Source of the DNA: a virus
Lineage: Duplodnaviria; Heunggongvirae; Uroviricota; Caudoviricetes
Length of the DNA stretch: 64,000 nt
IMG/VR virus record: IMGVR_UViG_3300037882_000610
Span: 17,576-81,575 of that record
Reading direction: 5' to 3' (one strand)
Of the stretch, positions 1 to 64,000 are shown piece by piece. A program made the position numbers and the translations under genes. The notes under the pieces were generated by a model. It searched no databases and was not told the DNA's origin. It was given only the letters and a program-made list of their open reading frames with translations. Position 1 is the stretch's first letter, and each line of letters starts with the position of its first letter.

Positions 1-32
1 CGATTGAAGCAGATACTTGGCTTTGACCCAAG

Positions 33-491
33 GTGAGTAGGTTTGATTCCTACACTCGGTGCCAGGAGAAAATGAAAAAGCATTGTAGAGGGTGTGGAGA
101 AGACAAGTCCGTAGAAGATTTCAACAGGAACAAGGCCAAGACGGACGGTTTGCAAACTCAATGTAGAGATTGTATGCACGACTTGAACAAGTCTCACTAC
201 CACAAGAGTCCAGAGCGAAGGGCCAAGCTCAGAATGAACGGCAAACTTCTCAGAGTTAAGAATGCAAAATTCTTGGCCAGATACAAGAGATTTTATGGTT
301 GCCGTTTGTGCAGGGAGCGTGAGCCAGTTGTGCTAGACTTGCATCACATAGACCCGGCAGTAAAAGATACAGAAGTTTCTAAATTACTTCATAGTAGTGA
401 TAGAATGAAAGAAGAGCTTCGCAAATGTGCGGTCCTGTGCGCCAATTGCCACAGGAAGTTTCATGCAGGCCTAGTCGAATTGGGATTGTAG
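33..491 (+). CDS. HNH-family homing endonuclease (152 aa)
   Basis: ORF track 33..491. Cys-rich N-terminus (CRGCG, CRDC) and HNH core LHHIDP...CANCH. Stop overlaps the first tRNA. Confidence 0.55.
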   Translation: MSRFDSYTRCQEKMKKHCRGCGEDKSVEDFNRNKAKTDGLQTQCRDCMHDLNKSHYHKSPERRAKLRMNGKLLRVKNAKFLARYKRFYGCRLCREREPVVLDLHHIDPAVKDTEVSKLLHSSDRMKEELRKCAVLCANCHRKFHAGLVELGL

Positions 492-555
492 CTCACGGGT
501 AGAGCAGGCGGCTCTTAACCGTCAGGCGAGAGTTCAAGCCTCTCCGGTCCCACCA
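482..555 (+). tRNA. tRNA-Lys (anticodon CTT)
   Basis: Manual fold: acceptor gggattg/cggtccc, anticodon stem ggcgg/ccgtc, loop cTCTTAa, T-arm gagag-ttcaagc-ctctc, encoded CCA. Confidence 0.65.
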
Positions 556-557
556 AA

Positions 558-640
558 TGCCGCGTGGTCGAAAGGTCAGGCGACGGATTGCAAATCCGTG
601 ACGAAAGTCAATGCAGGTTCAACTCCTGTCGCAGTGTCCA
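558..640 (+). tRNA. aberrant tRNA-like element, isotype unresolved (anticodon-arm candidate GCA)
   Basis: Canonical T-arm gcagg-ttcaact-cctgt, 3' acceptor cgcagtg + t + CCA (638-640), hairpin acgga-ttGCAaa-tccgt, possible extra arm gac-gaaa-gtc. The 5' acceptor (tgccgcg) pairs with one C-A mismatch and D/anticodon registers conflict. Confidence 0.3.
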
Positions 641-690
641 GATTTGGGGTGTTATACTCCATAACGCTCCACAAGTAGTATAACGAGTTG

Positions 691-794
691 TCCAAACAAT
701 CCCACGAACGAGTCCATAGGAATGGCACTAGCCGTGAAAAGCTAGGAGCAGGTAGATCGCTGCTTACAGGTTCGAGTCCTGTGTTTGGGGGCCA
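691..794 (+). ncRNA. tRNA-like structured element (104 nt) of unknown function
   Basis: 5' tccaaac (691-697) pairs 7/7 with gtttggg (783-789). Canonical T-arm acagg-ttcgagt-cctgt (766-782). Ends ggCCA (792-794). Too long, and internal arms are non-canonical, for a standard tRNA. Confidence 0.25.
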
Positions 795-800
795 AAATTC

Positions 801-875
801 GGGTTGTTAGATCAGCGGTAGATCACCTCCTTTACACGGAGAACGTCGGCGGTTCGATCCCGTCACAACCCACCA
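801..875 (+). tRNA. tRNA-Val (anticodon TAC)
   Basis: Acceptor gggttgt/acaaccc, D-stem gatc/gatc, anticodon loop tTTACac, T-arm ggcgg-ttcgatc-ccgtc, CCA encoded. C27-A43 mismatch. Confidence 0.65.
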
Positions 876-1040
876 GAAAAAGCGGTGGTGCAGTCTCGTG
901 CCGCTGACCTTAGATTGAGCCCTAACGGCAGTCTCTGAAAGGCTTGTAGATATGCAAGCAAACCAGGGTCAAACGAGATGCCGGTGACTCTAAGGTCCGT
1001 CCTCGCTCTCATAGGACGTAAATCAGAGAGTCCAAACAAA

Positions 1041-1116
1041 TGCGAGTTGGCGCAATAGGTAGCGCAGCGGGCTCATAACCCGAAGGTTCCCGGTTCGAGT
1101 CCGGGGCTCGCAACCA
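1041..1116 (+). tRNA. tRNA-Met (CAT), initiator-like (three G-C pairs at base of anticodon stem)
   Basis: Acceptor tgcgagt/gctcgca, D-stem gcgc/gcgc, anticodon stem gcggg/cccga, loop cTCATaa, T-arm cccgg-ttcgagt-ccggg, CCA encoded. Confidence 0.65.
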
Positions 1117-1337
1117 TCAATGGGGTGTGAGTCATTCTCACGCTTACTCTGAGGGGACATGCTTGCACATTGTGCGAAGCTGCAAGATAGCGTAATGTGG
1201 GTTGCATGTTGAGTAGGAGTAAGTAGCTGCCCCGCCCAATTCGGTGCACGAAGAAATCATCTCCAGGGAGTCGCCCGGTAACATAGCTGGATCAAAAGGT
1301 GGGAGTTAGAAGTCCTCAAGACGGGTTCAAAATTTAA

Positions 1338-1413
1338 TGCGGGGTAGCTCAGTCGGTAGAGCAGGAGGCTCATAACCTCAAGGTCAGGCGTTCGATTCGC
1401 CTCCCCGCAACCA
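1338..1413 (+). tRNA. tRNA with CAT anticodon (elongator Met or Ile2-lysidine type)
   Basis: Acceptor tgcgggg/ccccgca, D-stem gctc/gagc, anticodon stem ggagg/cctca, loop cTCATaa, T-arm aggcg-ttcgatt-cgcct, CCA encoded. Confidence 0.65.
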
Positions 1414-1418
1414 ACAAG

Positions 1419-1495
1419 CCCGTCGTAGCTCAATAGCGTAGAGCACTCGGCTTTTACCCGAGGGGTTGAAAGTTCGAGTCTTTCTGGCGGGACCA
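1419..1495 (+). tRNA. tRNA-Lys (anticodon TTT)
   Basis: Acceptor cccgtcg/tggcggg (2 G-U), D-stem gctc/gagc, anticodon stem ctcgg/ccgag, loop cTTTTac, T-arm gaaag-ttcgagt-ctttc, CCA encoded. Confidence 0.7.
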
Positions 1496-1534
1496 TTGAC
1501 AAATGACGTATTGTAAAGTACAATTACAACATAA

Positions 1535-1610
1535 GGTGAGTTAGCTCAGTTGGTAGAGCACGGGATTGTCTATCCCACGGTCAGGAGTTCAATCCTCCTA
1601 CTCATCGCCA
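1535..1610 (+). tRNA. tRNA-Asp (anticodon GTC)
   Basis: Acceptor ggtgagt/actcatc, D-stem gctc/gagc, loop tTGTCta, T-arm aggag-ttcaatc-ctcct, gCCA encoded. Confidence 0.65.
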
Positions 1611-1611
1611 T

Positions 1612-1688
1612 TCCCGGGTAGCTTAGCGATCCAAAGCACTCGACTGATAATCGAGAGACCGTTGGTTTGAATCCAACTCTGGGAACCA
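1612..1688 (+). tRNA. tRNA-Ile (anticodon GAT)
   Basis: Acceptor tcccggg/tctggga, D-stem gctt/aagc, anticodon stem ctcga/tcgag, loop cTGATaa, T-arm gttgg-tttgaat-ccaac, CCA encoded. Confidence 0.7.
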
Positions 1689-1765
1689 ATCAACGGGCGA
1701 AGACATTGAAAAGCTGAGACGGCCATGTGCGTATCCAGCGTAAGATGTAGTTGTCCACCAATCAT

Positions 1766-1843
1766 GTGGCTATCTGTCTAAAGGTTTAGGACGTTGGACT
1801 TTCAATCCAAAAATGTCGGGTTCGAGTCCCACTAGCCACACCA
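1766..1843 (+). tRNA. tRNA-Glu (anticodon TTC)
   Basis: Acceptor gtggcta/tagccac perfect, anticodon stem ttgga/tccaa, loop cTTTCaa, T-loop ttcgagt, CCA encoded. T-stem has two mismatches. Confidence 0.55.
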
Positions 1844-2005
1844 TGAGTCTCTTCCACGCAAGAAAGTAAGTCGTGGAAGCTTGAGCCCGATTGCGCAGTC
1901 GGGAAACGCACGTAAGCTCTATCACGTCACGGTCGCTCTGTGACTGGCCTGGAGCTTAGGAAATCAACGTGCAGTAGCGAGCATCCGAAGCTTGCACCTA
2001 ACAAT

Positions 2006-2081
2006 TTGCCGGTAGCTCAGTTGGTAGAGCGCTTGACTGTTAATCAAGTGGTCGGGGGTTCGATCCCTCCCCGGTGAGCCA
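2006..2081 (+). tRNA. tRNA-Asn (anticodon GTT)
   Basis: Acceptor ttgccgg/ccggtga, D-stem gctc/gagc, anticodon stem cttga/tcaag, loop cTGTTaa, T-arm ggggg-ttcgatc-cctcc, gCCA encoded. Confidence 0.65.
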
Positions 2082-2165
2082 ATAGACCTAAGTCTTCCGT
2101 AGAGAGCTTGGCAGGAACTGAAGCCTAACCAAGCGGTATCCCGGGTGCGGGCTTAGGTCTATTGG
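2080..2165. repeat. 14-bp inverted repeat (ccaatagacctaag / cttaggtctattgg) flanking a 58-nt spacer; left arm overlaps CCA end of tRNA-Asn
   Basis: Arms at 2080-2093 and 2152-2165 are exact reverse complements. Spacer contains nested hairpin cccgggtgcggg. Confidence 0.55.
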
Positions 2166-2353
2166 TTGGAGAAGTATGATTGAAGAGCGATTATGAGGCT
2201 TTGCAAGGCGCATTTTCGTGACATGATTCAGGCCATGTGACCGAACGGAGTACACCTGAACCTCGACGGCCAGTTGTCGGACTGGCCCGGTAGCTCTGAG
2301 TCGTGGAAACGCACACCAGATTCAATACTGGGCCAATTTAAACAAGGAGTTCT

Positions 2354-2725
2354 GTGCCGTCAAAAGACGTTGAAAAGCAACGCCGATGGCGTAGAGAGTG
2401 GTATGAGAGAAACAAAGACAGGCAGATACAGAGGCAGATGGCCCGGCGCAAAGAACTTGCGCAATGGCTCTGGCAACATAAAAGAACGTTGTCTTGCACT
2501 GACTGCGGAATGTCTTTTGCTGAACACCCCGAAAGGTGTGACTTTCATCATCTAGACCCTTCCGAAAAGGAAGACGTTGTTTCAATCGTTGCCTATTCCA
2601 GCAGGAAGGCTGCGTTGAGTGAGATAGCGAAGTGCGTGCCATTGTGTGCTTGTTGCCACAGGACTCGGCACAAAGATATGTACACTAATATGAACATCGG
2701 GCCAGTAGCTCAATTGGCAGAGTAA
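2354..2725 (+). CDS. HNH-family endonuclease (123 aa) embedded in tRNA array
   Basis: ORF track. Motifs CTDCG, CDFHHLDP and CVPLCACCH (HNH zinc/His-Me finger). 3' end overlaps tRNA-Trp by about 27 nt. Confidence 0.55.
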   Translation: MPSKDVEKQRRWRREWYERNKDRQIQRQMARRKELAQWLWQHKRTLSCTDCGMSFAEHPERCDFHHLDPSEKEDVVSIVAYSSRKAALSEIAKCVPLCACCHRTRHKDMYTNMNIGPVAQLAE

Positions 2726-2774
2726 TCGCCTCCAAAGCGAGAGGTTGTGGGTTCAACTCCTACCTGTCCCGCCA
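2699..2774 (+). tRNA. tRNA-Trp (anticodon CCA)
   Basis: Acceptor gggccag/ctgtccc (one C-U mismatch), D-stem gctc/gagt, loop cTCCAaa, T-arm gtggg-ttcaact-cctac, gCCA encoded. Confidence 0.55.
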
Positions 2775-2780
2775 AACAAC

Positions 2781-2857
2781 ACGTCTTTAGCTCAATGGAC
2801 AAGAGCGTCGCCCTACGAAGGCGCAGGTTGCAGGTTCGAGTCCTGTGAGACGTACCA
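2781..2857 (+). tRNA. tRNA-Arg (anticodon ACG)
   Basis: Acceptor acgtctt/gagacgt, D-stem gctc/gagc, loop cTACGaa, T-arm gcagg-ttcgagt-cctgt, aCCA encoded. Confidence 0.65.
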
Positions 2858-3017
2858 ACAAGTCCTTAGCTGCTATCTGCTCACCGTTTAAATGATACGG
2901 ACAAGTAGGCACGACAGAAATCTAAGGCAACAATTTGGGGGCAGCAGAAGACTGCGGGATAGCTTTGCAAGCTTTCTGTCTACAAGGGCGCGATACCCTG
3001 GGCCTCCACCAACGTTT

Positions 3018-3056
3018 CTTATTCTATACATTCGCCTCTGTTTGTATAGAATAAGA
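3018..3056. repeat. perfect 13-bp inverted repeat hairpin (cttattctataca ... tgtatagaataag)
   Basis: Read directly; 13-nt loop attcgcctctgtt. Sits 6 nt upstream of tRNA-Phe. Confidence 0.5.
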
Positions 3057-3061
3057 TACAT

Positions 3062-3137
3062 GCATCTGTAGCTCAATTGGTAGAGCGCTGCCCTGAAGAG
3101 GCAGGCGTTGAAGGTTCGAGTCCTTCTGGGTGCACCA
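3062..3137 (+). tRNA. tRNA-Phe (anticodon GAA)
   Basis: Acceptor gcatctg/tgggtgc, D-stem gctc/gagc, anticodon stem ctgcc/ggcag, loop cTGAAga, T-arm gaagg-ttcgagt-ccttc, aCCA encoded. Confidence 0.7.
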
Positions 3138-3143
3138 ATCATC

Positions 3144-3226
3144 GCCCCGGTGGCTTATGTAAATTTGGTACAGCTACACGCCTCAGAAGCGTGGCTTTTG
3201 GGAGTTCGAGTCTCCCCTGGGGCACC
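3144..3226 (+). tRNA. aberrant tRNA-like gene, possible tRNA-Leu (CAG) with oversized D region
   Basis: Acceptor gccccgg/ctggggc, anticodon stem cacgc/gcgtg, loop cTCAGaa, T-arm gggag-ttcgagt-ctccc, aCCA encoded. 26 nt lie between acceptor and anticodon stem, giving a D-loop of about 16 nt. Confidence 0.35.
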
Positions 3227-3235
3227 AAACACAAA

Positions 3236-3313
3236 CCGAGTGTAGCGCAGTCTGGTTAGCGCATCTGCTTTGGGAGCAGAGGGTCGCACGTTCGAATCGT
3301 GCCATTCGGACCA
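3236..3313 (+). tRNA. tRNA-Pro (anticodon TGG)
   Basis: Acceptor ccgagtg/cattcgg, D-stem gcgc/gcgc, anticodon stem tctgc/gcaga, loop tTTGGga, T-arm gcacg-ttcgaat-cgtgc, aCCA encoded. Confidence 0.7.
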
Positions 3314-3371
3314 TACAATTTAAATTTCGTGCCCGAAGCTTCCTCTCCTTGAATACGGCACAACTTGAAGC

Positions 3372-3408
3372 CCCGCCCGGATGAAAGTCTGGAGCGGGGT
3401 TATTTCAT
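3372..3408 (+). terminator. hairpin (ccccgc...gcgggg) followed by ttatttc; possible terminator of tRNA array transcript
   Basis: 6-bp GC stem with 17-nt loop then a T-rich run. Overlaps the 5' end of the terminase ORF as called by the track (TTG start). Confidence 0.3.
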
Positions 3409-3418
3409 TGGAGATTAC

Positions 3419-4909
3419 ATGAAGGTTCGCCCACCAGCTCAGCCGGTGCTCAAGCGTCCCGTTTACGGACCTTGTAGCGAGAAACAAAGACTCATCCTCA
3501 CGGATGATAGCACAGACATTCTGCTTTGCGGTGGAGGAGCCGGGGGTGGGAAGTCGCACACATGCCTGACTAAGGCATTGAAGTACATCAACGATCCAGC
3601 AGCTCGTGTGCTGATCGTCCGTCGCACTTACCCTATGCTGAAGATTTCAGGGGGATTGTGGGACGAATCGAAGAAGATTTACAAGCACTTCAAGGGCGTG
3701 CCCAAGGTGCAGCGCTTGACTTGGGAATTCCCCAACGGGGCGACGATTCAGTTCGCTGCTATCCCAGACAACCCGTCTGACTGGCAGGGTTTGCAGGCCT
3801 CCCACATTCTTGTGGACGAAGCCGCTGAATTCACTCAGGAAGAAATCCTCTTCTTGGTATCTCGTCTGCGTGCAGTTGAGTACGTCGGCCACTTGAACGT
3901 CACGATGACGTGCAACCCACACAGAGACTCGTTCCTGTATGACTGGGTTGAGTTCTCGTTGAATGAGCGTGGCATCCCTGTAGATGGCACAGAGAGCGTG
4001 ATCCGCTACTTCGTCAACCTTGCCGGAACCATGTACTGGTCTTCCGAGTCGAAGGATGACCTCTGGGAGCGGTATGGCAAGCCTCAGGGCTATTGCCGGG
4101 AGCATGAAGACCCGACGAAGATCAACTTCATTCCGATGTCGTTCAGGTTCATTCCTTTGACGATCTTCGATAACCCGATTCTGATGAAGAATAACCCGGG
4201 CTATCTGGCGAACCTGCTGCAACAGCCTCGGGTGAACCAAGAGCGTTACTTGTATGGATCGTGGACAGCTCGTGCCGAAGGCTCAGGCTTCTTCCGTCGC
4301 GACTGGGTAGAAATCGTTGACAGGCCTCCCATTGAGACCTACAACCGGGTCCGCTCTTGGGACTTGGCAGCTTCCATTGTATCAGAAACCAACCCTGATC
4401 CCGACTATACAGCCGGTGTAAAGATGTCCAAGGGCTGTGACGGATACTACTATGTAGAGGATGTGCACCGCTTCCGATTGCTCCCTGATGGGGTTATCAA
4501 GGAAATCATTCAGACAGCTAGGCACGATGGCCTGGATGCGTGCAAGGTAACTATCCCCAAAGACCCTGGAGCTGGAGGCAAGACAGCCAACTCATTCCAG
4601 CTCAGGACTCTTGCAGAGAATGGCGTAGCCGCTTCTTCTGTGATTGTCAGTGGGCACAATGGGAAGATTTCTCGATTCCTGCCGTTCTGTACGCTAGCTG
4701 AATCTAGAAAGGTTCGAGTGGTGCGAGGGCCTTGGAATGAGGCATGGCTGACGGAGTTGGAATACTTCGAAGGCCTGCGAACTAACAAGGACGACCAAGT
4801 TGACGCGACAGCCGATGCCTTCAATACGTTGTGCAAGTCTATCGTGCTTCCTACCATCGTTATGCCGTCTCTTCAACAAAAAGCCCCAATTGCAACGATT
4901 GGCTCTTGA
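3419..4909 (+). CDS. terL: terminase large subunit
   Basis: Walker A CGGGAGGGKSHT, Walker B ILVDEAAEF, C-terminal nuclease-like region. ATG at 3419 with GGAG 6 nt upstream is preferred over the TTG at 3365. Confidence 0.85.
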   Translation: MKVRPPAQPVLKRPVYGPCSEKQRLILTDDSTDILLCGGGAGGGKSHTCLTKALKYINDPAARVLIVRRTYPMLKISGGLWDESKKIYKHFKGVPKVQRLTWEFPNGATIQFAAIPDNPSDWQGLQASHILVDEAAEFTQEEILFLVSRLRAVEYVGHLNVTMTCNPHRDSFLYDWVEFSLNERGIPVDGTESVIRYFVNLAGTMYWSSESKDDLWERYGKPQGYCREHEDPTKINFIPMSFRFIPLTIFDNPILMKNNPGYLANLLQQPRVNQERYLYGSWTARAEGSGFFRRDWVEIVDRPPIETYNRVRSWDLAASIVSETNPDPDYTAGVKMSKGCDGYYYVEDVHRFRLLPDGVIKEIIQTARHDGLDACKVTIPKDPGAGGKTANSFQLRTLAENGVAASSVIVSGHNGKISRFLPFCTLAESRKVRVVRGPWNEAWLTELEYFEGLRTNKDDQVDATADAFNTLCKSIVLPTIVMPSLQQKAPIATIGS

Positions 4910-4934
4910 CAATATGTCGTCTGTGTTGTATAAT
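4906..4934 (+). promoter_or_regulatory. consensus sigma70-type promoter TTGACA-N17-TATAAT upstream of portal gene
   Basis: -35 TTGACA 4906-4911, 17-nt spacer, -10 TATAAT 4929-4934. RBS GGAGGA 4953-4958, ATG 4965. Confidence 0.6.
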
Positions 4935-4964
4935 CACAGCTACGACCCTACTGGAGGATAATGA

Positions 4965-6464
4965 ATGCCTGACAAGAAGCCGGCTCAAGCCGACTCGTCA
5001 GCTCTTCAACCAGACCCAGGCTCCGTCATTCCCCGCATGTCGCTAGGCGAGCAAGGTGTGCTCGGTCTAAAGACTGCGCACAAGCGAATTTTGGAGGAAG
5101 CGCAAGCTGCCTTCCGCTACCCAGGCTTCATCAACACTGTAGCAGAAATGCGCAACAACCCAACGGTTGGTGCTGCAATGAATGTCTACCGCATGATGAT
5201 GTCTCGGGTCCAATGGAATGTTGAACCTCCAGAGGGGGGCTCAGACGTTGATATTGCACGTGCCAAGGTTATCGAGAGCATGATGTCTGACATGGAACAC
5301 TCTTGGAGTGGTTTCATTGAGAGCGTCATCCCTTACCTTGAATACGGCTTTGCCATCAACGAGATTGTACTACGTCGTCGCCTCAAGCGCAACGGCTCAA
5401 AGTACAACGACGGACTCGTGGGCTTGAAGAAGCTCGCCCCTCGTAGCCAGGACACAATCAACGGTTGGATTTTCTCCGACGATGGTGCTGACCTGATTGC
5501 TATCGAGCAAAGTATTCGCAATGTTGAGAATCCCAATCGTTTTGCGAATCGAAAGAACATCAATGGGATGTTGGAAATTGATCGGGCTAAGTTCCTGCTC
5601 TTCAGCGCAAGCGCTACGAAGGGGAACCCCGAAGGCAATTCCATCTACAAGAACATTTACCTCGCGTTCAAGCAACTGACACTCCTGCAAAATCAGGAAC
5701 TGCTCGGTATTGCCAAGGACGTTCAAGGTATCCTGAAGATCGGTATCCCGCCTCGATACCTAGACCCTACTGCTTCTGCGGAAGATAAGGCGACGCTGGC
5801 AGCATTCCAGCAGATCATCGACAACTACAACGCGGGAACTCAACGTGGCCTGCTGGTTCCGCTCATGTCGGACCCAGAGACTAAGGCTCCGCTGTTTGAC
5901 TACAGCCTGTTGGAGTCCAAGGGACTCGCCAAGTATGACACAGAGGCTGTCATCAAGCGTCTCCAAGGTGACATCCTCTCAGCTCTGAGTGTTGACATCT
6001 TGAAGCTCGGTGCTGAAGGTGGCGGCTCGTTCTCCCTTGCGGAGAGCAAGAGCAGCGTCTTGGCCCTGGCTATCGACTACCGCCTACGCGAAATCGCCGA
6101 AGTCTTGAACTCACACCTCATGCGTACATTGTACGAGATGAACGGCTGGGACACAAGCAACATGGCGAAATTTTCTTACGCAGACATCGAAGAAGTCAGC
6201 CTCGAAGATTTCAGCAAGGCTATCCAACGTGTCTTCTCGACCAGTGCTATTGAAGTTGACCGTGGAGTTCTCAACCGTATCCGTAAGGTACTCGGAATGG
6301 AACCTAAGGGTGACGATGAGCCTGTGGACAAAGACAATCTTCCAGCCATTCTAACAGGTCAGGCAACTGGCGCTGGGGCAGGTATGGAAGTAGGAACTTC
6401 AGGTAGTGGCACTGCAAAGAAGCCACGTCCGAAGGACGCTTCAACAAGCAACAAGGAAAATTGA
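4965..6464 (+). CDS. portal protein
   Basis: 499 aa immediately after terL; size, position and composition typical of a lambda gpB/HK97-type portal. Confidence 0.7.
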   Translation: MPDKKPAQADSSALQPDPGSVIPRMSLGEQGVLGLKTAHKRILEEAQAAFRYPGFINTVAEMRNNPTVGAAMNVYRMMMSRVQWNVEPPEGGSDVDIARAKVIESMMSDMEHSWSGFIESVIPYLEYGFAINEIVLRRRLKRNGSKYNDGLVGLKKLAPRSQDTINGWIFSDDGADLIAIEQSIRNVENPNRFANRKNINGMLEIDRAKFLLFSASATKGNPEGNSIYKNIYLAFKQLTLLQNQELLGIAKDVQGILKIGIPPRYLDPTASAEDKATLAAFQQIIDNYNAGTQRGLLVPLMSDPETKAPLFDYSLLESKGLAKYDTEAVIKRLQGDILSALSVDILKLGAEGGGSFSLAESKSSVLALAIDYRLREIAEVLNSHLMRTLYEMNGWDTSNMAKFSYADIEEVSLEDFSKAIQRVFSTSAIEVDRGVLNRIRKVLGMEPKGDDEPVDKDNLPAILTGQATGAGAGMEVGTSGSGTAKKPRPKDASTSNKEN

Positions 6465-7324
6465 TGCACCCACACAGCCTATTCAGGCTGTCGTCACGGG
6501 TTCACAACACGCCGCATCTCATCACTCCCGACGCTCTGACAGTCATCCTTGACTACCTCGAAGATCGGAACTCTTCGGAGTTTCATCTTGGAGTGTCAGA
6601 ACGTGTACTAGCTTCCACTCAAGAAGACGACATCCCCAACTATTCAAATGGTGTGGGTGTTCTGTTGATTGATGGAAGCTTGACGTACAAGCCAGTCATG
6701 ACAATGTGTGGAGAGGCCGGTACTAGCTACCAGTCACTCGTCGCTCGTACAGAGAGTTTCATCTCTGCTGGAGCACACACAATCGTTATGGAAGTCTCTT
6801 CGGGAGGAGGAGAAGCATCACACGTGTTTGAAGCTGCGAACGAAATTCGCACGCTCTGTGATGACAACAACATTCGATTGATCGGCTATGCCGACACGAT
6901 GGCAGCCTCTGCGGCCTACGCTCTGCTGAGTGTATGCGACGTGATTGTTGCTAACCCTTCGGCTCAAGTAGGGTCGATTGGATGCGTAGTCGCATTGCTC
7001 GATACCTCAGCCGCGATGGACAAGGCGGGACTCAAGCGAATCTTCATCACCTCTGGTGAATCGAAGGTTCCGTTCGCTGCCGATGGCACGTTCAAGCAGT
7101 CTTTCCTCGACGACATACAAACCCGTGTAGATGCGCTGAACGAAGAGTTCACTGCTCACGTTAGCCAGTACACAGGTCTCGACGCCAAGACCATCAAGAG
7201 TTTTGAAGCCAAGGTGTTTGATGCCAAGACGGCACTCAGCAATGGCCTCATCAACTCTGTGATGACCACAAAGGAATTCGCGCAATACGTTGCGCACGTT
7301 ACCAAGGAACCCAATGAAGTCTAA
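6464..7324 (+). CDS. prohead protease, S49 (SppA/ClpP-like) family
   Basis: SGGGEA...GYADTMAASAAYALL...IGSIGCV, a serine-peptidase S49-like motif block. ATG overlaps portal stop (ATGA), RBS AAGGAAA. Confidence 0.7.
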   Translation: MHPHSLFRLSSRVHNTPHLITPDALTVILDYLEDRNSSEFHLGVSERVLASTQEDDIPNYSNGVGVLLIDGSLTYKPVMTMCGEAGTSYQSLVARTESFISAGAHTIVMEVSSGGGEASHVFEAANEIRTLCDDNNIRLIGYADTMAASAAYALLSVCDVIVANPSAQVGSIGCVVALLDTSAAMDKAGLKRIFITSGESKVPFAADGTFKQSFLDDIQTRVDALNEEFTAHVSQYTGLDAKTIKSFEAKVFDAKTALSNGLINSVMTTKEFAQYVAHVTKEPNEV

Positions 7325-7844
7325 CTCTGTGTTGGCTCGACTGGCTGCTTCATGGGGCATCAGCGCTGACGCTGCTCCCGTGGCTGCTGATGTCGCTGCC
7401 CTCCAAACTGAATTCGACGCCTTCCGCGCACAAGCGGCTGGCGAACTCGCAGAAGTACAAGGCGTCGTAGATGCACTTGCTACTGCTGTCAAGGAAGTAG
7501 AAGCAGAACGTGATGCTCTGACTGCAAAGCTCAGTGCTCTCGAAACTGCTAACGCTGATGTAGTTGCACAAGCTGCTGCTGCAAAGGTTAAGGCACGTGA
7601 AGACAAGCTGATTGCTCTGCTTGGAACTGAACGCGCAGCACCTGTAATTCAAGCGACCAATGGTCTGCCTGATGAAGGTTTCGAAGCTGTAGTGGCTGCA
7701 ATGACTGCTGCCTCTGCTGCTGAATCTACGTCTCCTTTGTTTACTGAGGCTGGTGTCCAAGCAGAAGCTAAGGCTTCCGCAGCAGACGGCCCGTCGCTGG
7801 AAATGCAAATCCTCCGCAAGCAGTACGCCAAGAGCGCTGCCTAA
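7314..7844 (+). CDS. scaffolding protein (Ala-rich coiled coil)
   Basis: Ala/Glu-rich heptad-like sequence between protease and capsid genes. ATG 7314 with RBS AAGGAAC; overlaps protease end by 11 nt. Confidence 0.55.
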   Translation: MKSNSVLARLAASWGISADAAPVAADVAALQTEFDAFRAQAAGELAEVQGVVDALATAVKEVEAERDALTAKLSALETANADVVAQAAAAKVKAREDKLIALLGTERAAPVIQATNGLPDEGFEAVVAAMTAASAAESTSPLFTEAGVQAEAKASAADGPSLEMQILRKQYAKSAA

Positions 7845-7860
7845 TCCACAAGGAATATAA

Positions 7861-8271
7861 ATGCCTGTTTTCGCTACTGACACAACTCGCCTCTCGGCCG
7901 TAGTTAAGTCTGAATTTGAGCCCGCAAGTGGCTACTGCCGTGAATCCATTGTTATCAATGACGTTGCTGCGACCCTCAAGGTTGGCACTGTCCTTGGTAA
8001 GGTAACTGCCACTGGCAAGTACAAGGTTTCTCTCAGCGCTGCCGTTGACGGCTCGCAAACCCCCGCTGGCGTTTACATCGCTGACGTGATGGGTCAATCC
8101 GGTGACCTCGTGCTGGCTGCTGCCACTGACACGAAGGCGATCATCCTTGCTCGTGGCCCTGCCATCGTTGCAGATGCTGGTCTGACACTGGGAACTGGTA
8201 TCACTGCTGCTGCTGCTAAGACAGCCCTGCAAGCTCTGGTGCCGCCTATCCTCGTTGAAGTCGCGGTTTAA
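7861..8271 (+). CDS. head decoration protein (gpD-like position)
   Basis: 136-aa Gly/Ala/Val-rich beta-type protein directly upstream of major capsid gene. RBS AAGGAA. Confidence 0.5.
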   Translation: MPVFATDTTRLSAVVKSEFEPASGYCRESIVINDVAATLKVGTVLGKVTATGKYKVSLSAAVDGSQTPAGVYIADVMGQSGDLVLAAATDTKAIILARGPAIVADAGLTLGTGITAAAAKTALQALVPPILVEVAV

Positions 8272-8291
8272 TTTTTAAGGAATAACTAGAA

Positions 8292-9326
8292 ATGATTATC
8301 CGCTCATTTGCCAATGGCTTTGAAGTTCAAGACTGGACTGAAGAAGTTAACGTAGTTCCCAATCAGTGGGGCACTATCGGCCAGCTCGGCATCTTCCAAG
8401 AAGAGTCCGTTGCAGAACACTCGGTTGTGTTCGAAGAAATCACGAAGGACGGCGCCCTGTTGGTTGACCGTGTTCGTGGAGACCGTGGAACCCAAGGTAA
8501 GGACGCTAGCCGCAAGCTGCACAACTTCCTGATTCCTCACTTCCCACACGACGACTACATCTCGCCGCAAGACCTGCAAGGTAAGCGCGCCTACGGAAAC
8601 GTATCGGCTGCTGAAACCCTGGCTGCTGTCCGTGCACGCAAGATGGAACGTATCCGTCAGAACCACGCCTGGACTCTGGAACGTGCTCGCGCACAAGCCA
8701 TCGTTCTGGGAACTGTGTACGCTCCTAACGGAACCGTATCGCAAGACTGGTTCGCGGAATTCGGTATCACCCGCAAGACGGTTGACTTCGTTCTGGGCAC
8801 TTCGACAACTGAAGTTGTTGCCAAGATTGAAGAAGGTCTGGCTCACATCCAAGACAACGCATTCGGAACGAACTACACCGACACTATCGTGCTGTGTTCG
8901 CCTGAATTCTTCGCGAAGCTGATTTCTCACGCTTCGGTGAAGACTGCGTATATGTACTACGCTCGTGCACAAGACCCGCTGGCTTCGCGCCTGGGTGGTG
9001 TGTCCACTCGTCACCGTGTGTTCGAATTCGGCGGAACAACCTTCCTCGAAATGCGTGACACTCTCGGTGGTACGCTCGGGGCTGGTACTGGTACTCGTCT
9101 GATCCCTGCCAACGAAGCCTACATGGTTGTTCGTGGTAGCGATGCATTCAAGACCTACTTCGGTCCTGCGAATCGTTTCGAATTCGTCAACACGCTCGGC
9201 GAACAAGTTTACTTGTTTGAGACTGCTGACCTCAAGGGAACGAAGATCGAGTTGGAAAGCGAAACGAACTTCGTGAACGCTCTGATGCGTCCTGCCCTGG
9301 CAGTGAAGTTCACCACTTCGAACTAA
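8292..9326 (+). CDS. major capsid protein (lambda gpE-like)
   Basis: 344 aa following protease-scaffold-decoration genes. Strong RBS; followed by terminator. Confidence 0.7.
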   Translation: MIIRSFANGFEVQDWTEEVNVVPNQWGTIGQLGIFQEESVAEHSVVFEEITKDGALLVDRVRGDRGTQGKDASRKLHNFLIPHFPHDDYISPQDLQGKRAYGNVSAAETLAAVRARKMERIRQNHAWTLERARAQAIVLGTVYAPNGTVSQDWFAEFGITRKTVDFVLGTSTTEVVAKIEEGLAHIQDNAFGTNYTDTIVLCSPEFFAKLISHASVKTAYMYYARAQDPLASRLGGVSTRHRVFEFGGTTFLEMRDTLGGTLGAGTGTRLIPANEAYMVVRGSDAFKTYFGPANRFEFVNTLGEQVYLFETADLKGTKIELESETNFVNALMRPALAVKFTTSN

Positions 9327-9351
9327 TCACCTGAGCCCTCGGGCTTGGAAC

Positions 9352-9392
9352 AAGCCCCTTCCCTCTCTATGGGAGGGGGCTTTATTCTTTTA
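9352..9392 (+). terminator. rho-independent terminator after capsid gene
   Basis: 7-bp stem aagcccc/ggggctt with inner imperfect stem, then ttattctttt. Confidence 0.55.
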
Positions 9393-9396
9393 GAGT

Positions 9397-9870
9397 ATGG
9401 GTGAAATCGAAGCTGAAATGGAGCGTAAGAGGCAGGCTAGCAGATTGGCCTCCCAACGCTACTATGCCCGCAATAGAGATGCTGTAAAGACGAGAACACT
9501 TGCTTACGGTCAACGGCCTGAAGTCAAAGTACGTAGAAAAATTCTCAACAATGAGAACATCAACGTTGCGATTCGCAAGGCAGAGTGGCGAAAAGCTAAC
9601 CCTCATAAGATGGCTGCGTACAAGCGCAGACGTAAGGGCGTGGAAGCTACGGCCACTCCCTCTTGGGCCGAAGATGAGTGGGAAAGCTTTACTATGGCGG
9701 AAATCTACAGTCTAGCCAAACTTCGAACAGAAGCTACAGGCTTCGACTGGCATGTAGACCATATCGTCCCTCTTGTTTCTAAGGTAGTTTGTGGACTCCA
9801 CTGCTTTGCCAATCTACAAGTAATACCTGCAACAATGAATCTACGCAAAGGAAATAAGCATGCCACTTGA
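9397..9870 (+). CDS. HNH homing endonuclease, paralog of 24586..25068
   Basis: FDWHVDHIVPL...CGLHCFANLQ...N..KGNK (HNH). C-terminal about 60 aa nearly co-linear with the other copy. Confidence 0.7.
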   Translation: MGEIEAEMERKRQASRLASQRYYARNRDAVKTRTLAYGQRPEVKVRRKILNNENINVAIRKAEWRKANPHKMAAYKRRRKGVEATATPSWAEDEWESFTMAEIYSLAKLRTEATGFDWHVDHIVPLVSKVVCGLHCFANLQVIPATMNLRKGNKHAT

Positions 9871-10285
9871 CCCTACAACATCTCTAGGCAAAGTTCGGCT
9901 GAAAATCGGCGACTACAGCGACCTTCCTATCCTGCCTGACGCGGTTATCAACTCTGCTCTGACAGACAGCAATAACAACGTCAACAGGGCATCGTCTCTG
10001 TGCGCTCAGTACATCCTAGGTGCACTGACTGCCAAGACACACAAGCGACTGGCTCAGCTCGAAACTTGGTCTGGTGAGCAATTCACCAACTACGTCAAGT
10101 TCTTGCAGATGACTGTCTTGAATCCTCACCTCACAACCGTGGCTCCTATCCCGTATAGCGGCAGCGGAACTGAGGATCATCCGATTCAAGACTTCGTGAA
10201 GGACTGGAAGGATGGCTACCTGCCCGGCTCTGAGGTAATTCCGCCGCAAGATGGTGGAAGGGTGATTGAATATGCATTCACTTGA
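9860..10285 (+). CDS. head-tail connector / head completion protein (putative)
   Basis: 141-aa ORF in connector position after capsid. No diagnostic motif. Confidence 0.35.
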   Translation: MPLDPTTSLGKVRLKIGDYSDLPILPDAVINSALTDSNNNVNRASSLCAQYILGALTAKTHKRLAQLETWSGEQFTNYVKFLQMTVLNPHLTTVAPIPYSGSGTEDHPIQDFVKDWKDGYLPGSEVIPPQDGGRVIEYAFT

Positions 10286-10655
10286 AGAAGCGGCCCGTGA
10301 GCTGATTTTGGAGTTCGGAGGTACTGGCACCTACACCAGCACTACTGAAGGCTCCTATGACGTTTCTACGGCCTCTGTGACCCGTGTAGAGCTGAACCAA
10401 ACAGTCCCGATGGTGCTTGTTGACCTTACGCTGCAAAGCAACGGCATGAGCACGAAGTACGGAACTCAAGTTTTGGCTGGAGACAGGGAGGCTTATGTCA
10501 TCCCTCCTCACAAGTACGGTGGACAGCAAGTCAGCATCACCCCCAACTCTGACCGAGTGACATTTGGTGGCGTGACGTACACGGTAGTGACTTTCAAGGA
10601 TGCCAATCCCTCGGGAACGGATTCTTGGGTTTGGTACTTGTACCTGCGTCGCTGA
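10266..10655 (+). CDS. head-tail joining protein (putative)
   Basis: 129-aa ORF overlapping previous gene; synteny only. Confidence 0.3.
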   Translation: MNMHSLEEAARELILEFGGTGTYTSTTEGSYDVSTASVTRVELNQTVPMVLVDLTLQSNGMSTKYGTQVLAGDREAYVIPPHKYGGQQVSITPNSDRVTFGGVTYTVVTFKDANPSGTDSWVWYLYLRR

Positions 10656-10664
10656 GTGCCAGTA

Positions 10665-10693
10665 TTGACAAACATACTCCTGCGTGCTATAAT
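10665..10693 (+). promoter_or_regulatory. consensus sigma70-type promoter TTGACA-N17-TATAAT upstream of tail gene block
   Basis: -35 10665-10670, -10 10688-10693. RBS GGAGAT and GTG start at 10714. Confidence 0.6.
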
Positions 10694-10713
10694 CTCGCAG
10701 GTTTGGAGATTGC

Positions 10714-11139
10714 GTGAAGTTCTCTGACTCACTCCGGGCGAACATCAAGAAAGCGCTCTGGCGAGTAAACGAAGCCTCGTACAAAGTCGCCAGAGCGTTG
10801 TTCGAGAGTGTAGTCAAGCTGACTCCCTCTCCATCACATCCCGGCCCACACGCCCACGGCATGTTGGCAAACCAGTGGTATCCAGACGAGAACGACTTCT
10901 CTGAAGAATTGGATAACCGGCTGAGCCCTACAGGGGCAGATAGCCTTGCTCGCATTCGAGCCATGAAGGGCTACGTCTTCAATCAGCGTGACGGCAAGCT
11001 GACACTCACCAACAACCTCTCATACGCCTACAGAGTGGAAGCTTTGGGCTGGCCTGTGGCTGATGGTTGGAGTGGACAGATTGGTCCGTATCGCATGGTT
11101 GCTCTCTCAATTCAACTGATTGCAGCAAGGTACAAATGA
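10714..11139 (+). CDS. tail completion / neck protein (putative)
   Basis: 141-aa ORF, GTG start, first gene after promoter; synteny. Confidence 0.35.
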   Translation: MKFSDSLRANIKKALWRVNEASYKVARALFESVVKLTPSPSHPGPHAHGMLANQWYPDENDFSEELDNRLSPTGADSLARIRAMKGYVFNQRDGKLTLTNNLSYAYRVEALGWPVADGWSGQIGPYRMVALSIQLIAARYK

Positions 11140-11549
11140 GCAATTCCATTGTACGAAATGCACTGGAGGCTCGACTGAAAGCTTGGGCTCTGGCTCAACC
11201 TACAGCGCCTGCAATCGCATTCGAAAATAGAGCTTTCCCAAAGCCTCAGATTTCGCCTACGGCACCTCTGTGGGTTGAGTGCAAGCTACTCCCGAATCAA
11301 GTATTTAGTCGGGACACGACGGCTCTCAAAGAGACGTTTATCGGGTTCTTCCAAGTGAACGTATGGGGTCCAGCCAACAACGGCATGGGTTCAACGGAGC
11401 AAATGGCGAACTCAATCAAGCAGGCATTCCCTGTGATCCCGAAGCTCGGTGGCGTGTCCATCGAACAACCTCCCAAGGTAGGCTCTCCACTGCAAGATAG
11501 CGGTTGGATTGTCGTACCAGTTCTCATCTCCTACCGCTACGAAAGCTAA
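11136..11549 (+). CDS. tail terminator protein (gpU/DUF4128-like, putative)
   Basis: ATG 11136 overlaps previous stop (ATGA). Position before tail tube gene. Confidence 0.35.
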   Translation: MSNSIVRNALEARLKAWALAQPTAPAIAFENRAFPKPQISPTAPLWVECKLLPNQVFSRDTTALKETFIGFFQVNVWGPANNGMGSTEQMANSIKQAFPVIPKLGGVSIEQPPKVGSPLQDSGWIVVPVLISYRYES

Positions 11550-11555
11550 GGAAAC

Positions 11556-11912
11556 ATGGCTGCTATTACACAAACAGTGGGTGTCAAGTTGGCATCTGCG
11601 CCGATCAACCTGACTCGCACAACCCTGACTGCATCTGACACTTTGGTGTACGGGGCTGGCGCAGGACAAGTTCTGCAACTCTACAACACAACTGCTTCCC
11701 CAGTTGTTGTCACTCTGACGGGCGATGCCCCGACTCCTCTGAATCCTGCGGGCTACGGTGGTGCTGTGACGACTACAGGTGGCAAGGCAGTGACTGTTCC
11801 TGCAAGCGGTTGGACAAACGTCTCGCTTGATGCAATTTCAGCATTCATCACTGGTGTGAACCCTGTCGCAGTGACAGGCGGAACTGGTGTTATTGCTGCC
11901 CTCTACAACTAA
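11556..11912 (+). CDS. hypothetical tail-associated protein (Thr/Gly/Val-rich)
   Basis: 118-aa ORF with RBS AAGGAAA. Confidence 0.3.
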   Translation: MAAITQTVGVKLASAPINLTRTTLTASDTLVYGAGAGQVLQLYNTTASPVVVTLTGDAPTPLNPAGYGGAVTTTGGKAVTVPASGWTNVSLDAISAFITGVNPVAVTGGTGVIAALYN

Positions 11913-11926
11913 GCAAAGGATACATC

Positions 11927-12370
11927 ATGACTGTGATGACCACAGCCGGCTCACAATTTAAGGTGACGGCATCTGCCCCTGCAACTTACGACGCAACGGG
12001 CTACAACGCCATCTACGGTGGCATGGGCCTCGTCGGTGAAGTAACTGACATGGGTGAAGTGGGACGTGAATACAACGTCGTGAACCACAACCCGATCAGC
12101 AATCGTCTGACGCAGAAGATCAAGGGCAGCTACAACGCAGGCTCCATCACTCTGCAATTCGGACGCGACTTCACGGACGCTGGTCAATCGACCCTGTTCA
12201 CGGCTTCGCGCAGCGACTCTCCGTACAGCTTCGTTATCGTTCTCCAGAACGGCAAGCGCCTGTACTTCACCGGTCTCGTGACAAGCTTCAAGAACTCGGT
12301 CGGCTCTGTTGACCAAATCACTGCGGCTAGCTGCGTGATTGAACTCCAGACGGACGTTGTTGAAGTCTAA
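11927..12370 (+). CDS. major tail (tube) protein
   Basis: 147-aa ORF immediately upstream of G/GT chaperone pair. RBS AAGGA. Confidence 0.5.
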   Translation: MTVMTTAGSQFKVTASAPATYDATGYNAIYGGMGLVGEVTDMGEVGREYNVVNHNPISNRLTQKIKGSYNAGSITLQFGRDFTDAGQSTLFTASRSDSPYSFVIVLQNGKRLYFTGLVTSFKNSVGSVDQITAASCVIELQTDVVEV

Positions 12371-12457
12371 TCTGACTTCTCAATTCTGAGAATAGAGGGA
12401 GAGGCATTGACCTCTCCCCACCCCATCTTACCACAACAGCACAAAGGAATACACAAC

Positions 12458-12865
12458 ATGGCATTCAATCTCAACAAGGCTCCTACCTTCAAGGACACAT
12501 ACGTTCTGCAACTGAAGGACGCTATCACTGACGAACTCCTGTTCGAAGATGACAAGCAAGAAGTGCCTGTGACCATCACTCTCTTCGGCAAGAGCAGCAA
12601 GCAGTATCGCAATGCTGTGACAGCCATGCAGAACCGTGAACTCCGTCGCAAGGCAAAGAAGGACACGGCCACTGCTGAGCAAATTCAGAAGGAATCGACT
12701 GACCTGTTGGTCGCTTGCTCTGCTACCTCTACCCTCGAACTCGACGGAGAAGTTGTGGACAACAAGGCAGCTTTCGAGAAGCTGTACCAGAACACGGAAC
12801 TCTCTTGGATTCGCGACCAAGTTGATGCGGCTCTGGGAGACGACTCCAATTTTTTGGTGAAGTAA
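12458..12865 (+). CDS. tail assembly chaperone (gpG-like)
   Basis: ATG 12458 with RBS AAGGAA. Acidic 135-aa protein ending at slippery site. Confidence 0.55.
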   Translation: MAFNLNKAPTFKDTYVLQLKDAITDELLFEDDKQEVPVTITLFGKSSKQYRNAVTAMQNRELRRKAKKDTATAEQIQKESTDLLVACSATSTLELDGEVVDNKAAFEKLYQNTELSWIRDQVDAALGDDSNFLVK

Positions 12866-13302
12866 CCGACTCGCTAAAGCAGTACGTGCGGCACCTAGGG
12901 TGGCTGCACGCTACAGAGGAAGGTTCCAAGAAATCCCGTATGGCACTGTTCAGGGCAATGAGTGAAGACCACACATACCTGACCATGCCAGATATTGAAA
13001 CTGACCACGCTGCCGGCTACCTGATAGGTTTGCTGCAAGAAGCAGGCCTCATGTCCTCAAACGGCATGGGGCCTGTTCCTATTTCGTGGCAGGAGATTTA
13101 CACATGGATTACGGTGACTCGGAGAAATCTGAGCAACTGGGAAATCCTAATGTTGAAGAGTCTGAGCGAAGAATACGTTAGCGAACTGTTGCAGGCTACA
13201 GCCCGGAACAGACCAGCTCCGTACTCTGTCCAAGAGACAGAACGCAAGGCCGTTGAGCACAAGATCATGAGCATCATGGGAAGTCGAATTCGCCGTGAGT
13301 AG
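12458..13302 (+). CDS. tail assembly chaperone frameshift product (gpGT-like), -1 shift near 12853
   Basis: Continuous -1 frame from slippery site through 13302; lambda-like G/GT architecture directly upstream of tape measure. Confidence 0.45.
12850..12856 (+). other. -1 programmed ribosomal frameshift slippery heptamer T_TTT_TTG
   Basis: X_XXY_YYZ in the G frame, 3 codons before stop. The -1 frame is open from here into ORF 12886..13302. Confidence 0.5.
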
Positions 13303-14008
13303 AAAGCTAACGACAGAAGAGTTCATCACTAAGGCCAGAGAAGTTCATGGCGACAAATGGGATTACAGCCTAGTAGATTATGAATGTGCTACCAAGCCTG
13401 TAAAAATTACTTGCCCTCAGCATGGAGTGTTCCTCCAATCACCCGGACCCCACGTTCTACAGAGACAGGGTTGCCCTGAGTGTGGTAAGTGGAAGTCTGG
13501 TGCTGCGAGAGTCTGTAAGCAAGAGCATTTTCTAAGCAAACTTAGTGATGACTACAAAGCCACTTATGACTTGACTTTGGCTATCTACCAAGGTCTGTAC
13601 TCCCCGGTAACTGTGAGCTGCAAGGAGCATGGCAGATTTCAAGTCAAACCTTGCGATATGTACAAAGGTGCGGGCTGTGTTAAGTGTGCCACATCTGGCT
13701 TCAAAATTGACATACCTGCGTACCTATACGTACTGCAATCAGATGGTAGTGTCAAATTAGGGATAACCAACCGAAAACCGTTGGACAGGGCTCGAAGAAT
13801 CTCTTCATCGTCGGGTGTGGAACATACGGTGGTGCAATCCTTCTACTTTGATCTTGGTAGTGAGGCAAGGAAGTTAGAATCGACGTTGCTTGAAATTCTC
13901 CGAAAGGATTACGACAACCCGCGAGATGTTTATGATGGCTATACGGAGTCCTTTGTCGGCATTGATGCTGCAACTCTGATAGAAAAGATAATCGACCTAC
14001 AGAGGTAA
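13295..14008 (+). CDS. putative nuclease (T5orf172/GIY-YIG-like C-terminus) with N-terminal CxxC zinc-ribbon repeats
   Basis: Four CxxC pairs (CPQHG, CPECG, CKEHG, CVKC), then VKLGITN...RAR. Inserted between chaperone and TMP. Confidence 0.35.
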   Translation: MSRKLTTEEFITKAREVHGDKWDYSLVDYECATKPVKITCPQHGVFLQSPGPHVLQRQGCPECGKWKSGAARVCKQEHFLSKLSDDYKATYDLTLAIYQGLYSPVTVSCKEHGRFQVKPCDMYKGAGCVKCATSGFKIDIPAYLYVLQSDGSVKLGITNRKPLDRARRISSSSGVEHTVVQSFYFDLGSEARKLESTLLEILRKDYDNPRDVYDGYTESFVGIDAATLIEKIIDLQR

Positions 14009-14011
14009 ATA

Positions 14012-17000
14012 ATGACAATGGATGTAAGTCGCCTTGGCATCGTAGTTGAATCGACAGGTATCAATGAAGCACGGAAGGCCCTCGACGGTGGCAATGGTCG
14101 CGGAGGCCTTCTTGGCGCTGCGGAAAAGACTGAGAAGGTTGTAGTCAAGTTGACGGACTCGCTGAGCAAGATGCTCAGTGCGAACGCTTCTGGCACTACA
14201 GCAGCTTGGAATCAATCCCTGGCGACATTGGGCAATACGCTCAACGCTCTCAACACCAACGTGGCTGCTACGACTCGTGCCTTGCAAGGCATGGCTCCAG
14301 CTATGCAGAACGCAGCCGCTGCAACGAATCAAGCTGCTACAGCTAACGCCCGCAAGTCTTCTACGGGCAATGTAGTAACGAACACACTGAAGGCAATGAC
14401 GACGGCAGCGGTTGCTTACAACGCTGTCAATCTCGGCATGTCTGTCGTCAAGCAAGCTGATGCTTGGGTGATGATGCAAGCCCGTCTGCGTAATGCAACG
14501 GGAAGTATGAACAACGCACGCGCTGCTCAAGAGCAGATGTTTGACCTGTCTCAGCGCCTGCGTGTGCCTCTTGAAGAATCCGTAAAGCTGTACACACGTC
14601 TCGCTCCCGCGATGCAGAGTGCAGGGAAGTCTTCAGAGTACGCAAAGAACATGGTCGAAGGTATCGCCACTGCTTTGCAGTTGGGTGGTGCTAACGGGTC
14701 TGAAACGTCCTCTGTGATGTTGCAGCTCTCGCAATCGTTCAGCTCTGGTGTTTTGAACGGTGCTGAATTCAACGCTGTTGCCGAAAACGGTAGCGTGCTG
14801 ATGAAGGCCCTGCGTGACTCTACAGGGATGAGCAACGCAGAACTGAAGAAGCTTGGCTCACAAGGCAAGCTGTCTATGGAGACAGTCGGGAAGGCTATCG
14901 AGAAGGCTCTGCCAATGTGGCGTGAGCAGTTCGACCGTCTGCCTCTGACGTTTGAAGGTGGTATGCAACGTCTCAAGAATGCCTGGACTAAGGCAGTCGG
15001 CGAGATGGGTGAGGACACAGGCTTCAACAAGCGCTTGTCCGAAGCTCTGCGCGTCATTGAGAACATGATCCCCGCAATCGCACAAGGACTGGGCAATGCC
15101 TTTGTCGGTGTGCTGAAGTGGGTTGATGCAAACAAGGTTGTACTCGGCCAAATCTGGGATCAAGTCACAGGCCTGATTGTAGATGTGCTGAAGCTCGGTG
15201 CATCGTTTGCTAGCCTCACTGGCGCCGTCGTTGGTGTTGGTGAAGAGATTAGCGTGTGGGGTCTGTTGATCTACACGGTGCGTGGCATGTTGGCTGCTGC
15301 GGCAGACATTGTTAAGGTTGTTGGTGCAGCGTTCGTGCACGTTGGCCTGGACATTGGAACATTCTTTGTCTACCCAATTTACAAGGCTCTGGAAGGTATT
15401 CAGTGGCTGTTGGATGCGTTCAAGAAGTTGATCGAATTTGCTGTCCCTGGACTCCGCGCTATCGGCAAGAACGATGCAGCCGATCAGTTGCAAAAGCAAG
15501 CTGACACAATTGGCGAGTGGGCTACAAAGGCTGGTGACTACGCTAAGTCCATTGACAAGTTCTTTACGGATGCTCGTGCATCTGTGAATGGCTGGACGAA
15601 GGACTTGGAAGATGGCAACGGGGAACTGGATAAGTTCCTTCGTGGGGACGATCTTGACAAGAAGATTGCAGCCCGTGAAAAGGCTCGCATGGACGAAGAA
15701 GCTTGGGCTAAGAACAACCCTGCCAGAAAGAAGAACGCAGTCGATCCGAAGATTCAAGATGCTGTGAACCGTGAGGCCAACAAGTATTACGAAGCTCTCG
15801 GCCACATCAATGCAGCTCTGCGTGAGCAGCAAGCAATCGCTGAAGGCCTTGCTACAAAGGGCTTGGACTACGACAAGGTAGGAACGCAGGCCAAGAAGCT
15901 CCTCGAACTCGAAGAGAAGCTTGGTGCTCTCCGTAAGGAAAAGAGCAAGGACAGTGCTGCTGATGCTGCTCGCAAGGCAGACATCGGCTACACGCAACAA
16001 CTCATTGCTGCTCAGAAGATTGTCGCTGCACAAGAAGCTTTGAACATTGCTGACAAGGCCCGTCTGACAAACGAAGAGGGCTTCATTCAGAAGCAGACAA
16101 CCACTCTCGACAACCTCAAGCAACAGACTGTAGAAGCTGAGCACAAGCTCAAGACCTATGGAATGGAGAAGGGGGCTCTGGAAGAGCTTGAACTCGTTGA
16201 AGCTCGTCGTGCCCTCCTGGCATTTGAACTGCTCCACGGGAAGGAAACTCTGTCTACGAACGAAGCTCGCATGCTCTCGCTCCTCAAGGAGCAAGTAGAG
16301 TGGGCGGAACGTTTGAAGGTTGCCCGTTCAGGGATTGGTGAGAAGGAGTCTGGTAAGGAGTTCGACAAGCTCTTTGACGCCCGCAAGGCTGAGAAGTTCA
16401 CTGCAACTCTGACAGAAGGTTTTGGCAAGGCTGGTAAGGCTATGGGTCAGCTCGCTAACGCGGCAGACAAGTACCTTGCACGTCAAGCGAAGATTGCTCA
16501 AGGTCGCACTATCCTCGACAAGATGGATAAGTCAACGGCTGAATACGCGAAGCGCAATGACAAGCTGATGCAGGAAGAAGCGGAGTCTCGCATTGCTTCT
16601 TATGCTGACATGGCTGGAGCAGCAAAGACTTTCTTCGAAGAAGGTTCTAAGGGCTACAAGGCTATGGAAGCTGCGGAAAAGACTTTCCGTTTGTTCCAAA
16701 TGGCAATGCAGCTCAAGAGCTTCCTGCAAGAGATTGGCTTCATTACGACGACGACAACGGCTGCTGTGACAGGCGACGCGGTTAAGGCTGCTTCTGCTAC
16801 AGCATCTGCGGGTGTGCAAGCATCTGCTTCGATGGTGTCTGGAACAGCGGCTGCGGCGGCTGGCGTGGCGAATCAAGCTGGTGGTGATCCTTACTCTGCA
16901 TTTGTTCGTATGGCTGCTATGGCTGCCATCATGGCTGCTCTCGGGTTCGCTGTAGGTGGTGGAGGCAAGAGTGTAGACGTGGCTAAGCAACGGCAAGCTG

Positions 17001-19144
17001 CACAAGGTACTGGCACTGTGTTCGGAGATGAAAAGGCCAAGTCTGAGTCAATCAGCAAGGCTCTGGACATCGTATCGAAGAACAGTGACATTGCTCTGCG
17101 CTACTCGTCAGGAATGCTGGCTTCATTGCAGAACATTGAGTACAGCCTCACAGGTGCAACTAGCGGAGTGATTCGCACAGGTAGCTCAGTGACTGGCAAG
17201 GGCTATGAAAATGGCTCCTCTATGTTTGGTGGAGCTGGTGGTGTTCTGGGTGCTACGCTGCTGACTGGCATCGTTGCTCCTATGGCTGCCATTGCTGCTA
17301 AGCTCCCACTGATTGGGGGCCTTGTCACTAAGCTTGTGACAAGCTTGTTCGGAAGCACTTCCACTCTGAAGGACTCAGGTCTGATGGGAAGTAGCCAGTC
17401 GGTTGCAGGCATCCTGCAAAGCGGCTTCAACGTGCAAGCCTACCAAGACGTTCAGACAAAGAAGAAGCTGTTCGGCATCACATACTCAGACAAGACCAGT
17501 ACAAACACATCTCCTGTTGATCCAGCGGTAACTCGCGAGTTCGGCAATATCGTGTCTGGAATGGTGGACAGTCTGGCTAATGCTGCGGGTGCTTTGGGTC
17601 TCTCTGGAGATTTGGTGCGTCAGAAGCTGTCGGCTGTGAACATCGACATCGGCAAGATCAGTCTGAAGGACTTGAGCAGTGAAGAGATTCAGAAGCAACT
17701 CGAAGCCGTGTTCAGTGCTATTGGAGACAAGCTCTCAGCGGTAGCATTGCCGATGCTCGTTTCTTTCCAGAAGGCGGGAGAAGGTTTGCTCGAAACTGCT
17801 GTCCGTGTGGCATCAGGTGTAGAGACTGCTAACTACGAACTGGAGAAGCTTGGCATCACTGCTGTCAAGTTCACTGACCTTGTTAACAAGAGTGGTGACG
17901 TGGGGGCTGAGATTGTTCGTCAATCCATCCTCATGCAAGAAGCTGGCACTGGCATCAAGGACATCATCTCGACCCTGACAGGCACTGCGACAGACATCGT
18001 AGAGACTTACAAGTCTCTTGACACTGTGCGTGATGCTTTGCAATCGCTGAACCTCGGAAACGATGTGACGCGAGAGCTGGTGCGAGCTGCTGGTGGCCTG
18101 GATGCTTTGAAGGACGCTCTGAGTTCATACACAGATAACTTCTTCAGCGACTCTGAAAAGAGCGCTATGAAGGCTTCTGTCTTGTCCAAGGAGTTCACGA
18201 AGCTTGGTCTGGCAATGCCGACTAGCAAGGACAGTTTCCGTTCCCTGGTGGAGTCTTTGAACTCCTCTGGAGCAATGGGGCAGGAACTTGCTATGAAGGT
18301 GCTGTTGCTGGCTGACTCGTTTGCTGAGCTGAATGACACGACTGAGAATCTGGTTGCTAGCGCTCGGGATGACTTGTCATCTGCCTATGAACGCGAATCG
18401 AATGCCCTGACGGACACGCGAGATAAGTTCTTGGACTTCGCTAAGTCGCTTGCAGAATTCAAGCAATCCCTGCTGACTGGTGATTTGTCTACACTCAACG
18501 TGGCAGACAAGTACGCAGTAGAGAAGGCTAAGTTCGAAGAGACTCTGGCAAAGGCCAAGGCAGGGGACGCAGATGCGATTGGTTCATTCCAAAACGTAGC
18601 GACATCCTTCCTGCAAGCCAGCCGTGAGATGAATGCCTCTGGCAGCCTCTACACAGCCGACTTCGAACGTGTGCTCGCAGAGACAGACGCAATCCAAGGA
18701 TTGGCAACTCAAAAGGCCTCGGTAGCTGAACAGCAACTGAGTGCACTGGAGAAGCAAGTCTCTTCGCTGATTACGATCAACGAAAGCGTGTTGACAGTTG
18801 CTCAAGCAATTCAGAACCTGTCTGCTGTTATGGCGGGTGTGCCTATCACATCAACTTCTCCGGGAGTTGGTCCGACGATGGGTATCCCTCAGGTTCCTCC
18901 GATGGCTCAAGCTGCTTCTGTTCAATCAGACATGGCTACACAGAACGCAGCTTTGGTTGCTAGTGTGACAGCTCTGTCGATGGAAGTCGCAAGCCTGCGT
19001 GCAGACCAAAACGCTCAAACGGCAGCGCTCATCTCTGCCAACTACGAAGCCAACATGGCTAACGCCACGGCTGTTGTAGATGGTACGAGAGACGCAATGT
19101 CTGTAGGTAACTATCAAGAAAGGGCAGGAACACAGCTAGCCTAA
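14012..19144 (+). CDS. tail tape measure protein (1710 aa)
   Basis: Giant Ala/Gln/Lys-rich coiled-coil protein with Gly-rich hydrophobic segments, after G/GT pair. Confidence 0.85.
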   Translation: MTMDVSRLGIVVESTGINEARKALDGGNGRGGLLGAAEKTEKVVVKLTDSLSKMLSANASGTTAAWNQSLATLGNTLNALNTNVAATTRALQGMAPAMQNAAAATNQAATANARKSSTGNVVTNTLKAMTTAAVAYNAVNLGMSVVKQADAWVMMQARLRNATGSMNNARAAQEQMFDLSQRLRVPLEESVKLYTRLAPAMQSAGKSSEYAKNMVEGIATALQLGGANGSETSSVMLQLSQSFSSGVLNGAEFNAVAENGSVLMKALRDSTGMSNAELKKLGSQGKLSMETVGKAIEKALPMWREQFDRLPLTFEGGMQRLKNAWTKAVGEMGEDTGFNKRLSEALRVIENMIPAIAQGLGNAFVGVLKWVDANKVVLGQIWDQVTGLIVDVLKLGASFASLTGAVVGVGEEISVWGLLIYTVRGMLAAAADIVKVVGAAFVHVGLDIGTFFVYPIYKALEGIQWLLDAFKKLIEFAVPGLRAIGKNDAADQLQKQADTIGEWATKAGDYAKSIDKFFTDARASVNGWTKDLEDGNGELDKFLRGDDLDKKIAAREKARMDEEAWAKNNPARKKNAVDPKIQDAVNREANKYYEALGHINAALREQQAIAEGLATKGLDYDKVGTQAKKLLELEEKLGALRKEKSKDSAADAARKADIGYTQQLIAAQKIVAAQEALNIADKARLTNEEGFIQKQTTTLDNLKQQTVEAEHKLKTYGMEKGALEELELVEARRALLAFELLHGKETLSTNEARMLSLLKEQVEWAERLKVARSGIGEKESGKEFDKLFDARKAEKFTATLTEGFGKAGKAMGQLANAADKYLARQAKIAQGRTILDKMDKSTAEYAKRNDKLMQEEAESRIASYADMAGAAKTFFEEGSKGYKAMEAAEKTFRLFQMAMQLKSFLQEIGFITTTTTAAVTGDAVKAASATASAGVQASASMVSGTAAAAAGVANQAGGDPYSAFVRMAAMAAIMAALGFAVGGGGKSVDVAKQRQAAQGTGTVFGDEKAKSESISKALDIVSKNSDIALRYSSGMLASLQNIEYSLTGATSGVIRTGSSVTGKGYENGSSMFGGAGGVLGATLLTGIVAPMAAIAAKLPLIGGLVTKLVTSLFGSTSTLKDSGLMGSSQSVAGILQSGFNVQAYQDVQTKKKLFGITYSDKTSTNTSPVDPAVTREFGNIVSGMVDSLANAAGALGLSGDLVRQKLSAVNIDIGKISLKDLSSEEIQKQLEAVFSAIGDKLSAVALPMLVSFQKAGEGLLETAVRVASGVETANYELEKLGITAVKFTDLVNKSGDVGAEIVRQSILMQEAGTGIKDIISTLTGTATDIVETYKSLDTVRDALQSLNLGNDVTRELVRAAGGLDALKDALSSYTDNFFSDSEKSAMKASVLSKEFTKLGLAMPTSKDSFRSLVESLNSSGAMGQELAMKVLLLADSFAELNDTTENLVASARDDLSSAYERESNALTDTRDKFLDFAKSLAEFKQSLLTGDLSTLNVADKYAVEKAKFEETLAKAKAGDADAIGSFQNVATSFLQASREMNASGSLYTADFERVLAETDAIQGLATQKASVAEQQLSALEKQVSSLITINESVLTVAQAIQNLSAVMAGVPITSTSPGVGPTMGIPQVPPMAQAASVQSDMATQNAALVASVTALSMEVASLRADQNAQTAALISANYEANMANATAVVDGTRDAMSVGNYQERAGTQLA

Positions 19145-19163
19145 GGGCTAGCTTTTCCTCATT

Positions 19164-21089
19164 ATGAGTGCAACACTGAAGATCAAGCTCAATTACGGCA
19201 CATACGCTGACGTTAACTACCCAGAGGCGTACATCCACGGAACGACTAGTGGTGTGGATGCTGACGTGCCAGGGCAAATCCTAGTGCCAGGGAGTGGTTC
19301 TACTACTGTGCCCAATGGGGCGTTGTTCGCTGGAAGCACTCTCGGGGACTTCTACGTTGTCTGGGACTCGACAGGGGATAACTTCATCACAGGAGTAGTC
19401 CCGAGACCTTACGTGTTCGCACGCTTTAGAGGTTCAAGCTGGGAGTACGACAACAACAACACAATGGTGCAGTTCTCGCCGGGTGCCCAGCACTTCATCA
19501 TTGGCCGGGTGCACATGGCTTCCTTGGACACTGGCAACCCAGGTACAGGGCCAGGCCTCACTTTTGGTGAGATGTTCGACACTGCTATCCCTATGCTGAC
19601 TGATGCCGACTTCAATGCTTGGCTGAAGAAGTCTGATTCCATTCGAGCTGTGCTGGTTGAGGCAGACGTAAAGACTGCGCTAGGGACGACGACAACTCGC
19701 TACTTGTCTAGTCGTGGGTTCACGACAGATAGTACGGCATGGCCTGCTAGCATCAACTATTCAGCTCGTGTGACTGGAGGTATCAAGTTCACTCGCAGTC
19801 TGTCTCTGGATGGGAATGTATCCCTGTCGTTTGGTGACATTGAACTCATCAACACAGACGGGGCACTGGACGAGTGGCTGGATGATTACTGGGTGAACCG
19901 GCAAGTAGTTGTGCTGGTAGGCGATCCTCGTTGGCACCGTGCCAACTTCAGACCTTTGTACACAGGCTCTCTCACAGGCGTGGACACTCGCAAGCGTGAC
20001 CGTATCAACCTGAAGATGAGCGATACGCTCCAGCGACTGAACACTGTTGTCTCGGAGCTGAAGCTGGATGACTCTTCTTTGCAAGACGACAACTTGTTGC
20101 CGCTGTGCTTCGGGGAGTGCCACAACATCACGCCTCTGCTGGTGGACAAGACTGTTGGCCGCTACATGGTGCACAACGGGGCCATCGAGCAAATCATTGA
20201 AGTCCGTGACAACGGAGTTCCTGTAGCTTTCACGCCTAACCTGACGACTGGCACGTTCACGCTCACGGCAGCTCCTTTCGGGACTATCACTGCGAGCGTG
20301 CAAGGAGCAAAGTTTGTCGGCGTCAGCGGTGGTGCAGCAGCCTACTCAAACAAGATCGCGGACATCCTTTACGTGCTGATGACTCAATACGGAAGTGCGA
20401 ATACACGTCTGAGTGATATTGACATTAACATGGTAGGCATGGTACAATTCAACACTGACAATACTCAGGCTGTTGGGCTGTATTTGACCAGCCGCGAGAA
20501 TGTCCTGAACGTCTGCAATGCACTGGCATCGTCCATCGGGGCGAGACTGTATGTCCAATCGACTGGCCTTGTAGGTCTGGTCAAGCTCACACTCCCTTGG
20601 GGTGGTGCAACATCTCCAGTCAACAGCAATGACATGGTAGACCACACGCTTGAAATCAGGCAGGTTGTGGATGTCATCGCCAGTGCGAAGGTTGGCTACT
20701 GCAAGAACTGGACAGTGCAAGATGGCCTGACCACAGGTATTGTCCAAGAACATGCGGCCCTCTTCGGGGAGGAATGGCTGACACAGACCATGACAGATTC
20801 CACAGTAGCAGCCAATTACAAGCTGTTCACTGATCCCGTGATGGGAGAGACGAATCTGATTCGCACAGATGAAGCAACAGCGGAAGCCAATCGGCGTCTC
20901 AGCTTGTTCAATGTGCCGCGTAAGCTGTTCAAGTTCACTGGCTTCGGGCATATGTACAACTATGTTCTCGGCCAGTACATCGTTCTGACGCATCCTCGCT
21001 TCGGCCTGGGTGCTGGCAAGGTCGGACAGATTACAAGCGTAGCAATCGACCCCATGAACCCACAAATAGAATTCGAGGTACTTATCTAA
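19164..21089 (+). CDS. tail tip protein (distal tail / baseplate hub, putative)
   Basis: 641 aa directly after TMP; synteny. Confidence 0.45.
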   Translation: MSATLKIKLNYGTYADVNYPEAYIHGTTSGVDADVPGQILVPGSGSTTVPNGALFAGSTLGDFYVVWDSTGDNFITGVVPRPYVFARFRGSSWEYDNNNTMVQFSPGAQHFIIGRVHMASLDTGNPGTGPGLTFGEMFDTAIPMLTDADFNAWLKKSDSIRAVLVEADVKTALGTTTTRYLSSRGFTTDSTAWPASINYSARVTGGIKFTRSLSLDGNVSLSFGDIELINTDGALDEWLDDYWVNRQVVVLVGDPRWHRANFRPLYTGSLTGVDTRKRDRINLKMSDTLQRLNTVVSELKLDDSSLQDDNLLPLCFGECHNITPLLVDKTVGRYMVHNGAIEQIIEVRDNGVPVAFTPNLTTGTFTLTAAPFGTITASVQGAKFVGVSGGAAAYSNKIADILYVLMTQYGSANTRLSDIDINMVGMVQFNTDNTQAVGLYLTSRENVLNVCNALASSIGARLYVQSTGLVGLVKLTLPWGGATSPVNSNDMVDHTLEIRQVVDVIASAKVGYCKNWTVQDGLTTGIVQEHAALFGEEWLTQTMTDSTVAANYKLFTDPVMGETNLIRTDEATAEANRRLSLFNVPRKLFKFTGFGHMYNYVLGQYIVLTHPRFGLGAGKVGQITSVAIDPMNPQIEFEVLI

Positions 21090-23243
21090 ATGGCAACCGT
21101 AGTCAATGCACGGGACGCACTGCTGCAAGCCGCTGGCACTCGTCTGCTGGGCGTGACAGTTGGTTCTAACGTCTCGGTGCCCATCCCCCAGGTTCCTGGG
21201 CTGGGCGCAGCAATCACAGGAGTGACCCTAACAGGAACCTCCTCAGTGTTTCAAATCCCGAAGGCGGGAACTCCTGTCGCACCTACCAGTATCACAGTTA
21301 CAGCAACGCTCCGTAATTTGACTGGTACGCCAACACTGACACTCGTCGCTGGAACGATGTCTGTAACCCCCGCCCTCTCGGGCGGGGCTTTCACGTTTAC
21401 AGAGTCTCAAATGACAGCAGACGGCATTACGCTTCGTCTGTCGTTGTCTGGGTATACAAGTGATTTCACAGTTGTGAAGGTGAGAGAAGGACAGGACGGG
21501 GCAACTGGGGGTACTGGCTCTCCTGGGGCCAATGGGACTCAGCAAGCCATCGCCTACCTGTATGCATGGTCTACGTCAGCGCCTTCGAATCCTAACGGCT
21601 CTAGCACCTATACATGGGCTACAGCAGCTCACACATCATTCTCTGGGCCTACATGGTCTACAGCAGTGGGTAGCAACCCGGGCGGGGCTGGCGTTAAGTT
21701 GTGGGTAGCCGCACAAGGTGTTTCAGCTTCTGCTGTCACGACATCTTCGACAGTCACTTGGCCCAGTAGTGGGACTGGTTACTCTGTCTACGCAGCCGCC
21801 ACAAACGGTAATGACGGCAGCACTGGAGCTACGGGGCCTACTGGGGCAGCGGGTGCGACTGGCTACCAGAGCGCCTACGCTCGTGTCTATCAATGGGCAA
21901 CAAGCACGCCTTCAGGGCCTTCAGGCTCGCCGACATGGACCTGGGCGTCCTCGTCATTTGGTTCTGCCCCTTCAGGCTGGACACTCACTCCTGGCACACC
22001 CCCATCTGCGGGCTACACCTTGTGGTCAGCGTCTGTTCTGGTATCTGATTCTGCCGCGTCCTCGTCCACTGGTTTCAACTGGTCAAGCGCTGCCATTGAT
22101 GCAATCGGTTATGCAGGTACTAACGGCTCTACTGGTTCGACGGGTGCAACAGGTAGCACAGGGCCGCAAGGTGCCTCAGCCCGTACAGCCTACTCGCGCA
22201 TTGCTGGCAACCCTGCACCTACAAGCGGGAACATCACTACAGCAGGCTCTACAGGATTTCCCACAAGTGGGCAATCGAACACCACATGGGGTGTGAACGT
22301 AAGCTGGACAGGCACTGATCCGAATCCTGCTAGCACTGATACGCTGTACCAGACTGATGGCTTTTATGATCCTGCTACAGGTAACACGGTATGGAACACA
22401 CCGTACATTAGCAGCTTGAAGGTTGGCAGTCTGTCTGCCATCACAGTGAATACAGGCGGCTTGAATGTCACCGGAAATGTGAACATCACAAGTGGGGGTT
22501 CTCTCACTGGCCCTGGATTCTCATTCACAGACTCTGCGGCAACATTCAGCGGGGCTCTCAGTGCGGCAACAGGGACTTTTTCAGGGAACTTGTCTGCTGC
22601 GGGTGGCACTTTTGCAGGAAATCTCTCAGCAGCCGGGGGAACATTCTCTGGCAGTATCAGTGGAGCTTCAGGAACCTTTACCGGGAACCTCTCTGGCAGC
22701 ACTATCACTGGAGCTACTTTCACAGGTGGTTTGTTCCAAACAGCCGCCAGTGGCAACCGAGTAGTAATTAACGACTCAAGCGACAACACGTTGAAGATTT
22801 ATTCCACACGTGGGGGCACTCCGGGGGTCTTGGTTGCTCAGGTTGGAAACAACATCTCTGGAGGCGCAGGCATCAATCCTTGCGCGATCTTCGGTGATTC
22901 TACTACAGGTGACTCAGGTGTTTTTGCACAGACGGGTGCTGGCTACGCAGGTTACTTCGTTGCAAGCACTAACGGCTACGCTGTAGCAGCTCTAGCAACT
23001 AATCGTTCCGCTATTGTAGCAAATACCACTGGCACTCAAGGCCAGATTAGAATGGTGGGAACTTCAGCTCCTAGTGGTGGGCACGGGTCAGGTTCGGGAG
23101 TTATTCAACTAGGAGTTGATGCAGATAAGTTGAAGATTCAGGTCTCGGGTGGCATTGGGACTGCCCTGGATACAAACCACATCACTATCAGCGCTTCCAC
23201 CCCTAGCGGGGGGTCTGACGGTGACATTTGGATTACAACTTAA
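21090..23243 (+). CDS. tail fibre protein with collagen-like Gly-X-Y tracts and tandem 11-aa repeats
   Basis: GATGGTGSPGANGT, GSTGATGPTGAAGATG, GSTGSTGATGSTGPQGAS; repeats FSGNLSAAGGTFAGNLSAAGGTFSGSISGASGTFTGNLSG. Confidence 0.6.
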   Translation: MATVVNARDALLQAAGTRLLGVTVGSNVSVPIPQVPGLGAAITGVTLTGTSSVFQIPKAGTPVAPTSITVTATLRNLTGTPTLTLVAGTMSVTPALSGGAFTFTESQMTADGITLRLSLSGYTSDFTVVKVREGQDGATGGTGSPGANGTQQAIAYLYAWSTSAPSNPNGSSTYTWATAAHTSFSGPTWSTAVGSNPGGAGVKLWVAAQGVSASAVTTSSTVTWPSSGTGYSVYAAATNGNDGSTGATGPTGAAGATGYQSAYARVYQWATSTPSGPSGSPTWTWASSSFGSAPSGWTLTPGTPPSAGYTLWSASVLVSDSAASSSTGFNWSSAAIDAIGYAGTNGSTGSTGATGSTGPQGASARTAYSRIAGNPAPTSGNITTAGSTGFPTSGQSNTTWGVNVSWTGTDPNPASTDTLYQTDGFYDPATGNTVWNTPYISSLKVGSLSAITVNTGGLNVTGNVNITSGGSLTGPGFSFTDSAATFSGALSAATGTFSGNLSAAGGTFAGNLSAAGGTFSGSISGASGTFTGNLSGSTITGATFTGGLFQTAASGNRVVINDSSDNTLKIYSTRGGTPGVLVAQVGNNISGGAGINPCAIFGDSTTGDSGVFAQTGAGYAGYFVASTNGYAVAALATNRSAIVANTTGTQGQIRMVGTSAPSGGHGSGSGVIQLGVDADKLKIQVSGGIGTALDTNHITISASTPSGGSDGDIWITT
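22540..22700 (+). repeat. imperfect tandem repeat of about 33 nt (5 copies) inside tail fibre gene
   Basis: Repeating ggnactttntcaggnaacctntctgcngcn units encoding GTFxGNLSAAG. Confidence 0.5.
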
Positions 23244-23743
23244 TGCCTAAGCTCTCTATCAATAAGGCTGGTACTTGGTATACAGCTAAGAAGTTCTGGA
23301 TTAACGTGGGAGGGACTTGGCAGCTAGCCAAGAAGATGTGGATCAACAAGGGGGGAACTTGGCAGCTTATCACGTTTATCTCTCCGACTGATTATGATTA
23401 TTCTTCCAGCATCACTGACACTTATACGGAGACCACATGGCGTAGCGACGGCGACACCTACTACAACGGTGCTCCTGCTGGTACTGGGTGGCTGGACACT
23501 ATCGCCACTGGGGTAGGCTCTGATTTCTGGATCAGATTCACCAACTCCACATCAAACGCTACTTTGACCGGCCCAGGAACTCCTGGGTTCGGTTCTTGGC
23601 TTCAGATGAGTTCCAACTACACAATCTACCTTACGAGTGCGCCTGGTGCTACAACATATGCAGCAGGGCTCTACGAAGTTTCAGATGATGCAGGTTCTAG
23701 CGTCTTGGTAACAGGCGCCTGGGAAATGTACCTGAACGAGTAA
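23228..23743 (+). CDS. hypothetical tail fibre-associated protein with internal duplication
   Basis: Overlaps fibre gene end. Duplicated motif KKFWINVGGTWQLAKKMWINKGGTWQL. Confidence 0.4.
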   Translation: MDYNLMPKLSINKAGTWYTAKKFWINVGGTWQLAKKMWINKGGTWQLITFISPTDYDYSSSITDTYTETTWRSDGDTYYNGAPAGTGWLDTIATGVGSDFWIRFTNSTSNATLTGPGTPGFGSWLQMSSNYTIYLTSAPGATTYAAGLYEVSDDAGSSVLVTGAWEMYLNE

Positions 23744-23748
23744 GCATA

Positions 23749-23777
23749 TTGACTTTCAACCCCTACCATGGTACAAT
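23749..23777 (+). promoter_or_regulatory. sigma70-like promoter TTGACT-N17-TACAAT
   Basis: -35 23749-23754, -10 23772-23777, 5 nt before ATG 23783. Confidence 0.45.
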
Positions 23778-23782
23778 AGAAA

Positions 23783-24589
23783 ATGGCAAATCTGCGTGTG
23801 GTCTACTACAATGTAGCCAACACTTCCTCGGGCTTGGTCGCTACAACGACTGCTGGAAGCCTTGCGGTAAGCAATCTTCTGACTGATCGGAAGTCTGAGG
23901 TTTGGCGCTCCACTGCCACTTCAGCCGAATTGACTGTGACTTGGGCAAGTGCTGTAGAAATTTCTATGGTTGCCCTGGCATTTTCAAATCTCTCTCCCAC
24001 GGCTACCGTGAATGTGGCCTTCTACACACTGTACACAGACTCTGCACCAGCTTGGACTTCTCCAACTGTGCTTTGCTCGCCAGTGTCCGTGGACCCAACC
24101 GGCCCTGTAGGTTTCGGTGGGGGGGTTTACGCTGCAACATGGTTTGCAGCTCACACAGCCCAGAAGATTGTCATCACGGTCGCTGACTCATCAAATCCTC
24201 AGGGTTATATCCAGGCAAGCCGGCTGATTGCTGGCACCTACTGGTCTCCAGACCGCAATGTTGAGTCGGATAGCGTCAAGATTGGCATGCAGGAAGATAC
24301 CAAGCACTTCCGTTCGGAGTCTGGCTCTTTGTGGACTGACCGAGGACCGATGTACAAGAAGCTTTCGTTCGACCTATCGTATATGACAGCATCGGATCGA
24401 AACACTATCTGGCGCATTATAGCTGGCAATGGGATGTCAAACGCTGTGTATGTGAGCTTGATGCCGGAATCTACGGACGCTTGGGAAGAGCAGATTCACT
24501 CTATCTACGGTCGTCTGTCATCTTCTAGTGCGCTGACTTACAAATACTCTCATCTGCATGCTACGCAGCTACAGCTTGAAGAGGTTTGA
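23783..24589 (+). CDS. hypothetical protein (tail-associated region)
   Basis: 268-aa ORF; no motif recognised. Confidence 0.4.
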   Translation: MANLRVVYYNVANTSSGLVATTTAGSLAVSNLLTDRKSEVWRSTATSAELTVTWASAVEISMVALAFSNLSPTATVNVAFYTLYTDSAPAWTSPTVLCSPVSVDPTGPVGFGGGVYAATWFAAHTAQKIVITVADSSNPQGYIQASRLIAGTYWSPDRNVESDSVKIGMQEDTKHFRSESGSLWTDRGPMYKKLSFDLSYMTASDRNTIWRIIAGNGMSNAVYVSLMPESTDAWEEQIHSIYGRLSSSSALTYKYSHLHATQLQLEEV

Positions 24590-25068
24590 TGGGCGCAGCT
24601 TGCAGAGTGTGCAATGAAGTTAAAGCTCCTGCTGAATACTACCCTAGATACAAGCAATGCAAGGATTGCATGCTTGCTAAGCAGAGGGCTCGTTACGACG
24701 CTAACCCTGAACTGTTCAAGGCTAGATCAGCAAGCGCTTACAAACGACCTGAGTACAAAGAAAAGCTACGGGTAAGTTGTCGTCGTTGGCGTGAAGTCAA
24801 CAGGGCAAAGGTGACGTTCTCCAACGCTAACCGCAGAGCGGCAGCAAGACTTGCTACTCCCGTCTGGGCTGATAGGAGAGCCATGCTAGAAGTATACAAA
24901 GAGGCTAGAAGACTGAGCGAGCAGATGGGATCGAAGTTCCATGTGGATCACATCGTACCTCTACTCTCAGAAATAGTCTGTGGACTTCATTGCGAAAGCA
25001 ATCTTCAAATTCTTCCGGCAGCAGTGAACCTTTCCAAGAGAAATTTTCATTGGCCGGATATGCCTTAG
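24586..25068 (+). CDS. HNH homing endonuclease, paralog of 9397..9870
   Basis: KFHVDHIVPL...CGLHCESNLQ...N.SKRN. Shared architecture with 9397 copy. Confidence 0.7.
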   Translation: MMGAACRVCNEVKAPAEYYPRYKQCKDCMLAKQRARYDANPELFKARSASAYKRPEYKEKLRVSCRRWREVNRAKVTFSNANRRAAARLATPVWADRRAMLEVYKEARRLSEQMGSKFHVDHIVPLLSEIVCGLHCESNLQILPAAVNLSKRNFHWPDMP

Positions 25069-25094
25069 AGCCCGCTTGTGCGGTTCCCTATTCT

Positions 25095-25128
25095 GGCCTG
25101 CCGAGATGTCTTCGGTGGGCCTTTTTTA
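25095..25128 (+). terminator. rho-independent terminator
   Basis: ggcctg-ccga-gatgtct-tcgg-tgggcc stem followed by TTTTTT. Confidence 0.55.
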
Positions 25129-25139
25129 TGTGAGTCTAA

Positions 25140-25478
25140 ATGCTTGACAATATCGAATCGCACAAGGACTCGATCCTTTTTAATTCTGGATGGCTCGCTT
25201 ACGGAAGCGTTATGGCCGTCTCTATTTGGGGTGGACTCGTGAGTTATTTTGAGAAGCGTGAGAAGTTCTCGTGGAGCGGGCTCACAGCTCAGCTCTTGTC
25301 TTCGTCTTTCGCAGGGATGATGACGGCACTTGTGTGCCAGTATGCCAATCTGCCTACGCCTCTTATGGGCGCCCTAAGCGGAGTTGCTGCCTATATGGGC
25401 ACGCCTGCAATGGTGAAGCTTGCTCGTAAGCTGAAGTGGGTTCGTGAGCTGATGGATTCTAAGGACGGTGACAAGTGA
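25140..25478 (+). CDS. holin (three predicted TM segments)
   Basis: 112 aa, hydrophobic helices, charged C-terminus, directly upstream of lysozyme. Confidence 0.5.
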   Translation: MLDNIESHKDSILFNSGWLAYGSVMAVSIWGGLVSYFEKREKFSWSGLTAQLLSSSFAGMMTALVCQYANLPTPLMGALSGVAAYMGTPAMVKLARKLKWVRELMDSKDGDK

Positions 25479-25912
25479 AAGCCCTTGACATTGCAGTAAA
25501 ACTCATTGCGAAGTTTGAAGGCTGTCGCCTCCAGGCTTACAAGGACATTGTTGGAATCCCTACCATCGGGTATGGTGAGACCAAGGGTGTAAAGATGGGC
25601 GATGTTTGGACGCAGGCCAAGGCTGACGCTGAGCTGCGGAGCCGCACACAAGAGTTCCTAGAGGGAGTCTTGAAGGCTGCACCCAAGCTAGCAGCGTTCA
25701 CGTCGAATCAACAAGCTGCCTGCACTTCATTGGCCTACAACATTGGCCTTGGGGCATTCGCTGGTAGCACAGTTGCCAAACGCATTGCAACAGGCGACCG
25801 GGCAGGAGCAGCAGATGCTTTCCTACTCTGGAACAAAGCGGGTGGACAGGTTGTCCAAGGCCTAGTCACTCGTCGCCAAGAAGAGCGTCGTGTCTTCATG
25901 TCACCAGAATGA
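25475..25912 (+). CDS. endolysin, GH24 (T4-type) lysozyme
   Basis: FEGCRLQAYKDIVGIPTIGYGETKG: catalytic E-x8-D-x5-T triad spacing. Confidence 0.8.
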   Translation: MKALDIAVKLIAKFEGCRLQAYKDIVGIPTIGYGETKGVKMGDVWTQAKADAELRSRTQEFLEGVLKAAPKLAAFTSNQQAACTSLAYNIGLGAFAGSTVAKRIATGDRAGAADAFLLWNKAGGQVVQGLVTRRQEERRVFMSPE

Positions 25913-26508
25913 CTGTAGGTATCTACCAAATTCTTAACACTGCAACTGGAAAGTCCTACGTTGGCAGTTCAGTGTGCATTGCCAGACGTTTCAGCAAGCA
26001 TAAAGCTCTACTCAGGAGTGGCAAGCATGTCAATGCCAAGCTGCAAGCTAGCTGGAACAAGCATGGTGAATCTGTGTTTGTGTTTTCTGCTTTAGAGTAT
26101 TGCGACGAAGGCATGCTCGATGCTAGAGAACAGGCGTGGATGCAGAAGTTGAATGCTGTCAAACAAGGCTACAACATCAATCCTGTTGCAGGTAGCAATC
26201 GAGGCTACAAACACACCGAAGAGTCGAAGCTACTCATCTCCAAAGCTGTATCTGGCAGGGAAGTCTCAGAAGCTACTCGCAACAAGCGTGCTGCTCTTAT
26301 GACCGGGACCAGTGTACCACAAGAAGTCAGAGAGAGGATTTCTCTAAGGCTCAAAGAAATTTCAAAGTCTGCGGACTTCCCTGGTAGGAGAAATCTTGAC
26401 AGGACTGGAACGAAGCAGACTCCAGAGCAGATTGCCAAGCGAGTCGCAGCAACTGCAAGAACGAAATCTATCAAAGCTGAGCAGAAGCTTGGCGCAACTG
26501 AAAGGTAA
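25909..26508 (+). CDS. GIY-YIG homing endonuclease (I-TevI/Seg-like)
   Basis: GIYQILNTATGKSYVGSS...RRFSKHK...NAKLQASWNKHG...E...GYN, C-terminal NUMOD-like repeats. Confidence 0.8.
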   Translation: MTVGIYQILNTATGKSYVGSSVCIARRFSKHKALLRSGKHVNAKLQASWNKHGESVFVFSALEYCDEGMLDAREQAWMQKLNAVKQGYNINPVAGSNRGYKHTEESKLLISKAVSGREVSEATRNKRAALMTGTSVPQEVRERISLRLKEISKSADFPGRRNLDRTGTKQTPEQIAKRVAATARTKSIKAEQKLGATER

Positions 26509-26513
26509 ACAAA

Positions 26514-28763
26514 ATGGCTACTACACAACTAGACATCAAGGGCGTGTTCGACAAGGACACAGGCCAACTGACTGGCTTCGCCTCACCTATGTCCCCTGAG
26601 ATTCCTCTCACATCCTTGGTGTCAGGGGCTCGGATTGTCGTCCTCCAGCCCGGTCGGTCGGCTGCGGCGGCAAACTGGGCGGCGATTGACGAGGCGCTGG
26701 CCGCTGCGCACACAGCTGGCCTTGCTGCCAAGGCCATGCAGTCTGTCGCTGTCTGGGGGCCTGGTGTGTTCTGGGTCGCCGGCCAAATCCGCGTCGGCAG
26801 CTGGACGAATCTGATCGTCGGTGATGGCGTGATCCTGCGCCGGGCGTGGACTGGTACAACCGAGAACGGCACGTTCCTGCGGAACCGGAACCAGCCGGCC
26901 AGCAACGCCGACACGACGACCGGAGACGTGAACGTCAAGGTGACGTGCTACGGCGAGTTCGACTGCAACTGCTACGACCCTACCGCAGTGTTCGGTCCCG
27001 GCTACTACTGGGACGGCATGCAGTGGATCTCGGTGGAGGGCCTGGGGCTCGACCCGATCCGCATCACGAATCCGGTCAAGACCCACGGGCGTTTGGCGAA
27101 GGTGAGCAACGCGCGCATCTACAACTACACGGTCGAGTACGACACGGCCGGCGTCTACACGCCCAACAACGGCAAGGACTTTTTGTTCATCGCCGGAAAC
27201 TGCCGCAACATCCACGTCAAGGGCGTCACCGGCCGCTCCAACGACGACGGCATCACTTGCAATACAGCCGACGTGCCTACGTGGTCGATCCCGTTTGCCG
27301 TCGGCCACATCAGCGACATCCTCGTCGAGGACGTGGACATCAACACGCGCGCACCAGGGCCTGGCGGCGCCACGCTGGCGCTTTATGCAGAGTGCTGGCT
27401 TGATGAAGCCAGCGGCCTCGGTGCCGGCAACGTCGATCCGTTCCTGGGCAACAAACCGGCAATCGCCTTCATCACGCAGTCGGCCGGCGTCGCAACGGTG
27501 ACGACCGACATCCCGCACAAGCTCAACGTCGGGTCTCGCGTCCAGATCAGCGGCGCCAACCCCTCGGGCTACAACACGACCGGATTTGGCTACCAGAACG
27601 GCTGGGCGGATGTCCACGCCGTGCCGTCCGCGACGACGTTTGAATATTTCGTGCAGAACACGACGGGCGCCTATGTGGGCAGCGCCGCGCTGCTGATTTC
27701 GTGGGATCTGAAAAACGTCGTGTACCGCAACGTGCGCGGCGTTGTCGGCACGAAGTTGAACACCTTCCGCAATCGCGGAGGCGTGGCTCGAAACGTCCGC
27801 TACGAGAACGTGCGCAGCAGCTCGTCCGCTAACGCGGCGGAGAGCATGATCGGCCTGAGCGGAACGACGGTGGTCAACCTCACGGTCGGGGATTGCGCGC
27901 CCGACACAAATGAGTGGGTCGGCCTCTTTGGCATGATCAACGGCGCCTATCTGGGCGGCGTGACCCGGTTCCTGGGCGGCGCAACGGCTTCGACTTTCCG
28001 CTCTCACTCGCCGAGCGGCCTGTGCTACATCGACGTGTCGCTGGGCGCCGAGCATGTTGTCGTCGAGGGCTACCATTTCCGGCAGGGCTTGGAGTCGGGC
28101 GACACCACAAAGTCGATCATCCGTATCGGCTCCGCCGTCAGGATGCTGACGGTCCGTGACTCGCGCTACTACTCTCCTCGCTCGGTCGGTGGGCGGTTTA
28201 TCCGGGCTGAGGGCGGTGATGCCTCGGACCAGATCATCAACATCGACGGCTGCGTGATCGGCGGCGACGGCTCGACCGGAGACGGTGGCGTGCTGCTGAT
28301 CCAGCCCACCACGACCGGCTCCGGGAAGCTGATCCTGAACCTGCAGAACACGCACTTTACTGGCGCTTTCAACTCGGCCATTGGTACGGTGGGCGGCCTG
28401 AATCTGCAGGTCAACGTGGACCGCGTGACGCTCAACAGCCTGACGAACGGTCTGCTGTATTTCTCGAATGCGAACTCCAACGTCGAGCTGAACGTCGGCG
28501 CCATCAACTACAACGGCCAGGCGTTGATGGCGGCGTCGCAGCCGTCGTGGACTGGCGGCGGCCTGACGGTGCGCGGCCTCAATGCCCGCATTGACATCGC
28601 CAAAGCGTTGCGCGCGGACGGCGCGGTCCTCTACAACACCAACGCGGCGGCCAACAACGGCACGGATGGTGCTGTGCCTGCTGGCCTGTACTTCTGCACC
28701 GGCACCGCGTCGGGCTCCTGGAAGCTCGCCGGCTCGACGGGCGGCGCGAACAAGCAGTATTGA
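26514..28763 (+). CDS. right-handed beta-helix protein (pectate-lyase-3 / tailspike / polysaccharide depolymerase-like), on high-GC island
   Basis: 749 aa; NCRNIHVKGVTGRSNDDGI, NxxG/VxxV parallel beta-helix rungs. Local GC about 65-68% versus about 50-55% elsewhere; a 719-aa shadow ORF lies on the opposite strand. Confidence 0.55.
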   Translation: MATTQLDIKGVFDKDTGQLTGFASPMSPEIPLTSLVSGARIVVLQPGRSAAAANWAAIDEALAAAHTAGLAAKAMQSVAVWGPGVFWVAGQIRVGSWTNLIVGDGVILRRAWTGTTENGTFLRNRNQPASNADTTTGDVNVKVTCYGEFDCNCYDPTAVFGPGYYWDGMQWISVEGLGLDPIRITNPVKTHGRLAKVSNARIYNYTVEYDTAGVYTPNNGKDFLFIAGNCRNIHVKGVTGRSNDDGITCNTADVPTWSIPFAVGHISDILVEDVDINTRAPGPGGATLALYAECWLDEASGLGAGNVDPFLGNKPAIAFITQSAGVATVTTDIPHKLNVGSRVQISGANPSGYNTTGFGYQNGWADVHAVPSATTFEYFVQNTTGAYVGSAALLISWDLKNVVYRNVRGVVGTKLNTFRNRGGVARNVRYENVRSSSSANAAESMIGLSGTTVVNLTVGDCAPDTNEWVGLFGMINGAYLGGVTRFLGGATASTFRSHSPSGLCYIDVSLGAEHVVVEGYHFRQGLESGDTTKSIIRIGSAVRMLTVRDSRYYSPRSVGGRFIRAEGGDASDQIINIDGCVIGGDGSTGDGGVLLIQPTTTGSGKLILNLQNTHFTGAFNSAIGTVGGLNLQVNVDRVTLNSLTNGLLYFSNANSNVELNVGAINYNGQALMAASQPSWTGGGLTVRGLNARIDIAKALRADGAVLYNTNAAANNGTDGAVPAGLYFCTGTASGSWKLAGSTGGANKQY

Positions 28764-28819
28764 TTCCCGCCCACATGCCACGAATCCCGAACCAGACAGA
28801 AGGTCGCACCCAGCCCGCG

Positions 28820-29314
28820 CTACTTCGTCGGGTGCGGCGGCGAGACGGAAGGTGGCGGAGCGCCTATCAGCTGATCAATCAGGCGATTCCCATCCAACTT
28901 CACATCCAAGGTGCAGCTGTTGATCGCGGCAAGAATGATGGCGAGAAGCGCGGCGTACAGGCCTGTTCGAGAGTTTGCTCGCACCAGCTTGCCGAACTCC
29001 GGATCAATCTTCTCTACCGCTTTCGCGAGGGTTTCTGGGTCCGCGTGTCTGGCACCTGCCTCCCTGATTGCCGCCGCAAAAGCTTGAAGCATCTCTCTCG
29101 TGACGTTAGAAGCAGAGATGACGGTAGCCACTTGGTTCGCCACATTGAAGACGCCTTCGGCGGCGTACGCAAGTCCGCCGCAATGCGGGCATCGGTCCTC
29201 AACGTTCTTGATGGTGAGCCCCACGACGGTGATTCCGCCTCCGACGGAGATGGCCTGGGTAGGGAATATGGCGCCGCACACGGTGCAGGCGGCAGGAAGC
29301 GGTGTATTGCTCAT
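28820..29314 (-). CDS. hypothetical zinc-ribbon protein with C-terminal TM helix
   Basis: CTVCG...CPHCGG plus LYAALLAIILAAI; inside GC-rich island. Confidence 0.3.
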   Translation of the reverse strand: MSNTPLPAACTVCGAIFPTQAISVGGGITVVGLTIKNVEDRCPHCGGLAYAAEGVFNVANQVATVISASNVTREMLQAFAAAIREAGARHADPETLAKAVEKIDPEFGKLVRANSRTGLYAALLAIILAAINSCTLDVKLDGNRLIDQLIGAPPPSVSPPHPTK

Positions 29315-29340
29315 TTATCTCTCCCCTTAAAAATCAGACT

Positions 29341-29460
29341 AGGAGTCCAGCCATGAACACCAAGGATAAGGTTTTCCTGCACGGCATCTTCGCGCTCGGC
29401 GCTTTCGCGGGCGGCATCGGTACCTGCGGCGCCTTTCTTCTGCTTGCTTGGCTTCGCTGA
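29341..29460 (+). CDS. small hydrophobic peptide (39 aa), putative
   Basis: MNTKDKVFLHGIFALGAFAGGIGTCGAFLLLAWLR read from sequence; not in ORF track (<60 aa). Confidence 0.2.
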   Translation, partial: RSPAMNTKDKVFLHGIFALGAFAGGIGTCGAFLLLAWLR

Positions 29461-29492
29461 TTGCCACGCCCTGCCGGTAGCTGCGGGAATTC

Positions 29493-30494
29493 TCAGGAAT
29501 GAGAGTTCTCTACGGCTTTCCAGTCTGCGTCTGTCAGCCCTCTGTCGTTAAGGTAGAGGGCTGTCATCTCAGCATGCTTATGTCCTAAGAGAGTTTGAAC
29601 CACTTCTGGCTTCATTTTCTCTGCGATGTAGGTGCGTGCAGACAGGGATCGGCATTCGTGAAGGCTGGGCCACTCGAACTGCTTGTAGGCCTCAGGTCCG
29701 CAGACAGCTACGATGTGCTCACGGAATCTCGCGCTTAGCGATGACATCTCGATAGGCTTGCCATTCTTCTTGCGAAGAAGCGTAGGCCCTTCGGCTCCGA
29801 TGTCTTTGCAGAGTTCTATGATTTCACCAAGCGTGATGCCAATTGCTTCAAGCTTCAAGTCAAGTGGGATAGCTACTCGGGCTCCGACTAGCTTCCTAGC
29901 TTTCTTCTGTTGTTCGATTCGCAAATGACCGTCCACAACATCCTCGAACTTCATCTTCACTAAGTCACCTCTACGTTGACCTGTAGCTAGAGCAAGTAAG
30001 AGCATGGCTGGCACCCACCGTTGAGGGCCAGACAATGCAAGGTGATACATAGCTTGCCACGTCTCCAAGGTCAGGCGTTTCCTAAGGCCTGGGGCTGCGG
30101 GAGTTTTGACGTGTGCCGCTGGGTTGTTATCTGCGATACCGTTGGCTATAGCCTCAACATATACATCTTTCAACTCAGATAAGACTCGTCCTGCTGAATG
30201 GGGAGAAAAAGTCTTCAGTTGTGTGGCAATCTCGAACGGCTTGATGGCTCGTAGTGGTCTGTCACCCAAGATACGTTGGATATGTCTGATAGAGCATCCA
30301 CGATTCTTGAGAGTCTGTTGGTGATAGCCTCGTTCAGAGACGATCCTCTGGAAGGTTTCTAACCACTCTGACATGGTTGGGCCTTCAGGGACGACCTGAG
30401 TTGGCGCAGGGGTTTGCGCTACTGGAGGGACGGACGAAGCTGCAATAAGTTGCCGAGCTTGCTTCAAAAGCTTTTTGAGTTTCTTCTTTTTCAT
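29493..30494 (-). CDS. int: tyrosine integrase / site-specific recombinase
   Basis: R (LATGQRRGDL), HxxR (HECRSLSAR), catalytic Y (TALYLNDRG); 333 aa. Confidence 0.8.
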   Translation of the reverse strand: MKKKKLKKLLKQARQLIAASSVPPVAQTPAPTQVVPEGPTMSEWLETFQRIVSERGYHQQTLKNRGCSIRHIQRILGDRPLRAIKPFEIATQLKTFSPHSAGRVLSELKDVYVEAIANGIADNNPAAHVKTPAAPGLRKRLTLETWQAMYHLALSGPQRWVPAMLLLALATGQRRGDLVKMKFEDVVDGHLRIEQQKKARKLVGARVAIPLDLKLEAIGITLGEIIELCKDIGAEGPTLLRKKNGKPIEMSSLSARFREHIVAVCGPEAYKQFEWPSLHECRSLSARTYIAEKMKPEVVQTLLGHKHAEMTALYLNDRGLTDADWKAVENSHS

Positions 30495-30585
30495 GCCGCT
30501 ATCCTAACGGCTCAACTTCAACGTAGGGATGGACAACCGCTCAAGTAAGCGGCCCATGTTTGCGTGCCCTCAATTAAGGGATCAA

Positions 30586-31110
30586 ATGGACTTCACATCA
30601 ATCGTAAAGACTGTAGCGCCTTGGATCGGTACAGCACTAGGCGGGCCTCTAGGAGGCATCGCTGTAGAAATGGCTACCAAGGCCTTGGGCGTGTCAGATA
30701 AAACGACTGAGGGGCTTAAAGCAGCCCTTGCCGGGGCCACTGCTGCGGATATGCTTGCCTTGAAGAAGGCAGATCAAGATTTTCAGACTCAAATGACTGA
30801 GCTGGGATTCAAAAATCAAGCGGACCTTGAGGGCATCGCCGCCAATGATCGGGCGTCAGCTCGTGACATGCAGAAGAGCATCCGCTCTTGGGTGCCTTCA
30901 GCCCTCTCAATCCTCATCGTCTCTGGCTTCTTCGTTTTGCTTGGCGGGATGATGACGGGCTGGCTAACAATCTCTGAGAGCCAAGCCTTGCTGTTGATGC
31001 TAGGCTCTCTCACGACAGGATTTGGTGTGGTGATGTCTTATTGGTTTGGAAGTACCAGTGGCAGCTCTGAAAAGACAGCCCTGCTGGCTAAGGCCTCACC
31101 AATCAAGTGA
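30586..31110 (+). CDS. holin-like membrane protein (3-TM, GTA-holin-like)
   Basis: Internal ATG 30586 with RBS AAGGGA. Motif ADLEGIAANDRASARDMQK then two TM helices. Confidence 0.35.
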   Translation: MDFTSIVKTVAPWIGTALGGPLGGIAVEMATKALGVSDKTTEGLKAALAGATAADMLALKKADQDFQTQMTELGFKNQADLEGIAANDRASARDMQKSIRSWVPSALSILIVSGFFVLLGGMMTGWLTISESQALLLMLGSLTTGFGVVMSYWFGSTSGSSEKTALLAKASPIK

Positions 31111-31580
31111 AGCCCGCCGATTGTTGCCCTGAGAAGCCTGTCCTGGCAAAAGGGCTTTGCAAACTATGCTACAGTAGAAGTCGATCAGACTATTTCAAAG
31201 CGTACAAGAAAGAGAACCCCACGACGAATGAGTCTTGGCAGATTCGTAAACATGATCCTGTGCAAAAAGACAGGGACGTTCAGACGTGGAAATGGAAGGC
31301 TCTGAAAAGGAACTACGGTCTGGGGAAAGACGAGTATTTGGCAATATTGGCAGAACAAAATTATGCTTGCAAGATATGCCAGAGACAGTTCTCAGAACTG
31401 ATTACCAGTAAGAAGCGTACACCAGAGAACGTAGACCATTGCCACACTTCAGGGCATGTTCGGGGAATTCTCTGCCATAACTGCAACGCAGGGCTAGGGC
31501 ACTTCAAAGACGATCCTAGTGCTATGCGAGCTGCCGCTCTGTACATAGAAACGACAAAAGCTCCTCAGACATCAGCCTGA
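31107..31580 (+). CDS. endonuclease VII (T4 gp49-like Holliday junction resolvase)
   Basis: CKLCY...ACKICQ...VDHCHTSGHVRGILCHNCNAGLGHF. Confidence 0.75.
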   Translation: MKPADCCPEKPVLAKGLCKLCYSRSRSDYFKAYKKENPTTNESWQIRKHDPVQKDRDVQTWKWKALKRNYGLGKDEYLAILAEQNYACKICQRQFSELITSKKRTPENVDHCHTSGHVRGILCHNCNAGLGHFKDDPSAMRAAALYIETTKAPQTSA

Positions 31581-31624
31581 GGAGCTTCACATTCAAATAT
31601 CAGCGCCTGTGGTAAGGCTCTTTG

Positions 31625-31652
31625 GCTCCTCCCGAAAGGGAGGGGCTTTTTT
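31625..31652 (+). terminator. rho-independent terminator at end of + strand block
   Basis: ggctcctccc-gaaa-gggaggggc then TTTTTT. Confidence 0.6.
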
Positions 31653-31812
31653 CATGGCTGCTTGTTTTCAATCGCCACGACAATCTCAGAAACTACAGGA
31701 TCAATAGCTTCCAGACTGTGTGCACGGCAGGCCCAGATTCCCATCTCGCCTTTGGGATTTTGTCTGAACAAGGCTAGGCCCTCAGACATTCCCTTGCCGC
31801 AAATCATACAGC

Positions 31813-32046
31813 TCATTGGTCAATCGCGTAATGGATGACTCGGACAGTTTCCATGTTGATGAACAACGGCACGTTTGCACCTCCAACGCCTGTAGCGTCG
31901 ATAGTGCCGTCAGTGTCAAACTTGAACTTGGTGAGTCCCTTGAACACAGAGGGCACCGTGTACTTGTCGTTGTACTCAACCATGACCGTCATAGTTCTTG
32001 CCTCAGTCACTTGAGGCGCCTGCTGCAATTTCAGGAGGCACAGCAT
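31813..32046 (-). CDS. hypothetical small protein
   Basis: ORF track; likely starts at internal MTVMVEYNDKY. Confidence 0.3.
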   Translation of the reverse strand: MLCLLKLQQAPQVTEARTMTVMVEYNDKYTVPSVFKGLTKFKFDTDGTIDATGVGGANVPLFINMETVRVIHYAIDQ

Positions 32047-32329
32047 CGTCCAGCGCCTGGAATGTCGTCGCTAGTTCCTTGGCCTTCTCAGTCTCGTCCT
32101 TGTAACGAGCCTTGAGCCACTTTGACATGATTGCCTTTGGGATGCCAGACGTTTCTTCAATCGTCTCCAGCACGCCCTTGAACCCAGCCTTGGCTTCAGT
32201 CTCAGTCTTCAGGTAGCCGAATGCTTCGTCCTTGTAGCCCTTCAGAACGTCAGGGTGGATGTTCTTCACGCCATCAGGCGTAGGAATGCCCACCAATTCG
32301 TGTGTGCTGCTTGTGTCTTCAGTTGTCAA
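32003..32329 (-). CDS. hypothetical acidic protein (108 aa)
   Basis: TTG start preceded by AAGGAGA. Confidence 0.4.
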   Translation of the reverse strand: MTTEDTSSTHELVGIPTPDGVKNIHPDVLKGYKDEAFGYLKTETEAKAGFKGVLETIEETSGIPKAIMSKWLKARYKDETEKAKELATTFQALDDAVPPEIAAGASSD

Positions 32330-32493
32330 TCATTCTCCTTGTTTGTAGGGCTTCCCAATTTTGCACTCACCGGGAAGTCGGGGTGAGGTTGTCGTACACG
32401 CTTCACGAACGCAGGGTCATGGCCGTACACCATCACATGGAAGGAAGCGTAGCCTGGGTCAGGTGTGTAGGTGCTCTCTTGGACGAGATTCAT
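32326..32493 (-). CDS. hypothetical small protein (55 aa)
   Basis: Read from sequence: MNLVQESTYTPDPGYASFHVMVYGHDPAFVKRVRQPHPDFPVSAKLGSPTNKEND. ATGA overlap with upstream gene. Confidence 0.25.
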   Translation of the reverse strand: MNLVQESTYTPDPGYASFHVMVYGHDPAFVKRVRQPHPDFPVSAKLGSPTNKEND

Positions 32494-32618
32494 CACTTGG
32501 CCTTGCGCAGCTTCTTCTTGCTGGCGACTGTCTTCAGTCGATCTTTGGCGTTGGTACGCTGGTTCTTGTTGTGGGCGGCGGCAGCCTTGGGGTCAGATTC
32601 ACGGTCGCGGAAGTACAT
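32493..32618 (-). CDS. hypothetical small highly basic protein (41 aa)
   Basis: MYFRDRESDPKAAAAHNKNQRTNAKDRLKTVASKKKLRKAK; RBS AAGGAGA 7 nt upstream. Confidence 0.3.
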   Translation of the reverse strand: MYFRDRESDPKAAAAHNKNQRTNAKDRLKTVASKKKLRKAK

Positions 32619-32627
32619 GGGTTCTCC

Positions 32628-32873
32628 TTACTTGAGGATGTTGCTGAGTTGGTTGAGAGCCTTGTAGAGGGCGTCGAACTTGGCCTTCTGTTCGGGAGTC
32701 AGGAAGCTGGAGTCTGAGGGCTCTCCGTCGAAGTCTCCCGCGATGTATAGGGCTACGGCGGGGACATTGGATGTCAGGTCGGTGAGCGCGTCCAACTCAC
32801 TCTGGTTCTCAAGCGTGAGAGTGAGGACTACAGGCTGGAAGCCTTGGACTTGAACTACTTTTTGTACTTTCAT
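32628..32873 (-). CDS. hypothetical protein (81 aa)
   Basis: ORF track; RBS present. Confidence 0.4.
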   Translation of the reverse strand: MKVQKVVQVQGFQPVVLTLTLENQSELDALTDLTSNVPAVALYIAGDFDGEPSDSSFLTPEQKAKFDALYKALNQLSNILK

Positions 32874-32927
32874 AAGCTCCTTTGTTTGATTGCTTCTAGT
32901 GTAGCACAGAATTCTCAGTGTTGAGAA

Positions 32928-33293
32928 TCAGCGCTTGCGTTTGTCTTGTTCGATGGTTGCAGTCAGCTCGGCGATCAGAGCTTCCACCATCTTGATTCGG
33001 TCTGGAGTGCGCCCTCCACGGTGAGGACAGGCAACGCGGCGGACTTCCCAGTCCTTGGCTACAGAACCTCGCACATCTGACAGGGTACTCCAGATGCTGT
33101 ACGCATGGATGTTGGAGGCAAGTGTGACTTTCGGATGTCGTGATGCGTAGTTGCACAAGCCACTGTATCCCGGCTCAGGGGTGGTTAGGTAGTCCTTGGA
33201 TGCAGCAACGTAAGCCTCCACATCTGCACGAGTGAGTTTTGCACTGGCGCCATTGTAGGCCTTGTGTGCTTTGCGAAGGGTCTTCATTTGCAT
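32928..33293 (-). CDS. hypothetical protein (121 aa)
   Basis: ORF track; RBS GGAGAG. Confidence 0.4.
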   Translation of the reverse strand: MQMKTLRKAHKAYNGASAKLTRADVEAYVAASKDYLTTPEPGYSGLCNYASRHPKVTLASNIHAYSIWSTLSDVRGSVAKDWEVRRVACPHRGGRTPDRIKMVEALIAELTATIEQDKRKR

Positions 33294-33302
33294 GGGATGC
33301 TC

Positions 33303-33333
33303 TCCAAAAAGAAAAGCCGCCCCGAAGGGCGGC
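33303..33333 (-). terminator. rho-independent terminator (- strand) after nrdH
   Basis: 8-bp stem agccgccc-cgaa-gggcggct; on - strand followed by TTTCTTTTT. Confidence 0.6.
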
Positions 33334-33344
33334 TCGGGTAGATG

Positions 33345-33545
33345 TCAGAGACTGTTCAGGTCTGTAACGTGAATGTCGCCATTGTACACGACAGGAAGAC
33401 TTCGGTGTTGCTTCTCAACCACAAAATCCATTGCTGTCAGGTCTTCGTCAATGTTCTTTGCGACGAAGGGCAAATTCTTAGAATTGAGAAAAGCCTTAGC
33501 TCGTGTACAAGCTGGGCAGTTGTTCTTTGTGTAGATTGTAATCAA
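33345..33545 (-). CDS. nrdH: glutaredoxin-like protein NrdH
   Basis: 66 aa, CPAC redox motif near N-terminus; adjacent to RNR genes. Confidence 0.7.
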   Translation of the reverse strand: MITIYTKNNCPACTRAKAFLNSKNLPFVAKNIDEDLTAMDFVVEKQHRSLPVVYNGDIHVTDLNSL

Positions 33546-34108
33546 GTTCCGTGCCTCTCTGTGTAGCCTGCACCTTGCAGGTTGAGTTGTTCAATCATTG
33601 CCTTCCTGTATTTCACAGCCGCCGCAAAGGCTGGTAGAAGCCCCAGCTTGGAAATCGAAAAGCATTTCTGAGATGGCAATCTTTTGGTTGGATTCTTCCA
33701 AAAGGCTGTCCAATAGTAGTTCCCACTTTTTCCGTTGCTTGTACACGACACGCCAGTCACACCGGATGAGTTTGTTACCTGCTTCTTCTTGTTACGGCAA
33801 TTCACCTCGAAAGGTATAACGCGAAGGTTAGTAATGCAGTTGTTGTGGGAGTCGCCGTCTATGTGATCTACAGTCCCATTAGGAAGGCCATGAAATAGCT
33901 TCCAGATTATGATGTGGATAGGATAATCGCACATCTCCAACATCACGTGGGCGTAGCGTTTTTTCTTTTTACTCCCCGCCACACTACCGGCTGGGAGACG
34001 GACGTAGCCAACGCCACGTCCGTTTATCACGTCATGTTTCCATCTCAAAAACGTGGGGCTAGTCTCGTCGTAGTAGAAATGAGCGTGCCAATCAATTTCA
34101 TCTTGCAT
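33542..34108 (-). CDS. HNH-AP2 homing endonuclease (paralog family 1 of 4)
   Basis: YYDETSPTFLRW...VDHIDGDSHNNCITNLR (HNH) plus SSGVTGVS...YWTAFW (AP2-like). Start moved to internal Met because the promoter -10 lies downstream of the ORF-track ATG. Confidence 0.65.
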   Translation of the reverse strand: MQDEIDWHAHFYYDETSPTFLRWKHDVINGRGVGYVRLPAGSVAGSKKKKRYAHVMLEMCDYPIHIIIWKLFHGLPNGTVDHIDGDSHNNCITNLRVIPFEVNCRNKKKQVTNSSGVTGVSCTSNGKSGNYYWTAFWKNPTKRLPSQKCFSISKLGLLPAFAAAVKYRKAMIEQLNLQGAGYTERHGT

Positions 34109-34125
34109 GATGCCTCCAAAGCGAG

Positions 34126-34154
34126 ATTGTAGCATGAAGTTCTCGCTTTGTCAA
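34126..34154 (-). promoter_or_regulatory. consensus sigma70-type promoter (- strand) TTGACA-N17-TACAAT driving HNH-nrdH
   Basis: -35 at 34154..34149, -10 at 34131..34126. Followed by GGAGG and ATG at 34108. Confidence 0.55.
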
Positions 34155-34168
34155 GATAGAGTATTAAC

Positions 34169-35917
34169 TCATTGGCACGACTCACAGATTTCCTCTTTAG
34201 ACGCTGTAACTCCTGCCTTGCTGTAGTAGTAGTAGATGCCGAGAATCAGAGGATTCAGAAAAGCCAAGGAAGTGATACGAGCGATTTCTGCTTCTGGAAC
34301 GTCACCAGCAAAGAATAGGTTCATACTTTGCCCTTGATCCAGATACCGTTGACGTGCTGCTGCAAGCTTCAGGATCGACTCTTGAGGAATCTCAAAAGCT
34401 GTTCGGAAGACACGCTTCTCCTCGTCTGTCAGCCAGTCTACACCTTGCACAGAGCCCTGAGCATCAGTGATTTCCTGCATGTGCTTCTTGTCGTACACAC
34501 CCCTCTCCTTCATCAACTCTAGAAAGATCGGATTAGCACGGTCAACTTCGCCAGCCGGGGTCAATTGCAGGAACGTCATAGCCACGTCAGGGTTGGCACC
34601 TTCAGAGATGCCAGCCATCAGCATAGCAGTGCTCTTGGTAGGAGCCTGAGCTGTCCTGTGCGTGTTGCGTAGGCCTGAGCCCTTGCACCACTCAGGTTCT
34701 CCAAAGACGCTTGCTAGCCACTTCGAAGCCTCAAGAGTGTCGTCATGCAGCGCCTTGTAGATTTCGTTGTTGAAGGCGTAAGCCTCGTAGCTGTCCCAGG
34801 CCCAGCGCTTCATCTGCAAGTAGGTGTGGAATCCTACCAGACCCAGGCCTAGAGGACGACCAAGCTCAGCAAACTTGACAGCCTTCTCCATACCAGGGAC
34901 ACCCTTAGCCTTACTGATGAAGTCTGCGTTGACGCAATCCAAGAACACATGGGCAATGAAGATTGCCCGGGTTCCCTTGATCTTGTCCCAACGTGAGGCA
35001 TTGATGCTCGACAGGACACAAGTGTACGTCAAGTCGTAGCTGCTGTGCAAGTGAATCTCATTGCAGAGCTGTGGAGCCACGACCATAAGGCCACGGTCTT
35101 TGTAGACCTGAGGACGACGCTCATTGATCTTGTCAATGAAAGCGAAGTAGCCCTTGCCAGTCACCATCTTCGTGAACAGCGCCTGCTTGTAGCGGGCCAC
35201 AGCATCTTCGTCTCCAGCCTTCAGGCGTTCGATGAACTCGTTGCTGATATTCCAGCCAACGTTCAAGCCGTCTGGACTGTCCTTCAGGTAGTTGCACAGC
35301 TCAAAGAAGTCCCCATGCTCGATAGGCAGATAGCCTGCCCAAGCACCACGACGGTTCGAGCCTTGGCTGACGACAGTCGTGTCAAGCACGAAGGTCTTAA
35401 TCCATTCAACTACGCCACCACTCACCACGCCCTTAGCACTTACAACACCACGTGCACTGATGTCCCCGAGATAAGAAGCAGTACCAAAGCCATTCTTGGT
35501 TAGCACAGCTACTTCCAGCTTGGCAGAGTAGATGCCGTAGACGCTGTTGTCGATTCGATTGCCAGAGCAAGAAACCGAAAATCCCCTGTCCGTCCCCGTG
35601 TTGGAGATGACAGGGGTAGAGCCCGACAGATTGCCGTTCCACATCTGGTCAAAGAATGCCTGAGCCCAGGTGTAGTCCTTGCCGAACTCAGCCTCCCACC
35701 AATCGGGGTAGTGGCCCTCAACGTACTGAGCCAACGTGTTTGCGATGCGGGAGTATTGCTCCTTAGGAGTCTGAGCATTGTAAAGGTACTTGCCCTTGAA
35801 CAATTGCCAAGCCCCTGTGCTCCACCAGTCTTGCATGTTGCCCGAGGCTTGGAGAGCCTTACGCTCCCGGCTCAGGCTGTCATAGATATTGTCACTCATT
35901 GTGCTTCGTAATTCCAA
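34169..35917 (-). CDS. nrdA: ribonucleotide reductase class I alpha subunit (no ATP cone)
   Basis: SNRRGAWAGYLPIEHGD, LCNEIHL, C-terminal CESCQ tail; 582 aa. Confidence 0.8.
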   Translation of the reverse strand: MELRSTMSDNIYDSLSRERKALQASGNMQDWWSTGAWQLFKGKYLYNAQTPKEQYSRIANTLAQYVEGHYPDWWEAEFGKDYTWAQAFFDQMWNGNLSGSTPVISNTGTDRGFSVSCSGNRIDNSVYGIYSAKLEVAVLTKNGFGTASYLGDISARGVVSAKGVVSGGVVEWIKTFVLDTTVVSQGSNRRGAWAGYLPIEHGDFFELCNYLKDSPDGLNVGWNISNEFIERLKAGDEDAVARYKQALFTKMVTGKGYFAFIDKINERRPQVYKDRGLMVVAPQLCNEIHLHSSYDLTYTCVLSSINASRWDKIKGTRAIFIAHVFLDCVNADFISKAKGVPGMEKAVKFAELGRPLGLGLVGFHTYLQMKRWAWDSYEAYAFNNEIYKALHDDTLEASKWLASVFGEPEWCKGSGLRNTHRTAQAPTKSTAMLMAGISEGANPDVAMTFLQLTPAGEVDRANPIFLELMKERGVYDKKHMQEITDAQGSVQGVDWLTDEEKRVFRTAFEIPQESILKLAAARQRYLDQGQSMNLFFAGDVPEAEIARITSLAFLNPLILGIYYYYSKAGVTASKEEICESCQ

Positions 35918-36462
35918 AGTTTTTCGTACACCCTTGGGTCCACGAGATGTTGATACTTAGAAGCTAGCTCTCTAGCTGTTGCTTCTTTGAACGTCTTGTA
36001 AGCCTGAAACGCCTCTTCTGGACTTGGATACGTCCCTATGTAGACCTTCTTTTCGGAACTGTCGTTGCAGAGTGCTTGAAATTTCTTACCGTTAGGCTTG
36101 ACTCCAACTGGCAAGCCTTTATCTCTGTAGTCCCTGAAGAATTTATTCAAGGCCTGAGGTATGAATACGCAAGTAGATGGAGAGTAAATCTTCACTCCAT
36201 CCCGGAGAGCATCCGCGTCAAGATGCCAGTCTAAGTTTTTGTACCCTATCTGCGTGACTGACCAATCTACAAAAGCCGGAAAATCTCGAAACTCGCATTC
36301 AGCATCCCTATAAGTCTCATAGCGTTTAGGGTTGAAACAACGAGTCTGCATGTTTTTCCAACGCCTGCCGCTAAGAGTCCTGTACAGCACTTTGTCAATA
36401 GAGAATGATTTAATCCATTCTCCTGCGCTGTTCTTCTGGTCAGCTACTAGCTCTTCGGCCAT
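35896..36462 (-). CDS. AP2-domain protein between nrdA and nrdB (possible degenerate homing endonuclease)
   Basis: C-terminal NGKKFQALCNDSSEKKVYIGTYPSPEEAFQAYK (AP2-like); no HNH/GIY motif seen. Confidence 0.35.
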   Translation of the reverse strand: MAEELVADQKNSAGEWIKSFSIDKVLYRTLSGRRWKNMQTRCFNPKRYETYRDAECEFRDFPAFVDWSVTQIGYKNLDWHLDADALRDGVKIYSPSTCVFIPQALNKFFRDYRDKGLPVGVKPNGKKFQALCNDSSEKKVYIGTYPSPEEAFQAYKTFKEATARELASKYQHLVDPRVYEKLWNYEAQ

Positions 36463-37436
36463 TCGAAGTCCTGAATCTTCCAGTCTCTCTGGTATTCCCT
36501 GCCGATACCCTGGAAAAAATCATTCATTTGATAGTCGTTAACACCTTTGTAGAAGTATTCAGCAATCGGGTTGTACTTCACTTCCTCTCGGGTGAAGATG
36601 CGAGGGATGTTCAAGTTGTCCAGGCACAGATTGATGCGGCTCTTAACGAACTGGTCAAGCTGATGCTCCGTGATTCCTTCCTGCTTGCCCTTCTCAAAAA
36701 TCTTGCTGATGATTTCCCGCTCGTGTGCATAGATTGTCTTGGCAGATTCGTGTACAGCGTCCCTAAACTGAATCATTTCATACTCAGTGCGACCTTGCTC
36801 TGCCAGTGTGCGTCGAACAATAGCTGCACCACCTAGAGCGTGAAGGTTCTCATCGCGAGCTGTCATGTTCAGGCCACGGACGATGTTCTGAATCTTGTTC
36901 TTACCTTGGCTTTGGAAGTGCTTCAAGTAGCCCAGGTTGGAGTACAGAATAGCTCCCTCAGCCATGCTGAACACTGCCGTTGCCAACTCTTCGTCAGGAT
37001 TCTCTAGCATCACATCCAAGAACTTGATGCGATCCGATAGAGCAGGATCATTCAAGTAGGACGTGTAGAACTCCATCGTGCCCAGACCAAGCTGCTCATT
37101 GATTTCGTTGTAGAACGGTGCATGGCTATTCTGCTCAACATGAGAGAAAGCGGCAGCCATTCTTTGGATGCCTACTTGGGGGTACTTCTTTCGAACGTGA
37201 TCCGCCCAATATTCGTTCCCGATGATTAGCTCGTACTTGGTGAACAGCTTCAGCGTCGATACAACTCCGTGGTACTCCGACTCAGACATATTGGTCAGCA
37301 AGTCTTGCTTGTCCTTGCCAACCGCAATCTCATCCCAAGGCCAAAAGATTTTGATTTGAGCATCGGCCATGTGCCCGAACTCAGGGTACTTATCAATGTA
37401 CCCGTCAAGGGGTTGCTTAATCGGAGCTAGATTCAT
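36447..37436 (-). CDS. nrdB: ribonucleotide reductase class I beta subunit
   Basis: 329-aa ferritin-like diiron protein (E..H pairs, tyrosyl radical region) next to nrdA. Confidence 0.75.
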   Translation of the reverse strand: MNLAPIKQPLDGYIDKYPEFGHMADAQIKIFWPWDEIAVGKDKQDLLTNMSESEYHGVVSTLKLFTKYELIIGNEYWADHVRKKYPQVGIQRMAAAFSHVEQNSHAPFYNEINEQLGLGTMEFYTSYLNDPALSDRIKFLDVMLENPDEELATAVFSMAEGAILYSNLGYLKHFQSQGKNKIQNIVRGLNMTARDENLHALGGAAIVRRTLAEQGRTEYEMIQFRDAVHESAKTIYAHEREIISKIFEKGKQEGITEHQLDQFVKSRINLCLDNLNIPRIFTREEVKYNPIAEYFYKGVNDYQMNDFFQGIGREYQRDWKIQDFEWPKS

Positions 37437-37948
37437 GTTGTTTGGTACTCAGCTGGCGTCTTCAAATTGCCTTGTTCGTTGTAGGGAGAGCCCCGGACTT
37501 CATCGCGGTAGAAGGTGAGAGCTTCAATCTGCATCTGAATGATTCCATAGTCGGGGTCGATATCCGAGTCAGGGAAGTCGTTCACCTCGTCTGCAGCATC
37601 TTCGTCCAGGTTGACACTGTGCCCCATCATCTTGGAAAGTTCCCGGGCAAGGCTTGGGTCTTTCTGAGATGCCCAGATCAAGCGCTCAATCAGAGGGCAC
37701 AGCTTGCTATTCAGGTACACAGGATCGTTGCTGATTTCCCCTACTGCCCTGAAGCCTACCTCAACCTTACCGGCCAAGTCTCTATGCCGAGAGGGCACAT
37801 ACAAGATTGGAGCCTGGATGTTGAAGCCTACAGCAGCCAGGACTTCATTAACTGCTGCATCATGCTTTGGATTCAGCAGCTCTGTCTCGCTAAAACCCGT
37901 AAGACTCGGGACACGCTTAAGGTCACGGAAAGAAAAAACTCGACTCAT
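37433..37948 (-). CDS. hypothetical protein (171 aa)
   Basis: ORF track; overlaps nrdB start. Confidence 0.4.
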   Translation of the reverse strand: MSRVFSFRDLKRVPSLTGFSETELLNPKHDAAVNEVLAAVGFNIQAPILYVPSRHRDLAGKVEVGFRAVGEISNDPVYLNSKLCPLIERLIWASQKDPSLARELSKMMGHSVNLDEDAADEVNDFPDSDIDPDYGIIQMQIEALTFYRDEVRGSPYNEQGNLKTPAEYQTT

Positions 37949-38118
37949 TACTGCTCCTCTGCCACTTCCGCTGTGGCTGTTTCTGTTGTTCCGTTGATTT
38001 CATGAATCAACGCCGTCTCGCAACTGCGCAGGGCGCACAGTGGAAGGACTTTACTGCCTCCGAAAATCCACGTAGATGGCTCGCCGCAGATTATGCAAAG
38101 GCTTTCTTGTTCACTCAT
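37948..38118 (-). CDS. small Cys-containing protein (56 aa), putative zinc ribbon
   Basis: MSEQESLCIICGEPSTW...LPLCALRSCE...; RBS AAGGAG; TAATG overlap with downstream gene. Not in ORF track. Confidence 0.35.
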   Translation of the reverse strand: MSEQESLCIICGEPSTWIFGGSKVLPLCALRSCETALIHEINGTTETATAEVAEEQ

Positions 38119-38402
38119 TTAGGCTCCTTAAAGTCTGGGTACTGGAGGTTCTGCTGTTGGAGCCATCGCTTCAGCCCTGGATAAAGACGTAATGGGTATG
38201 CCACGTTGTAGCTCAGCTCTTCCAGGTGCACCCCGTCTGCAATGATGAACTCATCCTGCCAGAAGAAAGCCCAGGCCTCTCCCGAGCTGTCAAGATCAAT
38301 CAGCTCACCCATAGGAGCCAGCCTCCAGACTACGACTGAACCGTCGTGACGCAAACCAAGCCCAAAGGGCATGGCTCCAATCTGAATGTTAACTTGCCAC
38401 AT
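38115..38402 (-). CDS. hypothetical protein (95 aa)
   Basis: ORF track. Confidence 0.35.
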   Translation of the reverse strand: MWQVNIQIGAMPFGLGLRHDGSVVVWRLAPMGELIDLDSSGEAWAFFWQDEFIIADGVHLEELSYNVAYPLRLYPGLKRWLQQQNLQYPDFKEPK

Positions 38403-39253
38403 TACAGTCGCATCTCTTCCAGGATAGGCTTGCCGTCAATAATCAGGCCTGTGCCGATTACAGGTCGCTTGATGTTGACGTTGTTGTAGTTGAATGCCAA
38501 CGACTTGCGATCAATCAAACAGCCCGTATTCATGCCCCACAACAGCTTCGTCGGCGTGCTCCAGTATTGGATACCAAAACTCTCATGGTAATGGCCGCTA
38601 ACATGTGACATTCCCATAAGCTGAGCAGTACGCAATGCCTGAGGACTCTTGCCGTGGTGCACATAAACGTCTTGACCGTCTGGCAGCTTCAGAGTCAAAT
38701 CTGGATGCCAGACCCACCCTGAACCAACCTGGAGGACATCGTTGTAGCTCTTGATGTAAGCTCTTGAGATGCCGTGAGTCTTTGCCTTGCGCCACACCAG
38801 CGAGCCATGGTTAGACTCAATCAAATCCATCTGAGGAAACAAATCATGCATCTCAGCGATGACAGGCAAGCTCTTCTGAAGCTCTGTGCCAGCACTGTCG
38901 AGGTCTGGGTCGCTGTCGTGATAAGACAACGCATGCTTGTCAAGTTCGTCGCCTAGGTTGATAATCCGTGTCGGCTCATAACGTTGCTTGAGCAGGTACA
39001 GAAAGTCAATGAGGTTCGGATGATGGTAAGGGATGTGCTGGTCAGAGATGAACAGGATGCGAGAGTTGTCTACTTTTCTTGGTTCTGAGAATTTCGGGGC
39101 AGCCGGGCCATCCCAGATAGTCCCAGAGCTTTCTCTACTCCTGAGGTAGTCACTCACTGTACTCTTTGGTACTCCGATAATCCCGGCAATCTGACGCCAA
39201 GAACTCCCTGTGTCTGCTAGGGACGCGGCGCACTGCCGCTGAAAATCATTCAT
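38402..39253 (-). CDS. calcineurin-like metallophosphoesterase with N-terminal HTH
   Basis: SDQHIPYHH, NLGDELD, ESNHG, GHYHE phosphoesterase motifs; N-terminal GVPKSTVSDYLR helix-turn-helix. Confidence 0.6.
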   Translation of the reverse strand: MNDFQRQCAASLADTGSSWRQIAGIIGVPKSTVSDYLRSRESSGTIWDGPAAPKFSEPRKVDNSRILFISDQHIPYHHPNLIDFLYLLKQRYEPTRIINLGDELDKHALSYHDSDPDLDSAGTELQKSLPVIAEMHDLFPQMDLIESNHGSLVWRKAKTHGISRAYIKSYNDVLQVGSGWVWHPDLTLKLPDGQDVYVHHGKSPQALRTAQLMGMSHVSGHYHESFGIQYWSTPTKLLWGMNTGCLIDRKSLAFNYNNVNIKRPVIGTGLIIDGKPILEEMRL

Positions 39254-39797
39254 CAGACTCCTTCTTAAAAGTTTCTACCAACGCTGCTCGGCGTTTGGAG
39301 GCATTCGTCAGCAGGCGAGCATTATACCCGAGACCTACTAGGTAGTCAAGTTGCTGTTTCGTATTGTGAGACTTCACATACTCGATAGCTTTCTTTTCTG
39401 CCATAGCATCCTTGAAATCCAAACCTGTACGTTCCGCGTAGCTCTTCACCTTGTGACAAGGTTTGCAAGCCAGAACCCAGTTGTTGTTGCAGTCCAACAG
39501 ATTATACAGGAATTGATAGGCAGTCTCCCAAGAGTTACACTCCCCTGCTTGCTTGACGTGATCTACTTCTAGAGCTGATGCTGCAAAGCTCTGGGAGCAG
39601 TAGTGACACTTCCCTAGCTTCTTGGCACGTCCAGTGTACCCCTTGGGAGGGGTCACTAGCTGAGACTGCTTCCAAGAGAGCTTTGGAGGGTAGACAGCCC
39701 ATATACGCCGGATAGCCCCTCTAAGATACGTCCAGAACGCAGCAGAAGTTTTCCAGATTCCGGGGTACGCCACCCAAGGCTCAAGTCCTTTTGTCAA
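39246..39797 (-). CDS. HNH-like nuclease (putative)
   Basis: CHYC...EVDHV...CKPCH. Confidence 0.45.
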   Translation of the reverse strand: MTKGLEPWVAYPGIWKTSAAFWTYLRGAIRRIWAVYPPKLSWKQSQLVTPPKGYTGRAKKLGKCHYCSQSFAASALEVDHVKQAGECNSWETAYQFLYNLLDCNNNWVLACKPCHKVKSYAERTGLDFKDAMAEKKAIEYVKSHNTKQQLDYLVGLGYNARLLTNASKRRAALVETFKKESDE

Positions 39798-40356
39798 CAG
39801 CGCCTCCCCATTGGGCTGCCATGGCTTCTGCGATGCCCGCGAAAGTCCGGTCCCGGACTTTCCAACGATCAGGGCTAGGCGGAAGCTTATGAATCCTCTG
39901 TTCTCTCCCTTCCACTATGTTTGTAGGTACAAGCTTAGGAAGGTTCTTCAACCAAAGGCAAGTAGCTTTAGTCTCCCCGTGTCCAAACATCCAAGGTTGT
40001 ATAGTTTGATCCGGCTTACGCCACTTCGTGGACATGATACAGACTGGATTCTCGATAGCAATTCTCTCAATAGGGCTGTTCGCAAGCCTCGTGAAAAATT
40101 CAATTGCTGCCTGCTGTCTTCCATCTGCGATCTTTGCAGCAAAATGTCTTGCTCCGCTGACTGCTAGATGCGTACAGGGAGGGTGCGCAATCATCAAATC
40201 CCATCCTTGGTCAATGATGTCGAATACATCTCCTTTGTAGTGATAAGGACTTCCGTCCTCTGCATCTAACAAATCGCATGACCAGGCATCATGGCCCAGT
40301 TTTCGGAACGCCTCCCTCACACGCCCACTGTATTCACAGGCGACTAGAACGCGCAC
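39781..40356 (-). CDS. short protein with C5-cytosine-methyltransferase-like motif IV (PPCT..S..G)
   Basis: VLVACEYSG ... MIAHPPCTHLAVSGARH; only 191 aa, other MTase motifs not seen. Confidence 0.3.
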   Translation of the reverse strand: MRVLVACEYSGRVREAFRKLGHDAWSCDLLDAEDGSPYHYKGDVFDIIDQGWDLMIAHPPCTHLAVSGARHFAAKIADGRQQAAIEFFTRLANSPIERIAIENPVCIMSTKWRKPDQTIQPWMFGHGETKATCLWLKNLPKLVPTNIVEGREQRIHKLPPSPDRWKVRDRTFAGIAEAMAAQWGGAVDKRT

Positions 40357-40922
40357 GTTCCACCTTCCAAGTGCCTATCAGTGTAGCCTGCATATTGCTC
40401 GTTCAATTCTTTCATCTTTTCCTTTCGAAAATTCACAGCCGCTTGGAACGATTCTGTAGAGAGCCCCATGAAGTATTTGCTACCTCTGGTGCCATCTAGA
40501 TTGCTCCACTGAGCTACCCACCCCGAATAGACCTCACCTCGCTTGGTTCTGTGTTTCTGTGAGACTCCCGTTGTACCCGATACATTGTCGTGCCGCCGTA
40601 TCTTGTTTCTAGCGTTCAAGGTAGAGTCCACAAGACGGAGATTACCGATTTTGTTGTTCGACCTATCTCCGTCCTTGTGATCTAGCATCTTGCCAGCCGG
40701 TACGGAACCGTGATGCAATTCATAGACTACGATGTGAACATTGTAATCAACATCGAACAGACTGAGCCTGAAATAGCCGTCGTTCATTCGTCCTCCGGCT
40801 ACAGAATCCCTAGCATGTTCTAATTTGCACAGACCTTTGCCAGAGTAGCGGTCACAAGAAAATCTCAGATAAGTTGGGCTAGTCTCGTCGTAGTAGACGT
40901 GTTCTGACCAGTTAATATTCAA
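40344..40922 (-). CDS. HNH-AP2 homing endonuclease (paralog 2 of 4)
   Basis: VYYDETSPTYLRF...LDHKDGDRSNNKIGNLR...SGTTGVSQ...YSGWVAQW; TTG start. Confidence 0.7.
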   Translation of the reverse strand: MNINWSEHVYYDETSPTYLRFSCDRYSGKGLCKLEHARDSVAGGRMNDGYFRLSLFDVDYNVHIVVYELHHGSVPAGKMLDHKDGDRSNNKIGNLRLVDSTLNARNKIRRHDNVSGTTGVSQKHRTKRGEVYSGWVAQWSNLDGTRGSKYFMGLSTESFQAAVNFRKEKMKELNEQYAGYTDRHLEGGTCAF

Positions 40923-42012
40923 TTCCCAGCTTGTTCATTACCTCCCTCACATCTGTAGGTTTCTCATCCAAGGTTCTCAGCATCTTTGCAAGCGTAAAAT
41001 TTTCTTGCAAGACATACAACCAGTCCACTTCGATTTCCCAGCTCTGGAAATCCGGCTTCAGAATCTTCATAGTCTTTGGATCACTATAGCCTCTCCAGCC
41101 GATTATTTTCCTCGGGGAGGGGTAGAGTAGCTGGTAGCCCTTTTTAAGCGCTTCCCAGGCCTCTGTGTCGTTCGTAGCATCCTTCAGGATGTCGTAGGCA
41201 GACTTGTCAGCCCATTTGATCCCTGGATTGGCAGAGTTGGCAAAGTAGTTGTCAGCATCGTCGCCGCACATCACTTGGAAGTACAGCCACTTGCGCCCCC
41301 AACCATCCACCTTCTTGGCTCCTGCATCCCAGGTCAGCTCTCCGAAGATGTCACCTTGGCTTCGAATGGTCATCGAAGGAGCGTGTAGCAATTCTCCAAC
41401 GCCAGACTTGTAGTCCTTGTCAGTGTACGACAGAATCACCCTGTCTGAATCGTTACCAGTCTTCTTGTACTTCAGCCAACCGTCGCGGACATCAATCGTG
41501 CAAACGTCGTCCGCTTCCACGTTCTGGTCTGGGTCTGGATCGTAAACGATGATGCAGCCATGCTGCCGCTCCAGATAGTCCTTCATGTCTTCCAAGTGCA
41601 CCGGACGGAGCATGCCTTCACGATTCCCCTTGTACTTGACAATCGTGGATACGCCTTCACGGAAGACAACGCCTCGGCCAGAGTAGCCGTAATACTTCTT
41701 GGCTCCTGTGAACTCCTTAGCAGAGACGATCATCTGCTTCAGCGTGTGCAAGCAGTTGGATAGAGGCTCTGGCGTTTGGATGTCGGTGACATCAAACTCC
41801 TCAGGAAGCCGCTTCTTGTCATCAGGACGGCCTTCGTTGTACTGAGCCAGCCAACCCCCTGCCTTCTTCTTCCAATGGCCCCAGAAGGCCGTGCGAGTGG
41901 CAAACTCGTACTCATCCCCACTGACACGGTGCACAACCTTGATTGTGCGTTCTTCCCCAACTGCCCCTGCCTGATACAGCAAGGGGTCATAGTCGAAACA
42001 CAGTGTTGTCAT
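40912..42012 (-). CDS. 5'-3' exonuclease / flap endonuclease (FEN, RNase H-like), putative
   Basis: SYTDKDYKS and CGDDADNYFANSANPGIKWADKSAYDIL resemble the DKD and GDxxDN..PG.G.K.A H3TH motifs of T5 D15/T4 RNase H. Confidence 0.45.
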   Translation of the reverse strand: MTTLCFDYDPLLYQAGAVGEERTIKVVHRVSGDEYEFATRTAFWGHWKKKAGGWLAQYNEGRPDDKKRLPEEFDVTDIQTPEPLSNCLHTLKQMIVSAKEFTGAKKYYGYSGRGVVFREGVSTIVKYKGNREGMLRPVHLEDMKDYLERQHGCIIVYDPDPDQNVEADDVCTIDVRDGWLKYKKTGNDSDRVILSYTDKDYKSGVGELLHAPSMTIRSQGDIFGELTWDAGAKKVDGWGRKWLYFQVMCGDDADNYFANSANPGIKWADKSAYDILKDATNDTEAWEALKKGYQLLYPSPRKIIGWRGYSDPKTMKILKPDFQSWEIEVDWLYVLQENFTLAKMLRTLDEKPTDVREVMNKLGIEY

Positions 42013-42191
42013 TCAGTTCTCGGGAAACGGTAAATCCAATACCGTCCGTCGTACTCCCGACGTTCGACATGCTCCAGCCACACGATCTTCGGCTTGTCTA
42101 GGAAGCCTTCCAAGATGACCGGATACCATGCATACCACGAGTGCCATTCAGCCAGCTTATGGTTGATTTCTTTGTACAGTTTGATTCTCAT
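42009..42191 (-). CDS. hypothetical protein (60 aa, Trp/Tyr-rich)
   Basis: ORF track. Confidence 0.3.
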   Translation of the reverse strand: MRIKLYKEINHKLAEWHSWYAWYPVILEGFLDKPKIVWLEHVERREYDGRYWIYRFPRTE

Positions 42192-42254
42192 TCAATCCTC
42201 CAATGCAGAAAAGCCCGCCCTTGCGGGGCAGGGCGTAGGATCAGCTAGGGCCGA

Positions 42255-43193
42255 TCAGAAAGGCGCGTCAACATCGTCCTCGGGTGCCAGAGGAGCCGGT
42301 GCAGGGGCCTTGGCCTTTGCAGCAGTCTTGGCAGCCGGCTTCGGAGCGGGCGTAGGAGCAGCCTTGGCAGGCTCAGGAGCATCGTCGCCTTGGTCAGCTT
42401 CGAATGCCTCGATAGCAGCTTGCATCGCAGAGCCGGGATAGTTCTTTGCCAGCTTGATTTGGTTGCGAATGCCCTTGCGGATGAACATGATGTCTTCCTT
42501 GGTGGCATTGTCAAACGTGATGCACAGCGGCTTGGCGTCCAGCTCATCCACATCCTCAGGATTGTCGTTCTTGTCCAGTGGGACAGGAGACGCACCCTTG
42601 TAGTGAACGTTCTTGTACGTCACAGTCTTGCCGTCCTTTTCCTTCTCAGTGACCTTGACATCGACGTTCGCGAGGAACGGCTGATTCAGGAGCAGAGAGA
42701 TGTCCAGCGAACGAGCATCGCCACGAACGTCCAGCGTGACGTATTCCATCTCCACAGCCTTTGCCAACTTGGTCAGCAGGTTCTGCGGATGGAAGCCCCA
42801 CGGCTTGCCTTCGATGATCTTGCCCTTGGCATCCTTCGGAGGACCGACAGTGAAGTTGATGCCTTGCAGCTTGCCCGCGAAGCTCTTGTTGAGCAGCATG
42901 CGGTACTGCTTCTCGCCGATGTCGCCACCGTAGTCAACACGGTCGTTCACGAGGTCAGCGAAGACAGCAACTTGTTGGCAGTCCTTCTGATCGTGACGCA
43001 CAGCGCCTTCGGTGTCTTCGTCTACGAGCTGCCCAGCGGCATTCTTGTAGACTGGCTCACGTTCCTGGGTTCCCAGGTCGATGATGAGCGACACACGTGC
43101 ACGGCGATTGCCAGCACGGGGCACCGGAAGATTGACAGGTTCGTCAGAGTCGCGAGTCGGTGCGTTTGCCTTAGCGGCAGGCTTAAAAGCCAT
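42255..43193 (-). CDS. putative single-stranded DNA-binding protein
   Basis: Pro/Ala/Lys linker and acidic C-terminal tail ...PEDDVDAPF resembling SSB tail DDDIPF. Confidence 0.4.
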   Translation of the reverse strand: MAFKPAAKANAPTRDSDEPVNLPVPRAGNRRARVSLIIDLGTQEREPVYKNAAGQLVDEDTEGAVRHDQKDCQQVAVFADLVNDRVDYGGDIGEKQYRMLLNKSFAGKLQGINFTVGPPKDAKGKIIEGKPWGFHPQNLLTKLAKAVEMEYVTLDVRGDARSLDISLLLNQPFLANVDVKVTEKEKDGKTVTYKNVHYKGASPVPLDKNDNPEDVDELDAKPLCITFDNATKEDIMFIRKGIRNQIKLAKNYPGSAMQAAIEAFEADQGDDAPEPAKAAPTPAPKPAAKTAAKAKAPAPAPLAPEDDVDAPF

Positions 43194-43221
43194 TGATGAG
43201 TCCCTTTACTTGAGGTAGGAT

Positions 43222-43476
43222 TTAGCGCCTGATGAGGGCACGGATGTTCTGCACAGCAGCCTTGGCAGACTCAATTTCGCCCTCGGCCTTGGCCTTCGCT
43301 TGGAGAGCGAGTTCAGCGGCGGTAGCTTGAGCCTTTGCAGCAGCAGAGTGCACTTCCACGGCAGTTTCCAGCTTGGCAACTACGGTGTGGAAAGAGTTCA
43401 GGATGTCGCTCACGTTGTGAGTGCGACCCCGGGCCTTGTCGATCAGCTTCTTCAGCTTTGCGATCAGTTCATTCAT
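43222..43476 (-). CDS. hypothetical coiled-coil protein
   Basis: Internal start MNELIAKLKK; ATGA overlap with next gene. Confidence 0.3.
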   Translation of the reverse strand: MNELIAKLKKLIDKARGRTHNVSDILNSFHTVVAKLETAVEVHSAAAKAQATAAELALQAKAKAEGEIESAKAAVQNIRALIRR

Positions 43477-43736
43477 TTCTTCTCCTTGAGGTTGAGGTAT
43501 TGACGTACATAGAAGTTCGACACAGAATCCGTCTGATCCTTGAACTTCTGGATTTGAATCCACATATTCTCCTCGGTGACAGGAATCCCCGAGTTCTCCA
43601 TGTAGGAAATCAAGCTGGCACTGACAGCCATGCTGAACGAATTGAACAGTGTGTTCGTATCCGCTTCACATGCAGAGGCAATGTTGATGTACCCAGCGGC
43701 AAGTTCCTGGGCTGCTCCGATTTGCTCAGGCGTCAT
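43473..43736 (-). CDS. hypothetical protein (87 aa)
   Basis: ORF track. Confidence 0.35.
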   Translation of the reverse strand: MTPEQIGAAQELAAGYINIASACEADTNTLFNSFSMAVSASLISYMENSGIPVTEENMWIQIQKFKDQTDSVSNFYVRQYLNLKEKK

Positions 43737-43933
43737 GCGGGCGTGTACACGGCATCTTCTGTCGTGAATGTCTCTGTGGCTTCGTCGTATTCGAGGACTG
43801 GATTCGTGAGTCCTCTGATGTTCGTGCAGCCTTCAAGGCCCGGCACAGGAACCGATAGAACGTATACAGCCCCCTTGCCAATGACGACTTCACCGATAAT
43901 CTCGGCGTATCGGACGAGTTCTTTTTCGATCAT
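43733..43933 (-). CDS. hypothetical protein (66 aa)
   Basis: ORF track. Confidence 0.3.
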   Translation of the reverse strand: MIEKELVRYAEIIGEVVIGKGAVYVLSVPVPGLEGCTNIRGLTNPVLEYDEATETFTTEDAVYTPA

Positions 43934-44598
43934 AGGCTCCCCTCATTGAAAGCTTCCAACACCATCTCCCGGAGTTCGTCCAAGGTTCCAACGTTGTAGA
44001 TAGTGATGTCGTCAAGACCGAACGAAACTCCGGCCTCGCTTGCATGTGCATTGACGGTTTGAGCGTCTGGACGATATACATGCCAGACTTGCCCACCCAG
44101 AGAGCGAATCATCTCAGCTTCGTTGTCGAAACGAACGTCTGTGACAATCACTGGCACACTCAGACGCAGAATGCTCTCAATCTTGCGCTTGGCAAGCATG
44201 AGCCACAAGTCAGTGTGCACCATCGACCGTCCCCAGTCAGTGCCCAGCATCTGGAGCAGTTGTCGAGGGCTCTTGCCCAGCCAGTCCAGAACCTCTTCCT
44301 TGAGGCTGCCATTGACGTGTTCGTCCGTCAATTGTAGCATAGTTTTGAGGCCTGTCTTCAAAGGCTCCGCAAAAGATACGGAAGCAATCGCCCTGCCCTC
44401 TGAGAGCATGGATGCTACTGTGTCCTTACCTGAGCGTGCCTTGCCAGTAAGGCCAATCAAACGTGCAGGAGCGGCTACCTCTTGTGTACTCGGTGCTACT
44501 GGCTTCCACTTCAGGAAGTCCTCTGTCTTTACTTCGACGACGGTCTTAGCAAGACCAGGGGCGTAAAGCCGACCTTGATCCGCAACTTCTGGAACCAT
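43930..44598 (-). CDS. deoxynucleoside monophosphate kinase (T4 gp1-like)
   Basis: P-loop GLTGKARSGKDT, TDVRFDNEAEMIRSLGG. Confidence 0.6.
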   Translation of the reverse strand: MVPEVADQGRLYAPGLAKTVVEVKTEDFLKWKPVAPSTQEVAAPARLIGLTGKARSGKDTVASMLSEGRAIASVSFAEPLKTGLKTMLQLTDEHVNGSLKEEVLDWLGKSPRQLLQMLGTDWGRSMVHTDLWLMLAKRKIESILRLSVPVIVTDVRFDNEAEMIRSLGGQVWHVYRPDAQTVNAHASEAGVSFGLDDITIYNVGTLDELREMVLEAFNEGSL

Positions 44599-45131
44599 GT
44601 TCCCTCCTTAGTAATTTCAGCATGCCTGTCAAGGTACGCAAGTCGAGCCATCCAGATAGGCAAGCGCCTGATCTTCAGATTCGGGTATGGTTCATATCCA
44701 GGCCACTCCACAGGCGGCTGGCCTGGAGCTGGCTTGGGCATGACTGCCGGCTTCTCAGTCATCAAGACCCGCATGTCCGCTTCCTTGACGGATGGCGGGA
44801 ACGGGAAGCGAATGCCTGTGTTCTTGGCAATAGCTGTCTCAACGTGGAACTCGCGACACTTGTAGTCGGGCAGCAGGCGCTTCAAGGGGCTAGACACATC
44901 CCCAAGGTAGGCTTCTGAGTCGTCGTGGTGGAGTCCTTCAAGAGCATCCTCTTCAGGCACCATGTAGCTCACATACACCGCATGCTGAGACACAGGGTAG
45001 AACCACTTGCAGTGGCCTGTGTATCGGCAAATGTGAGAAAGGGCATGAGCCCTCTCTTTCAGTGGATAGCTGTGACGCTCAGGCTCTTCGAACTCGAAGT
45101 AGTAGCCCTCGCTTGTGAGGATATGACTCAC
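44529..45131 (-). CDS. HD-domain 5'-deoxynucleotidase (YfbR-like)
   Basis: H...HICRYTGH ... HHDDSEAYLGDV (HD motif). Confidence 0.55.
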   Translation of the reverse strand: MSHILTSEGYYFEFEEPERHSYPLKERAHALSHICRYTGHCKWFYPVSQHAVYVSYMVPEEDALEGLHHDDSEAYLGDVSSPLKRLLPDYKCREFHVETAIAKNTGIRFPFPPSVKEADMRVLMTEKPAVMPKPAPGQPPVEWPGYEPYPNLKIRRLPIWMARLAYLDRHAEITKEGTWFQKLRIKVGFTPLVLLRPSSK

Positions 45132-45460
45132 CAGAAGTCCGTGTAGTTGCCGGATTCGACAGCCTCGTACAGGTCATTCAAGTCCCTGAACAGAGCCACG
45201 CTCCTGTTGTTGCGGAAGTGGCCTTCCAAGGCGTTGCCTTCGGCATCAACGGGCACCATGTACGCTCCGATGGAGCCTCCATTGATGAGGAAGTTCAGTT
45301 CGAATCGCTTCTCACCGAGAACCAGAATGTCCCCTGGCCGTTCCAACTTCCGCACATCGGTGACGGTCTGGGCTTCCTTCAGCCAACGTTGGGCGTTCCT
45401 GTATCCTTCGCTCATCTCAACCTCCTTGAACTCGTGCACGAATGGTGGCGAAATTCTCAT
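45128..45460 (-). CDS. hypothetical protein (110 aa)
   Basis: ORF track. Confidence 0.35.
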   Translation of the reverse strand: MRISPPFVHEFKEVEMSEGYRNAQRWLKEAQTVTDVRKLERPGDILVLGEKRFELNFLINGGSIGAYMVPVDAEGNALEGHFRNNRSVALFRDLNDLYEAVESGNYTDFW

Positions 45461-47003
45461 TGATGAGAATCTTGCCGTCCTTGAAGACTGTCTGAAGCAG
45501 ACTGCTATCTTCTTCCTCAGGCGTCACTTGGTCACTCTGCTTCAGTGTGCCGTCAGCCCCCCTGTAGACGCAGATCAGACCACGGGCAGACTTCTTGGTG
45601 CCGTCATCCGTCTTCGGGTCTTTGAACAACTCCAGGCCCTTGCCATCGACAACAGCATACGTGGCCTTGATTGCCATGCCCAGCGTGTCACGGCTGACCA
45701 TCTGATACGTGTAGCTGCCCACACCGAACACGACATTGCTGGAGGCGAAGCCCTTCTCTTGCAAGCGACGGAAGATTTCGTCCGCACGCTCCAGAGTGAT
45801 GGAGTCACCGTAGATCAGGCCGATGCTCGGGTCCAGCAGCTTGTAGCCGTTGGCGTTGAGCGTACCACCGAACTCATCGTACAGCACTTGAATGCTGCCC
45901 TTCACTTCTTCTTCAGTGATCGGCTTGAGATGGAAGTCATGGATAGCCGGGGCGTTCCATTGCTCCTTGACAAAGATGCCTTGCGAGGATCGGACAATCT
46001 CATCCTCACGGTAGCCGCAGATGACTCGCACGGGGTCGCCAGAGTCGGGACGCACCACAACCTTGCCCGGCAGCACACCGAGAGCAGGACGTGCACGAAT
46101 CTCGTCCTTGAGAGCCGGCAGGTACTTGGTCAGCACTTGCCAGTAGTCGAGCGTATCGCTGACGACAGACACGATGCCAGCCGGGTAGTCCTTGGTGATC
46201 CAACGCTTGATGGTCTCCAGCTCGCCATCCACAGCGATGCCCAGAGAGGTCACGCTGTGCTCAGAGGCCGGGACAGACGCTGCAATGAACGTGCCTTGTG
46301 GTGAGCCACCGTAGAGCTGGTCGATGTAGTCGAGGGCAGCCACAGTGTCAGTGCCGCAGTGGCCTGCCAGCAAGTGGGCGAAGCCTGACATTGCAGCAGC
46401 GTGCCGACCGAACATGCCACGAGCAGAGAAGTCGTGGAACTGGAAAACCAAGTGATCCAGATTGGCACAAGTCTCCAGGCCGAAGCGCTTGCCCAGCAGG
46501 TAGAACTGGTAGGCGACAGTCGCGTTGGTGACGATAGGCCACACTTCTTGCGACAGCACAGTCTCCAGATATGTCACCAGCCATGCGAAGCGGGGGTCCG
46601 TGTTCGTGACGGTCAGGAATGCCACCTTCAGGGGCACCTTGGAGCCCTCAGGCAAGGCCTTCAGCTCGATAGGCAGGTAGCCCAGCTTGTGCAGCTCTTG
46701 GAAGTGCTCCATGCTGACGGAGCCAGCGCCCAGGTAGCCTTCGACACGGGCCTTCCACTCGGCAATCACGGTCTTGAACGGACGCTTGAAGAAAGTGTCG
46801 TTCCACTCACCAATCAGGACATTCTTGATGAATGCCTGAACACCCGCCACGATGACGAGATGTTCACCCGGACCCCACTTGGCGTACTTGCCAGAGCGGG
46901 CCGTGAAGTTGGCGTAGATTTGCGTGGTGCCGTCAGCCATGAACTTCTTGTGGCTCAGCTTGTAGGCGTCGGTCTGGGCGGTTGCAACGGGGGTGTAACT
47001 CAT
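45417..47003 (-). CDS. nicotinamide phosphoribosyltransferase-family enzyme (NadV/Namat-like)
   Basis: 528 aa, NAMPT-type fold signatures (DAYKLSH, FGRHAAAMSGFAH, SVPASEHSV, GDSITLERA). Confidence 0.75.
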   Translation of the reverse strand: MSYTPVATAQTDAYKLSHKKFMADGTTQIYANFTARSGKYAKWGPGEHLVIVAGVQAFIKNVLIGEWNDTFFKRPFKTVIAEWKARVEGYLGAGSVSMEHFQELHKLGYLPIELKALPEGSKVPLKVAFLTVTNTDPRFAWLVTYLETVLSQEVWPIVTNATVAYQFYLLGKRFGLETCANLDHLVFQFHDFSARGMFGRHAAAMSGFAHLLAGHCGTDTVAALDYIDQLYGGSPQGTFIAASVPASEHSVTSLGIAVDGELETIKRWITKDYPAGIVSVVSDTLDYWQVLTKYLPALKDEIRARPALGVLPGKVVVRPDSGDPVRVICGYREDEIVRSSQGIFVKEQWNAPAIHDFHLKPITEEEVKGSIQVLYDEFGGTLNANGYKLLDPSIGLIYGDSITLERADEIFRRLQEKGFASSNVVFGVGSYTYQMVSRDTLGMAIKATYAVVDGKGLELFKDPKTDDGTKKSARGLICVYRGADGTLKQSDQVTPEEEDSSLLQTVFKDGKILINENFATIRARVQGG

Positions 47004-47012
47004 GTTCTCTCC

Positions 47013-47852
47013 TTAGATTTGTTCCACGTACTGGCTGAATTGCTTCTTAGCCTCTGGACGCAGATTGTACACGAAGATGCGATCAAACAGATCATTCAGC
47101 TCCACGAATTTTTCGGGATTGGTGAACATCCCGTGTGTCACGTACAAGCACAACTCAGCCGGCTCGAACTCGCGTGCAACCCTGCCCAGCTCAAGGAAGG
47201 TAGCTCCACCATCGCAGAGGTCGTCCACGATGCAGACAGTCTTGCCAGTCAGCCTGCCACCATAGGGCAGCACTGTCTTGGTGATCTTGCCTTCAGGGCT
47301 GCGGACCTTCGATGCACAGATGACTTCCGTTCCCAAGGCCACTTGATTGTGCTTGAAGATTTTCTTCTCAGCACCAGCGTCAGGAGCCAGCAGCACGTCG
47401 AACTTGGGCAGCTCCCTTGCACACTTTTCTTGCGGATAGGGAGCCAAGCGATCCAGCAACGCCTCCAGCACAGTCGAGTGGGCGTCATCAACGCACACGT
47501 ACTTGAAGTTGAGCTGGTTGATGAATTGGCAGGCAATCTTGAGGGCGTGACCTTCTCCCAGATTCGCACGACGGTCCTGCCGTGCATACGGGAAGTAGGG
47601 AATCCAAGCTGAGATTGCCACGTCGAGGTTGACAGCGCGGATAGCGTCCACTAGCTGTGCTAGAGCGAACAGGTCGTCGTTGCTTGAGAACTCAACCTTG
47701 ATTCCCACTTCAGTCAGCTTGGGGCTGGCGAGATTGGCGAGGATTTCGGTTGTGAGCTGCACGCCCACTTCTCCGCAAGGGAACTTCCACACCTTGGGAT
47801 CGTAGAACTCGGCTGCATCGTTTGTGAAGCCCTTGAATGCGATCTTCAGCAT
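47013..47852 (-). CDS. ribose-phosphate pyrophosphokinase-family enzyme (Prs/Adps-like)
   Basis: PYFPYARQDRR flag region and PRPP-binding loop CIVDDLCDGGATF. Start at internal MLKIAFKG with GGAG. Confidence 0.7.
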   Translation of the reverse strand: MLKIAFKGFTNDAAEFYDPKVWKFPCGEVGVQLTTEILANLASPKLTEVGIKVEFSSNDDLFALAQLVDAIRAVNLDVAISAWIPYFPYARQDRRANLGEGHALKIACQFINQLNFKYVCVDDAHSTVLEALLDRLAPYPQEKCARELPKFDVLLAPDAGAEKKIFKHNQVALGTEVICASKVRSPEGKITKTVLPYGGRLTGKTVCIVDDLCDGGATFLELGRVAREFEPAELCLYVTHGMFTNPEKFVELNDLFDRIFVYNLRPEAKKQFSQYVEQI

Positions 47853-48190
47853 TTGCGAATCTCCACGTCGCCAGAGCCGACTTTGCCGACCCAGATGAAT
47901 TGGACTTCGCCCAGCTCGGAACGAATCTCGAATGTCGTCGTCCACTCACCTTCGTGGTAGGACGTGGCAGCGTAGCCGCCTGTGATGCGGGTGTTGAGCA
48001 CGCTGGTCAGGTCGCCAGTGACTTCAACCAAGCGACTGTGGCCTGAGCTGCTGTCAATGATGACATCAGGGCTGAGAGCATCCTTCGTGTTCAGGACAAC
48101 GAAGTCCCGATTCACGTCATCTCCCATCTCCACGCTCATGCCTTCGATTTCAACGCCAGCTACCCAGTAGCCAAAGTCATTGTAGTTCAC
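47846..48190 (-). CDS. hypothetical protein (114 aa)
   Basis: ORF track. Confidence 0.35.
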   Translation of the reverse strand: MNYNDFGYWVAGVEIEGMSVEMGDDVNRDFVVLNTKDALSPDVIIDSSSGHSRLVEVTGDLTSVLNTRITGGYAATSYHEGEWTTTFEIRSELGEVQFIWVGKVGSGDVEIRKC

Positions 48191-48542
48191 TAAGCAACTC
48201 CTTCATTTGTTGATTGAATGACTGGATGGCCCAGCCGATCTTTGCACCTGTCAAGTCGGTGTAGCCTTTTTCATGCAACCACTTCAGCAGGACAGGGGCG
48301 CTGATCCTGTAGTAGTAGATGCGACCTTCTGACCTGACGAAGCGCTTGTGAGGAAAGTCCTCGGGGAACTTCGTCACATACGGAAAGGCCACTATAACAT
48401 TGTTCGCACCAAGAAGATAGGCATCCAGACAAGCTTTTTCAAGCTTCACGTAGTCTTTTCGCCTCATGCTCCTCAGGGTTGCGAGGTAAGCCTTGGTAGG
48501 CCTGCCTCGTAAACGCTCTTTCTCAGTTCTGAGATTTTCCAT
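48177..48542 (-). CDS. hypothetical protein (121 aa)
   Basis: ORF track. Confidence 0.35.
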   Translation of the reverse strand: MENLRTEKERLRGRPTKAYLATLRSMRRKDYVKLEKACLDAYLLGANNVIVAFPYVTKFPEDFPHKRFVRSEGRIYYYRISAPVLLKWLHEKGYTDLTGAKIGWAIQSFNQQMKELLSELQ

Positions 48543-48984
48543 GCACCTCCAAGTATTGGACTGCTCTTCTTACCAACATCAAGTCGTCTCTGAAAAAGCC
48601 AAGGCCTCGATTGCAAGTGTTGCATAGCAGCCCACGAACCCTGTCAGTCTCGTGGCAATGATCCACGGCAAAGGACATACGCTTGCGTGGGGTGTTGCCC
48701 TCTCCTGCTGGATTCTTGGTTCTGCATATGTCACAAGCAGAGCCTTGCTGCTCTAGCATGGCTTCATAAGCTTCTACAGTTAGCCCGAATGTTTTAGACA
48801 AGTGTCTTCGTCTGTTACCCAACCAAGTACCGGGGCTGTTTGCTCTGGCACTTTTCCGAGCTGCATCGTCGCAAGGCTTACACCTATACCCTTTACCATC
48901 TTTGGAACTTTTGCTGTTGTAGAACGCCTCCAGAGGTTTCAGTTCCTTGCATGTACCGCACTTCTTCAATGACAGTCCCGCCAA
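48523..48984 (-). CDS. endonuclease VII family protein (second copy)
   Basis: CGTCKE...CKPCD...CDICR...VDHCHETDRVRGLLCNTCNRGLGFF. Confidence 0.7.
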   Translation of the reverse strand: MAGLSLKKCGTCKELKPLEAFYNSKSSKDGKGYRCKPCDDAARKSARANSPGTWLGNRRRHLSKTFGLTVEAYEAMLEQQGSACDICRTKNPAGEGNTPRKRMSFAVDHCHETDRVRGLLCNTCNRGLGFFRDDLMLVRRAVQYLEVHGKSQN

Positions 48985-51389
48985 TTCAAACCTAAGATGT
49001 AGTCAGCGGCAAGGGTGACATTCAATTTGTAGTAGCGGCTAGTCTCTACCACAGCTTCTTGGATGGCTCGTCCAGCTTCACACCAGCCTATGAAGTAGCC
49101 CTTTGCAGAGTGTCCAATTTCGGACCAACCCGGATTGTCATTCTTGAACTCTCTGGCTTCTTCCTCTGTCTTAAACATCTTCCACTTGACCAGAGACTTG
49201 TGCATCTCAAGCTGTGCTTCGTCGTGGTACGCAATCAGTTGCTGGACGAACTTCGCATTCTTCCAGTCATCCTTGAAGAAGTCAACGTACAGCCCAGCAG
49301 CCTTCAGCTTCTGCTCATGCAGCACCATAGCACGCTTGGCACAGATAACACCAGCAGATTGGAATAGGCTGTTGATGAGAGCAGAAGCCGAACGAGTCGG
49401 AATCTTGCGGCCATCAAGCCCGAGGATAAACTTCTTACCACCTGTAGTCTCCCAGTAATACTTCAGCTTCTCACCAAGCAACGCCAGAGGCTTTGCCGCT
49501 TCCCAGTAGGCCTTGTGGATCAGCGTTCCAATTTCAACGCTACATCCCACAGTCTTCGCAACTCGTGCAGGCTGGGCACCATAGGCACATGCGTACTTGA
49601 CTGGCTTAGCTGCTCCCCGAGTGAACGGGAAGGCCTTGCCAATAGCCTCAGCAACCATCGTCTCGATGAGCTTGGCTGTCTTGGTGTGCACGTCATTGGG
49701 CTTCTCCTGTGTGAGCGAGTTGCAATATGGCTTGCCCTCTTCCGTGTCGTACTTCCAGCAGTAGTGCGACTCGATCATTGCCTCCAGAGAGGCGAAGTCG
49801 TAGCCCATCTGCACGAAGCCTTCGGCCACGTCCACACCGAACTGTGCTCGCATCTTATCACCGTACAGCGACGTGATGCGAGGAACATTGGCTACGAGGC
49901 GATGCTTGAAACGAGAAGTACCAGCACCACAGGAGTCAGCAGGAGTAGGAATACGGCCATCGACGGAGATACGCTCGGCAGCCAGGAAGCCTTTGCCAGC
50001 GAACTCATCATCGTCGTCAATCTCGTCAGGATCATAGCCACCTCCAAGAATGCTGTTACGTCGATGGGAGTACGTCAGGTACTCGCTCACCAACTTGGCA
50101 TGCGGGAACAAGTCCGCAAGCTTCAGAAGTTGCGGGTCGATTTCCTTTTCCATCCCAACCGTGATAGTCGGGTTCGTGTAGACCTTCAGCGGACGCTTCA
50201 TGTCCCACCTCAGGAGCTTTTCTCGGAGCCGGGAAGGGCGTACCCCCAACTCTTCGCAACGATGGTCTCTGAAGGGGCTAGAGAGGGTCTGTTCGACATA
50301 CCTCTCAACCGTCTCCTCGAACTTCTCTTGCGTCAGCTTCTGCTTCTTCGTGTTGACCGTGAGGTCACGTTCCTTGTACTGGCTTGGTTGCCAGCCCAGC
50401 TCCACCAGCCAACCCTTGATGTGGGTCGTGTCCTTGATAGCCGCAGGCTCATGGGTCTTGATTGGCGTGTCGCCCAAAGGCAGCTTCCATTCATTCCCAT
50501 AGGCCTTCAAATACCAGCCATCGTCTCGTTGCTCCAGAGCCCCTTCGTGCTTGTTGGCAAAGTTTACCATGTGCACACTCGGCGTGCCATCCTTCTTGAA
50601 TGGCTTCGCAGGGCCTTGGTACTCCTTCAGCTTCGTCTTGCCCATCAGCTTTGGAGGAAGCGTAGGTTCGACGATAGCACGAAGCTCTTCCATCAGCTTG
50701 TCCAGCTCTCGAACGTTGGCCTGCGCCAACAGAGCATCGAACCAGAAACCTCTGTGGCTCTGACGAGTCACAATGTCACGCACTTGCTGCTCTAGGCAAA
50801 TAGGATTCGCCCAGGGCCAGTCTCCAATCTCCTCCAGCAACGCCCAGTACAGCTTGACGTTCACGCCGCAGTCACGGTCATTGTAGTCCAGCATCTTGGG
50901 ATGGTATTGACCAAACTCGGCTCCCTTAGGTGCATGGGTCTCAATCAAGCCCAGAGCCATAGCTTCTGAACGCCAGTCGATCTTCTCGTAGCCTAGGCGC
51001 TTGCCCCACTCATCCAGACTGTGCCCGCCATAACGGTCAGGGTTCAGGCACTTCGACCACACAAGCGTGTCAATGATTTCTACGGGGTTGCCGTCGATGT
51101 AGCACTGCTCGCCGATAACGTAGTCGATGCCGAAGACGAGCTTCAGTACCAACAAGTCATAGTCGATGATGTTGTGGCCGATGATGACCTTGAGCTTGCG
51201 AAACATGGGCAGAAAGCCGTTACGCAGCTCTTCCATACCCGCAAAGCGATAAACCGCCCCGGTGTCGATGTCGTGAATGACAGCGCACCAGAGGCGGAAA
51301 GTCGGCTTGATAGTGAATGGGGCAGTTAGGTAGTCGATTGTTGTGTGATCTAGAAGACCATTGCCTTCTAAGTCAAATACTCCCCGCAT
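48966..51389 (-). CDS. DNA polymerase, family A with 3'-5' exonuclease
   Basis: N-terminal FDLEGNG (Exo I), palm motifs R...K...YG..YG (KPVKYACAYGAQP); 807 aa. Confidence 0.85.
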   Translation of the reverse strand: MRGVFDLEGNGLLDHTTIDYLTAPFTIKPTFRLWCAVIHDIDTGAVYRFAGMEELRNGFLPMFRKLKVIIGHNIIDYDLLVLKLVFGIDYVIGEQCYIDGNPVEIIDTLVWSKCLNPDRYGGHSLDEWGKRLGYEKIDWRSEAMALGLIETHAPKGAEFGQYHPKMLDYNDRDCGVNVKLYWALLEEIGDWPWANPICLEQQVRDIVTRQSHRGFWFDALLAQANVRELDKLMEELRAIVEPTLPPKLMGKTKLKEYQGPAKPFKKDGTPSVHMVNFANKHEGALEQRDDGWYLKAYGNEWKLPLGDTPIKTHEPAAIKDTTHIKGWLVELGWQPSQYKERDLTVNTKKQKLTQEKFEETVERYVEQTLSSPFRDHRCEELGVRPSRLREKLLRWDMKRPLKVYTNPTITVGMEKEIDPQLLKLADLFPHAKLVSEYLTYSHRRNSILGGGYDPDEIDDDDEFAGKGFLAAERISVDGRIPTPADSCGAGTSRFKHRLVANVPRITSLYGDKMRAQFGVDVAEGFVQMGYDFASLEAMIESHYCWKYDTEEGKPYCNSLTQEKPNDVHTKTAKLIETMVAEAIGKAFPFTRGAAKPVKYACAYGAQPARVAKTVGCSVEIGTLIHKAYWEAAKPLALLGEKLKYYWETTGGKKFILGLDGRKIPTRSASALINSLFQSAGVICAKRAMVLHEQKLKAAGLYVDFFKDDWKNAKFVQQLIAYHDEAQLEMHKSLVKWKMFKTEEEAREFKNDNPGWSEIGHSAKGYFIGWCEAGRAIQEAVVETSRYYKLNVTLAADYILGLNWRDCH

Positions 51390-51556
51390 GGGTTCCTTTC
51401 AAATGAAATTCTCTAGGGCTTCGTCGTAGCCATCTTGCCAACCTCTTTCGAAGTCATCATGATCTTGCGTCAAGACAGCATAAGGATTTGGCGTGGAAAG
51501 TCCCCTAATGTCGAAGTCATTCTTGCCAGCCTCAAACCCTAACTCATAGGCCGTCT

Positions 51557-51973
51557 TCACGTTGCCAGGACGTTCAAGGTATCCCCGTACTTCCTGACAC
51601 GCTTCATGTCACCACGGAACAAGCTTCTCCGCAGGTTACAGAAAGAGTCAGCCAGCTTCCCCTTGCGGCCAAGTTCGTTGGAACGGCAACGGATGAGGTA
51701 TTCGTGGCGAGTCTCACCTTCTTTATGGGTCATAGACAGAACTGCGTCTACAACTGCCTTCTCAAAGAGAGTTCTCAGAATAGCTTCGGTGCAGTCTGTG
51801 TCCTCCAGGATGTCGTGGAGCTGACCAAGGATACGCACCCGCTCATCTCCAGGGAACATCGCATGCGCAGCCGCTTCCACTTCGTCCAAATGAGTCGTGT
51901 ACGGGTCATCCCCGTACTTCTGGCCTGCGTGGTACTTGGCTGCTAGGTGCCGCGCAAGGTCAAGATCATTCAT
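51557..51973 (-). CDS. RelA/SpoT-type HD domain small alarmone hydrolase
   Basis: KYHAGQKYGDDPYTTHLDEV and LGQLHDILEDT match the (p)ppGpp-hydrolase HD signature (H.GQ.R..G.PY..H...V; HDv.EDT). Confidence 0.55.
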   Translation of the reverse strand: MNDLDLARHLAAKYHAGQKYGDDPYTTHLDEVEAAAHAMFPGDERVRILGQLHDILEDTDCTEAILRTLFEKAVVDAVLSMTHKEGETRHEYLIRCRSNELGRKGKLADSFCNLRRSLFRGDMKRVRKYGDTLNVLAT

Positions 51974-52202
51974 TCTTCTCTCCTACAGGTTCTTGGTCAT
52001 CCACACAGCCTCTGTTGATGGCTTGTTGTGTGGCTTCGTTGTTGAGTCGGATCAATCCGCAATGCCAGCAGCTCCAGAAAGAGCCACCACAAATCTTACG
52101 TCTGAAGTTGTGCTGCGGCTTCCCCTTCGGTTTCTTGTACTTCATCGAGCCAGAAAACGTCCGAGTGGTATGTGTACCCTTCGACCGGAGATTTGTCGCC
52201 AC
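51966..52202 (-). CDS. hypothetical small Cys/His-containing protein
   Basis: ORF track; KICGGSFWSCWHCG. Confidence 0.25.
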   Translation of the reverse strand: MATNLRSKGTHTTRTFSGSMKYKKPKGKPQHNFRRKICGGSFWSCWHCGLIRLNNEATQQAINRGCVDDQEPVGEKNE

Positions 52203-52702
52203 GTGTCTTTAGTGCCACCATCCGCAGGTTCTGCCCCTTCTCCCCACGTGTATGCAAGACAAGCATTGGAGGCTCTAGCGACCTTAGCATTGCGGACGAA
52301 GAATGCGCCCATCCCAGCAGCCTTCGGCTCCGACTCAGCCCTGGCTCCCTGGGCAATTGCATCAAGAATTCTTTGCCTGCCATCAACTCCCGTAGCGTCT
52401 CGAAACATTTCGTGATACCAGTTGCTGGCACTTCCTGAGCTTGCTCGCTCTCCCTCATAGATGCCCTTTGCTGTAAGTGGTGCTGGCAAGTATAGCTGAA
52501 GTTCTTTGAAGAATTCCGGGCAATTGAGGAACAATTCCACAGCCAAATGATCGGCCCAGGCTGCCCCTCCACTTACAAGCTTGTACTCCTTCGATTGATC
52601 GAACCGACCAAGAGCGTCCTCGTACATCGCCTCCCACAGACACATCGTGTAGTGCTTGCCACGGTCCCGCCCCGCAGTCCCGATGATTGCTACGGCACGC
52701 AT
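52142..52702 (-). CDS. SLOG/DUF2493-like Rossmann-fold protein (putative)
   Basis: IIGTAGRD ... VSGGAAWADHLAVE. Confidence 0.3.
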   Translation of the reverse strand: MRAVAIIGTAGRDRGKHYTMCLWEAMYEDALGRFDQSKEYKLVSGGAAWADHLAVELFLNCPEFFKELQLYLPAPLTAKGIYEGERASSGSASNWYHEMFRDATGVDGRQRILDAIAQGARAESEPKAAGMGAFFVRNAKVARASNACLAYTWGEGAEPADGGTKDTWRQISGRRVHIPLGRFLAR

Positions 52703-52905
52703 CTGTCACTCCCGAAGCAGAGAATGTAGTAAGGGTCCGTGTCATACGGGCTCTCATCAAACATCCAGTCGAAGTCACGGCCACAGGCCCTGCATCGGGC
52801 CATGTAGCGAATTTTCCCTTGCTCGTCTTCAGTCTCCCATACACCCGTAGGCAGCAAGTCTTCGTCTAGTTCCACAGCTCCTCCTCTTCCTCTAGCAGTG
52901 CACAA
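52690..52905 (-). CDS. small zinc-ribbon protein (71 aa)
   Basis: CTARG...CRACG...CFGSDRC. Confidence 0.3.
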   Translation of the reverse strand: MCTARGRGGAVELDEDLLPTGVWETEDEQGKIRYMARCRACGRDFDWMFDESPYDTDPYYILCFGSDRCVP

Positions 52906-54455
52906 CCGTCCTTCGGGCCTTCTCGCCGCAGGTCAGCCATCAGCTTGCGAACGGCAAAGCCGGTCGAATGCGCCTTAGCACCTTCCCTGAGGTAGCCCTT
53001 GACAGTCTCGTTGTACTCCAGCACGTTGATGGCTCGTGTACAGGCCACGTACAGCAGGTTCTGTTCCTCTGTAGGAAGCCCGATCCACTCGCCCTCTTCG
53101 TTGTAGCCGCTCTTGAAGTCGTCTTCAACGATGACTTGGAACCATTCCCGACCCTTGCTCTTGTGGGCCGTCGTGAACGTCACCAGCGGACGGGCAGCAT
53201 TTGAGAAGTTCTCCAGAATGTCGATCCACTCCAGGGCCTTCCCGTCCTCCACGATCTTGACGATGCGCTTCAGCTCGGGGTCATTCTTCGTGCCATCGGC
53301 CTTCAGCTCTTCCCAGTCCAGATAGGGCACAACCTTGTCGTGCTTCACATCTTTCTTGATGCCCTGAGCCAACGAGAAGGCCGAGAACAAAAGCTTCACG
53401 AAGTCCTTAACGTCGATTTCCAATGCCACCTTTGTGCCATTCAGAATCTCGGGGACAGCAGCAGACAGCAGGGCACCATTGGTGCGGAAGAGCCGGGTGT
53501 AGGACTTGGTACGGTCAACCAAGTCAAAGCGTGCACAGCGGCTTTCGATAGTCTCGTTGCCAGTGATGACCATAGCACACTCCAGCACAGCCGTAGCGAT
53601 GTCAGCGATTGCTTGGCCGTAGCGGAAGGATTTGGTGAGCTTGCGCTCTTCAGCTTCCACCCTAGCCATTGCATTCACAGCGCCACGCCAGCCGTAGATG
53701 GCCTGACGGGAGTCGCCCACCATGACCACTTGCATGTGCGGAGCTTGGTTCATAACGATGTCCAAAACACAAGGCGTAGTGTCTTGAAACTCGTCCACGT
53801 ACAGCACGTCGTAGCCCTTCAGAACGGGCTTGCTGAGCTGGTACAGCTTCAGGTAGGTGTCATGGGAGGCCTGCACCACAGACTTCGTGTTGATGCGGTC
53901 TTCCCACAGCCGACGTGCCAGAGGCAGAATCTTGTCAACGCAGTAGGCAATGTTTCCCACGTTGTCATGCAGCTTTTCCTTGAGGTCGCCCTTCGGGACA
54001 TGCTTGTCTTCGATTACCATGTCGGCAGATTGCTCGAAGCGGGCCACGGTGTCACGCACCAGCAGGCCGAAATGGCTGGCTGTGATGGTTTCACCAGTGC
54101 GAGTCTCGTAAGACTCGATTTCGTAGAGCTTGCCAATCTCAGTGCCTGTCCAACCACAGTTCTGGTATTTGCCAGGAGGACGCTTCAGCTTGTCCTTCAG
54201 CTTCGAACCGAAGGCAGCATAGGCAATGCTGTGGGTAGTACGGCAAGTCACATGCTGAGGGAACTTCAGAGCAGCCTCTTCCGCAGTGACCTTGTTGAAA
54301 GCAAGGTACAGCGAGGGCAGATCAAGCGCCTCAGCCATCATCACCAATGTGGAAGTCTTGCCAGAGCCTGCACAAGCCTCAATCTTCAAGATTCGGATAG
54401 CTGACGTGATTGCAGTGACGCATGCTTGTTGTTCGAGTGTTGGGGTGCGGCTCAT
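52866..54455 (-). CDS. UvrD/Rep-like superfamily 1 DNA helicase
   Basis: Walker A ACAGSGKTS, Walker B YVDEFQD, QAIYGWRGA, TAHKSKGRE, YVACTRA. Confidence 0.8.
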   Translation of the reverse strand: MSRTPTLEQQACVTAITSAIRILKIEACAGSGKTSTLVMMAEALDLPSLYLAFNKVTAEEAALKFPQHVTCRTTHSIAYAAFGSKLKDKLKRPPGKYQNCGWTGTEIGKLYEIESYETRTGETITASHFGLLVRDTVARFEQSADMVIEDKHVPKGDLKEKLHDNVGNIAYCVDKILPLARRLWEDRINTKSVVQASHDTYLKLYQLSKPVLKGYDVLYVDEFQDTTPCVLDIVMNQAPHMQVVMVGDSRQAIYGWRGAVNAMARVEAEERKLTKSFRYGQAIADIATAVLECAMVITGNETIESRCARFDLVDRTKSYTRLFRTNGALLSAAVPEILNGTKVALEIDVKDFVKLLFSAFSLAQGIKKDVKHDKVVPYLDWEELKADGTKNDPELKRIVKIVEDGKALEWIDILENFSNAARPLVTFTTAHKSKGREWFQVIVEDDFKSGYNEEGEWIGLPTEEQNLLYVACTRAINVLEYNETVKGYLREGAKAHSTGFAVRKLMADLRREGPKDGCALLEEEEELWN

Positions 54456-54531
54456 GTCTAGCTCCGTTGTTGATGGACGTACTTTAGCACAGCCCTCCCA
54501 GACTGTGCAAGAAAATTCTCAGATTTGCGAA

Positions 54532-55014
54532 TCAACGTCGCGCAGACGGCGTAGACGTTCGACCCACGGAGATGGATGTGCGTGTGCTGGTGCCCATTGT
54601 GGAGGGGCGTTGAACCACTCGGGGAGGAGCCACATAGCGCTGAGCTGGGGCTGTGTAGGAAGGCGTTGGCGCCGTGTAGCGAGGGGCTACAGGGGCGTAG
54701 GACGGTTGTGCCACAGGCTGGCGATCCCGGCTCAGGTGATTGCCCACCATCGTGCCAATGGTCGAGCCCACGGCTGTGCCGATGATCGTGTCACCGATGC
54801 CACCGCTGTGCCCACCACCGTTCTGTACGATGACAGGGGCAGGTTGTTGAATGACCTGGGGCTGTGGTGCGTACTGAGGTTGAACAGCCGGGATGGCTGC
54901 GTAGCCAGGGTTGTAGGCTGGTCGCGAGCACGAGGCCATGATGACGACGAGCAGGAAGGCAGCGACGATGCCGCCAATCACCTTACGGTGCATGGGTGTG
55001 AAAAAGTTTTGCAT
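54532..55014 (-). CDS. lipoprotein with glycine-zipper segment
   Basis: Signal/lipobox VVIMASC, then GGGHSGGIGDTIIGTAVGSTIGTMVG, Pro/Gln-rich linker. Confidence 0.5.
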   Translation of the reverse strand: MQNFFTPMHRKVIGGIVAAFLLVVIMASCSRPAYNPGYAAIPAVQPQYAPQPQVIQQPAPVIVQNGGGHSGGIGDTIIGTAVGSTIGTMVGNHLSRDRQPVAQPSYAPVAPRYTAPTPSYTAPAQRYVAPPRVVQRPSTMGTSTRTSISVGRTSTPSARR

Positions 55015-55023
55015 GGGTTCTCC

Positions 55024-55204
55024 TTACTTGATACGGACTAGGATTGGACGAGCATTTGTCACATCCGCTTTGACAAAGCTCCGGGCTTGACGATGTTCCA
55101 CAGCGGCAACTTCGTAGATTTGAATCTCTCCCTCAACCCGGCAACCAACCCGAAAGACGGGCAACGGTGAGAAATCAAATTCGTACTGCAAATTCTCATT
55201 CATG
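55024..55204 (-). CDS. hypothetical small protein (59 aa)
   Basis: Read from sequence: MNENLQYEFDFSPLPVFRVGCRVEGEIQIYEV...; RBS GGAAGG; not in ORF track. Confidence 0.25.
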
Positions 55205-55262
55205 AGATTTCCTTCCAGATTTACAGGATTTGGGAGAGACAGGGCACAAGGCCCTGCCGTGT

Positions 55263-57098
55263 TCAGATTTCCTTTGGACCGAACTTAGACTTCCAATCGT
55301 CCAAGTCATACATCGTGTGAGTGGCGTTGTCGTAGTAGAACTCGCCAACCAAACCTGTGTGTCCAGTCCAACGAATCTTACTCGCCTTCATCCGAGTAGT
55401 GTTGCGCTCAATCTCGTCTTCAGCTTCCTTGTTGCGAGTGAACAACAAGTTACAGGAGCCCGATTTGAAGATCGAACTTGTACCTTGCATGTCTTCTTCG
55501 AACAGCTCTGCGCCTGTCGAGTTTGCTTGCTTCCCACCCTGACTCTTACGCACGTGATTGACGTTGATAAAGATCACATCGTGGCTCTTCATCATGCCCT
55601 TCATCCACTTCAGGAACACTGCCTGTTCCTCATTCGGCAAGCCGTCGAGGATGTCTTGCAGCGGGTCCAAGATGATGAGCTGGCATCCACACGAGATGAT
55701 AAGCTCTTCAATCTTGTCCTTCATGGACTCAATGCCGCCATCGCGATCCTCGATCAACGAGAAACGTTCTGCGCCAGACTCATTCATGTACAGATGCGTC
55801 TCTGCATCCATCACCCATTGCTGGTCTAGGAATGCAATACGCTCTTCTGGTGTTTCGATCAAGTCGATCTTGCGACCGATGTGACGAGACAACAGCTTGG
55901 TTCCGTACTGGCCTACATCGCTCTCAAGCGTTACGATTCCGGGCTTGTATGGGCTGTTGAAAATCCAGAAGTACGTGCACTCGTCCACGATTGTAGACTT
56001 GCCTGTGCCCGATGCCGATCCCAAATTGACCATGTTTTTCAATGGGATGCCGCCAGCCATTTTTTTCTGCAACTTGTACATGAAAGGGGGCAGCGGAACC
56101 CGAGGAGCCGAGGCTGACTGCCGGATGCGCTTCCCTACGGAAGACGATCCGACGATGCCGTCAGGCGTCCAGGCCTTGGCATTCCAGTAGTCCTGCATGA
56201 ACTCGCTCTCAAGGCCTAGCGCGTTGCCTTCCTTGTCCTGAACGTAGTCGTCAGCATCCTTGTACCGCATGGTCATGATGAAGGCCTTCCCCTTGGGGAG
56301 AACCTTAGCAATCTTCTCGGCTGCTTCCTTGCCAGCCTTGTCGTTGTCCATGCAGATAACGACCTTCTCAAAGCGATCAAAGAAGGCATACTGAGCTTGA
56401 ACTTGCTTAGCTGCCCCTCCCTCCCCTGTGGTCGAACAAACTACTGCTGGAGGGCTCCAGTCCTCTTTGCCGCGACGCTTTAGATCGTCTTTGAAAATCT
56501 GGTAGGCGTTGAGTTGCTTAGTCTCTCCACCCACGATCACACAGACCCTGTTCTCCGATTTGAAGAAGAACTGGCCGATCATTTCCACTTCCTTGCCGAC
56601 TTGACCGATAGAGCCGGTGAAGTCCTTGGGGAAGCGACGAATGCGGTAGCCTACCAGCTTGCCGTCGATGGTAGTCGGGTAATACTGGGCACAGGGCTTG
56701 CCTGTCTCCGGGTCATACTCGTATCTTACACCAAATTGGATGCTGGTTTCGTCTCGAATGCCTCGGTAGCCTTGGCCTTTTTGACTGGTAGTCGATTTTA
56801 CGCTAGCCGCTTCTTCTGTTGTGAGAGCTTCGCGTGTCACTATTGATTCATCCTCTTCCTCTTCTTGCCACCCCATGCGCTCCATGTGCTCAAGGGATGG
56901 AATTGTAAATTCACAAGCATGACAAAAGGCCCCGCGTTCGGGGCCATAGACATGGAGATTGTCACCAGAGCGGTCCTTGCCGTTACGACGGCACCGTGGG
57001 CAAGCCGTCTTGTGCTCGTGGCTTAGATCAATGCCGTACTTCTCAGCGAGGTTCAAATAAGTTCGAAAGTAGCCTCGCGTCCGTTGCCGATGTACCAA
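55263..57098 (-). CDS. bifunctional primase-helicase (T7 gp4-like)
   Basis: Zinc ribbon CPRC...CHAC, TOPRIM region, DnaB-type Walker A GSASGTGKST, Walker B IILD. Confidence 0.8.
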   Translation of the reverse strand: MVHRQRTRGYFRTYLNLAEKYGIDLSHEHKTACPRCRRNGKDRSGDNLHVYGPERGAFCHACEFTIPSLEHMERMGWQEEEEDESIVTREALTTEEAASVKSTTSQKGQGYRGIRDETSIQFGVRYEYDPETGKPCAQYYPTTIDGKLVGYRIRRFPKDFTGSIGQVGKEVEMIGQFFFKSENRVCVIVGGETKQLNAYQIFKDDLKRRGKEDWSPPAVVCSTTGEGGAAKQVQAQYAFFDRFEKVVICMDNDKAGKEAAEKIAKVLPKGKAFIMTMRYKDADDYVQDKEGNALGLESEFMQDYWNAKAWTPDGIVGSSSVGKRIRQSASAPRVPLPPFMYKLQKKMAGGIPLKNMVNLGSASGTGKSTIVDECTYFWIFNSPYKPGIVTLESDVGQYGTKLLSRHIGRKIDLIETPEERIAFLDQQWVMDAETHLYMNESGAERFSLIEDRDGGIESMKDKIEELIISCGCQLIILDPLQDILDGLPNEEQAVFLKWMKGMMKSHDVIFINVNHVRKSQGGKQANSTGAELFEEDMQGTSSIFKSGSCNLLFTRNKEAEDEIERNTTRMKASKIRWTGHTGLVGEFYYDNATHTMYDLDDWKSKFGPKEI

Positions 57099-57634
57099 GC
57101 ACCATCAAGAGAGTCATCAAAAGAGCCCTCGGGATTGCCAAGGTCACGGAAAGAAGCTTCCCAGTCACCAATACCAATGTCATACTTGCGCAGTTTGGCA
57201 GTGAGTCCCGCCCTGAAGTAGGGTCCGTCGCCCTTCAGAACTCGGACAACATCCCCGGCAGCCCAACGCTTTTTGGCAGGCTTGGGGGAACGAGATTGGC
57301 CCTGGAGGACGTATTGCTGCTTCAGGAGCTGACGGTCCAGGGTCTGGTCCTTCGCCAGAGCAATGACGCTCTCGCCCAGTGCATCCTTGAAGTCCAGCAG
57401 ATCAGCGGCGACGGGGTAGCCGACGAGACGCAGATTCTTGATGGCAGTCTTGGCAGCAGTGCGGCTGCGTTCGTACTTGGCGAGGAGCTTGCCTCGTTTG
57501 TGCGTGCGGCTCTGGAGGCCACGGATGTTGCTGTTCACGACAGCTTGATTGATGGTCACTTGTTGAGTTCCTTTCGGGTATGCGTTGTTGATGAAGTTGG
57601 CCCAGGCGTCGTATTGGGAATCACGGTCTCCCAT
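57053..57634 (-). CDS. hypothetical protein (193 aa)
   Basis: ORF track; overlaps primase start by 46 nt. Confidence 0.35.
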   Translation of the reverse strand: MGDRDSQYDAWANFINNAYPKGTQQVTINQAVVNSNIRGLQSRTHKRGKLLAKYERSRTAAKTAIKNLRLVGYPVAADLLDFKDALGESVIALAKDQTLDRQLLKQQYVLQGQSRSPKPAKKRWAAGDVVRVLKGDGPYFRAGLTAKLRKYDIGIGDWEASFRDLGNPEGSFDDSLDGAWYIGNGREATFELI

Positions 57635-58435
57635 TTACTTCCCCGTGTTGACGATGCCCTTGAAGTCGTAAGGCACGACTACGGCATGAACCTTGCCTTC
57701 CTTCACGCCTTGAGCGATCAGGTTGAGCGACTGGGCGTTCATGTACTCGATGTTCTGCTTGTTCGAGCTGAGCAGCGTCTGACGTTCAGCTTCCTTCGCA
57801 GCAGTCTGCACTTCCACAGCCTTCTGCTTCAGCTCGTTCTCGGCGTTCACCAAGTCATTGGCGCTCTTCAAGATGCTGGCTGCCGGCAGGGCATTCGTCA
57901 CTTGCACTTGGCTGATGACGATGCTCTTCTCCAAGCCACGGCTCTGAAGGGCTTCTTCGATGCCACTCTTGATCTTCGCTTCGATCACAGAGCGATTGTC
58001 GCCAATCACCAGTGACTTGTGCTCACGCACGGCCTTGGTAGAGGCATTGCGCAGCAGCGTCGAGATGTAGCCGTTCATCAGCAGCACCTGACCGTGGCTG
58101 TCGATTGCATGGAAGCTGCGGCTCTCCTTCGTCCACAGCTCAGCGACAGCAGCCGGGTTGAGGGAGTAGATGACCTGAGCGTCGAAGTCAGCCAGGGCCG
58201 AGTTGTCCGCAGCTTGCGGGTGCAAGTCGCTGACGACAGCAGCCACTTCCTGCACCTTGAAGGTGACAACATCACCAATCAGGGTCTGGTTGAGCGTGCC
58301 CGGTTGCAGCTCCTGCATGTTGAACGTCTTGTCGAAGTTGCGACGCAAGCCGACTTCGCCCGTTTCGATACGGGTACAGCCGACAGCAGCGACACACATC
58401 AGTGCGAGGGCGAGGGAACGGAAGATGCTCTTCAT
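57635..58435 (-). CDS. SPFH/band-7 family lipoprotein
   Basis: Internal start MKSIFRSLALALMCVAAVGC (lipobox) preceded by AAGGAGAAACCC. The 80-aa His/Arg-rich N-terminal extension of the ORF-track call looks non-coding. Confidence 0.5.
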   Translation of the reverse strand: MKSIFRSLALALMCVAAVGCTRIETGEVGLRRNFDKTFNMQELQPGTLNQTLIGDVVTFKVQEVAAVVSDLHPQAADNSALADFDAQVIYSLNPAAVAELWTKESRSFHAIDSHGQVLLMNGYISTLLRNASTKAVREHKSLVIGDNRSVIEAKIKSGIEEALQSRGLEKSIVISQVQVTNALPAASILKSANDLVNAENELKQKAVEVQTAAKEAERQTLLSSNKQNIEYMNAQSLNLIAQGVKEGKVHAVVVPYDFKGIVNTGK

Positions 58436-58458
58436 TGGGTTTCTCCTTGAATTGTGCG

Positions 58459-58635
58459 TTAGAACGCGATGACGATGAAAACTGTGCAGAGGGCTGCGAA
58501 GATGGTGACGCCTGTCGTGACCATAACGGCCCGTCCGAGCTTCAACTTCTCCTTCAGCGTGGTTGCTGACCAGACGTAGTATACGCCGAAAACCAGCAGC
58601 CACACAAGAAAGAAGCCAAAAAGATTTCTCAACAT
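58459..58635 (-). CDS. small two-TM membrane protein (58 aa), alternative frame upstream of SPFH gene
   Basis: MLRNLFGFFLVWLLVFGVYYVW...AVMVTTGVTIFAALCTVFIVIAF read in a frame overlapping the long ORF's N-terminal extension. Confidence 0.25.
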   Translation of the reverse strand: MLRNLFGFFLVWLLVFGVYYVWSATTLKEKLKLGRAVMVTTGVTIFAALCTVFIVIAF

Positions 58636-58640
58636 TGAGA

Positions 58641-59177
58641 TTAAGCCTTTCCATGCCTATTGGTGTAGCCAGCACCTTGGGCGTTAAGTTGTAAAATTTG
58701 TTCCTCCCGCCACTGGCAGGCTAGGTGGAACGCAGCGTCTCCGTATGTGCCCACAGAGTATGACTTGTACCTTCTTTTACCATCCAGAGTCTTGATGCCG
58801 GCTTGCCAACTATCAGACTTTGAATGGTAGTTCACTCCACAGACACCCGATGTGTTTCTGAAGTTCATCTTGGTATTTCTATTGTTTACAGCTAGCGGAA
58901 TCGCTCTCAGATTACTTCTAAAGTTGTTCCGCCAATTCCCGTCTTCATGATCTACGATGTACCCTTCCGGGACTTCCCCGTTGAACATTTCGTAGATGAT
59001 CTTGTGCACAGGATGCTGAACGCCTCTCAGCTTGATTCTATAGCATCTAGAGCCGACACTACCTGCAACAGCATCCTTCTGTACGAGCAAAACACTATCT
59101 TGAAAGCCAGTCCAAACATTTATTGCCCATCTCAGGCACGTTGGGCTACTTTCATCGTAGTAAAACTCAGACCACAT
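58641..59177 (-). CDS. HNH-AP2 homing endonuclease (paralog 3 of 4)
   Basis: FYYDESSPTCLRW...VDHEDGNWRNNFRSNLR...SGVCGVN...SWQAGI. Confidence 0.7.
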   Translation of the reverse strand: MWSEFYYDESSPTCLRWAINVWTGFQDSVLLVQKDAVAGSVGSRCYRIKLRGVQHPVHKIIYEMFNGEVPEGYIVDHEDGNWRNNFRSNLRAIPLAVNNRNTKMNFRNTSGVCGVNYHSKSDSWQAGIKTLDGKRRYKSYSVGTYGDAAFHLACQWREEQILQLNAQGAGYTNRHGKA

Positions 59178-60249
59178 CCAGCAAAAATCCAGGCTTGTTT
59201 TCTCCTGGGATCAACTTTCTGTGCATCGCCCAACCTCGGAATTGGGCACTCCACAACTGACCTTCACGATCTACATGCGAGACACCTTCTTGCCACGTAG
59301 CTGGGTTGAAAGGCTCGTTGACTCCAACTCTTGATTCTTCGAGGGCTGTAGCCTGATGCTGGAACGCAGAGCCGTGAATGCGCAAGTCACTCGTCAGCTT
59401 GGCGAACACTTCAGTGGACTTTTCCACATCATAGTCCACGTTGCGGAATGACACAGCAGCGCACCGAGCAGAGCTGACCTTAATTGCTTCGTCAAGCGTC
59501 AGCTCACGGATACCACGGTCGTCCTTCTCGTCTTCGATGAAGTACACAGTCTCGCCCGGGTAACGGTCGCGGATAGTGTACGACTGAACGTAAGGCAAGT
59601 GCCACTCCCCCGGCAACAGCTCCACAGGTGTGCTCACCTTCGCAGCTTCGTGCATGCAACGTGCCAGCTCATGCAGGGACGGGTCCGCAGCTCCATGATC
59701 CCGCAGCCAGAAGAGGTTCGCCCACTCGGTAGCTGAGAGGACAGTCTTCATCATCTGGAACGATTCAGTGACGCGGTTGTATACCTGCTTGTGGTAGCCG
59801 GATTCGAAGAACATCTGAGAGATGCCCGACATGATCCACTGAGCGAAATCCCACCACACTTCAGGCGTTGTCCAGAAGCCGTAGGCGTCCTCATCCCACG
59901 TGCAGTGATGCGTTGTCGGTGGACGGTAGCGCACAAGCCATGTCTGGAATGCGTTCTGCAATTCCCTGTGCACAAACACGGGAGCTGCATAGTCCTCGCC
60001 CTTGTCCTGCATGCCGGCTTGATTGGCTCCGAAGCGAATCGGCCGGCCTGTCAAGTTCTCTTGCATCTTGGCGAACGGGATAGCCCGGCTGCTGGAGCTG
60101 TTCTTGCAGACCATGCCGTGCGTGTTCAGCTCTGCCAGGATGATGCGAGGGTAGCTCACCTCGAACGTTAGCAGGTTGACGCCAGCAGGGCTGATGCTGT
60201 GCTTCAGGACACGGGCGTAGACCCCGTACTTGCCACGGACTTCGATCAT
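59167..60249 (-). CDS. ThyX-fold (flavin-dependent thymidylate synthase-like) protein with non-canonical active-site motif and C-terminal extension
   Basis: FEVSYPRIILAELNTHGMVCKNSSSSRAIPF aligns with ThyX FEh..F.......RHR..S....S.RY (RHR replaced by THG, first Ser by Cys). Later SATEWANLFWLRDH...LHELARCMHEAAK matches the ThyX W.H...LR region. 360 aa versus about 220 for ThyX. Confidence 0.45.
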   Translation of the reverse strand: MIEVRGKYGVYARVLKHSISPAGVNLLTFEVSYPRIILAELNTHGMVCKNSSSSRAIPFAKMQENLTGRPIRFGANQAGMQDKGEDYAAPVFVHRELQNAFQTWLVRYRPPTTHHCTWDEDAYGFWTTPEVWWDFAQWIMSGISQMFFESGYHKQVYNRVTESFQMMKTVLSATEWANLFWLRDHGAADPSLHELARCMHEAAKVSTPVELLPGEWHLPYVQSYTIRDRYPGETVYFIEDEKDDRGIRELTLDEAIKVSSARCAAVSFRNVDYDVEKSTEVFAKLTSDLRIHGSAFQHQATALEESRVGVNEPFNPATWQEGVSHVDREGQLWSAQFRGWAMHRKLIPGENKPGFLLDVV

Positions 60250-60782
60250 TCCTTCACCTCGATTCCAGCAGCCTTGAGCGTGGACAGAACTTCAGCTTCG
60301 GGAATCAACGTCAGCTTGTGCTCAGGTTGCTTCTCGGAGATGCTTCCCATCACGCCAGCACTGTAGCCAGTCATGCCGTAGCTGCCATCCGTACAGTCGT
60401 AAGTGCTGCCCGAAGAGTTGTGAAACAGGAAGCCGCCTTCACGCAGTTCGACGCTCTGGATTTTAGAGCTGAGCTTCCCTGCAGCCCCGTAGAGGTAGCT
60501 GCCAGACCACGAAGCCAGTACGCGATAGGCTGTCTCAGCCTTCTCGGTGCCTACGTGGTATTCGATCTTGTAGAGTGACCAGAGGTCAGGTGTAGTTGCC
60601 ATTCCAGCCTTTGTCAGGTTCGCTCCAGGCGATTCGATAGCCCAGGCAGGAACGCAATCGAACCCACTGCGACGCATGTGCTGAGTCATCTCCTTTACCG
60701 GCCTGCCCAGGATAGTGCTGTAGAGCAGCAGGAAGGCCCTGACGGCTTGGTTCTCTCCGTCCGTGTCCATGAGTTCTTTCAC
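60246..60782 (-). CDS. hypothetical protein (178 aa)
   Basis: ORF track. Confidence 0.35.
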   Translation of the reverse strand: MKELMDTDGENQAVRAFLLLYSTILGRPVKEMTQHMRRSGFDCVPAWAIESPGANLTKAGMATTPDLWSLYKIEYHVGTEKAETAYRVLASWSGSYLYGAAGKLSSKIQSVELREGGFLFHNSSGSTYDCTDGSYGMTGYSAGVMGSISEKQPEHKLTLIPEAEVLSTLKAAGIEVKE

Positions 60783-61259
60783 TTATGTCTTCTCCTTGCA
60801 AAATATGTGCTTGCCGATTCTCCTGCATCCCACTCCATGTGGCCTGACGCCATTGAAGTACAGGAATTTCTCATCTTTGAGAACCGGGCCGTATTCGAGA
60901 GCCTGATTGTAATGTAACAAAGTCTCAGGGTTCAAGGGCACCAGCCCCTTTTTCTTGAACCACGGGAACTGTCGCTTCTGCGCCACAACCTCACAAATTG
61001 ACTTGCCAGATTTGGCAGACCTGTGTAGCACGACTTCTAGGACAGCTCGCTTGCCCTTTGCAGGCTCTCCACGTGCTTCGTGGTAGACAGCTGACACGAG
61101 ACATTGCCAGTCAGGGTCTGGAGAGGGCGCAGGAGGGCCGTAGGCAGGCTTTTGGAAGGCAAATAAGGCCAGGGTAGCCAGGAAGAGCCTGAACGCCTTG
61201 TAGATCGTTCTAAGGCCTCGGTCCAAGATACTCTTCTCCGTACTTATCCCACAGCTCAT
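60783..61259 (-). CDS. SleB/Hydrolase_2-like cell-wall hydrolase with N-terminal signal-anchor
   Basis: CLVSAVYHEARGEP...AVLEVVLHR core; hydrophobic N-terminus LFLATLALFAF. Confidence 0.5.
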   Translation of the reverse strand: MSCGISTEKSILDRGLRTIYKAFRLFLATLALFAFQKPAYGPPAPSPDPDWQCLVSAVYHEARGEPAKGKRAVLEVVLHRSAKSGKSICEVVAQKRQFPWFKKKGLVPLNPETLLHYNQALEYGPVLKDEKFLYFNGVRPHGVGCRRIGKHIFCKEKT

Positions 61260-61413
61260 CCATGTTCATCCGGGCTGCATCCAGCAGATAGCCCTTGAAC
61301 TTCTCAACCTCTGCTAGGTCTGTAGCTGTCAGGCTTGGTTTTCTCCGCTTGTCGTTCCAGCCTTCGTACTTGCGCAATCGGGATATTACTTCGCTTCGCC
61401 CTGTTGGCTTCAA
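61210..61413 (-). CDS. hypothetical protein (67 aa)
   Basis: ORF track. Confidence 0.3.
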   Translation of the reverse strand: MKPTGRSEVISRLRKYEGWNDKRRKPSLTATDLAEVEKFKGYLLDAARMNMDELWDKYGEEYLGPRP

Positions 61414-61423
61414 TATGTTCCTC

Positions 61424-61453
61424 CCACAAATAAGAAAGCGCCCCGAAGGGCGC
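61424..61453 (-). terminator. rho-independent terminator (- strand)
   Basis: gcgccc-cgaa-gggcgc stem; on - strand followed by TTTCTTATTTG. Confidence 0.5.
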
Positions 61454-61475
61454 CTGTTTCGAGAGCTGGAGTGTA

Positions 61476-62312
61476 TCAGCTCGCAGCGGTTTGTGCAACC
61501 GGGCCTTTGTCCACCGGGAGAGGCATCTGTGTCTTGGCGAACGTCATCAGCTCTTCCACCAGCGACATCACGTCGGTGTACGTAGCGTTGAACGGCACGG
61601 CCAGTTGCAGAGGCCCCTTGGTGAAGATGCGGCCCGGGGGCATACCGGATGCTTCGGCCAGCTTGCGCTCCAGAATCTGAGCGTCGAGCTGAGCTGCCAT
61701 CAGCTTCTCCGTGTCCGACAGTTCCTTGACAGGTTCGGTCGGAGCCGGTGCGGGAGCTGCCGCTTCCTTCTGGACACGGGGCTTCTTCACCGGGGGCTTG
61801 CCGACGTAGGTCAGCACGTCGCTGATGTAGGCGAACTTCTTGGGGCCGAGTGCTTCTTGGATGCGGGCCACATGCTTGGCAGCAGGGGCGTCGTCAACCC
61901 AGTCACGGATGGTCTCATGCCCGCCCAGATGGGTGAACAGGGCAGCCGTGGCACCGATCCAGCGTTGCACGCTCTTGCAGTTCTCGCCCTCAGGAGTGGC
62001 GCAAGCGTAGCCGGCCTTCTCGTAGATCGCCCGGAGAGCCTTCTTCATCGGCAAGTCCACCTTGTTGCCATCCGTGAGGGAGGCGAACAGGGCCAGACCG
62101 ACCGAGATTTCGATCAGCAGGGCGTCACGGTGGAAGCCTTCTGCGTTGGCGAGGGCGTTGACCAGGATGGTTTCGCTGGGCTTCGCCATCTTGGGCAGCG
62201 GGTTCTCGCCGGGCAGGGGCTTGTCGGCAGCGAGCTTCTTGTTGCCGAGGACGAGAGGGGAGGGCAGGCGCTTGGTAGCGGAGGTCTTGGAAGCAGTAGA
62301 ACGGGTTGCCAT
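61476..62312 (-). CDS. hypothetical protein (278 aa), GC-rich gene
   Basis: ORF track; Ala/Pro-rich; elevated GC with shadow ORF on + strand. Confidence 0.4.
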   Translation of the reverse strand: MATRSTASKTSATKRLPSPLVLGNKKLAADKPLPGENPLPKMAKPSETILVNALANAEGFHRDALLIEISVGLALFASLTDGNKVDLPMKKALRAIYEKAGYACATPEGENCKSVQRWIGATAALFTHLGGHETIRDWVDDAPAAKHVARIQEALGPKKFAYISDVLTYVGKPPVKKPRVQKEAAAPAPAPTEPVKELSDTEKLMAAQLDAQILERKLAEASGMPPGRIFTKGPLQLAVPFNATYTDVMSLVEELMTFAKTQMPLPVDKGPVAQTAAS

Positions 62313-62431
62313 GATGGGCTCCTATTAAGTTTCCGTTGTCGGGCCAGCTCCGTGCTTTCCCGATGACTGAACTTTAGGACTCCGTAGCAACCCTGTCAAC
62401 AACTTCCTGTCCCTGATTTAAGGGACGGCCT

Positions 62432-63424
62432 TTAGTCGCTCATATCCTCTTCAGCCCTCAAACACAGCCAAGTAGGCATGCGCAACTTGTCCTTCTGCCC
62501 ATGGGGCATGAACTTGGCCTTGCCAATCTCGCCCATGATGTAGTCTTCTGATTCTGTGTCATCCGCAGCAAAAGCCTGCCACGCAGCAATTCGTTGCTCG
62601 TGGGGCATGCAGCCAGCTCCAACAACAATCTCTTGTCCCTTCTGAATGACAACCTTGCCACGGTACTCCACATCAGCCAGGGCTTCCAAAAGGATGTTGC
62701 CCACCATGCCCTTGGGGATCATGTTCTCTTGGTGCGTGGAGCGTTCAGTCCGTCCAAGCTCATTCGTCTTGGCTTCGTTCTGGTTCTCCATGGCTTCAGT
62801 CATGCCCACGACCTTACCTTCGAAGTCAATGAATCGCTTGATACGCAGGTAGGCCCCGAGCTTGGTTGTAGCACGACCACTCTTATGCAGGCCATTAGGG
62901 TCACGCACAATGACACCTTCGAAGCCAGCATCCAAGCACTCATCTTCAAATGCGTACAGCTCTTCCAGCGTGTGGACAAGCTTCCATGGGACAAGACGAA
63001 CACGAGTGTCCTCCTCTCCATCGTACCAATTCAGATGAGCTGTTTTAAGAGCTGTTAGTCGGTCAATGTACGGCTTGTCGATGACTGTCGGGTGCAAGAA
63101 GTCGAAGGCGTACCAAAAGAAGTCATCACTCTTCGTGGGCTTACCATCTCGTGCAGTCTTTCGGTTGACAAAACCTGTAGTCTCGCGGCACAGGCCTGGG
63201 CGATTCCAATCCCCTAGGACGAGTTCTCCGTCCACTCCTCGGAAGCATTCGCTACTGAAGCACTCTGCAACAAACTTGTTCTTGAAAGCCTTCAGGCTGC
63301 GGCCCGTGATGTCACCCTTCAGGTTGATCCCTCGCACGCCGTCTATCTTTACTTGGACTATCACGGGGAACTTGAGCTTGCTTTCATCAAGATCGCAAGC
63401 GAGGTGTGGTCGAATTTCATCCAT
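62432..63424 (-). CDS. ATP-dependent DNA ligase
   Basis: Motif I VKIDGVRG (KxDGxR), adenylation-domain signatures. Start at internal MDEIRPHL. Confidence 0.65.
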   Translation of the reverse strand: MDEIRPHLACDLDESKLKFPVIVQVKIDGVRGINLKGDITGRSLKAFKNKFVAECFSSECFRGVDGELVLGDWNRPGLCRETTGFVNRKTARDGKPTKSDDFFWYAFDFLHPTVIDKPYIDRLTALKTAHLNWYDGEEDTRVRLVPWKLVHTLEELYAFEDECLDAGFEGVIVRDPNGLHKSGRATTKLGAYLRIKRFIDFEGKVVGMTEAMENQNEAKTNELGRTERSTHQENMIPKGMVGNILLEALADVEYRGKVVIQKGQEIVVGAGCMPHEQRIAAWQAFAADDTESEDYIMGEIGKAKFMPHGQKDKLRMPTWLCLRAEEDMSD

Positions 63425-63953
63425 TGTTACTAAACTCCTTATGTAGTTGTGAGCGAGCTTCCTCCACTGCGACCTTAGCATCCTCCAGTCGTTCGTAGTA
63501 GCCCAATGAGATTCTCTGATTGTCAACTTGTATTCGCGCAGACCATTTGCCAGATTTCTGGTGCCAATTGACACCCTTAACACCCGAAGAATTATCCTGC
63601 CGAAGAGGATGGTTCTGACTGTTGCCGGCCCGAGTCGCAAGCCTTAGATTATGTATCCTATTGTTGGCCCTGTCTAAGTCCTCATGGTCAATGAAGTGAC
63701 TCGGCCACTCTCTGTAGTGTAGCAGCCATGCCACACGATGGGCAAGATAGGGTACAGTATCGTACTCAAGAGTGATGTAACCCTTGTTGTGCTTGCTCCC
63801 CGCTACCATGCCAGCCTTGACTCTCTTGCTTCTATCTTCCTTCCATGTCAGCAAGCCAGTCTCTGCATTGTAATCTAGAACTGCTGCAAGTTGCTTGTAT
63901 GTGTGTGGCTCTCTTACGGAGCCTAGCGTTTTATCCATCTTCCTCCAAAACAT
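63417..63953 (-). CDS. HNH-AP2 homing endonuclease (paralog 4 of 4)
   Basis: HFIDHEDLDRANNRIHNLR (HNH) + SSGVKGVNWHQKSGKWSARI (AP2). Confidence 0.7.
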   Translation of the reverse strand: MFWRKMDKTLGSVREPHTYKQLAAVLDYNAETGLLTWKEDRSKRVKAGMVAGSKHNKGYITLEYDTVPYLAHRVAWLLHYREWPSHFIDHEDLDRANNRIHNLRLATRAGNSQNHPLRQDNSSGVKGVNWHQKSGKWSARIQVDNQRISLGYYERLEDAKVAVEEARSQLHKEFSNNG

Positions 63954-64000
63954 CTATTGTACACCATTCAGGCATTGAAGTCAAGCTTTGCAACTTTTAC

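Follow-up and report, generated by a model that had tools for sequence, protein, structure and literature searches.

A gene in the replication arm of a tailed phage codes for a divergent ThyX homologue from a large clade in which the segment order of the chain differs from that of canonical ThyX. Profile alignments show that the putative equivalents of the ThyX N-terminal helices are encoded after the core, at residues ~252-299, and are missing from the stretch that joins the first strands to the core. Since the protein is a divergent member of a ThyX clade with its front segment moved back, it most likely still serves dTMP synthesis, and we consider it probable that this rearranged homologue functions as a flavin-dependent thymidylate synthase within the replication arm. 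The gene lies in a 64,000-nucleotide stretch of phage DNA, referred to here as the window (positions 17,576 to 81,575 of IMG/VR record IMGVR_UViG_3300037882_000610).

The gene and its neighborhood

The open reading frame exists as it was first described, and the two genes that overlap its ends lie on the same strand.

59167..60249 (-): permuted-clade ThyX homologue, whole coding sequence, 360 aa plus stop
60246..60782 (-): upstream 178-aa ORF, its stop overlapping the ATG start of the ThyX-like gene (ATGA), read from the sequence
58641..59177 (-): downstream HNH endonuclease gene (phrog_99, E=4e-35)

An SD-like GAGGTGAAGGA precedes the ATG of the ThyX-like gene. The upstream ORF has no PHROG or Pfam match and is not kept in relatives, where other small ORFs occupy that place (the L001 and L002 contexts). 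The start of the HNH endonuclease gene overlaps the final 11 nt of the ThyX-like coding sequence, and no HNH gene stands at the equivalent place in the same two relatives. Besides the HNH endonuclease, the immediate neighbors are genes for a Band_7 protein, a primase/helicase, a cell-wall hydrolase and a ligase. The minus-strand arm of the window carries ligase, primase/helicase, helicase, DNA polymerase I, dNMP kinase, HD dNMP phosphatase and RNR genes, and comparison with syntenic relatives of the THG and the THR type puts the ThyX-like gene in the ligase to primase/helicase to DNA polymerase part of this arm. The preliminary description had set the gene within a nucleotide-metabolism module. 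The RNR, dNMP kinase and HD phosphatase genes are on the same strand but 14-25 kb distant.

Searches of the window, which is 64 kb of an 81.6-kb contig, detected neither ThyA, DHFR (FolA), Dut or canonical ThyX nor a dCMP-deaminase motif; the E. coli queries used for these thymidylate genes were unverified sequences, while the T. maritima (Tm) ThyX query was verified. Additionally, megablast of 4 kb against the phage collection returned no match, and no hypermodification genes were recognized near it.

Layout of the protein

The reference for canonical ThyX (FDTS) was PF02511 Thy1, TIGR02170 and T. maritima TM0449 (PDB 1O26/1KQ4). PolB, the UMP/dUMP C5-methylase of polyoxin biosynthesis (PDB 4P5A), also counts among the closest known systems. 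The ThyX fold is common to the canonical enzyme and the window protein, as the preliminary description had supposed and as the HMM and hhalign alignments support. Canonical ThyX is collinear, running from beta1-beta2 through alpha1-alpha3 with S30 and H53 to the core, whereas in the clade ThyX 21-61 comes after ThyX 62-209. The window protein further adds a conserved tail of ~60 aa and an insertion of ~43 aa. Its segments are as follows.

60181..60249 (-): aa 1-23, N-terminal beta-strands (3-5, 11-19) running straight into the core strand (model secondary structure)
59989..60180 (-): aa 24-87, core part 1, equivalent to Tm ThyX ~59-95 (beta3, alpha4, active-site loop; hhalign)
59860..59988 (-): aa 88-130, variable insertion, helix 95-108 plus beta-hairpin (alignment, model)
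59620..59859 (-): aa 131-210, core part 2, equivalent to Tm ~114-209 (relatives' HMM alignment to the canonical ThyX profile, invariant columns)
59497..59619 (-): aa 211-251, linker of three beta-strands with invariant G214-E-W-H217-L-P219-Y220 (model secondary structure, invariant columns)
59353..59496 (-): aa 252-299, relocated ThyX alpha1-alpha3 segment, equivalent to Tm 21-59 (hhalign, permuted constructs, native relatives)
59170..59352 (-): aa 300-360, conserved clade-specific tail with W319, H325, W333-S334, R344-K345 and G349-E-N351 (invariant columns)

The helices that follow the N-terminal strands in canonical ThyX are absent after residues 1-23, and the Pfam and ThyX-HMM matches of the relatives start only at profile positions ~52-62. 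The insertion is gapped in most homologue rows, so that only some clade members carry it; pLDDT is 87-94 across most of its length. In core part 2, T174 corresponds to Tm R165, N178 to Tm N169, and W181-L182-R183 to Tm N172-L173-R174, the last of these being the LR helix that had been recognized earlier. Pairing by eye suggests that R159 may correspond to Tm R147. The relatives' Pfam Thy1 match stops at profile position 190/191, at the end of core part 2, and nothing in the linker could be matched to ThyX positions 1-20. The equivalents in the relocated segment are R262 for Tm R25, S267 for Tm S30, H292 for Tm H53, S294 for Tm T55 (Mtb S71) and H298 for Tm H59. In the tail, pLDDT falls below 50 over residues 347-358. 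Across the protein, 78 columns are invariant among 33 sequences (50-68% identity), and these cover every retained flavin, folate and uracil-contact equivalent in both the core and the relocated segment.

Evidence for the swapped order of segments

Window residues 258-298 align to Tm 21-59 by hhalign with a score of 28.6, and this match abuts the local match of the core. Permuted constructs gained 7-11 bits against Pfam Thy1, their match growing from profile positions 52-190 to 12-190, and the HMM alignment was continuous across the junction with core part 1. The window protein, which has no native Thy1 match, reached 15.8 bits once permuted. Control constructs (shuffle, reverse and other-tail) scored 1.2-1.6 bits versus 11.9, and the permuted construct beat the best shuffle in 30 of 33 cases. 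Furthermore, native relatives give two significant matches to the canonical ThyX HMM in swapped order, abutting between HMM positions 61 and 62; such pairs came from Saccharimonadaceae, Mycoplasmatales, other CPR and JG004 proteins in their native form. Taken alone, C-terminal fragments had no Thy1 match in Pfam, a segment of that length being insufficient to score.

The preliminary description had noted a C-terminal extension of 140 aa. Its reading as an added domain is not supported, since the region after residue ~210 (~150 aa) contains the relocated alpha1-alpha3 with the S30, H53 and T55 equivalents. We also observed that placing the strands of aa 1-20 or aa 215-251 before the relocated helices gave no gain in score, which bears on whether the arrangement is a true circular permutation or a relocation of the helices alone. 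A permuted ThyX was not found in the literature searched, where the statements stayed at the level of annotation.

A degenerate and variable signature motif

The canonical ThyX motif is RHRX7S (as cited in PMC2826268). In the window protein it reads T-H-G-x7-S, with two of the four specified positions kept, and as proposed earlier the wider RHR...S signature is degenerate and reads T-H-G...C.

60076..60132 (-): aa 40-58, degenerate ThyX motif E-L-N-T43-H44-G45-M-V-C48-K-N50-S-S-S53-S-R55-A56-I-P (alignments, 120-homologue counts)

Alignment of window residues 20-55 to Tm ThyX 55-90 by hhalign, weak when taken alone (score 15.3, E 0.35), gives exactly the register proposed from inspection and pairs T43 with R78, H44 with H79, G45 with R80, C48 with S83, S53 with S88 and R55 with R90. 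T43, H44, S53, R55 and A56 are identical in 120 of 120 homologues, as are R159, R183, R262, H292, H298, R344 and K345. In the same set, position 45 is Arg in 44, Gly in 43 and Lys in 19, with other residues in the remainder, and position 48 is Ser in 60, Cys in 28, Val in 14, Ala in 11, Pro in 5 and Asn in 2. Residue 45 changed at least 19 times on the tree and residue 48 at least 26 times.

The replacement of the motif is real; T43 is clade-wide and not peculiar to the window protein, and positions 45 and 48 are variable. With 57 of the 120 lacking a basic residue at 45 and 60 lacking Ser at 48, the change is a variable trait and does not define the clade. Because both positions vary freely, Gly45 and Cys48 are best regarded as tolerated substitutions and not as a new catalytic device. 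Their repeated flips among close syntenic relatives likewise mean that they define no functional subclass. The suggestion that the gained Cys serves as a catalytic residue is not borne out, as C48 gives way to S, V, A, P or N in other homologues, and the lability of the site led us to reject a new nucleophile there.

Of all columns in the 120 homologues, only 335 and 336 discriminate basic from non-basic residues at 45. The association at the tips is strong, and only three changes share a branch of the NJ tree; for this reason we treat the covariation as a hint, and not as proof, that the tail may contact the motif.

Distribution and context of the clade

The window protein belongs to phrog_85 (E=1.2e-71). 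The clade comprises 1,033 phage records, mostly annotated as thymidylate synthase, with identity to the window protein of at most 41%, and 998 of them cover at least 80% of the query. Its phage types include N4 gp30, rV5, ICP1 and Pakpunavirus. There are 1,720 metagenomic homologues, the nearest at 68% identity, and a CPR-type query retrieved more than 7,800 relatives on contigs of up to 0.88 Mb.

The cultured phrog_85 members (N4 gp30-like, rV5 gp102, JG004 gp130, ICP1 gp193, EE36phi1 gp27 and CcrKarma gp117), which carry names such as putative or FAD-dependent thymidylate synthase, share with the window protein the rearranged architecture, the T-H-x...N-x-x-S-S-R-A motif, the relocated segment S-x-x-C-A-x-x-S...H-x-S-x-F/L-E/Q-H and the tail. 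Similarly, their genes lie in replication or nucleotide-metabolism modules. They differ in that Arg45 is present in 5 of 5 examined and Ser48 in 4 of 5 (Gly in EE36phi1), where the window protein has Gly and Cys; its 88-130 insertion also sets it apart. ThyX-annotated proteins from Saccharimonadia/Patescibacteria and a Mycoplasmatales MAG have the permuted order and a T-H-R motif. These cellular proteins are ~270-345 aa long and ~30% identical to the window protein, and they keep R45 and S48. The N-terminal signature P-R...E-x-x-T-H...N-x-x-S-S-R-A is found in the window protein, the cultured-phage members and the cellular members, and so is the C-terminal signature S-x-x-x-x-x-x-S, H-x-S-x-F/L/Y-E/Q-H, with R-K/Q near the C-terminus.

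The gathering score of Pfam PF02511 is 24.8 and the equivalog cut-off of NCBIfam TIGR02170 is 87.9. The window protein has no match to Pfam or NCBIfam even at E<=10, while relatives pass Pfam Thy1 at 30-61 bits (45-61 for the Saccharimonadia and Mycoplasmatales proteins). All clade members tested against TIGR02170 fall below its cut-off (16-59 bits). Among PDB sequences, neither phmmer with the protein nor hmmsearch with the homologue-alignment profile retrieved a ThyX.

The position of the ThyX-like gene is kept across diverged relatives, and relatives of either motif type, THG or THR, share synteny with the window. Phage neighbors of the clade gene are dCMP deaminase (EE36phi1), dNMP kinase (Karma) and RNR (rV5, JG004). 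The cellular genes are chromosomal and lie among housekeeping genes, in the order tmk-holB-rsmI-[permuted ThyX type]-hpt-hpt-rsmG-purA on a Mycoplasmatales chromosome and just downstream of secA, with murG ~2 kb beyond, in Saccharimonadaceae.

Function of the ThyX-like protein

In canonical ThyX, Ser30 binds flavin C4=O, His53 stacks with flavin/folate and Thr55 binds the FAD phosphate; R78 contacts dUMP and stabilizes FADH-, R165 binds the FAD phosphate, and Y91 forms a lid whose Y91F mutant oxidizes flavin ~1000-fold more slowly (PMC11940539, PMC6514825). The window protein retains equivalents of S30, H53, T55, N85, S88, R90, N169 and R174, and its R35 corresponds to the dUMP-binding Arg eight residues ahead of the motif in Mtb and Hp ThyX. 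At 10-16% identity to canonical ThyX, it differs by R78 to T, R80 to G, S83 to C, Y91 to A and R165 to T. R78, R165 and Y91 are replaced clade-wide (T43, T174 and A56), which implies that binding of the flavin phosphate and stabilization at N1/C2=O would be handled by other residues. The invariant clade-specific basic residues K61, R72, K154 and R344-K345 are possible candidates for such compensation.

Based on these correspondences, the window protein is predicted to bind flavin, with active sites assembled across subunits as in ThyX and the relocated helices in their predicted place. It would convert dUMP to dTMP with methylene-tetrahydrofolate and NAD(P)H, as the canonical enzyme does in the form of an FAD-binding homotetramer with shared active sites, and this thymidylate would feed the phage's own replication machinery, encoded around the gene. 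The gene contexts in phages and on cellular chromosomes lend this activity circumstantial support. A published activity assay of any clade member was not found in the literature searched, which offered statements of annotation only.

Another reading is that the protein is a flavin-dependent enzyme modifying pyrimidines at C5 with an altered substrate or product, for instance acting on UMP or dCMP in place of dUMP, or releasing a non-reduced product, such as a 5-hydroxymethyl one, for use in phage DNA modification. We consider this reading unlikely. The same architecture and motif type occur on cellular chromosomes near thymidylate kinase (a Mycoplasmatales chromosome) and beside secA (Saccharimonadaceae), and the phage pairing with dCMP deaminase, dNMP kinase or RNR is that of the classical dTMP route. 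The flips at positions 45 and 48, the synteny of THG and THR types, the invariance of the uracil-contact equivalents S53, R55 and R183, and the lack of recognized hypermodification genes near the gene also argue against repurposing for another nucleotide, which the preliminary description had raised. To our knowledge, modified thymidine has not been reported for N4, rV5 or ICP1.

Slightly less probable still is that the clade, having lost R78, R165 and Y91, uses a flavin-binding mode or chemistry different from that of ThyX. The difference could lie in the form of the flavin, in the reductant, or in release of a product that is not reduced (C5-methylene or hydroxymethyl), and the Gly45 lineage, with the window protein, would then be the most derived form.

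We give somewhat less credence again to an inactive ThyX-fold pseudoenzyme with a role in binding nucleotide or flavin, or in scaffolding or regulating a replication or dNTP-synthesis complex. The failure of the window protein in both curated ThyX models, the absence of R78, R80, S83, Y91 and R165, and the mere two RHRX7S positions left are in keeping with such a protein. Against it, the 78 invariant columns include all retained contact equivalents, and this invariance is the pattern predicted by a working active site. Furthermore, searches of the window turned up no second thymidylate synthase, and the position of the gene is maintained across diverged relatives.

Finally, a sequencing or frameshift error hiding a canonical RHR, as the preliminary description had allowed, or a fusion of two genes, is extremely improbable and is refuted by the homologue alignments: the T43-H44-G45 codons (acg-cac-ggc, 60123-60115) are read in frame between conserved flanking stretches, T43 is found in 120 and G45 in 43 of 120 homologues from independent assemblies, and full-length collinear homologues of 290-370 aa occur in the 1,033 phage records and in thousands of metagenomic proteins.

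Significance

ThyX is an antibiotic target and the textbook second, flavin-based route to thymidylate, and its mechanism was worked out on collinear enzymes of the RHR type. The gene in the window is an ordinary, though divergent, member of its clade, and in this respect the result is mostly deflationary. The clade itself is very large and is called ThyX by annotation transfer alone; it spans over 1,000 sequenced phages, including some that serve as models or are relevant to therapy (such as N4, rV5-like phages, ICP1 and Pakpunavirus), as well as Saccharimonadia and some Mycoplasmatales. If its members are active, the ThyX active site can cope with a rearranged chain and without the first RHR arginine, and the curated models should be extended to the permuted clade. 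If they are inactive, thousands of annotations would be wrong, together with phage 'AMG' inventories and reconstructions of CPR nucleotide metabolism. Were the variant chemistry true, production of thymidylate or a modified pyrimidine in many lytic phages and CPR bacteria would follow an uncharacterized variant mechanism.

Results

The ThyX-like gene (59167..60249, minus strand) was called as an ORF of 360 aa, and its ATG, preceded by the SD-like GAGGTGAAGGA, shares an ATGA with the stop of the ORF upstream. Pfam and NCBIfam scans of the protein returned zero matches, even at E<=10, and phrog_85 'thymidylate synthase' was matched at E=1.2e-71. Homologues were found by tblastn in 1,033 phage records at identities of 41% or less; these are rV5-like, Pakpunavirus, ICP1, N4-like and phiCbK-like, and for most of them the annotation reads putative or FAD-dependent thymidylate synthase. 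A metagenome protein search returned 1,720 homologues, the nearest at 68% identity.

When the alignment of the clade (permuted T-H-x ThyX homologues from phages, CPR bacteria and Mycoplasmatales) was compared with a canonical ThyX alignment in hhalign, the top local match was the C-terminal segment and not the RHR region. Residues 258-298 of the window protein (VSSARCAAVSFRN...HGSAFQH) pair with residues 21-59 of T. maritima ThyX (Tm; LSAVRAARVSFD...HGHETPFEH), and this match and the RHR-region match adjoin on the ThyX sequence with their order reversed in the window protein. We built permuted constructs, in which aa 215-299 were moved ahead of aa 24-214, and scored them with Pfam Thy1. The score rose in every case: from 45.1 to 52.2, 33.0 to 43.8, 32.7 to 41.1 and 30.8 to 40.9 bits for the relatives P0102, P0051, P0114 and P0075, respectively, and from no match to 15.8 bits for the window protein. 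In the four relatives the single Thy1 match also lengthened, from profile positions ~52-190 to 12-190.

A control HMM built solely from Thermotogae ThyX was used to score 33 proteins. Permuted constructs averaged 11.9 bits vs 1.4 for the core alone, and the control constructs averaged 1.6 (shuffled segment), 1.2 (reversed segment) and 1.2 (other 48-aa tail). The permuted construct exceeded the best of 10 shuffles in 30/33 proteins, and HMM 21-91 aligned without a break. The swap was also evident in native proteins: the Saccharimonadaceae protein matched HMM 62-209 at aa 20-170 and HMM 21-61 at aa 198-241 (16.3 bits, E=6e-6 for each), and two separately significant swapped matches were found in the Mycoplasmatales protein, 5/8 other CPR proteins and the JG004 protein. 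Together, the hhalign pairing, permuted constructs and native swapped matches indicate that the C-terminal extension contains relocated ThyX N-terminal helices. Judged by sequence, the whole chain may be circularly permuted, or the helices alone may have moved. No account of a permuted ThyX turned up in the literature searched.

The in-frame motif of the window protein reads E40-L-N-T43-H44-G45-M-V-C48-K-N50-S-S-S53-S-R55-A56. With Tm numbering based on a sequence 100% identical to PDB 1KQ4, hhalign pairs window 20-55 with Tm 55-90 (T43=R78, H44=H79, G45=R80, C48=S83, N50=N85, S53=S88, R55=R90, A56=Y91), the exact register in which the preliminary description had reported a THG...C motif. Among the 120 closest homologues, T43, H44, S53, R55 and A56 never vary. 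At position 45, 44 carry R, 43 G, 19 K and 14 some other residue; at position 48 the counts are 60 S, 28 C, 14 V, 11 A, 5 P and 2 N. G45 and C48 occur together in 18/120, and Cys48 is also found alongside R or K at position 45. On an NJ tree, at least 19 switches between a basic and a non-basic residue were counted at position 45, and at least 26 changes at position 48. All five cultured phages compared (rV5, JG004, ICP1, EE36phi1 and Karma) carry T-H-R. Because T43 is invariant, positions 45 and 48 are variable and the cultured phages are T-H-R, loss of the first Arg is a character of the clade, not special to the window protein, and Gly45 and Cys48 are tolerated variation at labile sites. 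Cys48 was also considered as a conserved new catalytic residue and rejected for its lability.

Across the 120 homologues, columns 335 (G vs A) and 336 (N vs Q), both in the C-terminal tail, are the only ones that tell proteins with a basic residue 45 from those with a non-basic one; of the tips, 60 are basic/G, 44 are non-basic/A and 16 are mixed. Such tracking hints that the tail may pack near or contact the motif loop, or else reflects shared ancestry, the phylogenetic control being weak. The codons lie at:

60115-60117, minus strand: residue 45
59242-59247, minus strand: residues 335-336

In canonical ThyX, Tm H53, kept in place by N85 and Y91, stacks on flavin or folate, Tm S30 and S88 hydrogen bond the flavin C4=O, and Tm R78 stabilizes FADH- at N1/C2=O (PMC11940539). 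The FAD phosphates and ribityl are bound by the RHR motif, whose first Arg touches the isoalloxazine and dUMP as well; dUMP is liganded by the Arg 8 residues before the motif (R87 of M. tuberculosis ThyX, Mtb), S105, R107 and R199 and covered by Tyr108, while Mtb S71 and R190 also bind the FAD phosphate (PMC6514825).

Table. Canonical ThyX residues (role), window counterparts and status.
Tm S30 (H-bond, flavin C4=O); S267; kept 119/120; relocated segment
Tm H53 (stacks flavin/folate); H292; kept, invariant; relocated segment
Tm T55 / Mtb S71 (FAD phosphate); S294; kept, invariant; relocated segment
Tm H59; H298; kept, invariant; relocated segment
Mtb R87, -8 from RHR (dUMP); R35; kept, invariant
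Tm N85 (holds H53); N50; kept, invariant
Tm S88 (H-bond flavin C4=O; dUMP); S53; kept, invariant
Tm R90 (dUMP); R55; kept, invariant
Tm R174 (dUMP); R183; kept, invariant
Tm R147 (dUMP phosphate); R159; kept; pairing by eye
Tm R78 (FADH- stabilization; dUMP); T43; lost clade-wide
Tm R165 / Mtb R190 (FAD phosphate); T174; lost clade-wide
Tm Y91 (lid; H53 partner); A56; lost clade-wide

The ThyX active site is largely kept in the clade. Flavin-phosphate binding and N1 stabilization would have to be done differently, and the invariant clade-specific basic residues K61, R72, K154 and R344-K345 are candidate substitutes.

The gene sits within a long minus-strand arm that encodes an ATP-dependent ligase, a Hydrolase_2 cell-wall hydrolase, a Band_7 protein, a primase/helicase, a second helicase, DNA polymerase I, PRPP synthetase, NAMPT, an HD dNMP phosphatase, a dNMP kinase, an exonuclease and the RNR alpha and beta subunits. 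RNR and the kinase share the arm but lie 14-25 kb off and are not adjacent. The order ligase...Hydrolase_2...ThyX-like...primase/helicase...DNA polymerase is common to the relatives P0003 (THG/C-type) and P0102 (THR/S-type). ThyA, DHFR, canonical ThyX, dUTPase and a dCMP-deaminase motif were not detected in the window, a soft negative, as the E. coli query sequences were unverified. Further features are:

33542-34135, minus strand: HNH homing endonuclease
35896-36462, minus strand: HNH homing endonuclease
39246-39797, minus strand: HNH homing endonuclease
39781-40356, minus strand: 191-aa protein, phrog_757 'DNA methyltransferase' (E=6.5e-74)
40344-40922, minus strand: HNH homing endonuclease
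45417-47945, minus strand: nicotinamide phosphoribosyltransferase (528 aa, phrog_448, E=1e-180) adjoining ribose-phosphate pyrophosphokinase (310 aa)
57635-58675, minus strand: SPFH/Band_7 protein, PHROGs 'lipoprotein'
58641-59177, minus strand: HNH homing endonuclease
63417-63953, minus strand: HNH homing endonuclease
26514-28763, plus strand: ORF >700 aa
26622-28781, minus strand: ORF >700 aa

At least six HNH genes are dispersed along the replication/nucleotide arm, one between the RNR subunit genes and two flanking the methyltransferase-like gene. The start of another overlaps the last 11 nt of the ThyX-like CDS; its absence from that spot in 2/2 relatives examined suggests a recent insertion. 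Adenine methyltransferase genes lie within a few kb of the ThyX-like genes in rV5 and ICP1. The SPFH/Band_7 gene is kept in the replication module of relatives (L001, 11223-12020; L002, 19489-20280), and the adjoining NAMPT and pyrophosphokinase genes are a phage NAD+ salvage pair. The two long ORFs overlap almost completely on opposite strands within 26000-30000 (GC 0.59 vs ~0.52 elsewhere), probably a compositionally biased, repeat-rich structural gene.

Clade genes of cultured phages, listed as thyX in papers purely by annotation, neighbour dCMP deaminase (EE36phi1), a dNMP kinase (Karma) or RNR (rV5, JG004). Directly 3' of the gene in Pseudomonas phage JG004, a 114-aa ORF (PJG4_131, L004 3945-4289) is also annotated 'thymidylate synthase'; this looks doubtful, with no likeness to ThyX or the window protein by eye. 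The permuted T-H-R type is also chromosomal in reduced cellular genomes. In a Mycoplasmatales MAG (OZ244030.1, 85203-91958; 538-kb chromosome) the order is tmk-holB-rsmI-[thyX-like, code 4]-hpt-hpt-rsmG-purA, and in a Saccharimonadaceae MAG (JAVBQO010000003.1) the gene lies directly 3' of secA, with murG ~2 kb further on. A CPR protein query found >7,800 relatives, and the contigs that carry them reach 0.88 Mb in some cases.

Discussion

The preliminary description was largely right in its observation of a ThyX fold with a degenerate motif, but the data do not support reading the protein as a repurposed enzyme that gained a Cys and an extra C-terminal domain. In contrast to canonical ThyX, the window protein falls below the curated HMM cut-offs, keeps 2/4 positions of RHRX7S and has swapped segments in place of the collinear order. 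Because of these differences we do not call it canonical ThyX; it is a member of the permuted T-H-x clade, a ThyX-like variant clade of the superfamily. All clade members tested scored below the TIGR02170 equivalog cut-off (16-59 bits vs 87.9), and T. maritima ThyX scored 227.

We consider that the window protein, as a member of the permuted clade, is probably a functional flavin-dependent thymidylate synthase. It would supply dTMP for phage replication, with Gly45 and Cys48 as neutral or compensated substitutions. Of the circumstantial arguments for dTMP synthesis by the clade, the one that weighs most is its retention in reduced cellular genomes, near thymidylate kinase. An altered substrate or product, the repurposing first proposed from the motif, is unlikely given the labile positions 45 and 48 and the cellular copies near tmk. 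A pseudoenzyme could be read into the loss of R78, R165 and Y91; we regard it as improbable, with the counterparts of the dUMP ligands (R35, S53, R55 and R183) invariant. An artefact can be dismissed, the motif being in frame and T43 and G45 recurring in homologues.

The novelty lies at the level of the clade, which spans many well-known phages and CPR bacteria: neither its swapped segments nor its lack of R78, R165 and Y91 appears to have been described.
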